Virus record (IMG/VR): IMGVR_UViG_3300045988_125841
Location: 1-52,919 of that record
Source of the DNA: a virus
Length of the DNA stretch: 52,919 nucleotides
Direction: 5' to 3' (one strand)
The notes below the pieces were generated by a model, which was given only the letters and a program-made list of their open reading frames with translations, was not told the origin of the DNA and did no database searches. The position numbers were made by a program, and so were the translations under genes. This document shows, in pieces, positions 1 through 52,919 of the stretch. Position 1 is the first letter of the stretch. Each line of letters opens with the position of its first letter.

Positions 1-55
1 CGAAACCGCATATTCATTAAATATTTAAGGGGTTCGAATCCCTCCGGGCGTACCA
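1..55 (+). repeat. attL core (left copy of the 55-bp direct repeat)
   Basis: 'cgaaaccgcatattcattaaatatttaaggggttcgaatccctccgggcgtacca' is identical to 52865..52919. Confidence 0.85.
28..55 (+). tRNA. 3' end of a tRNA-like gene (T-arm, acceptor 3' strand, discriminator A, CCA); isotype unassigned, 5' part lies outside the window
   Basis: Canonical T-loop context 'GGTTCGAATCC', followed by the 7-nt strand 'cgggcgt', then A and CCA. The 27 nt upstream do not fold into an anticodon arm in standard numbering. Confidence 0.5.
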
Positions 56-64
56 ACTCATCAT

Positions 65-107
65 AAACCGTATAAATGCTTGAAATCAAGCGTTTATGCG
101 GTTTTTT
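65..107 (+). terminator. Intrinsic terminator following the tRNA-like 3' end (phage-supplied replacement terminator)
   Basis: A 15-bp stem pairs c68-g82 with c87-g101 (two G-U pairs), with loop 'aaat' and a T-run at 102..107. Confidence 0.75.
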
Positions 108-132
108 AGTGCTTGTGAGAAGAAAATCAATG

Positions 133-160
133 TGATAAAAAGTGATAAAAAACGATAAAA
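133..160 (+). repeat. Three (T/C)GATAAAA motifs at exact 10-bp phasing in the att arm
   Basis: 'tgataaaa' at 133..140 and 143..150, and 'cgataaaa' at 153..160. The A-tracts are helically phased, making this a candidate bend or accessory-factor site. Confidence 0.5.
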
Positions 161-174
161 TGTTATACTTTTTT

Positions 175-212
175 GTTAGTCAGTTAGTCAAAAGTTAGTC
201 AGATTTTAGTCA
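175..212 (+). repeat. Four direct TTAGTCA repeats, candidate arm-type integrase binding sites
   Basis: 'gttagtca' at 175..182, 183..190 and 194..201, and 'ttagtca' at 206..212. Two more copies sit next to attR (52838..52855) in the same orientation. Confidence 0.6.
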
Positions 213-220
213 GAAACTAC

Positions 221-243
221 GCAAAATAGAGTGTGATACAATT
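221..243. repeat. Left copy of an inverted repeat whose partner lies upstream of int (51757..51783)
   Basis: 'gcaaaatagagtgtgatacaat' matches the reverse complement of 51757..51783 ('gcaaaaatagagtgtatgtgatacaat'). All 22 nt match once a 1-nt and a 4-nt gap are allowed. Confidence 0.5.
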
Positions 244-280
244 AAAATAAGCTACCGACTTAACGCCGGTAGCTTATTTT
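244..280 (-). terminator. Hairpin terminator immediately after the stop codon of the giant ORF
   Basis: A 10-bp stem pairs 248..257 with 267..276 ('taagctaccg'/'cggtagctta'). It is flanked by A4 and T4 runs, so it could act in both directions. Confidence 0.55.
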
Positions 281-3200
281 CTATTCGTCTTTTTTGAACT
301 TTGACTTGTTCTTTTCTTTGTACTGGTCTTTAATCGCTTTCAAAACATCACTGCCCAACTGCTTTAACATTTCTGTCTTTTCGTTATCAGACGCCCCTTG
401 ATATTTGGATGTATTTATAAGTTTTTTTCGGTTTGCTTCAAGCACTTTTTGATAGTCCTCGTAATACTTTTTGTATTCTGTATATGTCATTTCCCAAATG
501 TAAGACTGTTTATCCACCGTCATAGTTATTTTTGATTGTGGTAAACTGCTCATATATCCATCATCAGTCGTCATTTGCTTACTATTAAACAAACCAACGA
601 TACTCTTGTCTGTATCTGTTATTCCCGAATTAATATTTCTGACGTCTGCTATAAGCTCTTGTCTGGCTTTTCTTTGCTCGCTCTCAGATAATCTCTTTAT
701 TGCTTTGTTGGCTTGCGTTATATATGTAGCCTTACTTGCATATTTCTCGTACATACAAGCATTTTGTGGTGTAGGATTGTTTTGATATTTCTTAAACATT
801 TTATCTCGTCTTTCGTATACCTTATTAAATACGTCTGTTGAATATGCACTATCCGCGCTGAAAGACGTTCCGTATAGGTTAGACGGATTGAAGCCGTCAG
901 CAGTAACCGACCTATTGAGCTTACCGATAATACCGGTATAATTATCAATTAAGTGGTCTATTTTCATCGGCGACCAGTTAAATGTCTGACCTATTGACTT
1001 TGCCAATAAAGAAGTTTTTTGGTTGTATTGCTCCTTGTTTGGCTCGTCCTCAAGTGCCGAACTTACTATCGGCGTACCTTTAAAGTCTTTATTAACCATA
1101 TTATCAACAATTCCGCCTAATATTGTACCTCCTGCAGCTTGATGTACACCTTCTTCAATTCCTCCTTCTGCAATACCGGTAACAGGCAACCACGCAGGTA
1201 ATGTTGTATCACCGATGTATTGCCCAAATTGATAAAATGCTTCTTTATCACCAAAAGCGTAATCGGCGGCTCTTTCTGCTGTTGTGTTTAGTATTGCTGC
1301 TTCTCTTGATTTAGGTATTTTTATAAATTTTCCGTTACCTATAGATATGCAGTAAAAATTATTTTTTTGATACTGAGATAATTCTTCCCAACCATCTTCA
1401 TCTGACGTCCTGTTCCAAAATTCCAATAGTGCAGTAGTTAAAATTGCACTGATTAGGTACCTAAGCATATGCTTTGCAATCTCTTTTTTACCACCACTTG
1501 TGAATATACGAGCTTGTTTATCCATACCTTGAACAGTCGCATTTGAAAATCTAAATATTTTATTTAGTTTTCTGCCGACCTCACCGCTTCTATTGAAGTT
1601 GACGGTTATATCAGACGCGGCATAAATAGCTTGTTGATTATCGGCTCCCTTTTTCTTCATACCTTTAAATTCAGCCAGTCGCGGAATAGCTTCGGTGATT
1701 TCGTTGATTTTTGTAACGCATTCTATTGGGTGTAAGAATATTGCTTGTGCCAAACGCCTTGCAAGTCCTGCATCTTTTGAGTTCACCTCACGCAAAGTCT
1801 TTTTCAGTACATCAATATTATCGCTGAACATTGACATATGTCCACCGCCTGCAGCTTTATATTGTTTATAATTATCACTGTTTCTTATAACGTCCCATAA
1901 AGCTGACATATATGCACCTGTAAAAGTAATAGGATTATTATATGCTTTTGAATTTTTCATTGCAGTATCATAATCTCGTATTGCGTTCGTGGTAGCAAAA
2001 ACCGGATTTAGTTGCGTTATCAGTGCGTTTGTTATACCTAAAGTTCTTCCTGCAAAATTCATTATTTTTCCTGTTTGGACCGGTGTTAAATTTGTTATAG
2101 CATTAAACAGTGCCTTATCGTGTACCTGATAATATTTGCGCTTGCCTTTATTCAAATATGTAACTATTTGCTTTCCAGGTATAACTACAGGTGTATAACT
2201 TTCAACTTGTGTGCCGAATACGTCTTCAAAAACCTCTGTTAAGTTAAACAAATCGTTTTCGTCAAGACTTTCTGACATTCTGCCTAAGAATTCATCAGAC
2301 AACTTTTCAATGTTGATTATATTCTTTACTTGGTCTGGTGGCACAGGTTCTATAAAATTAGCAAACCCCGGTACATTGTCCGCATACATACCCAATACCG
2401 CCATAACTCTGTTTCTTGTTCCGAACTTTACTTGCTTTTCTACATTTTTTATAATACTTTCAAGTGGGGATATGATTGTAGCACCACTACCTTTCGCAGT
2501 TTTTACAGGACTTTGCTGATTTGCAAAACCACTTTTAAATCCTGTTCTGTTCCTACCAGTGTCACGCATAAACGGCACGTAATGTGGGTACATTTTTTGT
2601 AGTTTGTTGTATGTAATAGCATCCATACCACCCATAGATACTACCCAATATTTTAACATATCTTGTTGGAACTTGTACAGATTTTCCGACGCTTCTTTAA
2701 ATTCAGGGTGATTGTTTTCAAGATTTGCTATTTCTCTTTTTATTCGTTCAGAATTCTGCAAAGTATCATCGCTAAATACTCGTTTTAGTTTTGCGCCTTC
2801 TTGGGGTTCAATCCATTCTAAAGAGTGCTTTAATACTAAATATTTATCAAACAAATCTATATCTTTGTGTGATATATCTTTAATACAATCTATCAAACCT
2901 TTCCCACCTGTCAAATTGCCGTTTGGGTCTACCATTCCTTCTTTAAATATAGTAGACATAGTAGCGTCTACATTTTTAGAATTTATAGCTAAAATGTACG
3001 CGTCCTTTCTTCCGCTGAGAGTTCCTTTTAACTCTTTAACATAATCAGTAGCTTCTTTGATAGGTGCAAAGCTATCAACCAACTTGGTGTATATTTCTTT
3101 CGATATTTCACTTGCTGTTGGTTTGTTTTTCTTTTTTATCTCCTTGTTGCTGGTCATTGCCGCGTCTACTTTGTCCATAAAGTCCGAATTATAATATTGC

Positions 3201-6200
3201 TGTGAATATTCCGATAATGTTTTCAAAGCTTGAGCGTCCTTTGGAGAAAGGGTCTCAATGAATTCTTTCGAAAATTTCGGTACTTCCTTTATTGTACTTT
3301 GCGGGTCTTTAACAAACTCTCTCACAAATTCAGCCACTGCCTCGTCCGGTACTTCACTTTTTTTATATTGCTTCATCAATGTTGGGCTTTTTCGTTGTGC
3401 AAAGTCGATTATCTCATCAATATTAGCTGATGAAGTAAAATCATATTCATCATCAAGCAAATGTCCTAATTCGTGAGTAGCTGTCGGCAAGTCATTTGCT
3501 ATACGAAGTCTTACAGCTTTCGAAAGTTTCTTAAACTCACCTTTAGCTCTTGTCAGTGACAAATTTCCTTTTGAAATAGGTATATTGAACTCTTTTGAAA
3601 TATACGAAACAATATCGCCTAATTTCTTATTCTTTTGTTTTTTGCTGTTCTGCAGTTCGTTAGACGTCCAAGTATCAACAGTATTAGCTTGCTTAGAATA
3701 CTGAATATCACTACTCGTATCAGTCTTGTTTACTATTTTCTCACTTGTTTCACTCGTGTTCTCTGCTTTTTGATTTGCAGATGTTTCATTATAATGCTCA
3801 TACTTGTATGTTATATCTTTCTGCTTGGCAAGAGCTTCTTTTAGCTCTGTTTCTTTTTCGAAAGGCTTATTTGCTTCCTGCTTTGCAAATTCCAAATCGC
3901 TTTTAAACTTAGTAATACTATTTTGTGTATTGCTTAAATCCGAATCAAGCCTCTTTAGAACACCTGCTATTCTTGCAATATTATTTGCACCGCCAGCATA
4001 CTCGACTGTGTAGGTGTTTTCACCTTGAATTACAAGTGAGTAATCCATACCGCCTGTATTGCCTTTAAACTTAATTTTAAAGCCGTTATATGAGCCGATT
4101 GCATTATATTTGCCATTCTTCGGAGCAGACTTTATAGCTTCTGAAAGCGCTTTGTTTGCGTCTTTTTGTTTTTCATAACGCTTATCTTTAATGATTATTT
4201 CATTCTCATTATATTTATCTCTTAAAGCAATATCATTTTTCAAGCCTTTTTCTCGGTCAGTGTACTCCTCTATCAAGTGTGGATTTTTTGCAACGACATC
4301 TTGATAGTGATAAATTTCATTCAAATAACCTTGTTCCAGTGTTTTAAGTCTTGACACTTCTTTGTCTATATCTATCTTTTCTTTTACAAGTGGATTGCCT
4401 GATGTTATAGCCATAGCTGTTGCGGCGTCTATTGATTCGCCACCGTCGTCGCTTGCTCCGACATCTTCCATTTCTGAAATTGCGTCGCCTCGCAAAGCGG
4501 CTCTTATCATTTCGCCTTTGCGGTCCTGCGCTTGCCACTTATGACTGTCGAAAGTGTTTTCTTGTAGGTATCTGTAAATGCGTACTTCTTTGTTGATATT
4601 TCCCGAACGAACACCACGAGCATTACTTTGTTCCCAATCTGACGGTTTATATGTAACTGTGGGGTGATGTATTGCTACAACACGTTTTTGAACGTTAAGT
4701 CCCTCAGCCATCTTCTGACAAGTTCCAATTAATACACGAACGTCGCCGTTATTTACTTTTTCGTATAGCTCTTCAAGCTGTGCGTCTTTTTGGTTGCTTA
4801 TTATAACAATTTCTTCTTCCGGTACACCTCTTTCAATCAGTTTATTTTTAATATCCTTATGCAAATTAAAAGAATATACTTCGCCAGAACCTGCACCTTT
4901 ATCGCAAAATATGATTTGAGTGCCTTTTATGTTATTAGAATTTTTGTACTCATTGAGAACTTGTTTACACATAGTGTTAATTTTACTATTTTCGTGTTCA
5001 AGTTCATCAACAGAGTAATCTTTATACATATTTACGTCTGTTTCAGCGCCTGAAAGCATTCTTGTATCAACAGACGCCATATCTGCCATCGCCATTAGAC
5101 GAGCATATACTTTTAGCATTTCTTTCTTGTTAGTATTAGCTAAAGTATCTGTAATTTGTTGTTGTATTTGCTTATGCTCCGGAGTTCCTTCGATTTTTAT
5201 GTCTACATACTTCGCTTTAGGCAAATCCTTTACAACATCTTCTGTAAAAACTATGTCTGCGAATTGTCGAAACAGTCCTATCATTTCAGACGCATTTACA
5301 AAACTGCGTATTACTTGTGTTGATTTCGGTTTAATCTGCCCATCAATTCCTAATTCTACTGTGTTTTCAATTTTAGCAAATGTATTAACCCATTCATCAA
5401 GTGAATGTATTCCTGCTTCTTCTAATATATCTGGTCGTACCATTCGCATCATATTGTATATTTCTGATACAGTATTTGTTATAGGTGTGCCTGTTCCAAA
5501 CACGATTTTTCCGTTTATTGAACGCAAATAGTCTAACTTCATCAGCATATCGTTAGCTTGCTGTGCACTGCTACTATTTGCTAAACCTTTAATACTAAGT
5601 GATGTAGGTGTTGTAATACTTTTATAGTTATGTGCTTCATCTACACAAATAGCGTCAAAACCAAGCTTTTCAAATTCAATACCGTTTTCATCACGTTTTG
5701 TATCTGCATTTAGATTTTTTAATTTATCTTCAAGGTTATTTCTCTTTTTTATCAGATTTTTATATGCTCTTGTAGAACCATCTCTGTTGCTTTCAGCTTC
5801 TGCGATTTGTATATTGCATTCTTCAAGTTGTTGAGAAATAAAATTTGCTTCCAGTTGCTTACTTACCGGTATTTTAGTGAATGTAGTTCTTGCAATAAGG
5901 ACTATATCCCAATCATTTGAATTAACCAATCCAAGCATAGATTGTCTTTTGGCTTTTGCTGTATCTATCACAAGCACTTTTGCTGTCGGATAAGCTTCTG
6001 CTATATCGTTTCTGAAATCGACTACTTTGTTGTTTGGAACAACCATTGCAGTTTTATTTATGATACCCATTCGCTTAGCTTCCATAACCGAAGCAATCAT
6101 TTCAAATGTTTTACCTGTTCCTACACCGTGTGCAAAAAGAGTATTTCCGCCAAACAAAAAGCGTGCAATACCGTTCTTTTGATGTGGATATAGCTTTTCT

Positions 6201-9200
6201 TTTAATTCTTCGCTCATTGAATCAAAGGATAACTTTTCAGCTATATTCTTGTAATTAAGAGGTCTGTAATTATTGTACATTCGGTTATACTTATCTACAA
6301 TAACATTTCTTCTTTTGCTGTCACGGAATATCCAGGAATTGAAAACGTTTTTTATATCTTCAGCTTTTTGCTTTGCGACTTCTGTCATTTTTGTATCTAT
6401 AGTAACAACTTCTTTACCGTCAACAACAGATTTCGTTTTAGCCAATATTTCGCCGTCATTTAACACCTTTTCAAGAAGTTGTACCGCATTAAAAGCCTTG
6501 CAACCATATTTTGTGTTCACGATTTCGCCATATCGTCTTTGTCCTGCTCCATCAATCTTCCATTTTCCGCTTGAATCTTTTTCTATATTCAAGCGTTGAC
6601 CAAAAGTATCAAGTGCAAAACTTTCTATATATTTCGGGTCGATATAGTTTGCACCGAGTTTAACAATTATTTCAGAGGCATTTTTAGGTTTTGGTAAGAC
6701 TTGCTCAAGCATTTTTTCTTGTTCTTCAAAGTCGGGCTTACCTTTTACTTCGTCTAACTTTTCGTAGATGTTGCCCGACAAATATATATCAGTAAGAACA
6801 TAATCGCCTTGAGGTGTAAGCACAATTTCACCCTTTAATTCATCAGCAATCTGTTTTTCGGTTTTGCCCGTCAATTCTTGCATATGTTTAAAATCGACTT
6901 TGCCTGTTTCGTTTATAGATACTACAAGTGCGTCAGACGCAGTATCCACTTTAGTAATTTTTTTCTTGCGTAACGTATCTTTTTCAAACAATACCGATTT
7001 TGCAAATTCTTTTTTTGCTTTGTCGTATCTTTCCAAACCGCCTACTAAATAGAAATCTGAATCAGCTTTCAAAAAACTATTGTTCGTGCTTTTCTTTTTA
7101 CCTATTTTTTTCTTTCCGTCACCTGTAATCGGACCGTGTTTTTTATAAAAATTATCATATACTTCTGATAATTTTTTTCTTAATATTTCAATATCATCAT
7201 CCGGCAATTCTTTTTCGTAAGCTTCAAGAAGCTCTTTATAAACGTCCCTTACTGCAATATAGTCGCGTGCTGTATTTTCTTTTGCTCCCTTTAAAGCAGT
7301 TGCTGTTCCTGCTCCGTCGTCTTCATAAATGCGTCCGCCTTTTTCAAAAAATTTAGGCTTTTCAGACCACGAAACAAGTGTTTCAACTTTCTTTAACTCA
7401 CTTTTGCCATTCATTAGTCCTTTCGGCAATTTTGACATTGCGTCGTTTAGTTTTTCGTAGAAGTTACCATCACCGATTACTGTTGTAATTTCGCCCCACG
7501 CATTAGTTCCTTTCGCGAGAGCGCCTAAAATATTTTCCGAGTGCTTTTTGAAATACTCGTTAATTCTCAATCCATCATCGGTCGTGGTAACATTCAAAAT
7601 ACTGTCGCCACTCGGTCGCTGACCACTTGCGCGCTTCTGAAGAATTAACAAATCAGATTGTACACCGGTATTTGCACTTCGTGAAAATACACCTTCCGGC
7701 AGTTTATAGCAAGCGACAACGTCAGCTCTATCCATAATAGCTTTTCTTGCGTCTATTCCATAACTGTCTAATGTACCTGAACTTGTAATAACAGCTACAA
7801 TGCCACCCTCACGCACTTTGTCCAAAGATGATATGATAAAATAATTGTGCATTGAATATTTCTTTTTATCATATGAAATCTTGTTTTGACCGAAAGGTAC
7901 GTTACCGATTACTAAATCATATGAATTGTTTTTAAATGCTATATCTTGAAACGGTTTATTAATTACAGTTGCTCCAGGATATAGATATTGTGCAATTCTT
8001 GCAGTGTATGTTTCGAGTTCCACACCTGTAAGTGCTGATTTTGCAGTCATTGCGACAGGCATTCTACCAAAGAAATTACCTATACCCATTGAAGTTTCGA
8101 GAACGTTTCCACCTTTAAAACCTAATCTTTTAAGACCGTTATACATTGCATCAACAACTTTTGTAGGTGTAAAAAATGCGTTATTCATCGAATCTTGTAC
8201 ATTTTTTCGTTGCACACCGTCAAAATATCTGTTAAATCTTGAATATTGTTCATACGGCAGACGTCTTGTATCTATTCCACCCCACCCCTTGTATTTTGCG
8301 AGTATTTCTTTTTCTTCGTTTGTTGCTTCTCGTCCTTCTTCTTCCAACTTCAAAAGTAACTCTATTGCGTCAAGGTTATCTTTTGCACTCGGTGGAGTAG
8401 TATCGTATTTTTCAGCAAAATCATCGCTTATAACAAAATTATTCTTATTAGACGGTAACTTTTCTTTTTTGACGGTTTTTGCGCCTGTTTCTATAACATC
8501 GGGTGTATCATCGGTGTTGTCTTTTAATTGTCCAGGCTGTCCACCCATTCCTTGAACAACATCAATTCCTCCATTGTGTACTGTTCCTCGTCCTCGTCGT
8601 CCTCCGTCTGATACTCCTTCAGTTTCTGATGTAGTTTCTCTTTTATCAGTTCCTCCGTATATTCCCTCGCTATCATCTCTGACATCGGGTCTGTTTCTTT
8701 CGTTTCCAACTGATTGTCGTAGTCCGTTGTTGCTATCGTCGCTATGTGACGTATGAACTCCGTCAATTCCACTTTCTTCATTAGTTCCGTCAGTTCGGGT
8801 GCGTAGTCCTCTATCATCATTTCTACTTTTTCCGTCCAATACTCCTTGTTGCGATATGCCATTTTCTTTACCTCCGTTTTTTTGATTATCTACTTTTGAA
8901 ACCACTTTGTAATCGTGTGTTTGCTTAAAGTTTTCTATACCGCCGATATGTGAGAATGTCTGTTTGTTGTCACTCTTATCAAGATTTTCAAAACTCATAT
9001 TTAAGCCTGTTTGTGTAACTTTCCATTGCCTGCCATCATACTCGATTACATCGCCGATTTCCAAGTCAGGTATTTCTTTTATTGTATCATTTTCGGATTG
9101 GCTGTTCAATACAGTTTTATTGTTTTCTGAAACGTTTTCTTCGTCACTTTCTGTATTATTATTTGTTGATTGACTATCTTTGATATTTTCATCTGCTTGT

Positions 9201-12200
9201 ACATCATCTGTTTCTTTTAAAGTGCCTGTGGTTCCAAAGAAATCATTAAACACATCAAAAACTTCTTCTGTTGGTTCACTTTTAAAAATAAAACCCGGTA
9301 TCGGTTTGCCGTCGGGTGTTTTTGCGTATCTTGAATAATAGCCGCCTACTGCTTTTACTTTTGCATTTAGCTTTTTATATTCATCTGCTGAAATTCTCTC
9401 TTTTAAGCCTATAATCCATAAATCCTCGCCTGTTTTGGTATGCTTTGTTTGTGTGAGGTTACATTTATCTTTCAAATTTAATGTATCATTTTCTGTATCT
9501 CGACGTATACTACTATTGACAACATCACTATCTTGTGATACAATATTGTTAGTAGAGGATTTATCGTTAATAATTGCCAACCACTTATACAGTTGGGGAT
9601 TCACTTGCGATAAATCCTCTTTTTTGTATTTTATGTTTACACCTTCACCGGAAATCAAGTTTTTAGTATAGTTATCATTGGAACTGAACATTGTTACAAC
9701 AACATTGTAATCTTTGTATTTGCCACCAATATCTTTCGTACTGTTAAGCTCAACGGATATTATGCCATTATTTCCTTTTTTTGTTTTGACTGTTGTGAAC
9801 AAGTTTAGTTTACCATTTGCAAGCTGTATAATTGCGTCGGGATTTTGTAGAAAATCAGGTAATTTTTTTGCGATTTCCGCACCTAAATTGTGATAATGTC
9901 CCTCAAAAACACCGTTTTTTCTAACTGCAAGATATAACTTGGTATAATTGATTATCACTTTCAGATCTCTTGCACCTTTAACATTGTCAAGAATGACGTT
10001 AGGGGTATTTTTTAATATCTCGACCGCAACTCTATTATCTGCGAGTTCTTTTGCTGTTTCATCAGATACAGAAAGAATATTATCCACAGCATCATTGTAA
10101 TCTTCAAGTAATTGACCTACAGGAAGTGTTTCATTTGTTTTGATATCGGATTTAGGTATTTCTATTGTGGAATTGTCTTTTTGAGTTGCATTTTCCACCG
10201 GCGCTGCAAGGGGATTGGCACTGACCATTTCTTTAGCAGAATTTTCTTTAACTTGCAAATTACTCTTTATTGTATTTAATGCGTTTATAAATTGTGATAT
10301 TTCGCCCCCTGTCTTTGTTATCCCATCATTGTCGTTATGCAAATAAATCGAATATCCACTTGTTTCATTTTCGACTTGCTTCATAAATTCAATAGCAGTG
10401 TCTTGATTAGGGAATATTGCTGTTGCGTTGCCCGTCGGCAAATACGATACAATATAACTACCGTTTGAACTTTGGTGCGTGCCAAAGTGACCGTATGTAA
10501 CTCCTTGTTTTGTTTCGTATTCTCCATTTTTCTGTTTTACTGCAAACGACGTTTCACTTAGTTGGTTCGTATAGTCAATGCCTTGTTCTATAACATAACC
10601 TACATTTTGTCCATTTTCACTTACCGGAGCAAATTTTATATTGTTATTTGCATTTTCACTTATATTAAGTGAAGAATAATCGCCATTTTCTATATCTTGC
10701 ACTTGCGCGTTTAAAACTTCGTTTGCACCATATACATTATTGTGTAGATTGGCGTTTTTCTTTATCCCCTCTCTTAAAACATCTTTAAAATTTCTGACTA
10801 CGGTTTGAAATTCTCTGTTTCCGTCAAGTACACTGTTTCCGGTAAGAGTTTTATTTACAAGTTCATCAGCAAGATTATCTGTTTCTTGTGATAAAACTGT
10901 GTAGCTACGTCCGTTTTTCTCTGACATAGCTTGCACAAAGTCATTCGCATAGTTGCTTACATAGTTTCTGTCAAAAAGATTATCATTGTTCGACATAAAC
11001 TTTGTATTTGCCTCTTGTATACCTGTTGCACTTTCAGATACATTTAAGCCGACTTTATTCATTGCATTATGTACTTTCTCTGTAACTCGATTTACAGACG
11101 ATTGTACGCCGTTTTCTTGCGTGCTTATATTAGGTAATGTATCTATTGCATTTAATGTATCTACACTGTTAATCTCACTCGTTGTATCGTTAATGGTTGA
11201 ATTATCAGCGTTAATTTTGCTGTTTTGAGTGTTAATGTTGCTTATATCATTTACTTGCGCATTTAATGGTGCTGTTTCTTGAACTGTCTGCAAAGGCTCT
11301 ATTTCCGATGTTTTCGGTACATTTTGTATCGAATTTTCAGTTTGTGGTGTTGCATTTACGTTATTAATGTTTGTAGCTTCATTTACCTCATTGCCTGTTT
11401 CAGCAGTATTCATTTTGTTTAAAGTATTTTCTGCTACTCTTTTATCATAATTTATAACTTTTTCGTCTGAAAGTATATCTCTATACGCATTCATCGTTTT
11501 AACGAAGTAATCATTCATTTCCGCTACGCTTGATTTTTTCCAATCAATTTGTTTTGGAAGTTCAGGCATTTCTGCACCTGCCTCACGCACTTTCTGTGAT
11601 ACCTCTTTGTTGGTTCTGCTAATAATTTTTTTTACTTCATCACCATATTGTCTTACACTTTTTGCGTCAGTATGTAAAATGTTATCTACTACACCTGCAC
11701 CGCCCATTACAGCACCACCGACAGCACCGCCAAGAAAACTCTCGCCCAAAGCAGGTAAATCTATAACACCCTCTTTACCTACAAGTTTTCTTTGTTGTAT
11801 TTTTCCGTTTTCATCAACATATCCTACTTTTGAAACGACGTCACCCATTCTTTCAAATAATGTTGCGTACACTTCTTCCAAACCTTCACCGACATTAGCT
11901 TTCATATACTGTTTAAGAACTTTGCCGACATTCTTTTTTGTTGAGCCTGTTGGACTTAACGCAAACATCATACTTTTAGGAGTGCCATCATACCCCATTT
12001 TTTCTGTAATTGTATTCACATAACCTGTGAACATTGCATTTTTATAAGCCGTATCTTTGTCATATCCATTTTTGACAAGGTCGTCATATTTTTGTTGTGC
12101 TGAATCGATACCCATAAGCAAAGTAGTAGAATTATCCAAAGGGTTTAAAAATTTAGCAGCCGAACCTATCGAAAGGGTATTAGCTTTATTGATTGCGGCA

Positions 12201-13786
12201 TTAGCAATTTTTGAGCCAATTCCTTTTTCAGCGACATTTGCTATATCAGGTGTGGCATTTGCAACTTTAGAAATAGCTTGACCCGCTTTTGTTCCTTTTG
12301 CGGTCATTCCTATTGCTCTTCCTACACCACTTGTCAAGTCATTCAGACCTGTCATTTCAGCTGTGGCTGCCGCACCTGCCATTTCACCTGCCGACCTAAA
12401 CCCCCACTCGCCTATAGCATGAGTTATAGGATTTGTGTCGTTGTATCTTTCCATCCATTTGTCAAGATTTAATTTTGCAAAATAATCCCCTTTAGCACCG
12501 GAAGTATCAGAAGTTTTACTAAAAAAATCATTTCCCAACTCATCAGGATTTTCAGTATAATATTTATCAATTTCTTGCAACTGTTGCGAATATTCTCCAC
12601 CACCCAATTTTGATGCTTTAAAAGGAAAACCGTCTTTTACAAACGTCCTTATAGTGCTATCAGCTGAATCGTATGCACCCTTAAAGAAATTCGCAATAGG
12701 TTGAGTAATTTCTTTCTCTACACTGTCTTTACCGTTTGAACTTGACATAAGCGATAGTTTCTTTAAACCGGCATAAGATTTCGCATTTTTTAGTTCGTTT
12801 TCTGATAGGTCTAATTTATCTATCATTTCGTCAAGTTGTTGTGCTTTTTTATATTTATTTTTTTCTTTATTGCGTTTAAGAAAATTATCTATTGTCTTAA
12901 CTGTTCGATATTTTAACGAAATACTCTTATTATCCGTTATCGGTATATCGACTTGTTGATTTAGATATTCTTCTTTTTCGTCTGAATCTGATTGTTCTTC
13001 GTTCGGGTTTGTTTTTAAATTATCAGTCCCTCTTTTGGCAATATTAATAGCACCATACTTACCCGAAAAGTGCATAAGTTTGCCTCTATCCTCTGCACTG
13101 TATGGCTTATGATAATCTTTTTCGTCACCGTCAACGCCTGCAAAAATGCCGTGAACATATTTGTCGCCCACTTGCATACCTTTTTTATCAAGCGTTTCTA
13201 ATTCTTCATTTGTAACATTTCCGTTTTTTTCATATGCCTCTTTCACTAAAGAGTTCATATAATTATCAACAGTACCTTTATCCAAAAAAGTTCCGTCAGG
13301 CATAATAGGCGTATAAGCCACATTCCAACCGCTGTTATTTATATCCGTTCCGAATTTATCAGAACCACCAAATACTGTATCAATACCGCCGATTTCAGGG
13401 TCATACCCCCAACTTTTCAACTCATTTTCATACTTCTTCTTTAATTCATCATTCCAACGTATAAGAGGTCGCTTGTTCATATTGACATTGCCGAATTTGG
13501 TTGGGAGTTCCTCTTTTTTGATTTGGTCTATTGTGTAATCGTAAAATCCCCAATCTTTTGCTTTTTGATATTCGTTTTGTAGTTCTTGAATTTTAGGTAT
13601 ATCATTAAAACTTGACTTTCCTGTTTCTTTGAATAAACCCTTGCCCTTTTCGATTTTCTTTGTGTTTTTTGTTTCTTCTTTTTGTTCAGAGGGTACACTT
13701 CTTGGTGTGTACCCTTGTTTTGTTAATTCATCACGAATTGATTGAACATTATTTTTAAAATCCTTATATGATGTTATTTTTCCCAT
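281..13786 (-). CDS. Giant 4501-aa polyvalent protein: unassigned N-terminal ~1640 aa, N6-adenine methyltransferase, SNF2/DEAH helicase, HExxH metallopeptidase motif and a ~1000-aa unassigned C-terminal region
   Basis: An uninterrupted 13.5-kb ORF in AT-rich DNA. SD 'aggag' lies 7 nt upstream of the ATG. Enzyme motifs are listed as separate sub-features. It is the last gene of the late operon. Confidence 0.9.
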   Translation of the reverse strand: MGKITSYKDFKNNVQSIRDELTKQGYTPRSVPSEQKEETKNTKKIEKGKGLFKETGKSSFNDIPKIQELQNEYQKAKDWGFYDYTIDQIKKEELPTKFGNVNMNKRPLIRWNDELKKKYENELKSWGYDPEIGGIDTVFGGSDKFGTDINNSGWNVAYTPIMPDGTFLDKGTVDNYMNSLVKEAYEKNGNVTNEELETLDKKGMQVGDKYVHGIFAGVDGDEKDYHKPYSAEDRGKLMHFSGKYGAINIAKRGTDNLKTNPNEEQSDSDEKEEYLNQQVDIPITDNKSISLKYRTVKTIDNFLKRNKEKNKYKKAQQLDEMIDKLDLSENELKNAKSYAGLKKLSLMSSSNGKDSVEKEITQPIANFFKGAYDSADSTIRTFVKDGFPFKASKLGGGEYSQQLQEIDKYYTENPDELGNDFFSKTSDTSGAKGDYFAKLNLDKWMERYNDTNPITHAIGEWGFRSAGEMAGAAATAEMTGLNDLTSGVGRAIGMTAKGTKAGQAISKVANATPDIANVAEKGIGSKIANAAINKANTLSIGSAAKFLNPLDNSTTLLMGIDSAQQKYDDLVKNGYDKDTAYKNAMFTGYVNTITEKMGYDGTPKSMMFALSPTGSTKKNVGKVLKQYMKANVGEGLEEVYATLFERMGDVVSKVGYVDENGKIQQRKLVGKEGVIDLPALGESFLGGAVGGAVMGGAGVVDNILHTDAKSVRQYGDEVKKIISRTNKEVSQKVREAGAEMPELPKQIDWKKSSVAEMNDYFVKTMNAYRDILSDEKVINYDKRVAENTLNKMNTAETGNEVNEATNINNVNATPQTENSIQNVPKTSEIEPLQTVQETAPLNAQVNDISNINTQNSKINADNSTINDTTSEINSVDTLNAIDTLPNISTQENGVQSSVNRVTEKVHNAMNKVGLNVSESATGIQEANTKFMSNNDNLFDRNYVSNYANDFVQAMSEKNGRSYTVLSQETDNLADELVNKTLTGNSVLDGNREFQTVVRNFKDVLREGIKKNANLHNNVYGANEVLNAQVQDIENGDYSSLNISENANNNIKFAPVSENGQNVGYVIEQGIDYTNQLSETSFAVKQKNGEYETKQGVTYGHFGTHQSSNGSYIVSYLPTGNATAIFPNQDTAIEFMKQVENETSGYSIYLHNDNDGITKTGGEISQFINALNTIKSNLQVKENSAKEMVSANPLAAPVENATQKDNSTIEIPKSDIKTNETLPVGQLLEDYNDAVDNILSVSDETAKELADNRVAVEILKNTPNVILDNVKGARDLKVIINYTKLYLAVRKNGVFEGHYHNLGAEIAKKLPDFLQNPDAIIQLANGKLNLFTTVKTKKGNNGIISVELNSTKDIGGKYKDYNVVVTMFSSNDNYTKNLISGEGVNIKYKKEDLSQVNPQLYKWLAIINDKSSTNNIVSQDSDVVNSSIRRDTENDTLNLKDKCNLTQTKHTKTGEDLWIIGLKERISADEYKKLNAKVKAVGGYYSRYAKTPDGKPIPGFIFKSEPTEEVFDVFNDFFGTTGTLKETDDVQADENIKDSQSTNNNTESDEENVSENNKTVLNSQSENDTIKEIPDLEIGDVIEYDGRQWKVTQTGLNMSFENLDKSDNKQTFSHIGGIENFKQTHDYKVVSKVDNQKNGGKENGISQQGVLDGKSRNDDRGLRTRTDGTNEESGIDGVHTSHSDDSNNGLRQSVGNERNRPDVRDDSEGIYGGTDKRETTSETEGVSDGGRRGRGTVHNGGIDVVQGMGGQPGQLKDNTDDTPDVIETGAKTVKKEKLPSNKNNFVISDDFAEKYDTTPPSAKDNLDAIELLLKLEEEGREATNEEKEILAKYKGWGGIDTRRLPYEQYSRFNRYFDGVQRKNVQDSMNNAFFTPTKVVDAMYNGLKRLGFKGGNVLETSMGIGNFFGRMPVAMTAKSALTGVELETYTARIAQYLYPGATVINKPFQDIAFKNNSYDLVIGNVPFGQNKISYDKKKYSMHNYFIISSLDKVREGGIVAVITSSGTLDSYGIDARKAIMDRADVVACYKLPEGVFSRSANTGVQSDLLILQKRASGQRPSGDSILNVTTTDDGLRINEYFKKHSENILGALAKGTNAWGEITTVIGDGNFYEKLNDAMSKLPKGLMNGKSELKKVETLVSWSEKPKFFEKGGRIYEDDGAGTATALKGAKENTARDYIAVRDVYKELLEAYEKELPDDDIEILRKKLSEVYDNFYKKHGPITGDGKKKIGKKKSTNNSFLKADSDFYLVGGLERYDKAKKEFAKSVLFEKDTLRKKKITKVDTASDALVVSINETGKVDFKHMQELTGKTEKQIADELKGEIVLTPQGDYVLTDIYLSGNIYEKLDEVKGKPDFEEQEKMLEQVLPKPKNASEIIVKLGANYIDPKYIESFALDTFGQRLNIEKDSSGKWKIDGAGQRRYGEIVNTKYGCKAFNAVQLLEKVLNDGEILAKTKSVVDGKEVVTIDTKMTEVAKQKAEDIKNVFNSWIFRDSKRRNVIVDKYNRMYNNYRPLNYKNIAEKLSFDSMSEELKEKLYPHQKNGIARFLFGGNTLFAHGVGTGKTFEMIASVMEAKRMGIINKTAMVVPNNKVVDFRNDIAEAYPTAKVLVIDTAKAKRQSMLGLVNSNDWDIVLIARTTFTKIPVSKQLEANFISQQLEECNIQIAEAESNRDGSTRAYKNLIKKRNNLEDKLKNLNADTKRDENGIEFEKLGFDAICVDEAHNYKSITTPTSLSIKGLANSSSAQQANDMLMKLDYLRSINGKIVFGTGTPITNTVSEIYNMMRMVRPDILEEAGIHSLDEWVNTFAKIENTVELGIDGQIKPKSTQVIRSFVNASEMIGLFRQFADIVFTEDVVKDLPKAKYVDIKIEGTPEHKQIQQQITDTLANTNKKEMLKVYARLMAMADMASVDTRMLSGAETDVNMYKDYSVDELEHENSKINTMCKQVLNEYKNSNNIKGTQIIFCDKGAGSGEVYSFNLHKDIKNKLIERGVPEEEIVIISNQKDAQLEELYEKVNNGDVRVLIGTCQKMAEGLNVQKRVVAIHHPTVTYKPSDWEQSNARGVRSGNINKEVRIYRYLQENTFDSHKWQAQDRKGEMIRAALRGDAISEMEDVGASDDGGESIDAATAMAITSGNPLVKEKIDIDKEVSRLKTLEQGYLNEIYHYQDVVAKNPHLIEEYTDREKGLKNDIALRDKYNENEIIIKDKRYEKQKDANKALSEAIKSAPKNGKYNAIGSYNGFKIKFKGNTGGMDYSLVIQGENTYTVEYAGGANNIARIAGVLKRLDSDLSNTQNSITKFKSDLEFAKQEANKPFEKETELKEALAKQKDITYKYEHYNETSANQKAENTSETSEKIVNKTDTSSDIQYSKQANTVDTWTSNELQNSKKQKNKKLGDIVSYISKEFNIPISKGNLSLTRAKGEFKKLSKAVRLRIANDLPTATHELGHLLDDEYDFTSSANIDEIIDFAQRKSPTLMKQYKKSEVPDEAVAEFVREFVKDPQSTIKEVPKFSKEFIETLSPKDAQALKTLSEYSQQYYNSDFMDKVDAAMTSNKEIKKKNKPTASEISKEIYTKLVDSFAPIKEATDYVKELKGTLSGRKDAYILAINSKNVDATMSTIFKEGMVDPNGNLTGGKGLIDCIKDISHKDIDLFDKYLVLKHSLEWIEPQEGAKLKRVFSDDTLQNSERIKREIANLENNHPEFKEASENLYKFQQDMLKYWVVSMGGMDAITYNKLQKMYPHYVPFMRDTGRNRTGFKSGFANQQSPVKTAKGSGATIISPLESIIKNVEKQVKFGTRNRVMAVLGMYADNVPGFANFIEPVPPDQVKNIINIEKLSDEFLGRMSESLDENDLFNLTEVFEDVFGTQVESYTPVVIPGKQIVTYLNKGKRKYYQVHDKALFNAITNLTPVQTGKIMNFAGRTLGITNALITQLNPVFATTNAIRDYDTAMKNSKAYNNPITFTGAYMSALWDVIRNSDNYKQYKAAGGGHMSMFSDNIDVLKKTLREVNSKDAGLARRLAQAIFLHPIECVTKINEITEAIPRLAEFKGMKKKGADNQQAIYAASDITVNFNRSGEVGRKLNKIFRFSNATVQGMDKQARIFTSGGKKEIAKHMLRYLISAILTTALLEFWNRTSDEDGWEELSQYQKNNFYCISIGNGKFIKIPKSREAAILNTTAERAADYAFGDKEAFYQFGQYIGDTTLPAWLPVTGIAEGGIEEGVHQAAGGTILGGIVDNMVNKDFKGTPIVSSALEDEPNKEQYNQKTSLLAKSIGQTFNWSPMKIDHLIDNYTGIIGKLNRSVTADGFNPSNLYGTSFSADSAYSTDVFNKVYERRDKMFKKYQNNPTPQNACMYEKYASKATYITQANKAIKRLSESEQRKARQELIADVRNINSGITDTDKSIVGLFNSKQMTTDDGYMSSLPQSKITMTVDKQSYIWEMTYTEYKKYYEDYQKVLEANRKKLINTSKYQGASDNEKTEMLKQLGSDVLKAIKDQYKEKNKSKFKKDE
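3461..3475 (-). other. HExxH zinc-metallopeptidase motif inside the giant ORF (aa 3438-3442, 'HELGH')
   Basis: Context is 'LPTATHELGHLLDDEYDF'. No other catalytic residues could be assigned by eye. Confidence 0.5.
4550..6250 (-). other. SNF2/DEAD-like helicase module of the giant ORF (boundaries approximate, aa ~2510-3080)
   Basis: Walker A 'GVGTGKT' (6107..6127), 'VDEAH' (5630..5644), 'GTGTPITN' (~5478..5497), 'LIGTCQKMAEGLN' (~4695..4730) and motif VI 'QSNARGVRSG' (4601..4630). Confidence 0.8.
7330..8400 (-). other. N6-adenine DNA methyltransferase-like module of the giant ORF (boundaries approximate, aa ~1800-2150)
   Basis: SAM-binding motif I 'ETSMGIGNFFG' (8066..8098) precedes the catalytic motif IV-like 'GNVPFG' (7889..7906). 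This motif order is typical of gamma-class amino-methyltransferases. Confidence 0.7.
8524..8862 (-). CDS. Candidate nested gene in the +1 frame of the giant ORF (112 aa, acidic, helical-looking)
   Basis: ATG at 8862 is preceded by 'GGAGG' (8871..8875) with an 8-nt spacer. This is the longest same-strand alternative-frame ORF in the 13.5-kb gene, and it spans exactly the disordered linker. Confidence 0.25.
   Translation of the reverse strand: MAYRNKEYWTEKVEMMIEDYAPELTELMKKVELTEFIRHIATIATTDYDNQLETKETDPMSEMIAREYTEELIKEKLHQKLKEYQTEDDEDEEQYTMEELMLFKEWVDSLDN
8530..8880 (-). other. Low-complexity G/D/R/S/T/N-rich linker of the giant ORF (aa ~1636-1752)
   Basis: The main frame reads 'GKENGISQQGVLDGKSRNDDRGLRTRTDGTNEESGID...GGRRGRGTVHNGGIDVVQGMGGQPGQ'. 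The coding strand here is purine-rich. Confidence 0.7.
11687..11737 (-). other. Gly/Ala-rich hydrophobic segment in the giant ORF (aa 684-700, 'FLGGAVGGAVMGGAGVV')
   Basis: Read directly from the translation. It follows a longer A/G/T-rich stretch ('SAGEMAGAAATAEMTG...') and may be a membrane-inserting segment. Confidence 0.45.
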
Positions 13787-13802
13787 ACCTATACTCCTAT
13801 TT

Positions 13803-15611
13803 TTACTGTTGAGTTACTTCGTATATTTCATCGTCTGATATTCCTATAGACTTTAATAACGGTAATTTGTGGTTTTGTGCGATAGATGTGTCATTTAATA
13901 CGTTGGCTATAAGCATTTTCTTTTGACCGCTCGGAATACTCGGATTTACTTGATATTGTCCGGCTGAATTTTTTTGAAGTATATCCATGCCTGATGACGT
14001 TTGAGACCTTTTATTATTCTGTTTAACCCAATCTTTCAAAAATGAACTGTCCAAACCGCTCACCTGACCGGTTGAACTACCATTTGCTCCTACTGCACCA
14101 CTCGTTTGATTATATTCATTAATTGCGTCGTTTGATTTAGCTGTATTTTCTGCAATATTATTTTTTGAGGTGTTATTTGCTTCTGCTATATTGTTACGAG
14201 AATTATTATTTGCCTCCGCTATGTTATTACGTGATTGGTTGTTTGCAACGTCCATGTCATTCTTGGCACTTGCGTCATTAACACGAATTGTATTATCGGC
14301 TTGATTATTGTTAATACGGATTGTATTGTCAGCCTCAATGCCTGGCATTCTTTCTTCGTGGTCGTAACCCATTTGTGCAATATCCTTGCTGTTTTTAAGT
14401 TCTGCGTCAAACTGTCTTGCGTCCTCTGTTTGCGTATTCGGAACACCGTAATCACCGTCATCATATTGACCGTATTTACTGTAGTTGTTCCAAATTTTTA
14501 CGCCCCTTGCAACTCTCGCCGCCTGTGCTGTCTGCGTATCACCTCTTGCGATAGCTTGTTCGATTACCTTTTTATAGTCAATATCTTCTATCGGATTGCC
14601 GTTATCATCAAAGAATGGATTTGAAGAATATTGCATACCCTTAGGAATTTGACCTGTAACTTGTGCTGTTGTTGCGTCACGTGATACTTTACCGTTAAGT
14701 ACAGTTTCATTTCTTTGTACTTCGTTATTCTTTGCTGTTTCGTCTCTGTTGAACGCATTGTCGATTTGAACACCCATATCGGATAGGATTTTTCGTGCCT
14801 GTTCAATTTTTTGCGTTGAATTATAAGCGTTTTGCACCTTTGCATTATACGCGTCTAATACATTCTGTTGCGCCTGTGAGTATAGCGCCGCTTGCTGTCG
14901 CATTGCGTTTGCGGCGCTGTAACTGTCAACATTACCGCCGTTTGAAGCTGTACCTAAAGCAAGCTGATTATTTCTTCCCTGTATAGCTGATAGATTATAT
15001 TTACCAAGTATCGCTTTTGCCTCATCGGTAGAAAAAGGATTAGCTTTAACCAAGTTCATATAGTCGTTATAATCTTGTGTATTTGTTTTCATCAAGTCGT
15101 TATAATGGTCGAATAGATTACTTTGCTGTTGACCTACAAGGCTTGATGTGGTTTGACTTTTGCCTGTGTCTTGAACATAGTTTTTAAAAGCATTATCAAG
15201 CGTACTGTTATCCCAATAAGATACCCCATTTGAGCCTATTGCCGACGGCTTGCCTATGTTTTTACCGCCTAAGCTAACCTCACCTGTCGTATCGTTATAT
15301 TGAAGTGCATTGTCTATATCGCTTTGACTTAAACCGTACTTTGAGCCTAAGCCGTAAAAATACGGTCTAATTGCACTTTTACCGCTCTGTGCAAAGTAGT
15401 CATTAACATACTTCTTTGACGCGTCATATCCGCTGTTATAAAGCGTGTCGGCAAGCTTTGTGTCACCATTTTCACGCATTTGTCCGTAATAGTTTTGTGC
15501 CTCGTTTGCTATTTGTGCCGTTTTCTTTGTATCGCCCTCTGCATTTGCATTAAGCCAATTACCTTTTAGCCGTAATATTGTATTTACGGCGTCTTGCGTA
15601 TTATATGCCAT
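13803..15611 (-). CDS. 602-aa N/Q/S-rich protein with 11-aa tandem repeats; candidate internal virion/ejection protein
   Basis: SD 'aaggaggt' lies 7 nt upstream of the ATG. The gene is tightly coupled between the PG hydrolase and the giant ORF. No enzymatic motif was recognised. Confidence 0.8.
   Translation of the reverse strand: MAYNTQDAVNTILRLKGNWLNANAEGDTKKTAQIANEAQNYYGQMRENGDTKLADTLYNSGYDASKKYVNDYFAQSGKSAIRPYFYGLGSKYGLSQSDIDNALQYNDTTGEVSLGGKNIGKPSAIGSNGVSYWDNSTLDNAFKNYVQDTGKSQTTSSLVGQQQSNLFDHYNDLMKTNTQDYNDYMNLVKANPFSTDEAKAILGKYNLSAIQGRNNQLALGTASNGGNVDSYSAANAMRQQAALYSQAQQNVLDAYNAKVQNAYNSTQKIEQARKILSDMGVQIDNAFNRDETAKNNEVQRNETVLNGKVSRDATTAQVTGQIPKGMQYSSNPFFDDNGNPIEDIDYKKVIEQAIARGDTQTAQAARVARGVKIWNNYSKYGQYDDGDYGVPNTQTEDARQFDAELKNSKDIAQMGYDHEERMPGIEADNTIRINNNQADNTIRVNDASAKNDMDVANNQSRNNIAEANNNSRNNIAEANNTSKNNIAENTAKSNDAINEYNQTSGAVGANGSSTGQVSGLDSSFLKDWVKQNNKRSQTSSGMDILQKNSAGQYQVNPSIPSGQKKMLIANVLNDTSIAQNHKLPLLKSIGISDDEIYEVTQQ
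14151..14348 (-). repeat. About six tandem 33-nt coding repeats (11-aa units such as 'SRNNIAEANNN' and 'ADNTIRINNNQ')
   Basis: The 33-nt periodicity is visible in both the DNA and the translation of the 602-aa ORF. Confidence 0.8.
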
Positions 15612-15624
15612 TCATTTTACCTCC

Positions 15625-16989
15625 TTATGCTATTCTTCTTGCACCGACATAGTCGCTACGTCCTGATAAATTGCTGATTTTAACGACATCACCTGTCTTT
15701 GGTGCCTGTATGTACTGTCCGTTACCTATATAAATTCCAACGTGTCCCGGAGCTGACGCACTACCGCCCGAGCCTCTGAAAAATACAAGGTCGCCTTCTT
15801 GCAAGTTATTCTTGCTTACGGCTTGCCCTACATTTATTTGGTCGTATGTTGTTCGTGGTATATCAATACCGCTTGCTTTCGCCGCGAGTTGTACAAGACC
15901 GCTACAATCAACACCGCTTGACGAAGTACCGCCGTATACATACGGTGTTCCCAAATACTGCTTTGCCGCCGCAACAATCTGCTGTCCTTTGGAAGAACCG
16001 CCTGACGAAGTGTTTGAATTGTTTGCATAACTCAATCTGTTTAGATAACTCCTTGATGAATGACTTGATGAATTACCTGTATTTGAACCGCTTACACCCT
16101 TAGCTGTGTTGTATAGTTGTCCCATAATAGAACTTACCTGTGTCGCCCAACTGCTATCTATTGCTCCACCGTCTGTGTATGCATACCCCATTCCTTTCGG
16201 GTTGTTACCTGTACCTGCTGAATTAATCGACTTTGCACCATACCCATTGTAGTATGTTTTCATAAATTCAGTTGCAAATTGAGTAGCGCCTTGTGACATT
16301 TGACCGTATCTATGAGCATTACCCTCAGGATTAACATTTGTAGCACCGTAACCCCAAATATTATTGGTTTTCTTGGCTATGTTTGAAGTACCCCAACCAC
16401 TTTCCAAAGCTCCGATACCGAGTATTGCCAAAGCGCTCATACCTGTTGTTTTTTGAGCATTGTATATACCCTCTGCGTCACTTGTTGATATGACTGAACT
16501 GCGGTTAAAGTGCTTTTTAATGATTTCGGCTATTTGTGCTGTTGACAGTTTCGGAAGTTGCGTTGCTACGTCAAGACTTCCAAGCGATGAGCTGTCAAGA
16601 TTTCCGTTAAAACCAACATTATCATCACCGTTTGAATTAATAGTACCACTGCTAAGAGCGGTACTATTTTCATTTTGAGTAGAATTTGATGAATTTGACA
16701 TTGTGTTTGTTGGTTGAATACCTGTTGCTTGTGTTATCCATTCTCTAACCTTATCGCTTGTCGCACTACTGTTTACAATCGGCTTATAATCAGCCATTTT
16801 ATTTATAACCTGTCCGTCTCTTTTGCTGATGAACGGGTTAAAGGAATTTATGTTCGGTGCCGTTGTTGTATTTTGCTTTCCATACAATGTATCAATTTTG
16901 TTTTTTAATTGATTACTCTGTTGTTGTGAATCGAAATTAAAAAGGCTGTTTACCTTATTTCTTATTGTATCTGCCAAACCCATAGTCAT
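15625..16989 (-). CDS. Two-domain peptidoglycan hydrolase: GH73 glucosaminidase-like domain plus C-terminal NlpC/P60 endopeptidase
   Basis: 'GALESGWGTSNIAKKTNNIWGYGA' is a GH73/FlgJ-type motif. 'YLGTPYVYGGTSSSGVDCSGLV' and 'GHVGIYIGNGQYIQAP' are the NlpC/P60 Cys and His motifs. The start may instead be the ATG at 16983. Confidence 0.9.
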   Translation of the reverse strand: MTMGLADTIRNKVNSLFNFDSQQQSNQLKNKIDTLYGKQNTTTAPNINSFNPFISKRDGQVINKMADYKPIVNSSATSDKVREWITQATGIQPTNTMSNSSNSTQNENSTALSSGTINSNGDDNVGFNGNLDSSSLGSLDVATQLPKLSTAQIAEIIKKHFNRSSVISTSDAEGIYNAQKTTGMSALAILGIGALESGWGTSNIAKKTNNIWGYGATNVNPEGNAHRYGQMSQGATQFATEFMKTYYNGYGAKSINSAGTGNNPKGMGYAYTDGGAIDSSWATQVSSIMGQLYNTAKGVSGSNTGNSSSHSSRSYLNRLSYANNSNTSSGGSSKGQQIVAAAKQYLGTPYVYGGTSSSGVDCSGLVQLAAKASGIDIPRTTYDQINVGQAVSKNNLQEGDLVFFRGSGGSASAPGHVGIYIGNGQYIQAPKTGDVVKISNLSGRSDYVGARRIA

Positions 16990-16999
16990 TTACTCCTTA

Positions 17000-17809
17000 T
17001 CAAATCTTGATTTTCATAAGTCCTGCAACAAATTTAACTGCACGATATACAACAACACATACCCACAATTTTGTATTGTTTAGATTAAGGTGCGCGTCGT
17101 CTGCGCCTGATACAATACCGTTATCCAAACACCACTGAACAGGCTTATGCGCCCATTCGGGCATATTACTGTCAATGCAATCGTAAATCATTTCTGATTT
17201 ATCTGCCTTTTTCTTGTCCAACTCATTAATTTTGCTAAGTAGTTCCTCATATTGTGTCATATTTAATTCCTCCTTGTTTGTTTTATCCTTTGTCACTTGT
17301 CCTGTAATTCCTTTAAAAATCGCTTTTGCAAACTCTGTCGCACCGATTTTCTTGTATTTATTTGCGTCCTCTGTATCTACAAAACACACTTCAACAAGCA
17401 TAGCTTTCGCGTCACTGTGATGTACCACATACAGCTTAGAGCCGTCTTTAATACCTCTGTTTTTAAAACCCAATTCACTTATCGCCTTGCAAGTATTTGC
17501 TGCCTCATCAAACTTTTTGCCGCCGTAAGTCCACACCTCTGTACCTTGCCCACCGCCACTGTTAAAGTGAATTGATACAAACAAGTCAAGTGACTGTGAA
17601 TTTGCCATATCAACTATTTGTCTTAAATTTGAACTTACCGTCGGTGCATAGTCGTTGGTGCAGTCATACACCGTATGACCTGCATTTTTCAATAACGTTT
17701 CAAGTGCATAGCCGACTTTTCGTGCCTCTACGCTTTCGTCTATGTAACCGACTGCACCGCAACCGACAGTGCCGCTTACAGTGTGTCCGCAGTTAATTCC
17801 AATTCTCAT
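17000..17809 (-). CDS. Endolysin, N-acetylmuramoyl-L-alanine amidase (Amidase_3 type) with a clostridial-phage-type C-terminal domain
   Basis: N-terminus 'MRIGINCGHT...' and 'DLFVSIHFNSGGGQGTEVW' are amidase_3 signatures. The gene lies next to the holin. Confidence 0.92.
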   Translation of the reverse strand: MRIGINCGHTVSGTVGCGAVGYIDESVEARKVGYALETLLKNAGHTVYDCTNDYAPTVSSNLRQIVDMANSQSLDLFVSIHFNSGGGQGTEVWTYGGKKFDEAANTCKAISELGFKNRGIKDGSKLYVVHHSDAKAMLVEVCFVDTEDANKYKKIGATEFAKAIFKGITGQVTKDKTNKEELNMTQYEELLSKINELDKKKADKSEMIYDCIDSNMPEWAHKPVQWCLDNGIVSGADDAHLNLNNTKLWVCVVVYRAVKFVAGLMKIKI

Positions 17810-17814
17810 ATTTC

Positions 17815-18069
17815 CTACACCTCTTTCAATTTAACGCCTTCTATTGCTCCTCTTGCGTACAACATTGCAAGATAAACTTTCATTGCCTCTAATTGCATAT
17901 CATATATACTCCGTATACTTTCAGGGGAAGTTATCAAGCCTCGCTTATCCCATCTGTCAACCGTTGCTTTTAATCTTTTGTATCGCATTGACAGTTGATA
18001 ATATTCATCTTGCAAATCTTTTTCGTAATCTTTGCAAGTTTCTATCTGAATAGCCTCTTTCAAATCCAT
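17815..18069 (-). CDS. 84-aa protein between holin and endolysin, function unknown
   Basis: The ORF is packed tightly in the lysis cassette. No TM segment or known motif was seen. Confidence 0.7.
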   Translation of the reverse strand: MDLKEAIQIETCKDYEKDLQDEYYQLSMRYKRLKATVDRWDKRGLITSPESIRSIYDMQLEAMKVYLAMLYARGAIEGVKLKEV

Positions 18070-18071
18070 AT

Positions 18072-18518
18072 TTATTCCTCTTTCTTCCCCTCAAGTTCTG
18101 ATGTCATTGTATCAAGCCACTTTTCGATACCATTTCGCAATTTGCTCGGTATCGGCAGACCACACAAGCACATATTTTTCAGTATCGAAATGCTTTCATA
18201 CATTATGTACAGCAAGCAGAAAAACTCACATATACCCACTTGCGTAATGCCTATATATTTAAGCACTTCTTCCGGCACAAACGGTAGCATATTAAAGCCT
18301 ATCAGCTTGTCCAAAATAGCCAAACCCACAACCGATACAATCATCGCAAATTTTCGTATTGCACCGTCAATGCCGAAACAGCTATTAAACTTTTTCTCTT
18401 TGATTGCCCTTAGTAACCCTAAAACCGTATCTAACATAACTGCAACAAATACAGTTTTTATGAATAGGTTACACGCCAATGTAACCCAAAATATATTGAT
18501 TGTTTCCCAAATGTTCAT
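18072..18518 (-). CDS. Holin (phage_holin_4/TcdE-like, multi-TM)
   Basis: 148 aa with several hydrophobic helices and a charged C-terminus ('ELEGKKEE'). It lies immediately upstream of the endolysin region. Confidence 0.8.
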   Translation of the reverse strand: MNIWETINIFWVTLACNLFIKTVFVAVMLDTVLGLLRAIKEKKFNSCFGIDGAIRKFAMIVSVVGLAILDKLIGFNMLPFVPEEVLKYIGITQVGICEFFCLLYIMYESISILKNMCLCGLPIPSKLRNGIEKWLDTMTSELEGKKEE

Positions 18519-19445
18519 TTATTTATCCTCCTCGCGTATTACTACTTCTTCTCCACCTTGTTTGAATGTGAATAGCAGTTTAACCTCTCCGCTTTCATAT
18601 TCTCCCACATCTATTATTTTTAAGGCTTTAGTAACTCTACAAACTCCACAATATCCTTTTTGTATACTTCCGTTGAAAACAAAAACAGAACCTAAATCAT
18701 CATTATAGCGAATTTGTTCTATTGCTTCTGTATCCGGGTCTGCAACCACATTTTTTATGATAAACAAGTCACCTACTTTAGCTACTGTGTTTATCTTCGC
18801 CCCTATATTTTCTGCAGGATAACATTCCAAAATCGGTATGTTTATTGCTCCTATTTTTATTAGATTTTTTATGGTTTGGTCAAAATTCCATTCAGATTCG
18901 GAATATTCACCGCTATTTATCCAATCATAAACATCTCCTGCAAGTTTGCTTCTTGTAACAGCCTCATCTGCAATATGCACGGTTTTCACTGAATTACTTT
19001 CAAGTGTTCCTGTTTCGCCTTTTTCACCCTTATCGCCTTTTTCACCCTTTGCACCTGTATCACCTTTCAAGCCTTGCGGACCTTGTTCGCCTGTGTCGCC
19101 CTTAACACCTTGTATGCCTTGTGGTCCTCTTATCGTACCTTTGTATTGCCACTTTACGTCTTCACCGCTACCTGCTGTAGTAGACTGATAGATATAGCCA
19201 TAATCGGTATTAAGGTACACATCACCCACTTTAACAAGAGGACAATCTGCATATGTATAGTTGATGTTTTCGGACGTACCGCTTAAAGCTGTGCCTGTAT
19301 ACCACAAGCTACCGTTCATATTTACATTTCCTTTGCCTGTGCCGATAAAAAACTCGTTTGTATCACTTGTGTATGCCGGCTCAGCGAACGACAATGTTGG
19401 TAGTAACTTTCTCAGTCCACGTCTAAATTGAATTTTATTAGCCAT
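18519..19445 (-). CDS. Tail fibre protein with a collagen-like G-X-Y segment
   Basis: The N-terminal 'ANKIQFRRG...EP.YTSDTNEFFIGTG' fibre-anchor-like motif is shared with the 19958..21259 protein. It carries 13 G-X-Y triplets. Confidence 0.85.
   Translation of the reverse strand: MANKIQFRRGLRKLLPTLSFAEPAYTSDTNEFFIGTGKGNVNMNGSLWYTGTALSGTSENINYTYADCPLVKVGDVYLNTDYGYIYQSTTAGSGEDVKWQYKGTIRGPQGIQGVKGDTGEQGPQGLKGDTGAKGEKGDKGEKGETGTLESNSVKTVHIADEAVTRSKLAGDVYDWINSGEYSESEWNFDQTIKNLIKIGAINIPILECYPAENIGAKINTVAKVGDLFIIKNVVADPDTEAIEQIRYNDDLGSVFVFNGSIQKGYCGVCRVTKALKIIDVGEYESGEVKLLFTFKQGGEEVVIREEDK
19008..19127 (-). repeat. Collagen-like G-X-Y triplet repeat (13 triplets, aa 107-146)
   Basis: 'GPQGIQGVKGDTGEQGPQGLKGDTGAKGEKGDKGEKGETG'. 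Confidence 0.9.
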
Positions 19446-19448
19446 TTT

Positions 19449-19550
19449 TTAACCCTCCATAATTTCTTTTTTCTCATTCTCTGTGATAAATCTGGCATTT
19501 ACAAATGTGTTTAAATCCTTTTCTTTGTAAATGCCCTTTTTGTAATACAT
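19449..19550 (-). CDS. 33-aa XkdX-like small tail-region protein (below the ORF-track cut-off)
   Basis: Hand translation gives 'MYYKKGIYKEKDLNTFVNARFITENEKKEIMEG'. The ATG lies 1 nt after the upstream stop. Its 3' end supplies the 'ggagggt' SD for the fibre gene. The pattern resembles the XkdX family. Confidence 0.55.
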   Translation of the reverse strand: MYYKKGIYKEKDLNTFVNARFITENEKKEIMEG

Positions 19551-19551
19551 T

Positions 19552-19947
19552 TTAATTAGTCGTTTGTTCATTTGTAATTGCTACCTCCATTTCCGCAATT
19601 TTTAATAACAGCATTGCGTTGATTTCGTCCTGTGACATTGTTTCGTCACCGTTCATAACGGACTGAACATATTGTTTCATATCCGACATACTGTCAAATG
19701 TTTTTGACTGTATCTGTGACAGCTGTTCTGCCGTAGGCTGTTCAAATGTGATGTCTGTATGCTTAATTTTTGCAATTTCTGTGTCCATATCGAAATCACC
19801 GTCAGTTTCGGCGAATTTATCATTGACAATCCTACGTTTTATACGTAATATATCCCTATCGGCGTGTATTCCGTACACAGTGCCGTCAATTTCGACACCG
19901 TGTTCGTAGAATTGTGCCTGCCCGTTTTTACTATAAAATTTGTACAT
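19552..19947 (-). CDS. 131-aa tail-region protein (XkdW-like position), function unknown
   Basis: The ORF sits between the spike and the XkdX-like gene. No motif was assigned. Confidence 0.7.
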   Translation of the reverse strand: MYKFYSKNGQAQFYEHGVEIDGTVYGIHADRDILRIKRRIVNDKFAETDGDFDMDTEIAKIKHTDITFEQPTAEQLSQIQSKTFDSMSDMKQYVQSVMNGDETMSQDEINAMLLLKIAEMEVAITNEQTTN

Positions 19948-19957
19948 AATAGCCTCC

Positions 19958-21259
19958 TTAACTCCACGATGTTATATTTCCTTCTGCAATACAAGTATCT
20001 GCAATTCTACCAAAAGATTTAGCACTTGTTACATTATTTTTGATTACTGTGTTACCATCGACATCTAAAAGATTAAACTCGTTATTGTCGGCTAATGATG
20101 ATGAAGTAGAGAACGTGTTATTTAAGATTAATGTCTTACCAGTTGCACCTATCAATGAACAACTTCCTGTCGCAGGTATAGATGTGATAGACATATAATT
20201 ATCTGATATAATAGAAGAATTACTACAATCAATGAATTGAACATATTCCCCAGTAATTCTTATTGAAGTAAATTGATTCCCAATTAGGCTACCCGAATTT
20301 GTCAAGAATGACGTATCTTCATTTTGGTATATTGACGAGAAGATATTGCCTATAATTTCGCCACCACAGCTAATACTACAATCTTCCATAGATCTGAAAA
20401 TATTTCCCATAATACTTCCACCTAACGATATTAAACAATTATCGCAAGTTTCAATATAATTACATTGAAAGAAAATATTTGTCGCCGAAAGCATAAACCC
20501 TAAAAGTGGTTTGTTTTGTGTAAAATTTAAAAATTCATTCCCTATTATTTTTGCATAACGTGCAATGTAAATTTCTTTCGTTATTGCATTTCCTGGAGCA
20601 CCCTCAAACCCATCTATAACATTATTAAAAAATAGTACTTTACCCAATTTAAATGTTGATACACCTATTTGATGCGTGCTAAATATAGTGACAAATGAAC
20701 AGAACATAATGTTCGAGTCATTTTCAGCATATAATACCATTGGATTAATTGTATCAGATGTCACTGTTTTAGTATCTTCTACCAATGTTACATTTTTCAT
20801 TGTCGCAAATTGTGATATGTGAAAAATATGCTGTTTTTCAGCAGGATTTGTGTTTTTAAAAATGAATTCATCACACATTGACCCATCTAGGGTCATACCA
20901 CCTTTTAATGATATAACACATCCACCACTACTGTTCGTCAATCCATAACCACGTATGGTATTTTCGTTTGTCAAAACACATTGTGTACCTACAGGATAGA
21001 TAACGCTGTTGTTTTGCGCACTATCTATCGCCGCCTGTAATTTCAGTTCGTCGTGGTCGCCGTCACACACGACAAATATTTGGTTTTTTGTTTTCATCGA
21101 CGCACCTGCTGCGGGGATTGGTGTATTGTCGTTTCCACCTACATATATTTCAGCCTCTGATTTGTCATCACTATATGCAATAGCTATTTCGCCTTCCGAA
21201 AGTGTTAATCTATTTATATTGCTTTTCAAACCGTGCTTTGCTATAAATCTTGTTGCCAT
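19958..21259 (-). CDS. Tailspike/receptor-binding protein with predicted parallel beta-helix repeats
   Basis: Start moved to 'MATRFIAKHG' (SD 'aaggagg' 9 nt upstream, no overlap with the upstream gene). Repeated 'G(S/E)I(M/I)GNIF' rungs are present. The N-terminal motif is shared with the collagen-like fibre. Confidence 0.8.
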   Translation of the reverse strand: MATRFIAKHGLKSNINRLTLSEGEIAIAYSDDKSEAEIYVGGNDNTPIPAAGASMKTKNQIFVVCDGDHDELKLQAAIDSAQNNSVIYPVGTQCVLTNENTIRGYGLTNSSGGCVISLKGGMTLDGSMCDEFIFKNTNPAEKQHIFHISQFATMKNVTLVEDTKTVTSDTINPMVLYAENDSNIMFCSFVTIFSTHQIGVSTFKLGKVLFFNNVIDGFEGAPGNAITKEIYIARYAKIIGNEFLNFTQNKPLLGFMLSATNIFFQCNYIETCDNCLISLGGSIMGNIFRSMEDCSISCGGEIIGNIFSSIYQNEDTSFLTNSGSLIGNQFTSIRITGEYVQFIDCSNSSIISDNYMSITSIPATGSCSLIGATGKTLILNNTFSTSSSLADNNEFNLLDVDGNTVIKNNVTSAKSFGRIADTCIAEGNITSWS

Positions 21260-21278
21260 TCTATCAATCCTCCTTTCC

Positions 21279-21962
21279 TTAATACGTTCCACAATCAATG
21301 ACCGATGTTACTTGTGCAGACAGTTCAAGCGGGTTAAAATCACCGCAATCAAAACTGTTTTCGGGTTCACTGTCAAAGTTACCGCCGTCAAGTTCTGTTC
21401 CTAACTGTTCCATACCGAATACACCACCGTCGTATGATGTAATACCGATTGCTGTGTACAGATTTTGAAGTTCGTTTGTATACGCATATACTATTTCTTC
21501 GACAAAAGCCTTAAAATCAATATAGTCAAAGTATTTATCAAGGTCTTTCACCTTGTCCCATATTGCTACTCTATCTTCTGTGATAGTATCAAGTACATTC
21601 TTGTTACTGTGCTTGTGAGCCAGTGTTTGCAGTGTATTCACCACATTTTCAAGCATTTCCCTTGTGTTTATTTCATCATCAAGTTTTGCGTTTGTATCGT
21701 CAATCTTGCCGTTTAACACGCTATCCATATCTTCAAGAGATTTTTGTATAATCTCAATTTCAGATTTGGTTATGTACTCTTTATCATTAACAAGTTGCGA
21801 CACAAGTGTAGGAACGCTTAAAGCAAGCCTTAAACTCTCTTTTGAAATATCTTTTTTGAGCGATATTCCTGCTATTTGAGTTATTTTCAGAACGTATTTA
21901 TTAAGCAAGTCAGGTGTTTCAGAGCCGAAGTCTGTCTTTTGATAACATACATTACCCTTCAT
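21279..21962 (-). CDS. 227-aa tail fibre-associated protein
   Basis: Coiled-coil-like middle region. The 'HKHSNKNVLDTITEDRV' motif is common in Firmicute phage fibre proteins. Confidence 0.7.
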   Translation of the reverse strand: MKGNVCYQKTDFGSETPDLLNKYVLKITQIAGISLKKDISKESLRLALSVPTLVSQLVNDKEYITKSEIEIIQKSLEDMDSVLNGKIDDTNAKLDDEINTREMLENVVNTLQTLAHKHSNKNVLDTITEDRVAIWDKVKDLDKYFDYIDFKAFVEEIVYAYTNELQNLYTAIGITSYDGGVFGMEQLGTELDGGNFDSEPENSFDCGDFNPLELSAQVTSVIDCGTY

Positions 21963-21975
21963 TTAACCACCCCCA

Positions 21976-22314
21976 TTAATTTAAACGCACCCTTACACAT
22001 AGATTACAAGGCTTTGTGTCCTTGTTTTCAAACTTCAACGCCGATACAGTCTTATTTACAACATAGTTTTCTTTGACTTCCGACCATAGTTCGGTCTTAT
22101 GCGGTTTTCTTGACATAGTGGCATATAAAGCAACGTCGTCACCGTCACATTGCCAACCTATATCGTTCACACCTCTCTTATTTGCCGACACAACCGGCAT
22201 TTTAAGATATATTGTTTCTCCTGCACCGACTGTATCTTCATATACATAATCGAAGCCGGTTGTCATTCGTTCGAATTCTTCCATTTCTTCTGCGTTTGTT
22301 GGCTTGTTATACAT
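21976..22314 (-). CDS. 112-aa virion-module protein, unknown
   Basis: ORF in the late operon with an 8-nt overlap onto the upstream gene. Confidence 0.65.
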   Translation of the reverse strand: MYNKPTNAEEMEEFERMTTGFDYVYEDTVGAGETIYLKMPVVSANKRGVNDIGWQCDGDDVALYATMSRKPHKTELWSEVKENYVVNKTVSALKFENKDTKPCNLCVRVRLN

Positions 22315-22612
22315 TATTATTTATCCCCCTTTTGAACTCAACGTGCGCCATACCGCTTGCATAGTCGATAGTAAAGCTGTGTAGACTGTCCATAGGCAAG
22401 TCAACAACTCTGCCGGTTGTACAATCTTCACTTTCATATTCAATTTTTATGTCTTTAAGATTTTGTTCTTCAACAATCATTCTCTTTACCTTTTGACATA
22501 TCTCTATGTCTATCGAGAATAACCAAGCTGTTGGTACTCTGTTTATAAACAACAGTGTTTCGTTTGGGTTTTTACACGTCACTGCGACGTTATCACCTAT
22601 TCTAAATAACAT
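22307..22612 (-). CDS. 101-aa virion-module protein, unknown
   Basis: ORF in the late operon. Confidence 0.65.
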   Translation of the reverse strand: MLFRIGDNVAVTCKNPNETLLFINRVPTAWLFSIDIEICQKVKRMIVEEQNLKDIKIEYESEDCTTGRVVDLPMDSLHSFTIDYASGMAHVEFKRGINNNV

Positions 22613-22624
22613 ATATTTTCCTCC

Positions 22625-23680
22625 TTAACTTGTACTTGACGGTAAGCCTATTACCGTACATTTTGAAAAATCCCAAGTGCCTTTTGGGTATGTCTTACTT
22701 CCAGTCGAACCTATAAAAGACGTTCCTACAGCTTTTATAGCAATACCAACACCCGTATCGTAAATCTGAAAAACTTCTTGTCCTTTGCCATTCGATACTC
22801 GCTTCAATGTCAAATCACCATAATTACCGCTTGAATTACCAATAGTCACATACGCCCTTTTATCCTCATTATAAAATTTCGCTCCAACTATATCTGTACC
22901 TGTTATCGTTCCCTCTGTTATAAGGTCACCGCTCACCTTTACGCAACCGTTCAATATAAATCCGCCTGATATTTGAGTGAATGCAGAATTAATGCCGTTT
23001 TTTTCGTCATACTCTAACCAATCTTGTAAAATATCATTGAAATAATAATATTTGTTGTTATATTTGCAGAGTTTTTCTTTATCCAACGTTTTATCACTTG
23101 CGGACGGTTTTTCTTTTACTGTAACAGCCTCTGACGTATTCATTTTTTCGAATGCAAGTGATTCAATCTTTTCTGCTGTTTGATTGAATTGTGTTTCCAC
23201 ACCTTTCTTTAGCTTTGAAACCCTTGTAGATATTCCGTCGGCAGTCATAGTGAACGTTGAAGATAATGTTTCTACTGAATTATCCGTGTATTCTTGACTT
23301 GATACTACTGACATTTCAATAGCTTGTGCCGTTTGCGATACGGTTGAATATTGATTTAGACTGTTTTCTAAGTCCTCATACGATACTTTGCTTTCTATCT
23401 TTTCAGCCGTTACACTGAATTGAGTATCATAGCCGTTTAATTTTTTTCGCAAAGTGGTTGCGAGGTTGCTTTCGTCTATGTTGTCTAAAGCGTCTTCTAA
23501 TGTCCTTTTCAGCTTAACGTAATTGTCGTTTAATTCCGATACCGTTTCTCTGAGCTGTTTGTAATTCATATTGTTAATATCATCTTGATGATACAAATAA
23601 CTCACCTCCTGGAGTAATACCGAGTTCCATTTCATAGAAACGTACATAGCCGTGTCCCTCAAAATGTAACTTGTAGCCAT
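22625..23680 (-). CDS. Tail fibre-like structural protein with repeated coiled-coil motifs; start uncertain
   Basis: 'TQFSVTAEKIESKV' and 'TQFNQTAEKIESLA' are internal repeats. A more likely start is the TTG at 23596 (SD 'GGAGGTG' 6 nt upstream), which cuts the overlap with the upstream gene to 17 nt. Confidence 0.75.
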   Translation of the reverse strand: MATSYILRDTAMYVSMKWNSVLLQEVSYLYHQDDINNMNYKQLRETVSELNDNYVKLKRTLEDALDNIDESNLATTLRKKLNGYDTQFSVTAEKIESKVSYEDLENSLNQYSTVSQTAQAIEMSVVSSQEYTDNSVETLSSTFTMTADGISTRVSKLKKGVETQFNQTAEKIESLAFEKMNTSEAVTVKEKPSASDKTLDKEKLCKYNNKYYYFNDILQDWLEYDEKNGINSAFTQISGGFILNGCVKVSGDLITEGTITGTDIVGAKFYNEDKRAYVTIGNSSGNYGDLTLKRVSNGKGQEVFQIYDTGVGIAIKAVGTSFIGSTGSKTYPKGTWDFSKCTVIGLPSSTS

Positions 23681-26093
23681 AATTAGCGGTCATTCGTGGT
23701 TTTAAGCGTATTGCTTGCATACCTTTCCGACCGTTACTGTCATATAGCAACTGCGATGTTTTAGGATTAAATTCTTCATTGTCGTACAGTGCATACACCT
23801 TGAAACGCCCCTCAATATACGCAAGCATTTGAAATTTTGCTATATGTTTGATATTTACTGTCTGATATGTGCTTGAAGATGATGATGTCAGTATTGTTGA
23901 TAAGTCTGTTTCACAGCTCCAATCGTCCGTATATTTGTTCGTATCCATTTTGTATACAACACCGTCTTTGCATAACATATACATACCGTTTTTGTTATGT
24001 GCAAAGCCTAATACTTCACTTTTGATTGCTTGTTGCGACCATTGACCGACCATTGTGTCATACACAAACAGATACATTTCGCCTTGTCTGTCTGTACAAT
24101 ACAAGTAATAGTTTCTTCCGTCACTACCCGATACAGCACTTTTGAACTCATCAATGCCAAGATTGTAGCCAATCTCACGCGGCTGTGAGCCTGTATACAC
24201 CTTGATTTCATCATCTGACGCAAATATCAGTTTGCCGTTTACCTCTTGTATGCTCCTGTTGTCAATAGACCCCTCAGCATACACGTCAACCAATCTGAAC
24301 GGATTTTTACTGTTGTATATTTCGTGCATAAAGTCACGTTTAAAGCAAACAACGTGGTTGTCATACACTGTTATACCTGTAAAGTTACCGCCTGCTTTTG
24401 TGTTGGTTTGTGAGGCACTGCTCCACGCATTGCTTTCGTTACTTTCAGCTACGGTGTCTAAATTCCAATTCGTATAGTCGTTATAGCCTGAAACGTGTAC
24501 TCTATCCTCATCAACTCCGAAAAGTCGTGATAAATGCACTACTGCATACTTTAGATTAGGGAACGACGGCGAAGCAGTTATTCCAAACCCACTTTTTCCG
24601 TCACCTCTATCGCTACAAAATTGATAGGTTTGATTATCGTAAGTGTTAAGCCAATAGCAACTCTTATTGCTCCCCTCAGGCGGTGCATAGTTTTCGGTAA
24701 ATTCATAATACTTTGATACTTTCTTGCCGTTTTCAAGATTTTTAATCAATTCGTATTTGTATTTATCGTCGCTATCCTTATCGGTGTTTTCGGTCCTTTT
24801 GTAATATGCTTTTGCCGTAACTTCTTTGTCGCTTATCTTTTCATAATAATCGGTTATATTCGTACCGTATGCAATATCAGTTACTTCCTCATACTCATAC
24901 GGTATTATCGTACCGTTATCATCAGCTTTTCTTACGTATAGTTTGGTTTGAACCGTACCTGTACTATCAGAAACCTTTTCATAATAACTTGATATATTAT
25001 CGCCTGTTTTCAGATTACGAACTTTCGCATATGTATAAGGGAACGAAGTGCCTGTTCGCTCGTAAAATGTTACATTTGTATTTGTTCCCAATGGTGCAGG
25101 CTCTCTTTGATATAAGCCTTTGCCTTTTAACTTATCGCCTTGCTGTAACCAAGTGGCAACGGTGTATGTATACGGCGAGTATTCACCTTGCCTTTCGTAG
25201 TAATACACATCGCCACCGTCATATGTTGTTTCATTCGTATCTTCTATCGGCACATAACCGTCACGGAACACCTTATATTCCGTCTTTTTGTAACCGTCAT
25301 TATACGTTTGTTTACTTGACTTTCTGTAACCGTCATTGTAATACTCGTCTTTCGTCTGCGTATATCCGTCGTTGTAGTATTTTTTTATTTCAACGTCCAA
25401 ATTGCTTGTTTTAAAGTAGTTCACGCCACCTGTCAAAGTAAATCTGCCTATCGCCCCATTCCAAACATAGTAAGTTTTTTTGCCACTGCTTTCTTTTTGA
25501 CAATACATAACATCAATATCGGCATTGCCGTCCTCAACTGCCTGTTTGTCAAATGTAGTAGGGTCTTTGTCTGTATCTACAATCTTCATAAACATAGATA
25601 CTTTGTCAGGAAACAGTATCAATTTCTTTACATATGTGCCACCAAGTACATCAACGGCATTTTCATATACATTGAATTGCACCATACTACGCTGTATCGC
25701 GTCAGTTTCTTCTGTCACACCCTTTTTTATTAGACCTGTATATACTTTTGTGATTTGTCCTTTACTGTTTTTCTTGTCGCTCAAAACGAGATAATCAAGT
25801 TTTAATTCTGTATCGTCACGATAGATAACAACAAGGAAATCATCAAAACTGAATAGCGATATAGGGTGTTTGTATTCAAGTCCCATATCGGACAATATGT
25901 CTACCCTGCTTTGCGACGGTGTTAAATAAGGTGCCTCGGCTGTAGAAATGTTGTATTCCATAGACAAAGCACCTGTATCTATAACTTGCCGTCTGTTTAA
26001 ACCGCTCCAATTCAGTTTGGAAAGGCTATATTGCTTTAGTGCCTGTGGTAATGGTACTTGTCCGAATTGTAATTCGTTTTGTTTCTTTGCCAT
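23580..26093 (-). CDS. 837-aa major tail protein (nozzle/tubular-B-like by size and position) with a Tyr-rich repeat insertion
   Basis: SD 'aaggagagg'. It follows a 203-aa protein downstream of the capsid gene, a size pattern like the adaptor and nozzle of T7-like podoviruses. This is an inference, not a homology result. Confidence 0.8.
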   Translation of the reverse strand: MAKKQNELQFGQVPLPQALKQYSLSKLNWSGLNRRQVIDTGALSMEYNISTAEAPYLTPSQSRVDILSDMGLEYKHPISLFSFDDFLVVIYRDDTELKLDYLVLSDKKNSKGQITKVYTGLIKKGVTEETDAIQRSMVQFNVYENAVDVLGGTYVKKLILFPDKVSMFMKIVDTDKDPTTFDKQAVEDGNADIDVMYCQKESSGKKTYYVWNGAIGRFTLTGGVNYFKTSNLDVEIKKYYNDGYTQTKDEYYNDGYRKSSKQTYNDGYKKTEYKVFRDGYVPIEDTNETTYDGGDVYYYERQGEYSPYTYTVATWLQQGDKLKGKGLYQREPAPLGTNTNVTFYERTGTSFPYTYAKVRNLKTGDNISSYYEKVSDSTGTVQTKLYVRKADDNGTIIPYEYEEVTDIAYGTNITDYYEKISDKEVTAKAYYKRTENTDKDSDDKYKYELIKNLENGKKVSKYYEFTENYAPPEGSNKSCYWLNTYDNQTYQFCSDRGDGKSGFGITASPSFPNLKYAVVHLSRLFGVDEDRVHVSGYNDYTNWNLDTVAESNESNAWSSASQTNTKAGGNFTGITVYDNHVVCFKRDFMHEIYNSKNPFRLVDVYAEGSIDNRSIQEVNGKLIFASDDEIKVYTGSQPREIGYNLGIDEFKSAVSGSDGRNYYLYCTDRQGEMYLFVYDTMVGQWSQQAIKSEVLGFAHNKNGMYMLCKDGVVYKMDTNKYTDDWSCETDLSTILTSSSSSTYQTVNIKHIAKFQMLAYIEGRFKVYALYDNEEFNPKTSQLLYDSNGRKGMQAIRLKPRMTANYGYKLHFEGHGYVRFYEMELGITPGGELFVSSR
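24699..25386 (-). repeat. Coding repeats: four ~12-aa 'YNDGY' units followed by four ~35-aa 'Y(Y/F)xR...PY(T/E)Y...YYE' units
   Basis: 'YYNDGYTQTKDEYYNDGYRKSSKQTYNDGYKKTEYKVFRDGY', followed by 'YYERQGEYSPYTY..', 'FYERTGTSFPYTY..', 'LYVRKADDNGTIIPYEY..' and 'YYKRTENTDKDSDDKYKY..'. Confidence 0.75.
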
Positions 26094-26105
26094 ATAACCT
26101 CTCCT

Positions 26106-26717
26106 TTACTGTCCAAATTGTTGGGCTTTATCAGATAGCCATTGTTTGAAATTTTCAAGTAAAATATTGTAATTGTTGAGCCAATTTGACGCAGGACCGT
26201 ACTCATTTTCAAGTGAATACGCCTCGCCTCTCAACTTTGACTTTACCAATTCGATAAATTCTATCGGTATCATCACGTTACCGTCTTGTATCTCGTCATT
26301 TTCATTTACTTTTATCAATTTAGGCTTGATATGATAGATTAATTTAATAAAATTAGGTGTTTTTTGCATTTTAACAGCTAAATTATCACCTTTTTTATAA
26401 AAACAATCGGGAAATACGAAACCGCTCGTTATACTCGTCTTTATTAATTGTGTTGTATCTGCATACACCGCATATATATCTTCAAACCGTATCGGTGCTT
26501 CATTATCCGAAACATCAAGGTTTGCAAGCTGTATAACATCCTCTTGCGGTTCGGTAATTATCAAGTCGTTCTGTTCTTTTATAATCGCACTGTATAACAG
26601 CCATTGCAGGCTGTTCAGCCACGTTACATACGTCGAATTTGAGATAGGAAGTGCGACGTCCACTTCACTCTGTAATTCTGCTATTAACGCTTTTGCAGAT
26701 ATTCCACTGTCAAACAC
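26106..26717 (-). CDS. 203-aa head-tail adaptor-position protein, unknown
   Basis: GTG start with SD 'GAGGTGG' 7 nt upstream. The role is suggested by position and size only. Confidence 0.7.
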   Translation of the reverse strand: MFDSGISAKALIAELQSEVDVALPISNSTYVTWLNSLQWLLYSAIIKEQNDLIITEPQEDVIQLANLDVSDNEAPIRFEDIYAVYADTTQLIKTSITSGFVFPDCFYKKGDNLAVKMQKTPNFIKLIYHIKPKLIKVNENDEIQDGNVMIPIEFIELVKSKLRGEAYSLENEYGPASNWLNNYNILLENFKQWLSDKAQQFGQ

Positions 26718-26721
26718 TTCT

Positions 26722-27078
26722 CTACCACCTCATTCGTCGTACACGTCTGTTATGTGCGTGATTTTTCCAATAATGCACATAGGCATTTCTTGATTTTCGT
26801 GTAAATTCTTGTTTGAATATACCTTGTTGGTCGTAACCGCAAAGGTATAAGATATTGTCCACGATTGCCGGAGTATAAAGCGGTAATACAACGTTTTCGT
26901 CCGATAAATCGTGTACCGGTGTAAAATGCACACCTTCTTTGAATAGTAAGTCGGGATATAATGCTTCAAGTTCTGCAACGGTGTCGTTAAAGAAATTAAA
27001 GAACCGTCGCTGTTCCAAAGGCACTTTAAGACTTACCTTTTCGTATATTTCTTTAAGTGTTACTTCTGCTTGTTCCAA
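26722..27078 (-). CDS. ~118-aa head-completion-position protein; start uncertain
   Basis: The track start at 27144 falls inside the post-capsid hairpin. The first plausible in-frame start is the TTG at 27078, which has only a weak SD. Confidence 0.5.
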   Translation of the reverse strand: MEQAEVTLKEIYEKVSLKVPLEQRRFFNFFNDTVAELEALYPDLLFKEGVHFTPVHDLSDENVVLPLYTPAIVDNILYLCGYDQQGIFKQEFTRKSRNAYVHYWKNHAHNRRVRRMRW

Positions 27079-27120
27079 TTTATCACCGCATTTCAGAAAA
27101 AAATATTTCAGCAAGTACCT

Positions 27121-27166
27121 AAAATAACGGCAAAATAATGGCAAGGCAACATATAATCACCTTGCC
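27121..27166 (-). terminator. Hairpin plus T-rich tract directly after the capsid gene (candidate attenuator)
   Basis: The stem pairs 'ggcaagg' (27140..27146) with 'ccttgcc' (27160..27166). On the minus strand it is followed by 'attattttgccgttatttt'. Confidence 0.5.
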
Positions 27167-27173
27167 GTTAGAA

Positions 27174-28370
27174 TTAAATACAGTTGTAAATTCTGATTAG
27201 ACCGCCCGGATTTGAGCAGATAAGGTCACCGTAGTTTGCAAGCAATGCTCTGTAAACTGATGAATTTTCCTTTAGGTTGAAAATACCACCGCCTTGTAGG
27301 TCAGCAAATTTCCATTCCTGTGTATGTAATTCAAGTGCTGATGTATCAACACCCCAAATTTCATCATCCGGCACGAACGTTTCGTTGACAACATCAACCT
27401 GTCTGTTGGCGAAATCAAACTGAATTGATTTGAAACCACCCTGTAAGGTGTTCTGTTCAACTCTGATATTGTTTACTCTTAGGTATTCTGCGTAGTGGTC
27501 GTACGCTTCGTCACCGCACAACAGCATATCAACCTTTGAGTTCTTGTCCTTTTCGGCACGTCTTAGAGCCTTTCTGATAATGTTGTCCTCAACATTATCA
27601 TTTGCGTCAATAACAATAGGCTTGACAAACGGATTGTCTGCCTTGCTTACACCGTAAATTGTTGGAACTTCATCGTCGAAGATAGCACCAAGACCTGTGA
27701 TTTCACGGTTAAATGAGTTCTGCACCGTCATAAAGCCGTCAACAAGTGCTGTTGTAGGTGCTTTGTCAAGGGTAATCTCATAGTTACCATTGCTGTTCTT
27801 TGTACGGTCAATTGCCATAATTCGTAACTGTTTAGCAACCACGTCGTTTGGCGTTGTAGCCGCAGTCGGATAAAAGTCTACAATCAAACCTTCCTTGACG
27901 TACTTAATGTCAGTCACTTCAACTTTTGTTGTCGGAGTTGTCTGTTTAACAACCTTTGTTAATGCACCTGTACCGTTGCCGAATAGTGAACGTCCGACGT
28001 TCCATTTTGCTGTTTCGTACGCCGCCTTAACTTCTGTGTCAAGTGCATTTGCCATAGAGCCGTTCTTGCCTGTAAGCTGTACAGCTTTGATTGACAATTC
28101 AACGTTTGAGTACATATCTTTTGCGTATGTTCTGAAACGTTTGAACATAACATTGCCCGCCTCAGGCGTTGCAAGTCCTTCTTCTCCGTAGCCAAAGCCA
28201 CCCGATAGACCGATTGGAGCTGACGCAACAATCTCATTTGCTACCAATGGCTTTTTCTTGATTTTTGATAGTAGTGGTGTAGGCTCGATACCGAGTAGGT
28301 TATTCCATACCGGTAAGTAGTTAGATTTTAGAGCCTCTTCAATAGTTTTTAAGTTTTGTTCTCTTCCCAT
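27174..28370 (-). CDS. Major capsid protein (by position, size and expression signals)
   Basis: 398 aa, lying directly after the scaffold gene and followed by the attenuator hairpin. No family was assigned by eye. Confidence 0.75.
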   Translation of the reverse strand: MGREQNLKTIEEALKSNYLPVWNNLLGIEPTPLLSKIKKKPLVANEIVASAPIGLSGGFGYGEEGLATPEAGNVMFKRFRTYAKDMYSNVELSIKAVQLTGKNGSMANALDTEVKAAYETAKWNVGRSLFGNGTGALTKVVKQTTPTTKVEVTDIKYVKEGLIVDFYPTAATTPNDVVAKQLRIMAIDRTKNSNGNYEITLDKAPTTALVDGFMTVQNSFNREITGLGAIFDDEVPTIYGVSKADNPFVKPIVIDANDNVEDNIIRKALRRAEKDKNSKVDMLLCGDEAYDHYAEYLRVNNIRVEQNTLQGGFKSIQFDFANRQVDVVNETFVPDDEIWGVDTSALELHTQEWKFADLQGGGIFNLKENSSVYRALLANYGDLICSNPGGLIRIYNCI

Positions 28371-28404
28371 TTAAAAATTCTCCCTCTTTTGTAATGTGGG
28401 TACG

Positions 28405-29352
28405 TTATTTCCCTCTGAACATATCTTTTGTTCTTTTGGAGGCGTCGTCCCAAGTTGTTGGTTTTTCCTTTATTGTTAATGCCGCGTTTACAGCGCCGTT
28501 TGACGCTGACATTGCAGGCACTTGCTGACTTTGTTTAATGTCGTCCAATCTCTTTTTTTCAATCATTTGTTGAAATTCAGGATTGCTGTCGTAGTATTTC
28601 ATTAATTCTTCTGCTGTTGGGTCTGACGGTGGCGGTGTATTCGCAGAATTTACGCCGTTTGCGATCATATACGCCGTCAAATACTTTTCGTCCATAGGTA
28701 TGTCGTCGTTGGCTAACCACTTGTTATGCTCAATGATGTAATCTAACTGCGGCAACATATCGTTAATACCTTTCAGTTCATCAACGCCGCTGAACGCCTC
28801 AAGCATTTCCCTTTTTTCTTTCTCACGCATACCGTCCTTTGCGTATTGCAAGGCAGGTTCAACGTCTTTTAGCACTTGCTGTGTGACGTATTTTTGCATT
28901 GCATTTGCATAGTCCTGTTGCATTTGCTGAACAGTTTCATCGTCCTCGAACGCTAAACGGTTTACATCCAACATCGGCATTTGCATTTCGTTCTCTATAA
29001 TCGCTTGCTCACGTTGCTGTGATTGCTGTGTTATAGTCTGTTGCAATTCGTTATTTGTCTGTCTTAGCTGTTCGTTTTCTGACATTATGCGTTGATAATC
29101 TTGTTCACGTTGTGCCGCCGCTTGCGCCGCCGCCTGTGCTACATTTGCCGCCTCGTCAACCGCATTATTATCCTGTGTCGGTTGTTCTTGTGCTTGTGGT
29201 TCTTGCTCTTGTCCCTCTTGTTGTGGTTCTTGCTCTTGTCCCTCTTGTTGTGGTTCTTGTGGGGTATCTTGGGGGGTGCTTTCTTCTCCCAATACCTCTT
29301 GACCGTCAAACATATCTTCGGTCGCTCGTCTTGCGTCGTAGAAATTATCCAT
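28405..29352 (-). CDS. Scaffolding protein (Q/E-rich, helical)
   Basis: 315 aa with an acidic Q/E-rich N-terminus. It sits between the portal and capsid genes. SD 'aggagg'. Confidence 0.7.
   Translation of the reverse strand: MDNFYDARRATEDMFDGQEVLGEESTPQDTPQEPQQEGQEQEPQQEGQEQEPQAQEQPTQDNNAVDEAANVAQAAAQAAAQREQDYQRIMSENEQLRQTNNELQQTITQQSQQREQAIIENEMQMPMLDVNRLAFEDDETVQQMQQDYANAMQKYVTQQVLKDVEPALQYAKDGMREKEKREMLEAFSGVDELKGINDMLPQLDYIIEHNKWLANDDIPMDEKYLTAYMIANGVNSANTPPPSDPTAEELMKYYDSNPEFQQMIEKKRLDDIKQSQQVPAMSASNGAVNAALTIKEKPTTWDDASKRTKDMFRGK
29196..29259 (-). repeat. Perfect tandem duplication of a 27-nt unit (2.4 copies) in the scaffold gene
   Basis: 'gtggttcttgctcttgtccctcttgtt' occurs at 29196..29222 and 29223..29249 and encodes 'QEPQQEGQE' twice. 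Confidence 0.85.
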
Positions 29353-29366
29353 TATGTATAGTCCTC

Positions 29367-31412
29367 CTATCTTTGTCCTTGTTGTGCCAACATAGCAATT
29401 ACATTCTGCTGTTGGTCTTGTGTCTGTGCCTGTTTATGTAGTCTGATATGGTCCTCTAATGCTTTTGCATACTCAGGCTTTTTCAGTTTTAACAGCTGAA
29501 AATCCAACTGCAAGATATACCGTAGGTGTTCGTCTATGTGTATATCGTGGTCGTCAAACTCTGATACTCTTGGTACCGCACCTTGCTCAAAGAATACATT
29601 TTCACGTTGTGCCGCCTGTATTTGCAGTGCATTGATGTTCATTATTTCGGTGTAATTTCCTACTTTCATAAACTCCAGTGCCCTCTGCTTTACACGCTCC
29701 GGTATCTGACCGTTTGCGTCAGTGAACAGTCCCATTTTGTATGCGTCAAAGAAACGCTCCTTTTGCACTTCTTCTGACATCAGTAGTTCGTTTTCAGTGA
29801 CGTATTCAACGTCATAGCTGTTAATATCGTCGCTATTCCATATGATTGCATTACCGATACGGTTTTTGCCTGTACAGTTCAGTACACGTCGTGTATTCGC
29901 GTATTTTTTATAGATTTCAAGCCACATTACCGCTAAATTTTTGATACTGTTTCGGATATGGTCGCCTGTCAGTGATAGACGTGTATTGTCTATGTCAACA
30001 AGGTTCTGTATAGCTGTACCTGACGTTACGCCCGCAGGCGTTGCACCGTTCATCATCAGCTGTGATACACCTGCTACATATTCCATATCATTTTTCAGAT
30101 TGTAGCGTTCCGTCATTATTTCTGACGGTAAATTGCCATTCGGAATAGGTGTAGGTGCATTTGTTCCCTGTCTGTACACTAACATTGCACCAGGTGCCGC
30201 ACCGTTCTGTTCAAATTCTTCAATGTCGATACTGCCCTCTTCGGCATAGAAACCCTGTATTGCAATGCGTTTGATGTATTCGTGTATACGGTTTAGACAA
30301 CCGTTATACGCACGCTGACGTGGTATCAAATCTTCGATTACTGACCTACCGAAAAATTGTCCTGCCGTTTCACGACACATCATTTGCGTTAGCGGTATGC
30401 GTGAATACGGTAGCGGACCGTAGTAAACCAAATGTTCGTCACCGACAATGATTATCATTCTTCCGTCCGGTCTGTGTTTGGTCGGACGTTCAAAATACGT
30501 AATCACTTTTGCGGCGTTATCTACCGAACGTGTACCTAATGTTGTGACGGTATTCTCGTAACCGAAACCGCCTCCGGCAACAACGGGCGTCAATTCAAAC
30601 GTTTCAACCGTTGCACCCTCAACTTTGATACCGTATAGGTCGTATATTTCCTCTTTGGTCTTTACTTGCTCCAAAATAATTGAACGTTGTGCCTCTATTC
30701 CCTCTTTGAATATGCTTTCTGGGAATACTTCGTACGGTGTTATCAATCCGTACTCCAAATCGCCTTGATAGAACGCTTGCTCAAACTTTCTCTCATTGCC
30801 CTCTTCATCAACAGTAACGACTTTTTCGGTGGCGTATTTCTCGCCCTTGTCCTTATCCCACCACGATAACCAAAAACAGTTACCGCACAATTCATTCCAC
30901 TGTATTGCGGTATTTTTCTTGGTGTCAAAATCGCTTGAAGTCTGCAAATACTGCAATATCGTAGTTGATGTTTCAGCCTTTGCGTAGTCCTCTAACTCGT
31001 TCGTTCGTGGATTTACTTTCATTCGATAGTTAATCTTTTTCAGATTGGCAATTCGCGTATCTATTAACGGTGCAATCTGATTAAACGTTTCACGTTCCAA
31101 CCAATCGTATACAGGCTCCAACTGTTCGATTTCGCGACTGTATGGGTTAAAATCGCAATACTGATTACCGACTAAAAAATTAGCGTTTAAATGCCATTGC
31201 GTTTCCAATGCTGAACGTGCTGAACGGCGTTTCTCTAATTCTTCGTGAATATTTGCGATAATATCTTCCTTGTACAGCTGATTTCCATCGTCGTCGGTGT
31301 CAATTACTCTGTCAACTTCTTCATCGTCTGCACTTTCACTGTTAGGTGGTGAAAACATACTCTTAACGCTCGCCTTTATGCCCTGCAATACAGGTGAATA
31401 TCTTAAATTCAT
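29367..31412 (-). CDS. Portal protein
   Basis: 681 aa, lying downstream of terL and upstream of the scaffold and capsid genes. The start overlaps the upstream stop (TAATG). Confidence 0.75.
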   Translation of the reverse strand: MNLRYSPVLQGIKASVKSMFSPPNSESADDEEVDRVIDTDDDGNQLYKEDIIANIHEELEKRRSARSALETQWHLNANFLVGNQYCDFNPYSREIEQLEPVYDWLERETFNQIAPLIDTRIANLKKINYRMKVNPRTNELEDYAKAETSTTILQYLQTSSDFDTKKNTAIQWNELCGNCFWLSWWDKDKGEKYATEKVVTVDEEGNERKFEQAFYQGDLEYGLITPYEVFPESIFKEGIEAQRSIILEQVKTKEEIYDLYGIKVEGATVETFELTPVVAGGGFGYENTVTTLGTRSVDNAAKVITYFERPTKHRPDGRMIIIVGDEHLVYYGPLPYSRIPLTQMMCRETAGQFFGRSVIEDLIPRQRAYNGCLNRIHEYIKRIAIQGFYAEEGSIDIEEFEQNGAAPGAMLVYRQGTNAPTPIPNGNLPSEIMTERYNLKNDMEYVAGVSQLMMNGATPAGVTSGTAIQNLVDIDNTRLSLTGDHIRNSIKNLAVMWLEIYKKYANTRRVLNCTGKNRIGNAIIWNSDDINSYDVEYVTENELLMSEEVQKERFFDAYKMGLFTDANGQIPERVKQRALEFMKVGNYTEIMNINALQIQAAQRENVFFEQGAVPRVSEFDDHDIHIDEHLRYILQLDFQLLKLKKPEYAKALEDHIRLHKQAQTQDQQQNVIAMLAQQGQR

Positions 31413-31648
31413 TATTCATCACCCACCTTTGCGTCGTTCTTACGCCACCTATTCAAAACGGCTTTATGCCTGCTGATAGGTTGCTTTGGCTCATCGGCTT
31501 TGATGTTGTTGTATTCGGTCATATTTCTGCACATCAACCTGTTATACAGGTCTTTGCGTTCGATATGTTGTACTATCGTCATTCCTACTATGGTTAATGT
31601 TTGAATAGCTGTAACGCATAGCAGAAACCCTGTTACATTCATAGCCAC
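31412..31648 (-). CDS. 78-aa protein with an N-terminal TM helix, unknown
   Basis: Hydrophobic N-terminus 'VTGFLLCVTAIQTLTIVGMTIV'. It is translationally coupled to the portal gene. Confidence 0.6.
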   Translation of the reverse strand: MAMNVTGFLLCVTAIQTLTIVGMTIVQHIERKDLYNRLMCRNMTEYNNIKADEPKQPISRHKAVLNRWRKNDAKVGDE

Positions 31649-31654
31649 TCCCCC

Positions 31655-32065
31655 TTAACTAACTTGCAAAATACTCTCAATCAATGTTTCTTTGTCGGCG
31701 TTTGCGTTGATACCCATTTCTTTGGCGATTTTCTTTAAATCGTTGTATTTAACATTGTCCAAATACTCCTTTGTGTACGGAATAGGGTATTCTTCTGCGT
31801 TGTTATCCTCTGTTTCAACTGTTTCTTCCGCGTTTTTAACTGTTTTCTCTATTCCGCCGTGGAAAAATAGCGGTGGCGGTGGTACTGATACCGTCTTTTT
31901 TTCTACTGACGGGTCGTATTCCGCAACAGCTTTAATTGCTTTTTTCAAACATTCTTCACAGATAATGACACTGTTACCGAATTCGTTTGTATTTGTCAGT
32001 GAATATGTATCGGTATTTTTGCACCCTCTGACTTCGCATTTTCTCTTTATCCTCTTGATTTTCAT
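31655..32065 (-). CDS. 136-aa protein with an N-terminal Cys4 zinc-ribbon-like motif and a C-terminal HeH/SAP(Rho-N)-like motif
   Basis: 'CEVRGC...CEEC' and 'YNDLKKIAKEMGINANADKETLIESI'. Confidence 0.65.
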   Translation of the reverse strand: MKIKRIKRKCEVRGCKNTDTYSLTNTNEFGNSVIICEECLKKAIKAVAEYDPSVEKKTVSVPPPPLFFHGGIEKTVKNAEETVETEDNNAEEYPIPYTKEYLDNVKYNDLKKIAKEMGINANADKETLIESILQVS

Positions 32066-32067
32066 AA

Positions 32068-33405
32068 TTAGAAATAACTCCTCCTTTTTTGTGTTTTGCC
32101 CTTTATCGCTCGCTCTCTGTACTTTTGCACCGCTGTCTTTTCCTCTTTCGGTGGTTTTGACGGTGATGTGAATTGCAACACGAAATATCGCAATGCGTCA
32201 GGTAAATGTGTTATATCGTGCGGTTCTGTCGCACAATCCGTTGGATGTTTGGTATCACGTTGCAACGATGTTAAACAGTCGATTAATTCAATGCAGTTAT
32301 CGAATATCATCAATCGGCTACTGCCGTTTTTGACCTGTAATAAATCTTTGACTGCCAGCCAACCTGCCTCACGGTTATTTGAACTTTTTAGCAGTGGCAA
32401 ACCGCCCTCGCGGAACAAATCTGCCTTTGTCTTGCCGCTTTCTTGCGTCCTGCCCCACATATCGGGTGGAGCGGCGGTGTATTCTATCCGTTCGTCAGTC
32501 GGTGTCAGATTGACTATTTCCCCCGCACCGACTGAAATAACCTTATTGCTTTCAGCATATTCGCGGTAAACATAGTAGTTACCGCGTTCATCAATAGCCA
32601 CCCATACACACGCCAAGCAATCCAAACCGTAGTCCATTCCGCGATATTTACGCCAATGTTCAGGAATTTGAAACGGTTTAACAATATGTATTGACCTGTC
32701 AAATTCATCGAAATATCGCCCTTCGAGCAAGTCCCAACTGCCGTCACGCCACGCCTCTCGCAGTCCGTCGGGCAGATTATTTAACATATCAACATAGCCT
32801 GTATCTGTTTCCAATAACACCGCATTATCAAACACCGTCGCAGGAATGAACATATAATCGTTAGGATTTTCTGCATTCCTGTATTTTCGTGATACAAACA
32901 GACGTTTTACCCATTCGTGACCGACACCGCCGGGGTTACACGTCAGATACATACGTTTCGGAAACGAATTAGCACCTCTGATGCACGCCGTCAACGTTGA
33001 ATACTGATATTCAGTGAATTGCGTAGCCTCGTCCATAAAAATGACATCATACTCAATGCCCTGATACTGATTGACATCGTTCTCGCTGTCGCAATATCCC
33101 ATTTCCAACAGTGAACCGTTATTGAAATAGAAACACTTTTCCTGTTTGCTGTATCTCGCAATGCCTTTTAGCAACGGCTCCAGTTCGCGAACGTGGTTAC
33201 GCTCTAAATCTCTGTACGTCCGTCGCAGAAATAACATTTTTATACCTGCATATCTGATAGCCAATAGTACCGCTTTCATTCTGACCGCCCACGACTTGCC
33301 GCCCCCTCTTGCTCCGCCGTACATAATCATTCTGTTATGTGCGGTGAAAAACTGTTCCTGTTTCGGATTGGTACGTGATAGGTCTAATTTCAGACTATTC
33401 TGCAT
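32068..33405 (-). CDS. terL: Terminase large subunit
   Basis: Walker A 'GGARGGGKSWA', Walker B-like 'VIFMDEATQ', and a C-terminal nuclease-region size consistent with TerL. Confidence 0.9.
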   Translation of the reverse strand: MQNSLKLDLSRTNPKQEQFFTAHNRMIMYGGARGGGKSWAVRMKAVLLAIRYAGIKMLFLRRTYRDLERNHVRELEPLLKGIARYSKQEKCFYFNNGSLLEMGYCDSENDVNQYQGIEYDVIFMDEATQFTEYQYSTLTACIRGANSFPKRMYLTCNPGGVGHEWVKRLFVSRKYRNAENPNDYMFIPATVFDNAVLLETDTGYVDMLNNLPDGLREAWRDGSWDLLEGRYFDEFDRSIHIVKPFQIPEHWRKYRGMDYGLDCLACVWVAIDERGNYYVYREYAESNKVISVGAGEIVNLTPTDERIEYTAAPPDMWGRTQESGKTKADLFREGGLPLLKSSNNREAGWLAVKDLLQVKNGSSRLMIFDNCIELIDCLTSLQRDTKHPTDCATEPHDITHLPDALRYFVLQFTSPSKPPKEEKTAVQKYRERAIKGKTQKRRSYF

Positions 33406-33904
33406 ATTTCATCACGTCCTGTGGCATTTTAATTTCAATCGTCGTATTTTCGGTCGATTGTCCCTGTGCTAATGCACGCTTATCATACAGAGTGCCGACT
33501 GCTGTGCTGATTTCGCTTAACTTGTGCAGTTCCAAAGCCTTTATTTTAGATATCAAGGCTTTTTTCTGCGGCACTGTCATATCTTCGTCGTTGGATACTT
33601 CATCTAATAGCCCCTCCAATTCTTGTTGGTACTTCAATGCCGTTTCCATACGCCTGTTAATCAGTTCCGCACCGTTTTCAATGGCTCTGCTCGCCGTTTC
33701 GATGAAACCCTCGCGGACCTCTCGGCGTTTTTCTGCATATTCGTCCATATCAGGCGGATGTCGTCGCCACCACGATTTTAACGTGTTTACGGGAATACCC
33801 ATTTTGCGCGATACTAATTCCCAATTTCCCAATACCGTGTATTCCGCAAATGCCTGCTCACGGTCGGCGTCTGTATATGTTCTCTGTTTTGCGATGGCTG
33901 ACAC
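33395..33904 (-). CDS. terS: Terminase small subunit (HTH type)
   Basis: N-terminal HTH-like 'WELVSRKMGIPVNTLKSWW'. It overlaps the terL start. The GTG start has a poorly spaced SD, so the start is uncertain. Confidence 0.7.
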   Translation of the reverse strand: MSAIAKQRTYTDADREQAFAEYTVLGNWELVSRKMGIPVNTLKSWWRRHPPDMDEYAEKRREVREGFIETASRAIENGAELINRRMETALKYQQELEGLLDEVSNDEDMTVPQKKALISKIKALELHKLSEISTAVGTLYDKRALAQGQSTENTTIEIKMPQDVMKYAE

Positions 33905-33919
33905 CCCCTTTTCATCAAT

Positions 33920-33978
33920 TTAATATTTCCGTCCCCACCGACAATCAGTGAAATATTAACCCACCGTCCTCACGACGG
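33920..33978 (-). promoter_or_regulatory. Structured leader upstream of terS: a 10-bp inverted repeat plus a second hairpin
   Basis: 'ttaatatttc' (33920..33929) pairs with 'gaaatattaa' (33950..33959) across a 20-nt spacer. 'accgtc'/'gacggt' forms a hairpin at 33962..33978. 'cggtggg' occurs twice on the minus strand. Confidence 0.35.
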
Positions 33979-34108
33979 TTCTACCTACTATATGTAGTAA
34001 ATCAAATCTATCCCCCTCACTATTTTCCAATTTTAATATTTTTGCATTTTGTATATATTGCATAAATTATCATAGGAATATATGTACACTTTTCATAAAC
34101 ATATTTAA

Positions 34109-34153
34109 CTTTAGCATAAAAGTATTGACTTTGGCATAAAAGTATGCTATACT
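34109..34153 (+). promoter_or_regulatory. Near-consensus sigma-70-type promoter of the moron, with two 17-nt direct repeats (operator candidates)
   Basis: -35 'TTGACT' (34125..34130), a 17-nt spacer and -10 'TATACT' (34148..34153). The repeats are 'ctttagcataaaagtat' (34109..34125) and 'ctttggcataaaagtat' (34129..34145). Confidence 0.7.
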
Positions 34154-34208
34154 ATAATCAGAAAATAACAAAAGAGGTCAGCCGAAAGGCAAGAAAGGAA
34201 GATTAATT

Positions 34209-34475
34209 ATGAAAAAGAGATTAATTTACGGAGAAACAAACGCATACGACATTATCATTAGCATTGACGAAGAAGGACGTTGCAGATACGTCACAGTCAA
34301 AGAATGGTTCCCGAATTTAGCTGACTGTGATGATGACGAAAAAACTGAAAAAGCAGAAGAATTTTTAAGAACTATTGAAGATGATAGCTCTTGGGAAAAC
34401 GACAGTTACGAATTATCAGCAGACGAAGTATTAGAATATGTAGACATCATCGCTGAAATTGAAAAAGAGCTATAA
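34209..34475 (+). CDS. 88-aa highly acidic protein (27 D/E), function unknown; anti-defence candidate
   Basis: It has an SD and lies on the opposite strand to all neighbouring genes. It is the first gene of a self-contained promoter-terminator unit. Confidence 0.75.
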   Translation: MKKRLIYGETNAYDIIISIDEEGRCRYVTVKEWFPNLADCDDDEKTEKAEEFLRTIEDDSSWENDSYELSADEVLEYVDIIAEIEKEL

Positions 34476-34587
34476 AAACGCAATTCCGACGCATTTCGGT
34501 GCGTCGGTGCAATGCAGAGGTGCAATATGATAAAAAAATGTATAATCTTTGGAGGGTTATCATAGATAATTAAAGGAGGAAAATAAA

Positions 34588-35013
34588 ATGTTAAAAATAA
34601 TTAAGGGAAGAAAGTATGATACCGTAACTGCAACTAAAATATGCAGTTACGATAACGGCTTGCCGGAGAGCGACTTTGACGCCCTTTGCGAGCAACTATA
34701 TATAAAGCGTACCGGAGAGTTTTTCTTGTATAGCTACGGCGGTGCAAGAACGGCTTATGCCGAAGCCGACGGTAATATGTGGACTTCGGGTGAGCGAATT
34801 GTTCCACTTTCGGAAAATGACGCAAAGGCGTTTGCCGAAGAACACGCCTCACCGGAAGTTTATGAGCAATACTTCGGTGAAGTGTCGGAGGGCGACACCT
34901 ACCGAACAACAATAACGTTATCGGCAGGAGCTAAGAAAAAGCTTCAGTCACTTGCTCTCGAAAGACGTGAAAATATCAGTCAAATCGTGGAAAGACTGAT
35001 TGAAAACGCATAA
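34588..35013 (+). CDS. 141-aa protein with a C-terminal ribbon-helix-helix (CopG-like) DNA-binding motif
   Basis: SD 'aaggagg' lies 8 nt upstream. The C-terminus 'TITLSAGAKKKLQSLALERRENISQIVERLIENA' fits a beta-strand/helix/helix RHH pattern. Confidence 0.8.
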   Translation: MLKIIKGRKYDTVTATKICSYDNGLPESDFDALCEQLYIKRTGEFFLYSYGGARTAYAEADGNMWTSGERIVPLSENDAKAFAEEHASPEVYEQYFGEVSEGDTYRTTITLSAGAKKKLQSLALERRENISQIVERLIENA

Positions 35014-35014
35014 C

Positions 35015-35050
35015 AAAAAAGACGGTTACCGTTTGGTAACCGTCTTTTTT
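35015..35050. terminator. Strong bidirectional intrinsic terminator
   Basis: 'aaaaaa-gacggttacc-gttt-ggtaaccgtc-tttttt'. The GC-containing stem has an A-run on one side and a T-run on the other. Confidence 0.85.
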
Positions 35051-35109
35051 AGGAATAAATGAAAAAATATAATATCTCTCAAGTGAGCATATATATTATA
35101 CCACATTTT

Positions 35110-35415
35110 CTACCGCAACTCAAAGTGAGTTAAGTTATACCGAAACCGTTTATAAAATTCTCGTTTTAGGTTGAATAATCGTTTCGGGTGCAATCCGTAT
35201 TGCATTTGTATGTAGACGTGATTGACGGAGCTGTCCGTCAGAAATTTATATAGCGCCTGATAGTCCTCTCCTGCGACTTCAAGACACATATTCAGCACTG
35301 CCTTATCTTGCTCCGGCAGTCGTTTAGCATTAACACACAGGAAATATATTAATCCTTGCGTGTTATAGCTTATCCCCAATTTGTCTAACGTCCTTGAATA
35401 TCGAAACTCCGTCAA
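35110..35415 (-). CDS. 101-aa protein at the position of late-gene activators (weak sigma region-4/ArpU-like C-terminus)
   Basis: It is the last early/middle gene before the packaging module. The 'GLHPKRLFNLKREFYKRF' resemblance is weak. Confidence 0.6.
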   Translation of the reverse strand: MTEFRYSRTLDKLGISYNTQGLIYFLCVNAKRLPEQDKAVLNMCLEVAGEDYQALYKFLTDSSVNHVYIQMQYGLHPKRLFNLKREFYKRFRYNLTHFELR

Positions 35416-35427
35416 TCTCTCGTCCTC

Positions 35428-36102
35428 CTACTCTTTTGCTTTCAGATAATCTATCCAACCGTTGCTGTAAAACACCATACCACAATCATTACGCAATACT
35501 TCTCTGATTTCCTTTATCTTGCCTTTTGGTATTTCTTTCATTACTTGTTTTGCCACTTCGCCGACAGCGTTCATTCTCTTTTTCTTCCAACCCATTTTGA
35601 AATACAACACATACAGCGTCACAGGTAATATTGCTTGCATTTTACAGACTGCCATTTTTAGCTTATCCTCCGCCGACGTATCTGTTTTAATTTTTAATGG
35701 GTCAAAGTCGCTCATCAATTCCACATAATCAAATTGGCATTCGCGTTTCATTTCATCAATCAATTTTTCAGTATCACGTTTATTCTCTACGGTACTTTTG
35801 GAATAATAATTAACTGCGTCAATGAATTGTGCTATTCGGATATAGTTGTAGCCATATTTGATATGTAAATACCACGCCACAAACATTATAGTGTATATCG
35901 TTCCGTCGCTTATCGCCTCGTCCTCGACTAATTTGTATGACAGCAACGCTTGCTTTTTGTTAAACTTTTTGATACCGTGTTTCTTTGCTACTACCTCAAA
36001 TCGCTTTAACAATTCCTTTTCTTGCTCTTGGCGTATTGCGTTTAATGCTTTTTCACGTTCGGCTCTGCGTTTCTGCTTTAACTTCTTCGCTGTTTTATCC
36101 AT
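35428..36102 (-). CDS. 224-aa protein, unknown
   Basis: ORF in the early/middle operon. The N-terminus is lysine/arginine-rich and helical. Confidence 0.7.
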   Translation of the reverse strand: MDKTAKKLKQKRRAEREKALNAIRQEQEKELLKRFEVVAKKHGIKKFNKKQALLSYKLVEDEAISDGTIYTIMFVAWYLHIKYGYNYIRIAQFIDAVNYYSKSTVENKRDTEKLIDEMKRECQFDYVELMSDFDPLKIKTDTSAEDKLKMAVCKMQAILPVTLYVLYFKMGWKKKRMNAVGEVAKQVMKEIPKGKIKEIREVLRNDCGMVFYSNGWIDYLKAKE

Positions 36103-36103
36103 A

Positions 36104-36421
36104 TCAACACCTCACCAAATTCACCCTAACCACGTCAGGGTTTCTGTCCACAATCTTTGCTATTTCAAAATATGATAGACCATCATCTCTTAATCTTTTC
36201 ATTGTATCTAATTCTTTGTTGGTTACTCGTGTCTTTTTCTTGTTTTCAGAATTGCTTGCTTTATCCGGTACATATTCCGGACACTTTGTTATCCTATACG
36301 AATCATACGTCTTGCGGTGTACCTTTTCAGCGGTCCAACCCTCAACAGGCTGAAAGCAACTACTCCACGAACACCATCCGCAAGCATTCTGGCACGTCCA
36401 ACATAATTGTTCTTTAACCAT
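36104..36421 (-). CDS. Cys-rich zinc-binding protein with a C-terminal HTH (candidate transcription regulator)
   Basis: Start moved to 'MVKEQ' (SD 'GAGG' 6 nt upstream). 'CWTCQNACGWCSWSSC' and 'GLSYFEIAKIVDRNPDVVRVNL' are present. Confidence 0.65.
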   Translation of the reverse strand: MVKEQLCWTCQNACGWCSWSSCFQPVEGWTAEKVHRKTYDSYRITKCPEYVPDKASNSENKKKTRVTNKELDTMKRLRDDGLSYFEIAKIVDRNPDVVRVNLVRC

Positions 36422-36980
36422 TTTGCGCCTCATCTAATCGCTGAACATACTCGGTAAAATACCATAGCAGTTCATCTTTGAATACTTCAATAGCTTCCTC
36501 TGTTTTTTGGGATGTTGAGAAATATATAGCATTCGGTCGTCTTAATTTCCGTTCTATTCCTATGTTTAATTCATTTAAACTATAATTATATGCAAAACAA
36601 TATTTATTGATTTTATCATTTTTCCAATCAGACACAGAAATAACCTTGTCATTTTGTGCCTGCCACTGTCTTAAACAACGCAATAACCTATCAGCTCTTG
36701 CATTGTTCTCAGCAATGGTTTTATCGCTGTAATAATTGCCTACATCATAACGATTTTGGTCAAATAGGACGGTATTCTCATTTTCTATTACTAAATCTAT
36801 AGTATTGACAAAATAATACTTCTTATTGTTACATTCTTCTCTTCTCTCATATCCTGTTTTAGGCTTATCCTCAATCAATCCCAGCTTTTTTAGCTGTTCA
36901 AACAATACTGTCTCTTTTAACTGTTCCTCAGGTATTTCAGCCTGAACGCTTTTATCGTTCACTTTCAACTCTACTTTCAT
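36414..36980 (-). CDS. 188-aa protein, unknown
   Basis: ORF in the early operon. Confidence 0.7.
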   Translation of the reverse strand: MKVELKVNDKSVQAEIPEEQLKETVLFEQLKKLGLIEDKPKTGYERREECNNKKYYFVNTIDLVIENENTVLFDQNRYDVGNYYSDKTIAENNARADRLLRCLRQWQAQNDKVISVSDWKNDKINKYCFAYNYSLNELNIGIERKLRRPNAIYFSTSQKTEEAIEVFKDELLWYFTEYVQRLDEAQNG

Positions 36981-36998
36981 TACTTTTCCTCCTTAATT

Positions 36999-37388
36999 TT
37001 ATTTCACCTCAACGCTCACACCCTCGTGCGTGTGCCAATACAATTTGTAATGATATGGGTCTGTATGTGTCCCTGTAATATCTTCAACCGCATACATTGT
37101 GTATTCATTTAAATACACATAGTTTTTCTTATACGAATTCTCACCCGTTTTAACAGTTATCACCAATTCGTTAGTTGTATTATTGGATATACTCATATAT
37201 CCCTCCGCCTCAAGCACGATATTATCTGTTCGTGCATTGTAAACGGTGATTTTTCGTTCGCATTCAAAATAGTCTGCCTGTTTTGACATATTGTAGTTTA
37301 CCATTTCCGCCTCCGAACACGCCGTCAGCATTACTGCTATGCAAAACATCATCAATATTCCAATTATTTTTATAAATCTTCTTTTCAT
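36999..37388 (-). CDS. Lipoprotein (signal peptide plus lipobox)
   Basis: 'MKRRFIKIIGILMMFCIAVMLTAC' is a positively charged n-region, a hydrophobic core and an L-T-A-C lipobox. Confidence 0.8.
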   Translation of the reverse strand: MKRRFIKIIGILMMFCIAVMLTACSEAEMVNYNMSKQADYFECERKITVYNARTDNIVLEAEGYMSISNNTTNELVITVKTGENSYKKNYVYLNEYTMYAVEDITGTHTDPYHYKLYWHTHEGVSVEVK

Positions 37389-37403
37389 TTATTATTCCTC
37401 CGT

Positions 37404-37691
37404 TTATTTTTCTTGAAATTCCTTTAATCTGCCCTCTAAATATTCAATCTCATCTTTCCAATGCTCAATTAGCATTTCTTCGATTTGTTGCTTTGCGTCA
37501 TCTATACTATCAGCCCACAATAGGTCATCGTCTACACTTAATTCTTCTGATATATAATAAAATACTTTATCATCCATTTCATCTTGAACAAAACTCGCAA
37601 TTACCTCATCATCATCTTCATAAAATGGGCTAAAACGAAGTTCGTGCCATTCTTCTCCAAATTCATTCTTTTTGACTTTCCATTCTTTCAT
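37404..37691 (-). CDS. 95-aa very acidic protein (31 D/E), unknown
   Basis: Residue composition was counted from the translation. The gene lies in the early operon. Confidence 0.75.
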   Translation of the reverse strand: MKEWKVKKNEFGEEWHELRFSPFYEDDDEVIASFVQDEMDDKVFYYISEELSVDDDLLWADSIDDAKQQIEEMLIEHWKDEIEYLEGRLKEFQEK

Positions 37692-37701
37692 TTATTATTC
37701 C

Positions 37702-38202
37702 TCACTTTCCCGACCTTAGCATATAAAATAATAACTGCGACATTGACCTTTGACGGTCCTTTGGGTGTGCCTCCATTGCGATTTTTAACGTCCACCACAC
37801 CGTTATATCATCTAATGGCGTTGGATTTTCAAACTCGTCAACAATATCTCTGTCCTCGGAACACGCCACATATACACCCACTTCCCACGGTTTGTCTTTG
37901 ATTATTTGTTTGTATGTTTCCATTGTCGTAACAATGTAATTCCTTTCGCCCTCAAAAGTCAAGCCATTTCCACTGTTGTAGTCTGCCTTGCAACTCTTGA
38001 CCTCGTAGAATATAAATTCCCCTTTTTCTATGCCGCTTGTACTTTGATTTTTCGGTACAAACTGCACGAAGTCAACACGCTTTTCTTTGCCTTTTCCGCC
38101 ACCACAATCAAGTGTAACTTCGCTTGCGTAGTATTTACCCCTACCCGATAATCTTTCAATGAGTAACTTGCTCAAAAATTCGGTTGTTTCTTTCCTGTTC
38201 AT
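37702..38202 (-). CDS. PD-(D/E)xK-type nuclease-like protein (MmcB-like pattern)
   Basis: 'RVDFVQF...FIFYEVKSCKADY' fits a D...E-x-K arrangement. The family call is tentative. Confidence 0.65.
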   Translation of the reverse strand: MNRKETTEFLSKLLIERLSGRGKYYASEVTLDCGGGKGKEKRVDFVQFVPKNQSTSGIEKGEFIFYEVKSCKADYNSGNGLTFEGERNYIVTTMETYKQIIKDKPWEVGVYVACSEDRDIVDEFENPTPLDDITVWWTLKIAMEAHPKDRQRSMSQLLFYMLRSGK

Positions 38203-38510
38203 ATTTTCTCCTCCAACATCGCCGTAAGCAACAGCAAATAATTTATACTGTCACCTATTTTTTCAGTCCACATTTCTTTTGATATTGCCTTGCCTTGTTC
38301 GTAATCATCAATCAAATCGTACACGCTGACAGTATGCTTTGCCATCATACCACCTAACGCTTTAACTGCTGTGCATTTCTGCAATTTACCTGCCACTTTG
38401 AAATTATGTAATCTATCATCGGTTGCATATTCTTCCGCTTTACTGCATAGAACGCTTTTACACGTTTCTATGCGGTTGTTTATAACTTCTTCAAATTGTT
38501 CAGTTCTCAT
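38199..38510 (-). CDS. ~103-aa protein, DUF1599-like (nucleotide-modification-associated) pattern, tentative
   Basis: Start moved to 'MRTEQ' (SD 'GAGGTG'). The 'EEYATDDRLHNFKVAGKL...MAKHTVSVYDLI' pattern is present. Confidence 0.6.
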   Translation of the reverse strand: MRTEQFEEVINNRIETCKSVLCSKAEEYATDDRLHNFKVAGKLQKCTAVKALGGMMAKHTVSVYDLIDDYEQGKAISKEMWTEKIGDSINYLLLLTAMLEEKI

Positions 38511-38521
38511 ATCGTCACCTC

Positions 38522-38764
38522 TTATTCGCACGGCTCGTACTTTGCGTGGAACACATCAGGCTTACACGGGTAATATTCCCCTCGTAGTCCTCTGATGATG
38601 TAGTCACCTGTGCTTGCTACCATATCACCCTCTAATGTTTTTATTATCAGTACTCCGTTTGTAATAATAGCACTTTCATTTTTTACAAATCGCATAATCT
38701 CTACTACATTTCTGCCCGTCCATTGTACCGCCTCAATTTCACACGGTTTTGTTCTAAACTTCAT
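38522..38764 (-). CDS. 80-aa conserved small phage protein, unknown
   Basis: '[26 protein letters not shown]' is a motif seen widely in phage early regions. Confidence 0.7.
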
Positions 38765-39384
38765 TTTTGTTCCTCCATTAATTTTAACGTTCTTTTCAGT
38801 TTTTCGTCTGCAATTTTGTTTATTGTGCCATTGTCAATGTTAAATAAATATTGCAACTGTATCATCATTACAATTACGTCCGATAATTCTTCCTCTACAC
38901 TGTCTTGAACTTCGGACATTAATTTTAGTGCAGGCTGACCGCCTTGCGATATTCTCAAATACTTAGTCAACGCTTGTGTTAATTCAGCCATTTCTTCAAT
39001 CGCTACCGGAATTTGTTTAATACCGTAATAATTTGCTATGTCTAACCAATCTTGTTTTTTGTATATCGGCATAACCGCATTTTCTTCCAAATACTTTAGT
39101 GTGTGTAACCAATTTGCAAGCTGTTGGTGTTCTTCTACATACTCCAAACAATTTTTAATTGTGACTTCTTCGCAATATTCTATCGCCTCATCAAGCGTCA
39201 TAGTCTTTGATTTTATTTCTGTTGTCGAACGCATATTCCAGTTGCTTATTACGCTCTCTTTTTCTACTGCCGTGCAACTTCTTGCACTGCATTGGTGACA
39301 TTCTATCTGATAATAGCCACAATATGATTGATATAATTCCGCCTCGCCTCCGCAGAACGGACACGGCTTTAATTCATTATACAT
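38761..39384 (-). CDS. Fusion of a Lar-like restriction-alleviation zinc ribbon and a MazG-like NTP pyrophosphohydrolase domain
   Basis: N-terminus '[13 protein letters not shown]...CHQCSA' is Lar family-like. The C-terminal '[12 protein letters not shown]' and '[13 protein letters not shown]' are MazG-type acidic motifs. Confidence 0.75.
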
Positions 39385-39387
39385 TTT

Positions 39388-39738
39388 CTATTCCTCCAAC
39401 TCATTTATCTTCTCAAATATGTAATCTACCGCAGACTTCAAATCATTACCGACGCTTTGGATGTTCTGCGGTGTTAGTTGTGAACTGACAAGCATTGTGT
39501 AACAAGTTTTCTCGCTTGGTAATGCGATATTCAACGCTAAGCTACTTATCAATGCGACAATGAGTATTTTAAACCGCTCACTAAAGTATCGTCGTTCCTC
39601 TTCTTCGTTAAGATATTCATAAAGACTAACAGCTGCAGCAAATCCCACTACAAGCATAACTATAAACAATGCAGTTTTGAAATTGTCGCACAAATTAATT
39701 AAATAAATCAAACTTGGTTTAATTATCGGCGTATTCAT
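39388..39738 (-). CDS. 116-aa membrane protein (two TM helices)
   Basis: Hydrophobic segments 'TALFIVMLVVGFAAAVSL' and 'ILIVALISSLALNIAL'. Confidence 0.65.
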   Translation of the reverse strand: MNTPIIKPSLIYLINLCDNFKTALFIVMLVVGFAAAVSLYEYLNEEEERRYFSERFKILIVALISSLALNIALPSEKTCYTMLVSSQLTPQNIQSVGNDLKSAVDYIFEKINELEE

Positions 39739-39989
39739 TACTCATTTCCTCCTTCAAATATTGGTTTATATTTATTGCCTATCGGTGTGTTATACAATCC
39801 GCACGCCTCATATTTGCTACGCCAATTTGTATTAGCCTCTCTCGTTATACCATACGCCTTGCATTTGCAGTGATGTTTTCCGTCAACTGCTATTGTTGTG
39901 AAGTTACAGCAATTACGGCATAACACTCCTTCCATTTCGCCGTATTCTCGATACATAGCACCGATTTTAATTCTCTTTTTCTTCGCCAT
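39738..39989 (-). CDS. ~83-aa Cys-rich protein, unknown
   Basis: Start moved to 'MAKKKR' (SD 'gaggagga'). The motif 'CRNCCNF...HHCKCK...C' is present. Confidence 0.6.
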   Translation of the reverse strand: MAKKKRIKIGAMYREYGEMEGVLCRNCCNFTTIAVDGKHHCKCKAYGITREANTNWRSKYEACGLYNTPIGNKYKPIFEGGNE

Positions 39990-40413
39990 TTTCTTCCTCC
40001 TCAAAATCACTAACCACTTTTATAATTCTTATAATCACTTTCATAATAGTTTCATTTTCTGTGTAATTACTGCTATATTCAGTATGCAGTAATGTGCTTG
40101 CTCTACCCATTTCATAGTAATGAGCCATAAAATTCATGTTAAAAAACGAATTTTTTTCTGGAAATTGATTAAGCATTCTTAATCTGTATTCTGTTTGCTT
40201 GAGCATTATATCTTGAACTGCCTCTTTTGCGTCTTTCGAGTTGCGGATCGAGGCAATGCAAAGGTCTATAAATTTTAATTTATTAAAATCTAAATTTTCT
40301 GTTTTTGCTTCGCCTAAATATTCTTTGAATATCTTGCGAATAATATCATCGAAATCATACGGCAAACGCGTATTCATTTCTATTTCCACGTCCATTGGTA
40401 ATTTAATAGTCAT
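39967..40413 (-). CDS. ~148-aa protein, unknown, with an acidic C-terminus
   Basis: Start moved to 'MTIKLP' (SD 'ggagga' 8 nt upstream). This removes the overlap with the resolvase gene. Confidence 0.65.
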   Translation of the reverse strand: MTIKLPMDVEIEMNTRLPYDFDDIIRKIFKEYLGEAKTENLDFNKLKFIDLCIASIRNSKDAKEAVQDIMLKQTEYRLRMLNQFPEKNSFFNMNFMAHYYEMGRASTLLHTEYSSNYTENETIMKVIIRIIKVVSDFEEEENGEEKEN

Positions 40414-40417
40414 TATC

Positions 40418-40900
40418 TTATTCCTCCATATCAATCCACGTTATCCCCACTGCATAAGCCGCCCAAATGTCACTTTTGAAGCCGTAAAACCAGTCAGGAT
40501 TTTTCTTTGCTCCCTTGCCGTTCTTTAAATCGTGCTTTGCAAATCTGTCTATCAAAGCCCTGCGGATAGTTGTGTCGTTGGCTTTCATACTGTGACAGAT
40601 ATTCATTTTTTCATCTTTGCGTGTTATGTATTGAACATCCTTTTGTAATTGCTTTGCTTTTTCAGTAAACCTGCCTATCCAAACACACGTTTCAAACACT
40701 TCACGTCCAACCGGCATACCGTAGCACGCCACCATTTCAATAACAACAACGTCCGCTTGATGTACTCTTATCAGGCGTTCAAAACTGTCTAACAATTCGT
40801 TGTTATCCGTCTTTCCGAAGTCTTGCGGTTTCATTGTTTCTCCGTCAATAATGCACCAACCGCTTTGTGCATTACCGGGGTCTATAGAAAATACAATCAT
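40418..40900 (-). CDS. RuvC-like Holliday junction resolvase
   Basis: The N-terminal 'FSIDPGNAQSGW' RuvC-type motif and a later acidic 'VVVIEMV' are present. Confidence 0.75.
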   Translation of the reverse strand: MIVFSIDPGNAQSGWCIIDGETMKPQDFGKTDNNELLDSFERLIRVHQADVVVIEMVACYGMPVGREVFETCVWIGRFTEKAKQLQKDVQYITRKDEKMNICHSMKANDTTIRRALIDRFAKHDLKNGKGAKKNPDWFYGFKSDIWAAYAVGITWIDMEE

Positions 40901-41730
40901 TACGTTTTCTCCCTCATTATTTTTTCAAGTTCGTCATAATCAAGGCTATCGTCTCTGTTAATGCTAAGCTCATTTTCATTGCCTTTATACGCTCGCTTTG
41001 CACTTTGCACTTCCGCAAGCGTGGTACGTCCTGCGTTAAAGTGATTACGCAATATAGCCTCTATATACTTGTAATTACGTTTGTTGTTCTTTACAGCTTC
41101 GCTTATAGCATATTCAACGACATCTTCTGACATAGCATTAAGCCAATCATCTAAGCCTTGCAGTGTAATCGGTGTCAAAGGTGCTATATTGTTCTCATAT
41201 AGCTTAACAATTCTTACAGGCAGACGTGGCAGTTCCCTTTCTTCTACTTTCTTTTCTTTTACTTTACTTTCTTCTACTTTCTTTTGTTCGGAAATGTTTA
41301 CATTTTTGCTTGAAATGTTTACATTTTCATTTAAAATGCGTACATTCTTATAAATTTGGTCGACTTTAATTAAGAGGTACTCTTTTCTGACTTCAACTTC
41401 TTTACGGCGACTGACTGCCTCGAAGTATCTTTCTTGTATGCCTCTCGAAGTCAAGATTTGATACTTGTCATAAAGTTCACTGTCAAATATACCTCTTTTA
41501 ATCGCGGCTCTCACTATTTCGGACACGGCATCACCACCCAAACCTACATTCTTTCCGAACAATAATGCAACGTCTTCTGTCCATTCACAATAGTAACCTT
41601 GCTGTCCGTATATCTTTTGGAACAACTTAACGACTATCGCAAACCCTTTCAGCCCAAATTCAGCCTCGATTAATTCAAATTTATCATCTAAATGTACGTT
41701 CAGCGGAAAGTAGTTAATTCCGTTGTTCAT
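40900..41730 (-). CDS. Replication initiator/organiser (DUF4373-like N-terminus plus DnaD-like C-terminal domain)
   Basis: 'YFPLNVHLDDKFELIEAEFGLKGFAIVVKL' at the N-terminus. 'NYKYIEAILRNHFNAGRTTLAEV' is a DnaD-domain-like C-terminus. Confidence 0.85.
   Translation of the reverse strand: MNNGINYFPLNVHLDDKFELIEAEFGLKGFAIVVKLFQKIYGQQGYYCEWTEDVALLFGKNVGLGGDAVSEIVRAAIKRGIFDSELYDKYQILTSRGIQERYFEAVSRRKEVEVRKEYLLIKVDQIYKNVRILNENVNISSKNVNISEQKKVEESKVKEKKVEERELPRLPVRIVKLYENNIAPLTPITLQGLDDWLNAMSEDVVEYAISEAVKNNKRNYKYIEAILRNHFNAGRTTLAEVQSAKRAYKGNENELSINRDDSLDYDELEKIMREKT
41238..41348. repeat. Candidate replication origin inside the initiator gene: two 18-nt repeats and three 16-nt iterons
   Basis: 'tttcttctactttctttt' at 41238..41255 and 41268..41285. 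'gaaatgtttacatttt' at 41291..41306 and 41312..41327, with the degenerate 'aaaatgcgtacattct' at 41333..41348 (21-nt period). Confidence 0.6.
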
Positions 41731-41742
41731 ACACTACACCTC

Positions 41743-42174
41743 TTAAAACGGCAAATCTTCTTCATCACCGATAGTAGCGAAATCATCACCATATTGACTG
41801 TTTAAATCATCAATACTGCTATCTGAAAAATCGGTGTCATTTCCCTTTGTCCCACTTCCTGACTTGCTACCTGTAAAGTACGCCTCGTCTACAATAACTT
41901 CTGTCGCATACTGCTTTTTACCGTCATTACCGTCCCAACTTCTTGTCTGAATGCTTCCGACTATGGCAATCATACTGCCCTTTTGGAAATATCGTGCGAT
42001 AAATTCGCCTGTCTTACGCCACGCAATACAGTTAATAAAATCAGCCTGTTGTCCGCCGTCTTTTACAAATCTTCGATTTACCGCAATAGTAAATCTTGCG
42101 ACCGAAAGATTGTTCGGCGTTTGTCTTATCTCAACGTCTTTTGTAAGGCGTCCCATTAATATAACTTTATTCAT
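41743..42174 (-). CDS. ssb: Single-stranded DNA-binding protein
   Basis: 'MNKVILMGRLTKDVEIRQT' starts an OB fold. The acidic tail ends in 'DEEDLPF'. Confidence 0.92.
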   Translation of the reverse strand: MNKVILMGRLTKDVEIRQTPNNLSVARFTIAVNRRFVKDGGQQADFINCIAWRKTGEFIARYFQKGSMIAIVGSIQTRSWDGNDGKKQYATEVIVDEAYFTGSKSGSGTKGNDTDFSDSSIDDLNSQYGDDFATIGDEEDLPF

Positions 42175-42391
42175 TGTGATGTGCCGCCTTTTTTGTTTTT
42201 TTAATAATATTTTTTGCGTGCTTTATAGAACTTTTTAACAAATACATAATTTCGTCTTTTGTTCCGCTACCATTACAAAAAGAGGTAACACCATATGTAT
42301 CGCTCTGTCGATTGCCGTGTACAACGTAAGCCACCTTGCAATCAGATTCATATGTAATCTTGTCATTATCGTCATAAACTACTACTTTCAT
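42167..42391 (-). CDS. 74-aa protein, unknown
   Basis: ORF in the replication module. Confidence 0.6.
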   Translation of the reverse strand: MKVVVYDDNDKITYESDCKVAYVVHGNRQSDTYGVTSFCNGSGTKDEIMYLLKSSIKHAKNIIKKTKKAAHHNE

Positions 42392-42401
42392 TTTTGTCCT
42401 C

Positions 42402-43112
42402 CTATTTCTTCAATCCAAGTACCTTACACAAATATTCATCAAGTTTTATTGATGTCAAATGATACTTATTATTAAAATCTACCTTTCCTATTTTATGTGC
42501 CTCTGTGTGATGTAATCGACATAGCGGTTGTACTTCTTTATTCAAATGGTGTGTTGTCTTGCGGTTTACGCCACTTCCAACCGTATCAACGTGGTGTATA
42601 TCTGCTTTCTTCCCACACACCGCACAACGTCTTTTAGCACAACATAGATACAAATACCTGTCTATATCCTCCGTTATATTTAATAGACTGTCATTTGTCG
42701 GTATATCGTGATTTATGCATAGTTCAATGAGCCACGATATAAAATCTTTAGCGGTTGTCATATCTACGTCCGACAGACTGAATATATCAATATCCAAACA
42801 CTCACAATAATTCAACGTAAGTTGCCTGCGAAGTGCTTCGTTATCACTCTTGTCTATTATGTACAGCAGTTTCATCAACCTCAATTCTTCTTGATACTCG
42901 CGCTTATTTGATATTCCGTTTATGTATGTACCTATATCGTTCACCAGTGCGAATATCTTACGTCTTTGTTTGTTCGATATACTCCGTCCGTCGTTCAAAC
43001 GAATTTCACAATCTGTTATACACTTCTGTTCCAATGCGCTTGTATTGTCAAACGGTGCGACTATCGTAAGAAATTCGCCGTCATAGTCCTTGATTACACC
43101 CTGTATTTCCAT
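42402..43112 (-). CDS. HNH-type nuclease-like protein (DUF968/YajD-like pattern)
   Basis: Start moved to 'MEIQGV' (SD 'gagga' 8 nt upstream). The motif 'CAVCGKKADIHHVDTVG...PLCRLHHTEAH' is present. Confidence 0.7.
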   Translation of the reverse strand: MEIQGVIKDYDGEFLTIVAPFDNTSALEQKCITDCEIRLNDGRSISNKQRRKIFALVNDIGTYINGISNKREYQEELRLMKLLYIIDKSDNEALRRQLTLNYCECLDIDIFSLSDVDMTTAKDFISWLIELCINHDIPTNDSLLNITEDIDRYLYLCCAKRRCAVCGKKADIHHVDTVGSGVNRKTTHHLNKEVQPLCRLHHTEAHKIGKVDFNNKYHLTSIKLDEYLCKVLGLKK

Positions 43113-43749
43113 TATTTCTATCCTCGTGTTGATGTAGATATACATATGAACCATTACGCCCGATGTTTTCGTAAATGAAATTATCACATTTTTGTTTGCT
43201 TAGATGTGTATGTAAAACACCACGCTCGTAAGCATACTGTCCTTGTCGCTCTTTCTCTCGTATTCGCTCTTGTATTTCTTCATCTATGTAATTTGCTTCT
43301 ATCATATAAAGGTCGTAATTTTCAGCCTTTATGCCTTTCATACTGTTGGTGTCGGTTGCATATATCAGTCTCTCGTTGTTCATAAATATTCTGTATCCGA
43401 AGTTTGGTACATCGTGATACAGCTTTATAGGTGATATTTGAAACAATCCATAATTGTATGTCTTGCCCGCCTCTACAACGTCTATATTGCTTTTATCGAC
43501 ACCACATTCAACCAAATCATTTAACAGATGAACTCCCGCCGCAAACCGTAATGTTGGGCGGTTATTCGCCAACGCTTTAATTGTTCGCCTGTTAAAATGA
43601 TCCGAATGGATATGTGTTAATAACACAATTTTTATATTCTTGTATACGTCCTTTAACGCTCTAAACGAAACGCCGCAATCTATGAGTATAACATCATTAA
43701 TAACTACGGCGTTCCCCTTACTGCCTGTGCTGATGATGTTATATTCCAT
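43081..43749 (-). CDS. Metallo-beta-lactamase-fold hydrolase
   Basis: Start moved to 'MEYNII', 1 nt after the recT stop. 'LLTHIHSDHFN' is an HxHxDH motif. Confidence 0.75.
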   Translation of the reverse strand: MEYNIISTGSKGNAVVINDVILIDCGVSFRALKDVYKNIKIVLLTHIHSDHFNRRTIKALANNRPTLRFAAGVHLLNDLVECGVDKSNIDVVEAGKTYNYGLFQISPIKLYHDVPNFGYRIFMNNERLIYATDTNSMKGIKAENYDLYMIEANYIDEEIQERIREKERQGQYAYERGVLHTHLSKQKCDNFIYENIGRNGSYVYLHQHEDRNNGNTGCNQGL

Positions 43750-43750
43750 A

Positions 43751-44608
43751 TCAATCAAAATCATCAAGCGACATAGGCTCGTCTGCTTCTTCTGTAGGAA
43801 CATTTGACTGTTGTTCCCCGAAATCATCAGGTTCTTGCTGTTCAACTTCCGTATACGTCGTATCGATTGTATCTATGTATTCTGTTTCGCCGTCCTCGTT
43901 GATTACTGCCATATCCTTTGAATAAACGTCTTGCATTTCAATGGACATAATGCCCCATTTGGAGATTAGCTGACGTAACATAGTTTTATATGCCATACCG
44001 TCAAAATCTTTTTCCCAAAATGTATAACCTTTTCTTGCTTTGTAACCTTGTGAATACTTCAATGCGTGTTGCTCCATTTTTGACTTAGACCAATAAATTG
44101 CTTTTTTAAAACCGTTCTGATACTCGAACATTGCATAATAGCCGATTGTTTCGGCTTGCTCTCTTTGTTCTTCGTCGTCAATTAACTGTACTTCTATTTC
44201 TTCTTCCAAAGGGTCAAACTTAACGAGTTCGCCTTTTTTGATAGCAAGTACATTTAGCTTTTTATAATATCCACTGCGTATCGCAAGCTGAATATATCCC
44301 TTATATCCAAGCTGAAATTGTGCCTTTTTACAATGATTTTTGTTATCATTAAATGGCACAAGGTAATATTGTCCAAGCTGTGGTGACGGAGATAAGTTAA
44401 GACTTTCACCGAGCAATGCCGCCGACACTATCGTTCCTGCTTCGCACTCTTGTAGTGCAGGATTGGCAGACACCGCCGAAATGATAGATGATGTAAAACG
44501 TCTTGCTCGGTTTGGATCTTGCAATGTGTTATTTATAGCCCTCTGGAATTTATCCGTTGTAATCGCCGTCCTAAATGACGGTTTTTGTTTTGCAATTTGA
44601 TTATTCAT
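43751..44608 (-). CDS. recT: RecT-family single-strand annealing recombinase
   Basis: 'FQLGYKGYIQLAIRSGYY' and the overall RecT-like pattern. It is paired with a DUF1351-like gene upstream. Confidence 0.85.
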   Translation of the reverse strand: MNNQIAKQKPSFRTAITTDKFQRAINNTLQDPNRARRFTSSIISAVSANPALQECEAGTIVSAALLGESLNLSPSPQLGQYYLVPFNDNKNHCKKAQFQLGYKGYIQLAIRSGYYKKLNVLAIKKGELVKFDPLEEEIEVQLIDDEEQREQAETIGYYAMFEYQNGFKKAIYWSKSKMEQHALKYSQGYKARKGYTFWEKDFDGMAYKTMLRQLISKWGIMSIEMQDVYSKDMAVINEDGETEYIDTIDTTYTEVEQQEPDDFGEQQSNVPTEEADEPMSLDDFD

Positions 44609-45479
44609 AACGAATACCTTCTTTCTTCATAAATTCTTTTAATTGCTTTAACTGTTGTCGCGTGCCGTATGCCTTAAACTGTACCGCAAATATTTTTTCT
44701 TCTTGTGGCTTAATCTCTGTTTCTACCGGCTTGATCACTTCCGGTGGTGTGAGCGGTTTTTCTATTTGCTCATCAACCTTTTGTGAGGCAACTTCTTTTT
44801 GTATCTCTGCTCTTTTTCTTTCAATCTCTCTTTCTTTTTCCTCTTGTATAGCCTGCATACGAGCCTTGACGACTTGAACTGCTTCCGATACGTTGAGGCT
44901 TTTCTTGTACTCGACAAGTATAGCTTCTTTGTCCTCTTGCGTTTCAATCATTTTTAAATCACAAGATACTCTGTCAATGGCATCTTTTACAGCGTTTTTT
45001 AATGATTTCATACTTGCCGACATTGTTATGTTAATACCGAGCTTGTCAAATGTAAGAAAATCAATATTTTTTGAGGCTACATACTCGTTAAAATATTCAA
45101 CAACCTCTTGTTTCTTGATGTCCTTTATACCGTTTTCCACACTGTTTATTTTTGTTTTCAACTGTGCGTCTGTATCTTTGTAAACACTCATACAACTTTT
45201 GAACTTGTTCTGTACCGCTTGTATCGGTGCTATTGCTGTTTCCATAGCCTCTTTATAACGTTTTTCAAGTTCCGTGCGTTCTTTTGTTAATGCACTTCTC
45301 ATTGACTTTATTTGCTTGTAATTATCCTCCGTACACTCATATTGCAAGGCACTTTGTGTACGTTCCTGAATAATCTCTTGAAGTTTGTCCAACTGCTCCG
45401 ATATAACCGGTAGTTGGTTCACTGTAATAATTCCAAACTCACCCTCTGCATTTTCTAATATCTTAATATCTTCACTCAT
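44601..45479 (-). CDS. 292-aa coiled-coil protein (DUF1351-like position next to recT)
   Basis: Call rests on position and helical composition. The family call is tentative. Confidence 0.7.
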   Translation of the reverse strand: MSEDIKILENAEGEFGIITVNQLPVISEQLDKLQEIIQERTQSALQYECTEDNYKQIKSMRSALTKERTELEKRYKEAMETAIAPIQAVQNKFKSCMSVYKDTDAQLKTKINSVENGIKDIKKQEVVEYFNEYVASKNIDFLTFDKLGINITMSASMKSLKNAVKDAIDRVSCDLKMIETQEDKEAILVEYKKSLNVSEAVQVVKARMQAIQEEKEREIERKRAEIQKEVASQKVDEQIEKPLTPPEVIKPVETEIKPQEEKIFAVQFKAYGTRQQLKQLKEFMKKEGIRYE

Positions 45480-45676
45480 ATATCTACCTCTCCTGTCCTC
45501 GCGAATTCCTCTATACAGTTTTCGCAGACAACTATATCTGCGATTTCGTAGTATTTGTCGCCTACAAATATAGGCTCATTGCACTCGTCACAAGTACAGG
45601 CAACTACTTCTTCGCCACAACTGTCCTCGCTGTAGTTGCCTGTTATCTCTTTATCAACATCAATGTATCCGAACAT
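45476..45676 (-). CDS. 66-aa zinc-ribbon-like protein
   Basis: 'CTCDECNEPI...VCENC'. Confidence 0.6.
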   Translation of the reverse strand: MFGYIDVDKEITGNYSEDSCGEEVVACTCDECNEPIFVGDKYYEIADIVVCENCIEEFARTGEVDI

Positions 45677-45705
45677 TTGACATTTTCCTTTCTATGTGTT
45701 AAAAT
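45677..45705 (+). promoter_or_regulatory. Near-consensus plus-strand promoter inside the minus-strand early operon
   Basis: -35 'TTGACA' (45677..45682), a 17-nt spacer and -10 'TAAAAT' (45700..45705) with an upstream TGn. A second 'TGtTATAAT' lies at 45713..45721. Confidence 0.45.
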
Positions 45706-45711
45706 ATCGAT

Positions 45712-45771
45712 GTGTTATAATATATGCCGTTGAACGGTATTGCGGGGGAAATTAAATTCCCCCGCTTTTTT
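45712..45771 (+). ncRNA. Candidate ~45-60-nt antisense small RNA defined by the promoter and terminator above
   Basis: A promoter and a strand-specific terminator lie about 40 nt apart, with no ORF between them. The 5' end is inferred, not observed. Confidence 0.3.
45742..45771 (+). terminator. Plus-strand intrinsic terminator
   Basis: A 9-bp GC-rich stem 'gcgggggaa'/'ttcccccgc' with loop 'attaaa', followed by 'tttttt' on the plus strand only. Confidence 0.7.
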
Positions 45772-45772
45772 A

Positions 45773-46474
45773 TTATTCAATTATATGTACATTCGGTACA
45801 TCTTCAAGCAATTCTCTTAGCTTGTCCGCAACGTTCTTTACTGCCTCACGCTCCCAAGCTCCACCGTCTGCCTCAAACAGTGCCGCTCTTCCGTCTTTAA
45901 GTCTGATTAAGAAATCGCTTTCCGGTTGTTCAACCTCTAAAAATGTTCTGTATGGTTTCAACGTAACAATCGGCTTAATTCTTTGTTCGCCTATCAACTG
46001 AATACCACTCTTGACAGTTGCCGACTGCGTGATACCGTCGTCTTTTGTCTGTACACTCTGTTGGTCTGTTATGTTGCCAAGCAACTGCACAAGATAATCT
46101 CTGTCCTCTGTCGGTGCAAAACGTGATTTTAGGCAGATAATCATATTTTCAATGCTTATATACTCGTTAAAATCGAAATCGATAAATTTTGCTTCGGCAG
46201 TAAAAGGTCTTTCACGTTGCATATCATCTCTGATTGCACCGAACACGTGTACTCGTTCTGCTGATGTTGCTCTGACGAACAGCGGAAGATTATACTCGCT
46301 CATCTCTTGTTTTATCATCTCTGCCAAACCGCTTAGACTTGAAAGGACTATTGTATCAGCAAGTTTGTTTTCAACCCTATATAAGTGCTTGTCCGCAAAA
46401 GCACCTTGCTGTGTTACAATCACCTTTGGTCCTGTCATATCCTCGATTTTTTCAATAAACTCTCTATCAATCAT
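45773..46474 (-). CDS. 233-aa early protein, unknown
   Basis: ORF in the early operon. Confidence 0.7.
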   Translation of the reverse strand: MIDREFIEKIEDMTGPKVIVTQQGAFADKHLYRVENKLADTIVLSSLSGLAEMIKQEMSEYNLPLFVRATSAERVHVFGAIRDDMQRERPFTAEAKFIDFDFNEYISIENMIICLKSRFAPTEDRDYLVQLLGNITDQQSVQTKDDGITQSATVKSGIQLIGEQRIKPIVTLKPYRTFLEVEQPESDFLIRLKDGRAALFEADGGAWEREAVKNVADKLRELLEDVPNVHIIE

Positions 46475-46494
46475 TATCTTTATCCTCCTTTAAA

Positions 46495-46851
46495 TTACAT
46501 TGCTTTCTTAATCGCTATAATCTTCGGTTCGTCTTGCTCCGAGCCGTCTAATGCCATTTGTCCCGGTACTTGTGGCAACATTTCGACTAACGCTTTGCCC
46601 TCGTCTGATTCCGTCAAATACAACGCACTTTCAATGTTGTTCGTTGGTGTCAATGTTGACTTAACCTGTGTTGACATTTTGATGTTCTGTCTTTCGCTGT
46701 CCGGCTTTAGTGATAACGTCAATGTTATCTTTCTTACTGCGTCCGCTTTGGTGTTTAGGTCGGCGATATTATCAACGACCTTGCTTAGCTCATAATCCAA
46801 TCTTTCACCGATTGCGCCACGAGCGACCTCTAATAAATTTGCATTACCCAC
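46495..46851 (-). CDS. 118-aa early protein, unknown
   Basis: GTG start with SD 'aaagga'. Confidence 0.7.
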   Translation of the reverse strand: MGNANLLEVARGAIGERLDYELSKVVDNIADLNTKADAVRKITLTLSLKPDSERQNIKMSTQVKSTLTPTNNIESALYLTESDEGKALVEMLPQVPGQMALDGSEQDEPKIIAIKKAM

Positions 46852-46938
46852 TTTTTATCATTCCTTTCTTGATTTTTTATTTTTTTGTGGTATAATATAT
46901 GTAAAACATAGATTAATCTATGTAATTACCTTTGACCG

Positions 46939-47124
46939 TTATTGAGTTGCCGCTATGACGGTCTTTTCTTTTGCAACGATATTGATGTACGGCTCGCCAC
47001 CGTTACGATTATAACGTACTTCAAAATCAGCACTGCCATTAATCAATATTTTAGTTCTGTCGGGAAATGCATTTAATATTGAAACAAGCTCGTCATTTCT
47101 GTAACTCTCTACTTCGTTATTCAT
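46939..47124 (-). CDS. 61-aa early protein, unknown
   Basis: 8-nt overlap with the upstream gene. Confidence 0.6.
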   Translation of the reverse strand: MNNEVESYRNDELVSILNAFPDRTKILINGSADFEVRYNRNGGEPYINIVAKEKTVIAATQ

Positions 47125-47392
47125 TCTCTTTCACCTCCAACTTCTTCTTGATGTCTTTCAACATCTTTAATTGTAATCTGTATTTCTTATCGACTGTTTT
47201 GTCAGTCGGAATACACAACGACATAATTTCTTTAAACGGCTTACCCTCATACACGCTTATACATATAACCGGTGCAAACTTATTGTCACCTACCATTGTG
47301 TATATCACGACAGGCGCGTCGTCACGTTTTGCCGCCAACAAATTAATCTGCATACATAAATTATGTAGCATGCTTATCTGAACTGTTGTCAT
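47117..47392 (-). CDS. 91-aa early protein, unknown
   Basis: The SD 'ggagga' is supplied by the 3' end of the upstream micro-ORF. Confidence 0.65.
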   Translation of the reverse strand: MTTVQISMLHNLCMQINLLAAKRDDAPVVIYTMVGDNKFAPVICISVYEGKPFKEIMSLCIPTDKTVDKKYRLQLKMLKDIKKKLEVKENE

Positions 47393-47395
47393 TTG

Positions 47396-47488
47396 TTATC
47401 CTCCTATATTCATCATCACGATTATTTCAAATGCTATCAGTAACATTGAAAACATTGTTACCGCAATGATATATTCTGTATTTTTCAT
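47396..47488 (-). CDS. 30-aa hydrophobic micro-ORF
   Basis: Hand translation gives 'MKNTEYIIAVTMFSMLLIAFEIIVMMNIGG'. It has an ATGA start/stop overlap with the upstream ORF. Confidence 0.35.
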   Translation of the reverse strand: MKNTEYIIAVTMFSMLLIAFEIIVMMNIGG

Positions 47489-47682
47489 TTGCCATTCACC
47501 AACGCAATCACTTGGTCTATCTGTCTGTTGGTCTTTTCGTCAAACTTGTGACTGCGTGTTTGTGGTTGTTCTTCTGCGGCATATATACCGCCTTTCATAT
47601 CTGCCATTGCCTTACCGGTATCAACCCACGCTCTTCGACCTTTTTCATTCAGGCTGTTCCATATCCTCATTATCAAATTCAT
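47485..47682 (-). CDS. 65-aa early protein, unknown
   Basis: ATGA coupling on both sides. Confidence 0.55.
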   Translation of the reverse strand: MNLIMRIWNSLNEKGRRAWVDTGKAMADMKGGIYAAEEQPQTRSHKFDEKTNRQIDQVIALVNGK

Positions 47683-47765
47683 TTCTTATCTTCCTCTCTC
47701 ATTAACTTCCAACCGCCGAATAGTCCGATACCGAAACTAAACAAAGCTACACCTATAATGTACAT
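47679..47765 (-). CDS. 28-aa hydrophobic micro-ORF
   Basis: Hand translation gives 'MYIIGVALFSFGIGLFGGWKLMREEDKK'. SD 'agaggt' lies 7 nt upstream. It has an ATGA overlap with the next ORF. Confidence 0.35.
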   Translation of the reverse strand: MYIIGVALFSFGIGLFGGWKLMREEDKK

Positions 47766-47829
47766 ATGTTTTACCTCTCTTTCACTGCCAATATTTATGA
47801 GTCCCTGTTTTAGGGAGCCGTTTTCCTCA

Positions 47830-47921
47830 CAGGCACAAGCGAGTTACTCTAAAAAATACTTAAGTATGATACTATATACAGTAAAATGGAGGTCACAAAA
47901 AGAGTAACTCGTTTCTGCCTG
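47830..47921. repeat. Long interrupted inverted repeat in a 170-nt non-coding gap
   Basis: 'caggca-caa-gcgagttactct' (47830..47850) pairs with 'agagtaactcg-tttc-tgcctg' (47901..47921). The inner palindrome 'atacttaagtat' lies at 47856..47867. Confidence 0.6.
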
Positions 47922-47936
47922 CAAGGTATTTAATTT

Positions 47937-48125
47937 TTATGACATCTCTCTTGCTAACTTAGCGACAGAGATATATCCTTTATTAAAACCAAATAGCTCT
48001 AATACTGTTTTTCTATTCAATCCGCAGAACGTTGCAACATTCTTGACATTCAACATTTCTTTATTGGGATAAACCTCTTTAATCCTTTCAAGGTTGTCCC
48101 TATACGAGGGCTTTTCAAGTGCCAT
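47937..48125 (-). CDS. 62-aa HTH protein (excisionase/MerR-like small DNA-binding protein candidate)
   Basis: Start moved to 'MALEKP' (SD 'ggaggtg' 5 nt upstream). 'MLNVKNVATFCGLNRKTVLELF' is HTH-like. Confidence 0.65.
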   Translation of the reverse strand: MALEKPSYRDNLERIKEVYPNKEMLNVKNVATFCGLNRKTVLELFGFNKGYISVAKLAREMS

Positions 48126-48130
48126 TTCGT

Positions 48131-48232
48131 TCACCTCCACTTCTGCAAGAAACTCTTTACCAACATTACAACCGACACTGGAAACGCTATAGCAGCGAGA
48201 GTGCCACAAGCAATCGCTATCATTACTATCAT
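48131..48232 (-). CDS. 33-aa hydrophobic micro-ORF
   Basis: Hand translation gives 'MIVMIAIACGTLAAIAFPVSVVMLVKSFLQKWR'. SD 'aaaggag' is present. Its stop overlaps the SD of the next gene. Confidence 0.3.
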   Translation of the reverse strand: MIVMIAIACGTLAAIAFPVSVVMLVKSFLQKWR

Positions 48233-48248
48233 TCTTTTCGCTCCTTTA

Positions 48249-48395
48249 CTAATTATATTTAGGTGTTAATCTTACTCTGTAACCTTTGACGGTATCTACG
48301 GAATTAGATTGTATAACCGCAATGGTTACAGGGTTTTCTTCGTCTGTTTCTACTACTATTTTTGTGTATTGACCTAATGTTTCTTTATCAACCAT
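48249..48395 (-). CDS. 48-aa small early protein
   Basis: Hand translation gives 'MVDKETLGQYTKIVVETDEENPVTIAVIQSNSVDTVKGYRVRLTPKYN'. SD 'aaggag' lies 7 nt upstream. Confidence 0.45.
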   Translation of the reverse strand: MVDKETLGQYTKIVVETDEENPVTIAVIQSNSVDTVKGYRVRLTPKYN

Positions 48396-48430
48396 TTTTC
48401 TGCTCCTTATTTAGTTTTTACTTTCTGTTC

Positions 48431-48459
48431 TTGTTTTGCTATCCACATTGTGCTATAAT
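48431..48459 (+). promoter_or_regulatory. Plus-strand promoter for the convergent wHTH-TM gene
   Basis: -35 'TTGTTT' (48431..48436), a 17-nt spacer and extended -10 'TGcTATAAT' (48451..48459). Confidence 0.5.
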
Positions 48460-48499
48460 TTTCTATATCTGCTTTTACAAGTTTTAAGGAGTGATATTT

Positions 48500-48832
48500 A
48501 TGTTAAGCAATCGACAAGTATGTATATTGAAATATCTTTATCCCGATAAAAGAATTAATGAAAATGAGCTATACAAACATTTCAATGTAAACATTGAGGA
48601 TAAAGTTATTCAAGCCTTGTTAAAAAACAAGTTAATTTTTATTGACTCTTCCCAACTATACCAACCTAAACTCATATATCTTACTGAACAAGGTATAGCT
48701 TATATCGAAAATCTTCTTACATCAGAAACTGAAAAGAAATCGCACAATATTCACGAATGGATAAACACTATAATCTCTGGATTAGCATTAATTACAGCTA
48801 TTATTGCTTTAATCGTATCAATAGTGAAATGA
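48500..48832 (+). CDS. Membrane-anchored winged-helix-like protein, encoded convergently inside the early lytic operon
   Basis: ATG at 48500 with SD 'aaggag' 8 nt upstream. The N-terminus is MarR/wHTH-like ('RQVCILKYLY...ELYKHF'). The C-terminal TM is 'IISGLALITAIIALIVSIV'. A weak terminator lies at 48874..48896. Confidence 0.7.
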   Translation: MLSNRQVCILKYLYPDKRINENELYKHFNVNIEDKVIQALLKNKLIFIDSSQLYQPKLIYLTEQGIAYIENLLTSETEKKSHNIHEWINTIISGLALITAIIALIVSIVK

Positions 48833-49083
48833 TAGCTATTATCAAAGCCACTAATGATGTAATTGTTTGTATCCATAAAAAACGTTTATGTTTTTTACTA
48901 TCCATATTTTCTACCTCCTTGTTTGATTTTCACTTATATTGAACGTACTATTTGGATTGCTTGGATTATTAAATTCATAATCGTTGTCGCACAAGTAATA
49001 ATATTAAGTACCATTATTGTTTGATATATATTTATATCGTTTTTATTACGCACTTTTTCATCTCCCTACTCCCTATTTAGTTT

Positions 49084-49269
49084 TTATTTACCGAACAAAT
49101 CATCAATCTTGCATTTCAACACTTCCGCAATGTTAGGCAACTTGTCAGCTGACGGAAAAGCTTTTCCTTTTTCCCAAGCAGATATGTTTGCTTGGCTTAC
49201 TCCGAGCGAGTCGGCAAGCTGTACTTGTGTAAGCCCTGCTTTTTTTCTGCAATGTTCTATTCCGTTCAT
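49084..49269 (-). CDS. Cro-like XRE-family HTH regulator
   Basis: 'GLTQVQLADSLGVSQANISAWEKG' is an HTH. It is transcribed divergently from the repressor. SD 'aaggagtg'. Confidence 0.85.
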   Translation of the reverse strand: MNGIEHCRKKAGLTQVQLADSLGVSQANISAWEKGKAFPSADKLPNIAEVLKCKIDDLFGK

Positions 49270-49295
49270 TTTCTCACTCCTTTTTTATAAAGTAT

Positions 49296-49330
49296 GCTTA
49301 TATTATAAGCTAACTTTATAATTTTGTCAA
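49296..49330 (-). promoter_or_regulatory. Consensus early lytic promoter with an overlapping palindromic operator
   Basis: On the minus strand: -35 'TTGACA' (49325..49330), a 17-nt spacer and -10 'TATAAT' (49302..49307). The palindrome 'gcttatattataagc' (49296..49310) covers the -10. Confidence 0.75.
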
Positions 49331-49379
49331 TAGATTTTATAAATTTTCTTTATATTTCTTTTATATTTCAAAAAATATC

Positions 49380-49424
49380 TTTACAAAAATATAAATAGTG
49401 TTTATAATATAAATAGAATTTATA
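49380..49424 (+). promoter_or_regulatory. Repressor-side promoter with two 17-bp inverted-repeat operators
   Basis: -35 'TTTACA' (49380..49385), a 17-nt spacer and -10 'TATAAT' (49403..49408). The operators 'TATAAAtagtgTTTATA' (49390..49406) and 'TATAAAtagaaTTTATA' (49408..49424) are present. Confidence 0.7.
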
Positions 49425-49446
49425 TTATGATAGAGAGGTGACAAAA

Positions 49447-49860
49447 ATGCTACGCCTTAAAGAATTACGAAAACAGAATAAACTAACCCAACAACAGTTA
49501 GCTGAAATGTTAGGAGTAACGCAAGCAGCTCTGTCAGGTTGGGAGAATGAAAAATTTGGAATAGATAATAGTAGCCTTTTAAAATGTGCAAAAATATTTG
49601 ATGTTTCGATTGACTATTTATTGGGACGTGATGAGGAACAGCTTCCGGAGCTAAACAATAGAGACCAAAAAGAAATACAAGAAATATTAGACGATACCGA
49701 ACAGCAATTATTATCTCAGGACGGTTTAATGTTTGACGGTTCTCCCGCAACAGATGAGGATGTTCAAAAAATAATAATGGCTATGAAAATGGGTATGGAA
49801 ATGATAAAGAAAGAAAACAAAGCCAAGTTTACACCGAAGAAATATCGTAAAAATAATTGA
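49447..49860 (+). CDS. CI/ImmR-like XRE-family repressor
   Basis: ATG at 49447 (SD 'agaggtga'). 'KLTQQQLAEMLGVTQAALSGWENEK' is an HTH. An ImmA-like protease gene follows directly. Confidence 0.9.
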   Translation: MLRLKELRKQNKLTQQQLAEMLGVTQAALSGWENEKFGIDNSSLLKCAKIFDVSIDYLLGRDEEQLPELNNRDQKEIQEILDDTEQQLLSQDGLMFDGSPATDEDVQKIIMAMKMGMEMIKKENKAKFTPKKYRKNN

Positions 49861-49870
49861 GGTATTGCCT

Positions 49871-50311
49871 ATGAATAGGATTGTAAATAAAATTGTATCT
49901 AAGTATCATTCTCGCAATCCAATAGATATAGCGCAAGGAATGAATATAAAAGTTGCTTATGCTGATTTAGGCGAAAATGTACACGGTTTTTACCAATACT
50001 ACAAGCGTGGAATGGTTATATACATCAACAGTTCACTTGATGAGTTTATGCAACTTCAAGTATTGCGTCACGAAATAGGTCACGCAGTGCTACATAGAAA
50101 AACTAATCGTATATTTATGGAGCGTTCAACTTTTCAAGTTCCCGATAAATATGAGAATGAGGCTGACTTGTTTGCAACTTTCCTCGCTATTTCTGATGAT
50201 GATGTGTGCGAATATATAAGCAATGAATATACAGTACAACAAATATCAAATATGACAGGTTGTAAAGAAAAATTTATTGAGCAGAGGATTAGAGATTATT
50301 GTGAGGGGTAA
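49871..50311 (+). CDS. immA: ImmA/IrrE-family zinc metalloprotease (anti-repressor protease)
   Basis: 'LRHEIGHAVLH' is an HExxH motif. The gene lies immediately downstream of the XRE repressor. ATG at 49871 with SD 'GAGGT'. Confidence 0.85.
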   Translation: MNRIVNKIVSKYHSRNPIDIAQGMNIKVAYADLGENVHGFYQYYKRGMVIYINSSLDEFMQLQVLRHEIGHAVLHRKTNRIFMERSTFQVPDKYENEADLFATFLAISDDDVCEYISNEYTVQQISNMTGCKEKFIEQRIRDYCEG

Positions 50312-50361
50312 TAGAATAAGTATGTAAAAATTACCACGATTGTTATACAAGGAGAATTAAA

Positions 50362-50667
50362 ATGGAATTTGCAATAATTTTATTAACTTTCGGTTTAGAT
50401 ATTATACTTCCTATATTGGGTATTGTCGGATATTTCACTCCTGCATATTGGTTATTAAATATATCATTCCTTTTTATTATAGGAAGTACATTTTTTAAAC
50501 ACCTAAGCCTATTTACTATTATCATACACATAATATCTTGTATAATCGGTATTGTAATAGCTGTTATACTTAAACTTCCGATTTTCAATACAATTAAACT
50601 TATACTATGCTTTGAATGGCTTTTGTTGAATATTACTTGTGACATAATGATTCTCTTGAATAAATAG
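50362..50667 (+). CDS. 101-aa polytopic membrane protein, unknown
   Basis: SD 'aaggag' lies 8 nt upstream. Three to four hydrophobic helices are present. It is co-oriented with the lysogeny operon. Confidence 0.65.
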   Translation: MEFAIILLTFGLDIILPILGIVGYFTPAYWLLNISFLFIIGSTFFKHLSLFTIIIHIISCIIGIVIAVILKLPIFNTIKLILCFEWLLLNITCDIMILLNK

Positions 50668-50694
50668 TCGCACATATACAGGTGGAAAAATTAT

Positions 50695-51204
50695 ATGAAA
50701 AAGATAAAGATTACGTTTGAAGAAAATACTGAAAAGAAAAACAAATACAAAAAATATCCTCGTTTAGACCTTGACCGTTTAGCATTTGAAGATGAAGAAA
50801 CCGTTGAGCAAATGCAGATTGATTACATCAAAGCTATCAAGAAGAAAGTTTTAAAACGTTGGTTAGCACCAATGATATTAATATTTATAGCATTTGCTGT
50901 TGGTTTTGCAACATTAAGCGGCTATACGGCTAATAGATATATAACCACAGCAATGCAACAATTTTATTCTGATATGCAACGTAAACCGCTTAGCTTAAAG
51001 CCACGAAACAATAGCACTTCAGATACTACATCGGATAACACATCAAACTCTGTGCCGGGTGCTAATCTTGTCTATGTAACAACGAACGGTAAAAAATATC
51101 ACAGGTTTGGTTGCCAATATCTTTCTTCAGGCAGTATAAAAGCAATGATTGAAAGTAGGGCAATTAACGAAGGTTATACACCTTGCAAGAAATGTTTTGA
51201 TTAA
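50695..51204 (+). CDS. 169-aa single-pass membrane protein: cytoplasmic scaffold-like motif, TM helix, S/T-rich linker and a C-terminal Cys/His zinc-ribbon-like domain
   Basis: SD 'ggtgga'. 'PRLDLDRLAFEDEETVEQMQIDYIKAIKKKV' matches the scaffold segment at 20 of 31 positions. The TM is 'WLAPMILIFIAFAVGFATL'. The C-terminus reads 'KKYHRFGCQYL...YTPCKKC'. Confidence 0.75.
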   Translation: MKKIKITFEENTEKKNKYKKYPRLDLDRLAFEDEETVEQMQIDYIKAIKKKVLKRWLAPMILIFIAFAVGFATLSGYTANRYITTAMQQFYSDMQRKPLSLKPRNNSTSDTTSDNTSNSVPGANLVYVTTNGKKYHRFGCQYLSSGSIKAMIESRAINEGYTPCKKCFD

Positions 51205-51233
51205 ATATATGATAAGAAAGGTGGTATTGTCTT

Positions 51234-51641
51234 ATGTTTTTTTATGTTCTGTGCGTTATATTTTTCTTTTTTGCTCACAAGCAAATATATGCCGGCTCAC
51301 ATTTCACCGGCAGTAATAAAAAGATTGGAACGATTATCGGTATAATCGGTATTGTAAATATGTTAGCTACTTTTGCTTTTTGGGTGTATACAGCAATCAA
51401 AGTGTCGATATTAATCTCTTTAGTTTTGTTTGTAGTATCAATGATATTTACATACATTGTTAATAGAATTTTTGCGAAAGTATCGTTTAAGGAAGTGTCA
51501 AAAATGGACATAAAGCAAGAAGATTTGCAATTCATAATATACAACAGTCGGTGTGACGTGTTTGCAACGATTACATCGGAAGTTGGAACAATAGTAAATT
51601 TGCTCATATTGATAATTTATGTAGTAAGTAAAATTATATAA
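51234..51641 (+). CDS. 135-aa polytopic membrane protein, unknown
   Basis: SD 'aaaggtgg'. Several hydrophobic helices are present. Confidence 0.65.
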   Translation: MFFYVLCVIFFFFAHKQIYAGSHFTGSNKKIGTIIGIIGIVNMLATFAFWVYTAIKVSILISLVLFVVSMIFTYIVNRIFAKVSFKEVSKMDIKQEDLQFIIYNSRCDVFATITSEVGTIVNLLILIIYVVSKII

Positions 51642-51685
51642 GCAAAAGCGAGGATTTTAAACGTGTCGGATTTAATATGTTTAAA

Positions 51686-51723
51686 ATAAAAAAATCCCCC
51701 GACCGCTACCAACAGTCGGAGGA
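51686..51723 (-). terminator. Minus-strand-specific intrinsic terminator between the membrane-protein genes and int
   Basis: Stem 51695..51703 pairs with 51715..51723 (9 bp, one mismatch). On the minus strand it is followed by 'tttttttatttt'. There is no T-run on the plus strand. Confidence 0.55.
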
Positions 51724-51756
51724 TAAGAGTGTATTGAAACACATATTCGCAAAATT

Positions 51757-51786
51757 ATTGTATCACATACACTCTATTTTTGCAAT
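51757..51786 (+). promoter_or_regulatory. Candidate int promoter overlapping the right copy of the inverted repeat
   Basis: 'TTGTAT' (51758..51763), a 17-nt spacer and 'TGCAAT' (51781..51786). This lies 30 nt upstream of the int ATG and contains the partner of 221..243. Confidence 0.4.
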
Positions 51787-51815
51787 ACTAATTTTTAAAA
51801 AAGGAGTGTATTAAA

Positions 51816-52841
51816 ATGAAGAAAAGAAAAGACGGAAGATATTTAAAAGTCGTTACAATCAACGGTAAACGGTTGTATTTTTACAGTAGTAAAACTACGG
51901 AACAACAAGCTGAACGTGACATTAATCGTCAAATTCTTGCTTACACCAAGCAAGAAGAAAGAGGCAAACTGTTTAGTGAAGTTGCAGAAGAATGGGAAGA
52001 AGAACATTTTCCTAAGATAGAGTATAATACCGCAAAAAGATATAAAATTTTACTTAGTCACGCAGTAGAAGAATTTGATGATAGATATATCAAAGAAATA
52101 CAGCCTATCGATATTGAGCAATATTTAGACTATTACGTAACAAGAGATTATGCAACAAAAACCATAAAGGACCAATTATCCATAGTCCGATTAGTTTTTA
52201 AATACGCCTATATAAAAGGCTATGTTGAAAATGACCCTACAAGATATATTAGTCCTCCAAAAGGCAAGTCAGCTATCAAACGACAACCTCTTACAGAAGA
52301 AGAAACCGAAGCAGTGAAAAATAGTCTAAATTGTTCTTTTGGTTTATTCCCATATTTTTTGTTATACACCGGATTAAGAAAAGGCGAAGCTCTTGCTTTA
52401 CAGTTTAAAGATATTGATTTCGATAATAAAGAAATTAATGTTTATAAATCTGTATATCATAAAAGCAACGTCCCTCATATTAAAGGTACTAAAACAGAAA
52501 ACGGCACTCGCAAAGTGGTTTTGCTTGATGTATTAGCAGATAAACTTCCTAAAGGAAAAGATGAAAATTTTATATTTTCGATTGACGGTACAAAGCCACT
52601 CGGTTATTCAGCTTTTCAACGTCGTTGGGATAAATATAAAAAAGAAACAGGACTTGATATAACTGCTCATCAGTTGCGTCATACTTACGCAACAATACTT
52701 TTTGAAGCAGGGATAGACGTAAAAGATGCTCAACATTTATTAGGGCATAGCGACATTTCGGTTACAAGAAATATTTATACACATATTCGTACAAATCACT
52801 TTAAAGAAACCGTAGAAAAATTAAATACATTTATGAATTAG
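51816..52841 (+). CDS. int: Tyrosine recombinase (phage integrase)
   Basis: 'TGLRKGEALAL' (box I Arg), 'AHQLRHTYAT', and 'LGHSDISVTRNIYTHI' (His-x-x-Arg ... Tyr). It lies next to attR. Confidence 0.95.
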   Translation: MKKRKDGRYLKVVTINGKRLYFYSSKTTEQQAERDINRQILAYTKQEERGKLFSEVAEEWEEEHFPKIEYNTAKRYKILLSHAVEEFDDRYIKEIQPIDIEQYLDYYVTRDYATKTIKDQLSIVRLVFKYAYIKGYVENDPTRYISPPKGKSAIKRQPLTEEETEAVKNSLNCSFGLFPYFLLYTGLRKGEALALQFKDIDFDNKEINVYKSVYHKSNVPHIKGTKTENGTRKVVLLDVLADKLPKGKDENFIFSIDGTKPLGYSAFQRRWDKYKKETGLDITAHQLRHTYATILFEAGIDVKDAQHLLGHSDISVTRNIYTHIRTNHFKETVEKLNTFMN

Positions 52842-52855
52842 TCAAGCATTAGTCA
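52838..52855 (+). repeat. Two TTAGTCA arm-type repeats adjacent to attR
   Basis: 'ttagtca' at 52838..52844 (overlapping the int stop codon) and at 52849..52855. Confidence 0.55.
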
Positions 52856-52864
52856 GATATGACC

Positions 52865-52919
52865 CGAAACCGCATATTCATTAAATATTTAAGGGGTTCG
52901 AATCCCTCCGGGCGTACCA
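52865..52919 (+). repeat. attR core (right copy of the 55-bp direct repeat)
   Basis: Identical to 1..55. The window ends at the repeat, so any extension to the right cannot be assessed. Confidence 0.85.

Follow-up and report, generated by a model that had tools for sequence, protein, structure and literature searches.

A 4,501-residue phage-type polyvalent protein encoded at the end of the late operon of a temperate Hominilimicola phage

In some phages, between a fifth and a quarter of the genome is taken up by a giant polyvalent protein, and the view that such proteins are injected multi-tools has already been published for the class (Iyer et al., 2017, and the descriptions of Bcep22 and JC1). 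According to Iyer et al. (2017), LPD38 is confined to phage-type polyvalent proteins, and MuF-C/PBECR is predicted to be an RNase-like effector. The Burkholderia podophage Bcep22 encodes gp75, a DarB-like virion protein of 4,602 aa. JC1 gp69 (4,515 aa, 22.1% of the genome) combines a lytic transglycosylase, a methyltransferase, a helicase, LPD3, and LPD38 and was found in CsCl-purified virions with 51 unique peptides, and the DarB-like giant of Serratia phage Parlo comprises 3,764 aa. In phage phi24B, gp47 is abundant in purified virions, yet it is not seen in the cryo-EM map, and an ejection function was proposed for it by the authors of that study; a knock-down of PTXU04_00025 blocks efficient infection. 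In phage P1, the anti-restriction protein DarB (2,255 aa) is located inside the head, to which an N-terminal signal targets it, and it depends on Hdf, DarA, DdrA, DdrB, and Ulx; darB is nonessential and acts only against EcoB/EcoK, and plasmid tests of DarB were confounded by DNA-mediated restriction alleviation. Podophage ejection proteins are internal capsid proteins, encoded by late genes, that exit via the tail, and the virion RNA polymerase (vRNAP) of N4 is a 3,500-aa enzyme delivered with the DNA, which is packaged uncleaved and whose zincin-like domain is tied to encapsidation.

[quoted passage not shown] The ORF starts with ATG, has zero internal stop codons, encodes a protein of 503 kDa, and accounts for 13,506 of 52,864 nt, i.e., 25.5% of the genome (Table 1). 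Splitting of the frame in independent assemblies had been named as an observation that would speak against the proposal; the identical protein was found, never split, on eight contigs of independent human-gut assemblies, which were made with different assemblers and represent at least two samples. Plus-strand ORFs of 100 to 183 aa inside the giant gene had no support and were taken as antisense noise. Among isolated phages, no match was obtained with the gene in a nucleotide search or with the first 1,300 aa of the protein in tblastn; the whole protein yielded only weak SNF2 matches to PDB sequences (E of at least 0.13) and nothing useful in NCBIfam.

Table 1. Features of the giant gene, its product, and its surroundings in the window (residues are those of the giant protein)
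Feature	Residues (aa)	Positions (nt)	Strand	Basis
26-nt attachment core, 3' end of tRNA-Arg(ACG)		30..55	+	Sequence
Giant polyvalent-protein gene, last of the late operon		281..13786	-	ORF reading, independent assemblies
LPD38		902..1396	-	Pfam, 1.9e-33 (whole protein), 4e-35 (tile)
Moderately hydrophobic helix just before LPD38	4103-4121	1424..1480	-	Hydropathy
Helical body	~3520-4100	1487..3226	-	Homology, AF2 model
Zincin-like domain	~3400-3520	3227..3589	-	Motif conservation
DarB-like block	1524-3387	3626..9217	-	phrog_10089, Pfam, BLASTP, motifs
SNF2 ATPase	2531-3110	4457-6196	-	Pfam SNF2-rel, ResIII
N6-adenine methyltransferase	~1870-2054	7625-8179	-	Pfam N6_Mtase, Eco57I
Small conserved domain	1445-1511	9254..9454	-	Homology
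MuF-C/PBECR domain	1297-1379	9650..9898	-	Pfam MuF_C
N-terminal module	~270-760	11507..12979	-	Sequence comparison
N-terminal alpha/beta domain	~60-258	13013..13609	-	Homology, AF2
Shine-Dalgarno AGGAG, 8 nt upstream of the giant ATG		13794..13798	-	Read from sequence
602-aa partner gene, directly upstream of the giant in related elements too		13803..15611	-	Locus comparison
454-aa glucosaminidase + NlpC/P60 protein		15625..16989	-	Pfam; tail-protein PHROGs 329 and 400

The designation of the element as a prophage needs one correction: the assembly is circular, its ends overlap by 55 nt, and the window is not bounded by attachment repeats. An integrated copy exists, which sits at tRNA-Arg. The second occurrence of the attachment core, at positions 52894-52919, is due solely to this terminal overlap. 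The exact circular junction, seen in an independent sample, and the integrated copy document an active phage; it is temperate, and its host is Hominilimicola (Oscillospiraceae), a common Gram-positive gut genus. The phage appears to be widespread in human gut metagenomes, with 834 near-identical sequences in the cluster of the 602-aa protein encoded next to the giant. TerL, a P22-like portal, the major capsid protein, a tail fiber, and the lysis genes are located upstream on the same strand, and the end of the operon has the previously reported order of holin, Amidase_3 endolysin, 454-aa protein, 602-aa protein, and giant. Judged by its domains, the 454-aa protein is probably a virion-associated cell-wall hydrolase. 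For the 602-aa protein, family searches gave no match, and hhalign revealed no relation between its family and the upstream neighbors of the Bcep22, Palmer, and phi24B giants. Its gene is separated from that of the giant by 16 nt, and no promoter or terminator signal above chance was found for the giant gene; the window contained no Rfam family, and positions 1..14000 no tandem repeat. The element has no recognizable tape measure, as had been noted, and an 837-aa ORF at 23580..26093 has no assignment.

The central part of the giant is a DarB-like block, which consists, in this order, of the methyltransferase, a linker, the SNF2 ATPase, and a post-helicase helical region. The match to phrog_10089 ("DarB-like antirestriction"; E = 0, 1,085 bits) extends only over this block, and P1 DarB aligns with the giant in four collinear BLASTP segments (9e-22, 7e-6, 7e-16, and 3e-13) with a common NVPF motif, which together bear out the proposed DarB-like pairing of methyltransferase and helicase. 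Bcep22 gp75 is 29.5% identical over aa 1800-3321 of the giant (E = 4e-170; aa 1584-3165 of gp75), followed by a second collinear block (aa 3726-4164 against 3860-4315), and the collinearity with both P1 DarB and gp75 spans the middle 1,500 aa of the giant. The motifs cited in the sequence-only reading were all present, the catalytic ones intact, at coordinates that had been correct to within a few bases: motif I of the methyltransferase, LETSMGIGNF, at aa 1896-1905 (nt 8072-8101), NVPF at aa 1962-1965 (nt 7892-7903), and SNF2 motifs Q, I, Ia, II, III, V, and VI, e.g., Q at aa 2532, I (GVGTGKT) at aa 2554-2560 (nt 6107-6127), II (DEAH) at aa 2716, III (TGTP) at aa 2765, and VI (QSNARGVR) at aa 3053.

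Judged by its domain content, the giant is a phage-type polyvalent protein sensu Iyer et al. (2017). Two hallmarks of the class were detected with Pfam, namely, LPD38 (116.6 bits; cut-off, 27) and MuF_C (5e-8 for the whole protein, 9e-10 for a tile). The N6-adenine methyltransferase, the SNF2 ATPase, MuF-C/PBECR, and an HExxH site are combined in one ORF, which is located among the late genes of a portal-terminase (pro)phage. As in the P1 DarB family, the methyltransferase is followed collinearly by an SF2/SNF2 helicase, and as in the Bcep22 type, the gene takes up at least about a fifth of the genome at the end of a podophage-like morphogenesis block. The packaged, injected multi-tool is therefore, from the homologies of the giant to polyvalent virion proteins, the standard reading for the class, and these similarities support it for the present protein.

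The N-terminal 1,800 aa of the giant are, on sequence comparison, variable cargo. They include a domain of about 200 aa that is ~50% identical to a domain inside tape-measure proteins of gut phages; the giant itself matches no tape-measure PHROG, and only this domain is common to proteins that do. AF2 modeling, of the kind that had been suggested as a check, gave models of this domain (pLDDT of the core, >90) and of the C-terminal body, neither of which found a fold match in the PDB. Foldseek and profile searches of the PDB with the N-terminal domain gave neither a fold nor a profile match, and in BFVD its model matched gut-virome giant proteins only. The following module is shared only with the N-termini of other giant proteins of 2,400 to 4,500 aa and ends in a glycine-zipper-like hydrophobic stretch, GGAVGGAVMGGAG, at aa 686-698 (nt 11693-11731), which is the Gly-rich hydrophobic segment that had been recognized earlier. 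Since hhalign yielded no significant match between this module and the N-termini of the giants of Bcep22, PTXU04, BA3, Palmer, and phi24B (best value, E = 0.099, at the two glycine-zipper stretches), the motif represents a resemblance rather than demonstrated homology. The chain also has disordered linkers, at aa ~760-900 and ~1515-1765. Further downstream, the MuF-C/PBECR region aligns with the MuF-C region of phi24B_48, and the small conserved domain, which has no Pfam match, is 48% identical to Thalassomonas phage BA3_0002 and occurs in several giants of Clostridia.

The C-terminal module of about 1,100 aa (aa 3385-4501) contains, in this order, an HExxH...E site, the helical body, a hydrophobic helix, and LPD38. 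The HExxH motif that had been pointed out corresponds to HELGH at aa 3438-3442 (nt 3461-3475), and both histidines, the glutamate between them, and a downstream glutamate (that of EAVAEFVR, aa 3482) are invariant in 16 aligned homologues. Matches of the region to zinc proteases remain below threshold (Pfam, E = 0.14; PDB profiles, E of at least 0.058; Foldseek, E of at least 0.095); most of the PDB-profile matches are zinc proteases whose alignment falls on the HExxH helix, a suggestive finding though no proof, and the region is termed zincin-like on the basis of the motif. The helical body was modeled with a pLDDT of 81 and a pTM of 0.73, and Foldseek found nothing in the PDB at E ≤ 1e-3 for the C-terminal model. 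The helix preceding LPD38 is only moderately hydrophobic (Kyte-Doolittle, 1.3); a stronger one is present at about the matching position in four of five relatives (Bcep22, Palmer, PTXU04, and BA3), with positions consistent with the BLAST offsets, whereas none reached the threshold used in phi24B. Searches with the module matched 356 phage records; those among the listed taxa that were examined (Stx, Vibrio, Ralstonia, Pagevirus, PTXU04, and BA3 phages) have short tails or resemble podophages, and this, like the P22-like portal, is in line with the sequence-only interpretation. In Palmer, BA3, Bcep22, PTXU04, and phi24B, the module likewise forms the C-terminal end of a giant ORF of the late structural block, with one more gene after it in BA3, PTXU04, and Palmer.

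A comparison of 50 loci of Clostridia, retrieved by C-terminal patterns from closer sequences, showed that nearly all have the C-terminal body and LPD38, that about 29 have the zincin region and about 10 the methyltransferase-SNF2 pair, and that the N-terminal parts vary. The universality of the core is partly circular because the loci were fished by C-terminal patterns. Across the relatives, the modules separate clearly into a core that is conserved and a cargo that can be exchanged. We consider it likely that the giant is a late-made, capsid-loaded, and ejected polyvalent protein with a conserved C-terminal core and swappable cargo. It would be produced at the same time as the structural proteins, enter the capsid of the short-tailed temperate Hominilimicola phage, and be expelled via portal and tail at infection, before or together with the DNA. 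The C-terminal core would serve in encapsidation and/or in building or anchoring a DNA conduit in the cell envelope, and the N-terminal and central cargo would differ from phage to phage. The ~200-aa domain shared with tape-measure proteins might act on the envelope, MuF-C/PBECR would be an RNase-like cargo piece, and the DarB-type fusion of methyltransferase and SNF2 translocase would target the DNA as it enters and blunt type I-like restriction. The zincin site may process the polyprotein into functional fragments, or its role may instead lie in encapsidation. We infer packaging from relatives that are only 22 to 30% identical, and we also infer that the giant would be ejected, insert into the membrane, methylate incoming DNA, and cleave itself. 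A more far-reaching version, according to which the C-terminal module is a widespread ejection and envelope-crossing core of short-tailed phages and a delivery platform for swappable effectors, the ~200-aa domain of this Gram-positive version a new wall-penetration enzyme, and the giant a functional equivalent of the tape measure in a phage without one, is conceivable and, in our estimate, rather doubtful.

Alternatively, the giant could be mainly an anti-restriction protein, i.e., a giant DarB whose remainder only tethers it to the capsid and which would be dispensable on restriction-free hosts. Its strongest single match is indeed the DarB-like PHROG, the homology to P1 DarB is direct, JGI named the protein an adenine-specific DNA methylase, and P1 darB is, as mentioned above, a dispensable gene that counters only EcoB/EcoK. 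This explanation nevertheless appears unlikely, given that the DarB block was present in only about 10 of the 50 related Clostridia giants, that Palmer gp20, PTXU04_00025, and phi24B gp47 keep the C-terminal module without it, and that PTXU04_00025 is needed for infection though it has neither methyltransferase nor helicase.

Far less probable still is a cytoplasmic, nonpackaged function as a prophage-carried, restriction-modification-like or DISARM/BREX-like module for defense or epigenetic control, with expression in the lysogen or at the time of replication. A methyltransferase combined with an SNF2/SF2 helicase forms the core of type I/III restriction-modification and of DISARM (Iyer et al., 2017), and the gene adjoins the attachment site, a frequent place of prophage "moron" genes; however, the giant has no nuclease domain, its gene has the orientation of the late structural and lysis genes, from which 16 nt separate it, and no promoter signal above chance, LPD38 and MuF-C mark virion-protein contexts, and homologues are present in virions. 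An identity as a defense system was rejected, as PADLOC gave only a marginal MTase_II match (E = 5e-4) and 0 stretches. The probability that the ORF is an artifact, whether from chimeric assembly or from sequencing errors that joined separate genes, is close to nil even for a window that is a metagenomic assembly and a protein with few relatives for some of its parts: the identical product on eight contigs from different samples and assemblers, uninterrupted ORFs of related giants of 3,500 to >4,400 aa in many MAGs, and the collinearity with Bcep22 gp75 all contradict it, and with 0.079 stops expected per codon from the base composition, the chance of 4,501 codons without a stop is ~1e-160.

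Among the closest known systems are the giants of the Bcep22-like podophages Bcep22, JC1, and Parlo, which are similar in size and genome share (22% versus 25%), stand at the end of the virion morphogenesis block behind a gene for a protein of ~500 to 600 aa, and have the same succession of an N-terminal region, N6-adenine methyltransferase, SNF2 ATPase, and a long C-terminal region with LPD38. The identity is, however, low (see above), the Bcep22 partner protein has no detectable relation to the 602-aa protein, and the Bcep22-like giants begin with a lytic transglycosylase (SLT in Bcep22 gp75) and carry LPD3, both of which are lacking here. In turn, only the present giant has the tape-measure-type domain, MuF-C/PBECR, and an HExxH...E site where the C-terminal module begins, the sole HExxH of Bcep22 gp75 being located elsewhere, and only its phage infects a Gram-positive host. 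P1 DarB shares the order of NVPF methyltransferase and SF2/SNF2 helicase, but P1 is a myovirus with DarB as a separate protein without LPD38, zincin site, and MuF-C, and when the window was searched by tblastn with DarA, DdrA, DdrB, and Ulx, no match had an E value below 0.1.

With respect to gene position and lifestyle, the Stx phage protein phi24B gp47 (vb_24B_48; 2,807 aa), which has 933W-type homologues, is comparable: in this likewise temperate and short-tailed phage, its gene closes the late operon beside the genome end or attachment site, and it contains a MuF-C region and the C-terminal LPD38 module; it has LPD5 and LPD1 instead of methyltransferase and helicase, and its HExxH motifs lie elsewhere. 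PTXU04_00025 (2,197 aa), Pagevirus Palmer gp20 (1,678 aa), and BA3_0002 (2,631 aa) are shorter and lack the DarB block, but possess the C-terminal module with the hydrophobic helix before LPD38; BA3_0002 additionally shares the zincin site and the small domain at aa 1445-1511, and the Bacillus phage Palmer shares the succession of wall hydrolase and giant as well as a Firmicute host. P22 gp7/gp16/gp20, T7 gp14/15/16, and N4 vRNAP are functionally alike only in the proposed sense, without sequence or profile similarity to the giant. The current picture of the polyvalent class is unchanged by the present protein, which is a further example of a class already described, from a Gram-positive host, and the protein type of Bcep22 and the Stx phages also occurs in Gram-positive Clostridia, there with a different set of cargo domains.

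The 4501-aa protein (the giant) is encoded by one ATG-started reading frame with no internal stop, as the sequence-only reading had claimed; the gene takes up 25.5% of the 52,864-bp genome, and the predicted mass of its product is 503 kDa. With the regional base composition predicting 0.079 stops per codon, 4501 codons would stay open by chance with a probability of ~1e-160. The frame is also unsplit in independent assemblies, the identical protein being called on eight contigs from at least two human-gut samples, and in many Clostridia metagenome-assembled genomes related ORFs run without a break for 3500 to more than 4400 aa. Together, these observations exclude an assembly or annotation artefact. 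All motifs proposed from the sequence were recovered, their coordinates being right within a few bases, and the gene order upstream is likewise holin, Amidase_3 endolysin, a 454-aa glucosaminidase plus NlpC/P60 protein and a 602-aa protein. AGGAG is located 8 nt before the ATG, the gap to the 602-aa gene is 16 nt, and no promoter or terminator signal around the giant gene rose above chance. The G+C content is 0.42 to 0.45 in the head and packaging genes (window 14000-34000) versus 0.35 to 0.36 in the giant gene, a difference that would fit a late region of mosaic origin.

The two ends of the window have 55 nt in common (1-55 and 52865-52919). Because a contig from another sample reads from the giant gene straight over this junction into the integrase, matching exactly over 400 nt, the window is a circular assembly, and its terminal direct repeat arises from overlapping contig ends and does not represent an att repeat. 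In an integrated copy of the same phage (L001), identity with the window ends after 26 nt (30-55), the only part of the repeat that is the true attachment core; murA, ftsQ and ftsZ are located beyond the tRNA end, and NCBI labels the exact FtsZ and MurA sequences Hominilimicola sp. (Oscillospiraceae). The phage encodes a terminase, a P22-like portal, a capsid protein and a collagen-like fibre, and the giant gene, with its catalytic motifs intact, belongs to the late operon of an active temperate phage. No tape measure was recognisable in the phage, which is negative evidence only, given an 837-aa ORF without family match; this ORF, whose relatives in phage databases are exclusively unannotated human-faecal contigs, is the main uncertainty behind the statement. 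A 351-aa ORF matched an NCBIfam model for pore-forming ESAT-6-like proteins weakly and below threshold (E=0.004, 17 bits, cut-off 100), and a gene labelled Sequestin sits inside the lysis cassette.

Features of the giant protein (aa) and of the phage genome (window positions)
Feature	Location	Strand	Description
Giant gene	window 281..13786	-	Single ORF, 4501 codons, ATG start
Alpha/beta domain	aa 60-258 (window 13013-13609)		Folded; AF2 core pLDDT above 90
N-terminal stretch	aa ~270-900		Ends in glycine-rich hydrophobic segment
Glycine-rich hydrophobic segment	aa 686-698		GGAVGGAVMGGAG
MuF_C domain	aa 1297-1379		Pfam
Small domain	aa 1445-1511		48% identical to phage BA3_0002
Hydrophobic-poor stretch	aa ~1515-1765		Probably disordered
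DarB-like block	aa 1524-3387		phrog_10089, 1085 bits
Methyltransferase motif I	aa 1896-1905
NVPF	aa 1962-1965
C-terminal module	aa 3385-4501		Mostly helical; AF2 model confident, pLDDT 81, pTM 0.73
HELGH	aa 3438-3442		At start of C-terminal module
Moderately hydrophobic helix	aa 4103-4121		Before LPD38
LPD38	aa 4131-4295
602-aa gene	window 13803-15611	-	Directly upstream of giant
84-aa gene	window ~17812-18069	-	Between holin and endolysin; precomputed Pfam label Sequestin (PF21825)
351-aa ORF	window 22625-23680	-	Structural region; called as 323 aa in L001
837-aa ORF	window 23580-26093	-	Tail region; no family assignment
Attachment core	window 30-55		26 nt; 3' end of tRNA-Arg(ACG) gene; L001 comparison

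The alpha/beta domain at the N terminus is ~50% identical to a domain at about residues 530-730 of proteins of 1500-2270 aa, and two of the four tested proteins sharing it matched tape-measure PHROGs. Its residues FGN..M..R, SW, D.V.G and H.F.G are invariant among the related proteins (P0001-P0054); neither a fold nor a profile match was found in the PDB, and the structural neighbours are only predicted giant proteins of the gut virome. It may be an uncharacterised envelope-acting domain swapped between tape measures and podophage giants. In one gut phage or prophage (L064, 1327-16136), two giant genes are consecutive: a tape-measure-like protein of 2269 aa carrying the domain (P0008) is followed by an 87-aa gene and a giant gene of at least 2955 aa. 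The adjoining N-terminal stretch has only about 60 clusters among 1.84 billion representatives, most of them N-termini of other 2400-4500-aa proteins. Several podophage giants that are not otherwise related have a glycine-zipper-like stretch in their N-terminal third, at aa 686-698 here and at about residues 334 of BA3_0002, 422 of phi24B_48, 504 of Bcep22 gp75 and 313 of PTXU04_25, and a profile comparison across these giants stayed below significance. MuF_C is classed as a PBECR RNase-like domain (Iyer et al.).

The central block contains Pfam N6_Mtase/Eco57I and SNF2-rel/ResIII domains with a complete SNF2 motif set (Q, I GVGTGKT, Ia, II DEAH, III TGTP, V, VI QSNARGVR). Bcep22 gp75 is collinear with it (29.5% identity, 1643 alignment columns, E=4e-170) and has a second aligned block in the C-terminal region of the giant; the anti-restriction head protein DarB of phage P1 aligns with the central block in four collinear segments, and the unusual NVPF motif is common to both. 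In the C-terminal module, which has no solved structural relative, EAVAEFVR comes 44 residues after HELGH, and the H, E, H and E of this zincin-like signature are invariant across 16 aligned homologues. A stronger hydrophobic helix is present at about the same place before LPD38 in Bcep22, Palmer, PTXU04 and BA3, and none was found there in phi24B at the threshold used.

The C-terminal module matches 356 isolated-phage records; the phages among them that were listed and examined have short tails or resemble podophages (Stx phages, Vibrio, Ralstonia, Bacillus Pagevirus, PTXU04, BA3 and a Pelagibacter phage). In all five phages examined, it makes up the C terminus of a giant ORF placed late among the structural genes, with a further gene after this ORF in BA3, PTXU04 and Palmer. 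In gut and rumen Clostridia, 54 GTDB loci have relatives of the giant; nearly all share its helical body and LPD38, about 29 the zincin region and about 10 the methyltransferase-SNF2 pair, the N-terminal parts being only sporadic. The constancy of the C terminus in these loci is partly circular, because C-terminal patterns were used for the search; the isolated phages independently give the same pattern. The giant joins a C-terminal module of wide conservation to N-terminal and central domains that are exchangeable. The 602-aa gene keeps its place directly upstream in related elements and represents a large family without annotation (246+ clusters, one with 834 near-identical sequences; invariant motif NGGN.DS...N..RQQ), which has no detectable relation to the genes upstream of the Bcep22, Palmer and phi24B giants.

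We consider it likely that the giant is packaged in the virion and ejected, its individual sub-functions being less certain. The C-terminal module would serve encapsidation and/or build or anchor a DNA conduit in the envelope, and the DarB block would counter type I-like restriction by acting on the DNA as it enters. A purely anti-restriction protein is unlikely, since the family can do without the DarB block but not without the C-terminal module, and since PTXU04_00025, a relative without this block whose only annotated domain is LPD38, is needed for infection: its knock-down blocks efficient infection. A component of a defence system is also unlikely, given the absence of a nuclease, the lack of a PADLOC match beyond a marginal methyltransferase hit (E=5e-4) and the late-operon context. 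For the packaged and ejected protein, the MuF-C/PBECR domain might attack host RNA, and the zincin might cut the chain into pieces or serve encapsidation, as discussed for N4 vRNAP. The N-terminal domain may act in the envelope; it is shared with tape-measure proteins and takes the position of the lytic transglycosylase in Bcep22-type giants.

The proposal of a virion-packaged, injected multi-tool is supported, and it matches what is already the accepted view of a known protein class, in which similar architectures have close precedents. Polyvalent proteins were defined by Iyer et al. (2017), who predicted capsid packing and delivery along with the DNA for the phage type. Among the recurrent parts they identified a zincin-like peptidase and the methyltransferase-SNF2 dyad, with DarB as its typical example, and they found LPD38 in phages only. 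DarB itself, a head protein of 250 kDa, carries a capsid-targeting signal at its N terminus, and the way it works is still described as undefined. [quoted passage not shown] 2021, PMC8402733, on P22 ejection proteins), and phi24B gp47, which is abundant in virions and missing from the reconstruction, was proposed by its authors as an ejection protein. A terminal ORF of 8 kb and of broadly this type is on record for C. clostridioforme prophages, and in the Firmicute phage Palmer an NlpC/P60 wall hydrolase precedes the giant ORF, likewise in our phage. The novelty is modest: the host is Gram-positive and from the human gut, the set of cargo domains differs, the giant and tape-measure proteins have an uncharacterised domain in common, and the conserved core can be clearly told apart from the exchangeable cargo. 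JC1 gp69 (4515 aa, 22.1% of the JC1 genome) comprises lytic transglycosylase, methyltransferase, helicase, LPD3 and LPD38 domains and was identified in CsCl-purified virions; Bcep22 virions were analysed by mass spectrometry (Gill et al., as cited in the JC1 paper).

Follow-up and report, generated by a model that had tools for sequence, protein, structure and literature searches.

We analysed a 52,919-nt window of viral DNA (positions 1 to 52,919 of IMG/VR record IMGVR_UViG_3300045988_125841), which belongs to a temperate phage of a gut bacterium, a Clostridia phage. Elsewhere the same phage also invests in counter-defence, through a Lar-like protein and a polyvalent protein of 4,501 aa. The feature under study is a small, self-contained operon on the + strand. 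It comprises a promoter with two palindromes, a conserved leader, a gene for an 88-aa protein (ORF88), a hairpin, the remnant of a further gene, a gene for a 141-aa protein (ORF141) and a terminator. All the elements that a sequence-only reading had described here exist in the sequence. The anatomy of the cassette exceeds chance, for 35 related loci retain the promoter, operators, leader, hairpin, ORF141 and terminator. In other phages the cassette stands in the classical moron slot, from lysin to integrase.

The operon begins with a sigma-70-type promoter, TTGACT-17-TATACT (34125-34153, + strand), as claimed from the sequence alone. The -35 (TTGACT) lies at 34125-34130 and is followed by a 17-nt spacer and the -10 (TATACT, 34148-34153), with the TG of an extended -10 at 34145-34146. 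An alternative promoter, TTGGCA-16-TATAAT, overlaps it at 34131-34158 (-10 TATAAT, 34153-34158); the promoter scan gave 10/12 and 11/12 matches. The arrangement is repeated in loci L010, L063, L275 and LFP01. Two 17-nt direct repeats had been noted over the -35 and spacer. Their location is right, but their nature is different: they are two copies of a 16-bp palindrome with arms ACTTT/AAAGT and a 6-bp centre (ACTTT-N6-AAAGT), spaced 20 bp from centre to centre. The putative operator O1 (ACTTTAGCATAAAAGT, ACTTT-AGCATA-AAAGT; 34108-34123, + strand) is located just 5' of the -35, while the putative operator O2 (ACTTTGGCATAAAAGT, ACTTT-GGCATA-AAAGT; 34128-34143, + strand) extends from the last three nucleotides of the -35 over most of the spacer.

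Inside the cassette the arm pattern occurs at O1 and O2 only. A scan of the window returned one further exact match, at 3168 within a giant ORF, and the count is above the chance expectation of 0.21 per window. O1 and O2 are the sole matches to the full operator motif when up to two mismatches are allowed. Under strict criteria the operators are kept in 33 loci, and with mismatches allowed they are also present in further divergent lineages. The junction AAAGT-ATTG-ACTTT, which creates the TTGAC of the -35, is conserved across lineages. The palindrome-ATTG-palindrome layout recurs with other central bases in cassettes whose homologues of ORF141 are 37–55% identical (L010, L159, L130, L048, L070, L136 and L275 among them), and like ribbon-helix-helix strands pair with like centres: GVIYSLP and GVMYSLP are found with TATATA and TCTATA/TATAGA. 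A strong promoter with repeated or inverted operators overlapping the -35 or -10 is characteristic of acr-aca operons, and this arrangement is present here. A point against such an operator reading is that the -35 itself dictates part of the sequence in the O2 arms.

Comparison of the loci defines a conserved 5' leader (34160-34208, + strand) with the ribosome-binding site GAAAGGAAG at 34193-34201. The leader is near-identical before four families of first gene (cargo families A, D, E and F), and a related ribosome-binding block precedes cargo family B. Because this block recurs before different cargo families, the leader with its ribosome-binding site is likely a recombination joint.

ORF88 (34209-34475, + strand), identified by ORF calling and composition, belongs to cargo family A. 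The 27 acidic residues attributed to it are all present; against 10 K+R they give a pI of 4.06 and a net charge of about -17. The protein has just 8 close homologues. It is intact in 21 loci, which carry 10 distinct sequences, and no relatives were detected outside its own phage lineage. Family scans returned no Pfam, PHROG, PADLOC or NCBIfam family match; DUF4901 alone appeared in the Pfam scan, at chance level. Comparison of the ORF88 sequence profile with the PDB gave chance-level matches only, none of them AcrIC5, and neither the AcrIC5 family profile (PF22147) nor the solved protein places ORF88 in that family. Neither ORF88 nor ORF141 matched a PADLOC defence model at E ≤ 1. Structure prediction followed by Foldseek had been proposed for both proteins. 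The AF2 model of ORF141 is confident (pLDDT 90.8) and that of ORF88 is poor (pLDDT 65.9); neither gave a known-fold match, and because of the poor model, Foldseek matches of ORF88 would be meaningless. ORF88 is an orphan candidate for an anti-defence or host-modulating protein, and its candidacy for anti-defence comes from association with the cassette rather than from a tie of ORF88 itself to any defence system.

A hairpin follows the first cargo gene (34480-34510, + strand; folding energy -20.9 kcal/mol, z = -2.7). It had been placed at 34489-34510; the structure exists, with its core about 3 nt away at 34486-34507. An identical hairpin is found 3' of cargo A, D or E, and cargo F has a different hairpin in the same place. 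We rejected the core as an intrinsic + strand terminator, as no T-run stands behind it. Integron-like attC joints between cassettes were rejected as well, since the hairpin occurs at the first junction only. The remaining joints between cargo genes are conserved ribosome-binding blocks or overlapping stop and start codons.

The stretch between ORF88 and ORF141 is more than an intergenic spacer and holds the two ends of a third cargo gene. Comparison with locus L103 identifies 34512-34565 (+ strand) as the scar of cargo gene C, the remnant reading MQRCNMIKKCIIFGGLS and then a stop. The segments 34476-34548 and 34549-34590 are 100% identical to both ends of the interval between cargo A and the ORF141 homologue in L103. 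There, the two ends stand 421 bp apart with an intact gene C between them; the window has lost 421 bp internally, with 34548 and 34549 on either side of the deletion joint. The deletion of cargo C in the window is a fresh one. Cargo C encodes a basic Zn-ribbon protein that matches NUMOD3.

The operon is closed by the strong bidirectional terminator that had been predicted, an A6-stem-loop-stem-T6 element at 35015-35050 (folding energy -23 kcal/mol, z = -7.6). Its A-tract, 10-bp GC-rich stem and T-tract are conserved 3' of the last gene in related loci. The terminator also ends the converging - strand operon.

ORF141 (34588-35013, + strand), the conserved last gene and anchor of the cassette, encodes two domains. 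Residues 1-102 (34588-34893, + strand) form a beta-rich, acidic domain (pI 4.5) of about 100 aa, here called X, which belongs to no known family and has no Pfam match. In the model it consists of eight strands and two helices. Foldseek found no fold match for ORF141 in the PDB at E ≤ 1e-3, and in BFVD it returned uncharacterised viral proteins only. Residues 104-141, with the stop codon (34897-35013, + strand), form a basic domain (pI 9.5) with a TITLS strand and two helices (113-126 and 130-140 in the model), in agreement with the ribbon-helix-helix (RHH) ending that had been proposed. Members of the RHH (CopG/Arc/MetJ) superfamily show, within about 40 aa, an N-terminal beta-strand in which polar residues alternate, then helix A, a turn of the form G/N-x-S/T and helix B. 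The assignment of the ORF141 C-terminus to it is marginal but convergent. Pfam RHH_1 matches residues 106-140 (E = 1.2e-3) with 19.2 bits against a cutoff of 20.5, and each single RHH score falls below its own family cutoff. The best PDB matches of the ORF141 family profile are all RHH proteins (MatP, CopG, VapB26 and MazE7), TITLS is identical to the strand of CopG, and relatives match Antitox_RHH and RHH_5. Scans against Pfam, PHROGs, NCBIfam and PADLOC gave nothing besides the marginal RHH match.

Domain X is the more conserved part of the protein. Mean identity among divergent members is 55.6% for X versus 31.1% for the RHH, and X contains 16 invariant residues. It also occurs as a stand-alone protein of about 101 aa or fused to Ros/MucR. 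Because X is more conserved than the RHH and often free of it, ORF141 is more than a mere regulator.

Proteins with this architecture (X-RHH) form a family that comprises about 5,000 clusters at 50% identity, with Clostridia phages and mobile elements as the main sources. IMG/VR contains 438 matches; none of the C. difficile phages matched. Two cultured Lactobacillus phages, LFP01 of L. fermentum and JNU_P7 of L. gasseri, carry an X-RHH gene, which in both closes the lysin-integrase region. In the 35 loci related to the window, promoter/operator, leader, ORF141 and terminator are constant, while the cargo between them falls into ten architectures (A, A-B, A-C, A-B-C, D-B, D-C, D-B-C, E-C, F and G-H-I) built from nine families, with conserved joints separating the genes. 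A conserved 3' regulator gene behind variable upstream genes, as in acr-aca operons, is thus the arrangement observed. By crude ORF calls, the anchor is mostly operon-terminal, with a co-oriented upstream gene in 87/119 cases and no downstream gene in 79/119; outside the lineage of the window, an upstream gene combined with a terminal position was called, equally crudely, in just 30/84. The neighbours of X-RHH fall into 165 clusters; the median length of those upstream is 100 aa, and a pI below 5.5 is found in half of them. Just 12 Pfam families were matched across the 75 cargo proteins scanned, and PADLOC gave one marginal CARF match among them. AP2-like proteins, already used to mark acr loci in clostridia (PMC10732046), are found downstream more often than any other neighbour. 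Like cargo C they are DNA-binding proteins and thus atypical as inhibitors, which speaks against an acr/aca reading. For DUF5688, another recurrent neighbour, nothing was found in the literature.

No known anti-CRISPR or anti-defence gene lies upstream of ORF141 in the window, where ORF88 has no match in the PDB, in PHROGs or in Pfam, whose entries cover Acr families, but AcrIC5-family genes do so in homologous cassettes. They are located upstream of X-RHH on the same strand in five independent loci (L014, L063, L213, L221 and L275). The profile of the L014/L063 cargo family matches the solved AcrIC5 (7yhr_A) at E = 4.7e-7, and homologues of this cargo carry PF22147. Only two AcrIC5-like ORFs were present among 9,106 ORFs, each directly upstream of X-RHH. 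Seen from the other side, X-RHH lies downstream on the same strand in 3/80 AcrIC5-like IMG/VR loci, adjoining in two and separated by about 1.2 kb in the other one. Proteins of 140/141 aa behind AcrIC5-like genes in L188-L192 were considered as further anchors and rejected, the HMM showing them to be unrelated. A point against the acr/aca reading is that the link concerns 5 loci of several hundred and that the Firmicutes members of the AcrIC5 family are putative anti-CRISPRs. Because X-RHH stands directly behind AcrIC5-family genes in other phages, it could mark new phage counter-defence genes.

The best explanation, which we hold at about even confidence, is that the cassette is a self-repressed accessory operon, organised like an anti-CRISPR/aca locus and carried by a temperate Clostridia phage. 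The acr/aca-like architecture had been suggested from the sequence alone, and it gains support from the constant frame with variable cargo, the recurrent operator layout and the AcrIC5-family genes in cargo position. The strong promoter would be used by host RNA polymerase and fire without a phage factor, driving one or more exchangeable cargo genes, here ORF88 alone together with the scar of a lost gene. From the conserved anchor at the end of the operon, the C-terminal RHH would dimerise and bind both 16-bp palindromes, probably with one dimer per palindrome, 20 bp apart on the same face of the DNA. Binding would close the promoter once enough ORF141 has accumulated. The hairpin probably tilts expression towards the cargo, by partial termination or by stabilisation of the upstream RNA. 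The cargo is most likely counter-defence, with ORF88 as a highly acidic orphan candidate.

This type of cassette is already known, and several characterised loci resemble it. RHH regulators in aca position have recently been validated in Aca14 (PMC13551039) and AcrIE10 (PMC13530269). Aca14 of Pasteurella multocida binds AT-rich inverted repeats overlapping its promoter and represses its own operon, which has variable partners (PMC13551039). An RHH gene at the aca position, promoter-overlapping inverted repeats and variable partners are shared by our locus, where repression by ORF141 would be the counterpart. However, Aca14 is a proteobacterial single-domain RHH with a helical extension and a repeat over the -10, whereas ORF141 has an extra beta-rich domain of about 100 aa, two tandem palindromes around the -35 and a home in Clostridia phages; the described architecture of the founding member, WP_005725436.1, lacks domain X (PMC13551039). 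In AcrIE10 of Klebsiella plasmids, one domain has both tasks: the Acr domain blocks Cas7 and links RHH dimers across an operator of 20 bp (PMC13530269). AcrIE10 joins a DNA-binding autorepressor to a domain that does not bind DNA, as ORF141 would, and a dimer of dimers of it sits on a repeat of about 20 bp that covers the -35/-10. Like ORF141 it comes last in a small operon, and it is the conserved anchor of acr loci. Its RHH is N-terminal and its effector domain helical, while in ORF141 the RHH is C-terminal and X is beta-rich. AcrIIA1 and AcrIF24, both HTH-Acr fusions, are also comparable to ORF141. The Aca1/Aca2 acr operons of Pseudomonas and Pectobacterium phages share a strong early promoter with two repeats and small variable cargo, behind which stands a conserved gene whose product represses the promoter, as ORF141 would, but their regulators are HTH proteins, Aca2 binds the mRNA leader too, and hosts and protein families are unrelated to those of the cassette. 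The AcrIC5-AP2 and AcrIB2 loci described from phages of Firmicutes and Actinobacteria (PMC10732046; PMC7913775) occupy the same place, from lysis genes to integrase, and in L014, L063, L213, L221 and L275 genes for AcrIC5-family and AP2-like Zn-finger proteins share operons with X-RHH. The window cassette has neither gene, with ORF88 and the NUMOD3/Zn-ribbon scar instead. X-RHH goes unmentioned in those studies (PMC10732046; PMC7913775), and the anchor family has been unnamed so far.

The conservation of domain X makes it possible, if somewhat doubtful, that ORF141 is itself the main payload, a bifunctional protein in which X binds a conserved host target or signal and the RHH merely self-represses. 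ORF88 and the other cargo could then, just as tentatively, be passengers in a ready-made regulated slot, a reading that overlaps with the best explanation. The tighter constraint on X and its invariant residues point this way, as do about 30 loci with a stand-alone 101-aa X and no RHH nearby, tandem copies of X in L060, L090 and L046, and the fusion of X to another DNA-binding domain, Ros/MucR. X is acidic (median pI 4.8), the mobile elements that contain its stand-alone form also have genes for serine recombinases, DUF932 and T4SS, and the Acr domain of AcrIE10 offers a precedent (PMC13530269). On the other hand, X has no functional match by fold or sequence, truly monocistronic X-RHH genes with their own strong promoter are rare (2/141), and in some phages the start codon of the anchor is lost while the cargo is still intact. 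X could also be merely an oligomerisation domain that aids cooperation of the two RHH dimers. A more specific idea, which we consider quite improbable and draw by analogy, is that X senses, or acts as a decoy for, a conserved component or signal of host immunity, and that with X occupied the RHH tetramer would leave both operators.

Immunity need not be the target. Small acidic proteins are typical of host-takeover modules too, and ORF88 could inhibit or modulate a host process such as transcription, replication or division in a takeover or lysogenic-conversion moron, expressed early or from the prophage and restrained by ORF141. The strong factor-independent promoter, the insulation by a terminator, the position at the early/late boundary or prophage end and the absence of a recognisable function from most cargo would all suit this explanation. 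We nevertheless regard it as unlikely: among the cargo, a functional family can be recognised only for the AcrIC5-like genes, and the very high cargo turnover in near-identical phages fits arms-race genes rather than housekeeping takeover. The toxin-antitoxin or exclusion cassette that the sequence-only reading had named as its main alternative found almost no support. In such a module, for toxin-antitoxin function, abortive infection or superinfection exclusion, ORF141 would be a HicB-like antitoxin and a neighbouring gene the toxin. HicB-type antitoxins resemble ORF141 in layout, with an N-terminal neutralising domain, a C-terminal RHH and presumed autorepression, which is usual in type II systems. 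A homologue on a Methylobacterium plasmid, 31% identical across 99% of the query (A1 profile E = 2.7e-25), bears the annotation of a HicB-family antitoxin, and a PemK/MazF toxin gene follows 8 nt behind it. Type II systems are recognised by an adjacent toxin domain and conserved pairing, and this alphaproteobacterial plasmid provides the single toxin observed: bar its MazF, added as a control, the 53 downstream and 75 upstream neighbour clusters contain zero toxin families. No toxin or defence domain was seen in ORF88 or the 75 cargo clusters, with one marginal PADLOC match in the 75 proteins, and across the 165 neighbour clusters partners are unconserved. ORF88 is strongly acidic and, unlike HicA, has no toxin domain; 3' of ORF141 the window has only a terminator. 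ORF141 gave no HicB match in Pfam or NCBIfam at E ≤ 1, and no HicB structure was among the Foldseek matches listed. With no HicB family or fold match, no HicA or conserved partner, no toxin, and MazF homologues absent from the 180 loci, we rejected the HicB identity for the window and consider such a module as a whole very improbable.

To our knowledge, few anti-defence genes are known from phages of the dominant gut Clostridia, and their discovery has been held back by a lack of conserved marker genes. X-RHH could guide guilt-by-association searches as Aca1, Aca2 and AcrIIA1 did. It is abundant and easily recognised, and in most cases it closes a short operon with a strong promoter. The genes upstream of it code for small, often acidic proteins of great diversity, some of them of the AcrIC5 family. 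The locus itself is a snapshot of cargo exchange at conserved joints in near-identical phages, and the cultured Lactobacillus phages with X-RHH make experiments feasible. The strong conservation of domain X raises the question of its binding target. If X were a sensor, counter-defence proteins would be made in proportion to the threat, as for AcrIE10 and Cas7. The X-RHH proteins, as yet without a family name, would then represent a very large group of anti-defence switches that respond to threat in the phages and mobile elements of gut Firmicutes, and hundreds of new anti-defence genes could be read off from their operon partners.

The cassette lies on the plus strand between a terS-like gene (33395-33904) and a gene for a 101-aa protein (35110-35415), both on the minus strand. 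The sequence-only reading took it for a lone plus-strand unit, and an ORF survey of the window agrees: among the minus-strand genes from 281 to 46851, no further convincing plus-strand gene was found. The window is a temperate phage encoding TerL, a P22-type portal, RecT, a DnaB_2-type replication protein, a Lar-like protein, an ImmA-like peptidase and a tyrosine integrase. The Lar restriction-alleviation domain (E = 4.3e-12) is part of a 207-aa protein (38761-39384, minus strand). Relatives of the phage carry a 140-aa homologue of the cassette protein ORF141 (about 60% identity), whose source record names Hominilimicola sp. A 4,501-aa ORF (281-13786, minus strand) with LPD38, SNF2-related and MuF_C domains is a giant 'polyvalent' protein; proteins of this type have been proposed to enter the cell together with phage or conjugative DNA and serve in counter-defence. 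In syntenic relatives, genes for Gad2 (anti-Gabija) and Spo0A_C are located nearby; tblastn found neither in the window. One prophage relative (L015, a 257-kb contig) has an IS110-family transposase inserted amid the packaging genes near the terminase (380-1606).

The near-consensus promoter described earlier is present, with TTGACT (34125-34130) and TATACT (34148-34153) separated by 17 nt, and also has the TG of an extended -10. A second option, TTGGCA-16-TATAAT, overlaps it. The two repeats noted over the -35 and spacer region are also there (34108-34123 and 34128-34143, plus strand), but rather than a 17-nt direct repeat each copy is a palindrome, ACTTT-N6-AAAGT. These candidate operators, O1 and O2, are 20 bp or about two helical turns apart; O1 adjoins the -35, while O2 covers its final bases and the greater part of the spacer. 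The arm pattern is restricted to O1 and O2 within the cassette, and one stray match falls in the giant ORF (chance expectation 0.21 per window). The palindrome-ATTG-palindrome layout, in which the junction makes the TTGAC -35, is found again at loci whose ORF141 homologues show only 37-55% identity. The arms are preserved and the six central bases differ in L010, L159, L116, L124, L130, L048, L070, L136, L040 and L275 (L numbers denote compared loci from other phages or elements). Similar ribbon-helix-helix (RHH) strands go with similar palindrome centres, as would follow from one RHH dimer recognising the centre of each palindrome. We infer, chiefly from this operator conservation, that ORF141 controls its own promoter.

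ORF141 (34588-35013, plus strand) consists of an N-terminal domain, here called X, and a C-terminal RHH. Its AF2 model is confident (pLDDT 90.8), with eight β-strands and two helices in residues 1-100, a linker, and helices at 113-126 and 130-140. The proposal that the 141-aa protein ends in an RHH holds up: although the Pfam RHH_1 match is below the cutoff (19.2 against 20.5 bits), the top PDB matches of the family profile are MatP, CopG, VapB26 and MazE7, and the TITLS strand is the same as that of CopG. Domain X matches no family in Pfam, PHROG or NCBIfam and no solved structure, and resembles only uncharacterised viral proteins in BFVD. Neither X nor the X-RHH family was found described in the literature searched. 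X also occurs without the RHH in about 30 loci, sometimes in tandem, and in an X-Ros/MucR fusion. Tandem arrays are seen in L060 (1599-2961), L090 (3656-4306) and L046 (3662-4429); L060 has three consecutive X genes, one coding for a 190-aa double-X protein, and in L046 a lone X gene immediately precedes X-RHH. DUF5688 recurs beside X, in five neighbouring proteins scanned around stand-alone X (for example L028, L054, L084 and L093) and in one upstream neighbour of the cargo set; no mention of it was found in the literature searched. Other genes near stand-alone X loci encode serine recombinases, DUF932 and a T4SS coupling protein, and these neighbours suggest integrative or conjugative elements.

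The first gene, ORF88 (34209-34475, plus strand), has 27 acidic residues, reproducing the earlier count, and 10 basic ones (pI 4.06). Good ribosome-binding sites precede both genes. ORF88 is an orphan with only eight homologues, all at least 82% identical. One homologue, P0064, is a recombinant, with 35 unrelated N-terminal residues and 50 C-terminal residues identical to ORF88; differences among ORF88 copies also gather in the N-terminal third. The stem-loop reported at 34489-34510 exists, its core being placed at 34486-34507 (plus strand; -20.9 kcal/mol, z = -2.7 by folding). The strong bidirectional terminator is likewise confirmed, as an A-tract/stem/T-tract at 35015-35050 (-23 kcal/mol, z = -7.6 by folding). 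A promoter-like TTGAGT-17-TATAAT with an extended -10 TG (35095-35123, minus strand) is directed from the end of the 101-aa gene straight at this terminator and the cassette's 3' end, and is perhaps a chance match, perhaps the origin of a short antisense or terminated transcript.

The cassette is conserved as a frame in which the cargo, the genes between leader and anchor (the X-RHH gene), turns over. Phages syntenic with the window always have the same promoter and operators, leader, anchor and terminator in the slot from terS to the 101-aa gene, and the cargo differs, with architectures A, A-B, A-C, A-B-C, D-B, D-C, D-B-C, E-C, F and G-H-I across 35 loci. A is ORF88, B an acidic protein of about 110 aa, C a basic protein of about 156 aa with a Zn-ribbon plus NUMOD3, and D, E and F are 178, 177 and 165 aa long. 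The leader and ribosome-binding site before A, D, E and F are nearly identical; A, D and E are trailed by the same hairpin and F by a different one in the same place; D and E have their last residues in common; B and C overlap by a few bases, and a short ribosome-binding-site spacer separates either from the anchor. These conserved joints account for the shuffling of cargo. The spacer between ORF88 and ORF141 contains the scar of a cargo C gene: 34476-34548 and 34549-34590 each match one end of the corresponding L103 interval with 100% identity, and in L103 the two ends are held apart by 421 bp of an intact C gene (156-160 aa), and the remnant left in the window reads MQRCNMIKKCIIFGGLS*. Together with a different scar in L117, it shows that cargo losses are recent and recurrent. 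In L178-L180, which have D-B-C cassettes with intact cargo genes, the anchor start (anchor at about 6860-7285 in L178) is changed from ATG to ACG, one mismatch in 446 nt relative to L122, and as a result gene callers give only a 94-aa C-terminal product. The protein database has many shortened anchors of 77-108 aa (P0008, P0010, P0019).

The ORF141 family comprises 4,976 clusters at 50% identity with E <= 1e-3 (3,026 with E <= 1e-10), with 438 confirmed relatives in IMG/VR. Carriers include Oscillospiraceae, Lachnospiraceae, other Clostridia, Coriobacteriia, Anaerococcus and others. In the unrelated phages L010-L014, X-RHH occupies the classical moron slot between the lysin and the integrase or attachment site, where it ends a short operon that bears different cargo; the cultured Lactobacillus phages LFP01 and JNU_P7 also carry it in the lysin-integrase slot. 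A validated acrIB2 has the same lysin-to-lysogeny-module position (PMC10732046).

The anchor family is linked to genes of the AcrIC5 anti-CRISPR (Acr) family. The first gene of the L014 cassette encodes a 65-aa protein matching Pfam AcrIC5 (E = 1.1e-4), and solved AcrIC5 is its sole PDB match. PF22147 is present in its 64-71%-identical homologues, and the profile of its family matches AcrIC5 (7yhr_A) with E = 4.7e-7. An HMM of this family run over 9,106 ORFs of all X loci gave two matches (L014, L063), both directly upstream of X-RHH. Conversely, in three of 80 AcrIC5-like IMG/VR loci a full-length X-RHH lies downstream in the same orientation (overlapping in L275, 30 nt away in L213 and about 1.2 kb away in L221); by our rough estimate, not a computed value, a random 6-kb viral stretch would contain X with a chance below 1e-3. 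Anchor neighbours form 165 clusters; the upstream ones have a median of 100 aa, and for half of them the pI is below 5.5. Few of the 75 upstream-neighbour proteins match Pfam, which hit only 12 families among them, and PADLOC gave a single marginal match, to CARF (E = 6e-4). If a phage did bear cargo of the CARF or ring-nuclease-like kind, it would parallel the csx20 genes of Aca14 operons. Downstream, the most frequent neighbour is a Zn-finger/AP2-like protein, seen in 15 loci; searches for clostridial acr loci have used AP2 proteins as markers (PMC10732046).

A toxin-antitoxin or exclusion module is an unlikely alternative. A Methylobacterium plasmid (L198; NZ_CP155001.1, 30861-31723) carries a genuine X-RHH homologue annotated as a HicB-family antitoxin, followed after 8 nt by a PemK/MazF toxin gene. 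However, this is the only toxin-linked context found: 180 loci contain no MazF homologue, the 53 downstream and 75 upstream neighbour clusters contain no toxin family, ORF141 has no HicB family or fold match, and in the window's cassette no gene follows ORF141. Alternatively, ORF141 could be bifunctional in the manner of AcrIE10 or AcrIIA1, with X itself the effector or sensor. The stand-alone, tandem and Ros/MucR-fused forms of X favour this, as does its conservation, which exceeds that of the RHH (55.6% vs 31.1%), but its matches give no assignable function and monocistronic X-RHH is uncommon (2/141). For ORF88, a host-takeover or conversion role unrelated to immunity is possible.

Architecture and association support the acr/aca-like arrangement proposed for the cassette: the expected elements are present and a known Acr family occurs in homologous cassettes, suggesting that it may work like an operon of acr and Acr-associated regulator (aca) genes. 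RHH proteins were recently shown to regulate acr genes, as Aca14 (PMC13551039) and AcrIE10 (PMC13530269); compared by description, both differ from ORF141 in domain content and order. The promoter, predicted to be strong and to need no phage factor, would fire as the DNA enters the cell and perhaps in the lysogen too. As ORF141 builds up, RHH dimers would fill O1 and O2 on one DNA face, blocking the -35 and spacer, and X may link the two dimers like the effector domain of AcrIE10. The hairpin after the first gene would lift the cargo:repressor ratio. ORF88, whose net charge is about -17, would act on a host target, DNA mimicry being one option. Autoregulation of the operon by ORF141 is probable, and we give an anti-defence role of the cargo even chances. 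The finding chiefly provides a new, abundant anchor for the discovery of anti-defence genes in phages of gut Firmicutes, and it also brings out a strongly conserved domain, X.
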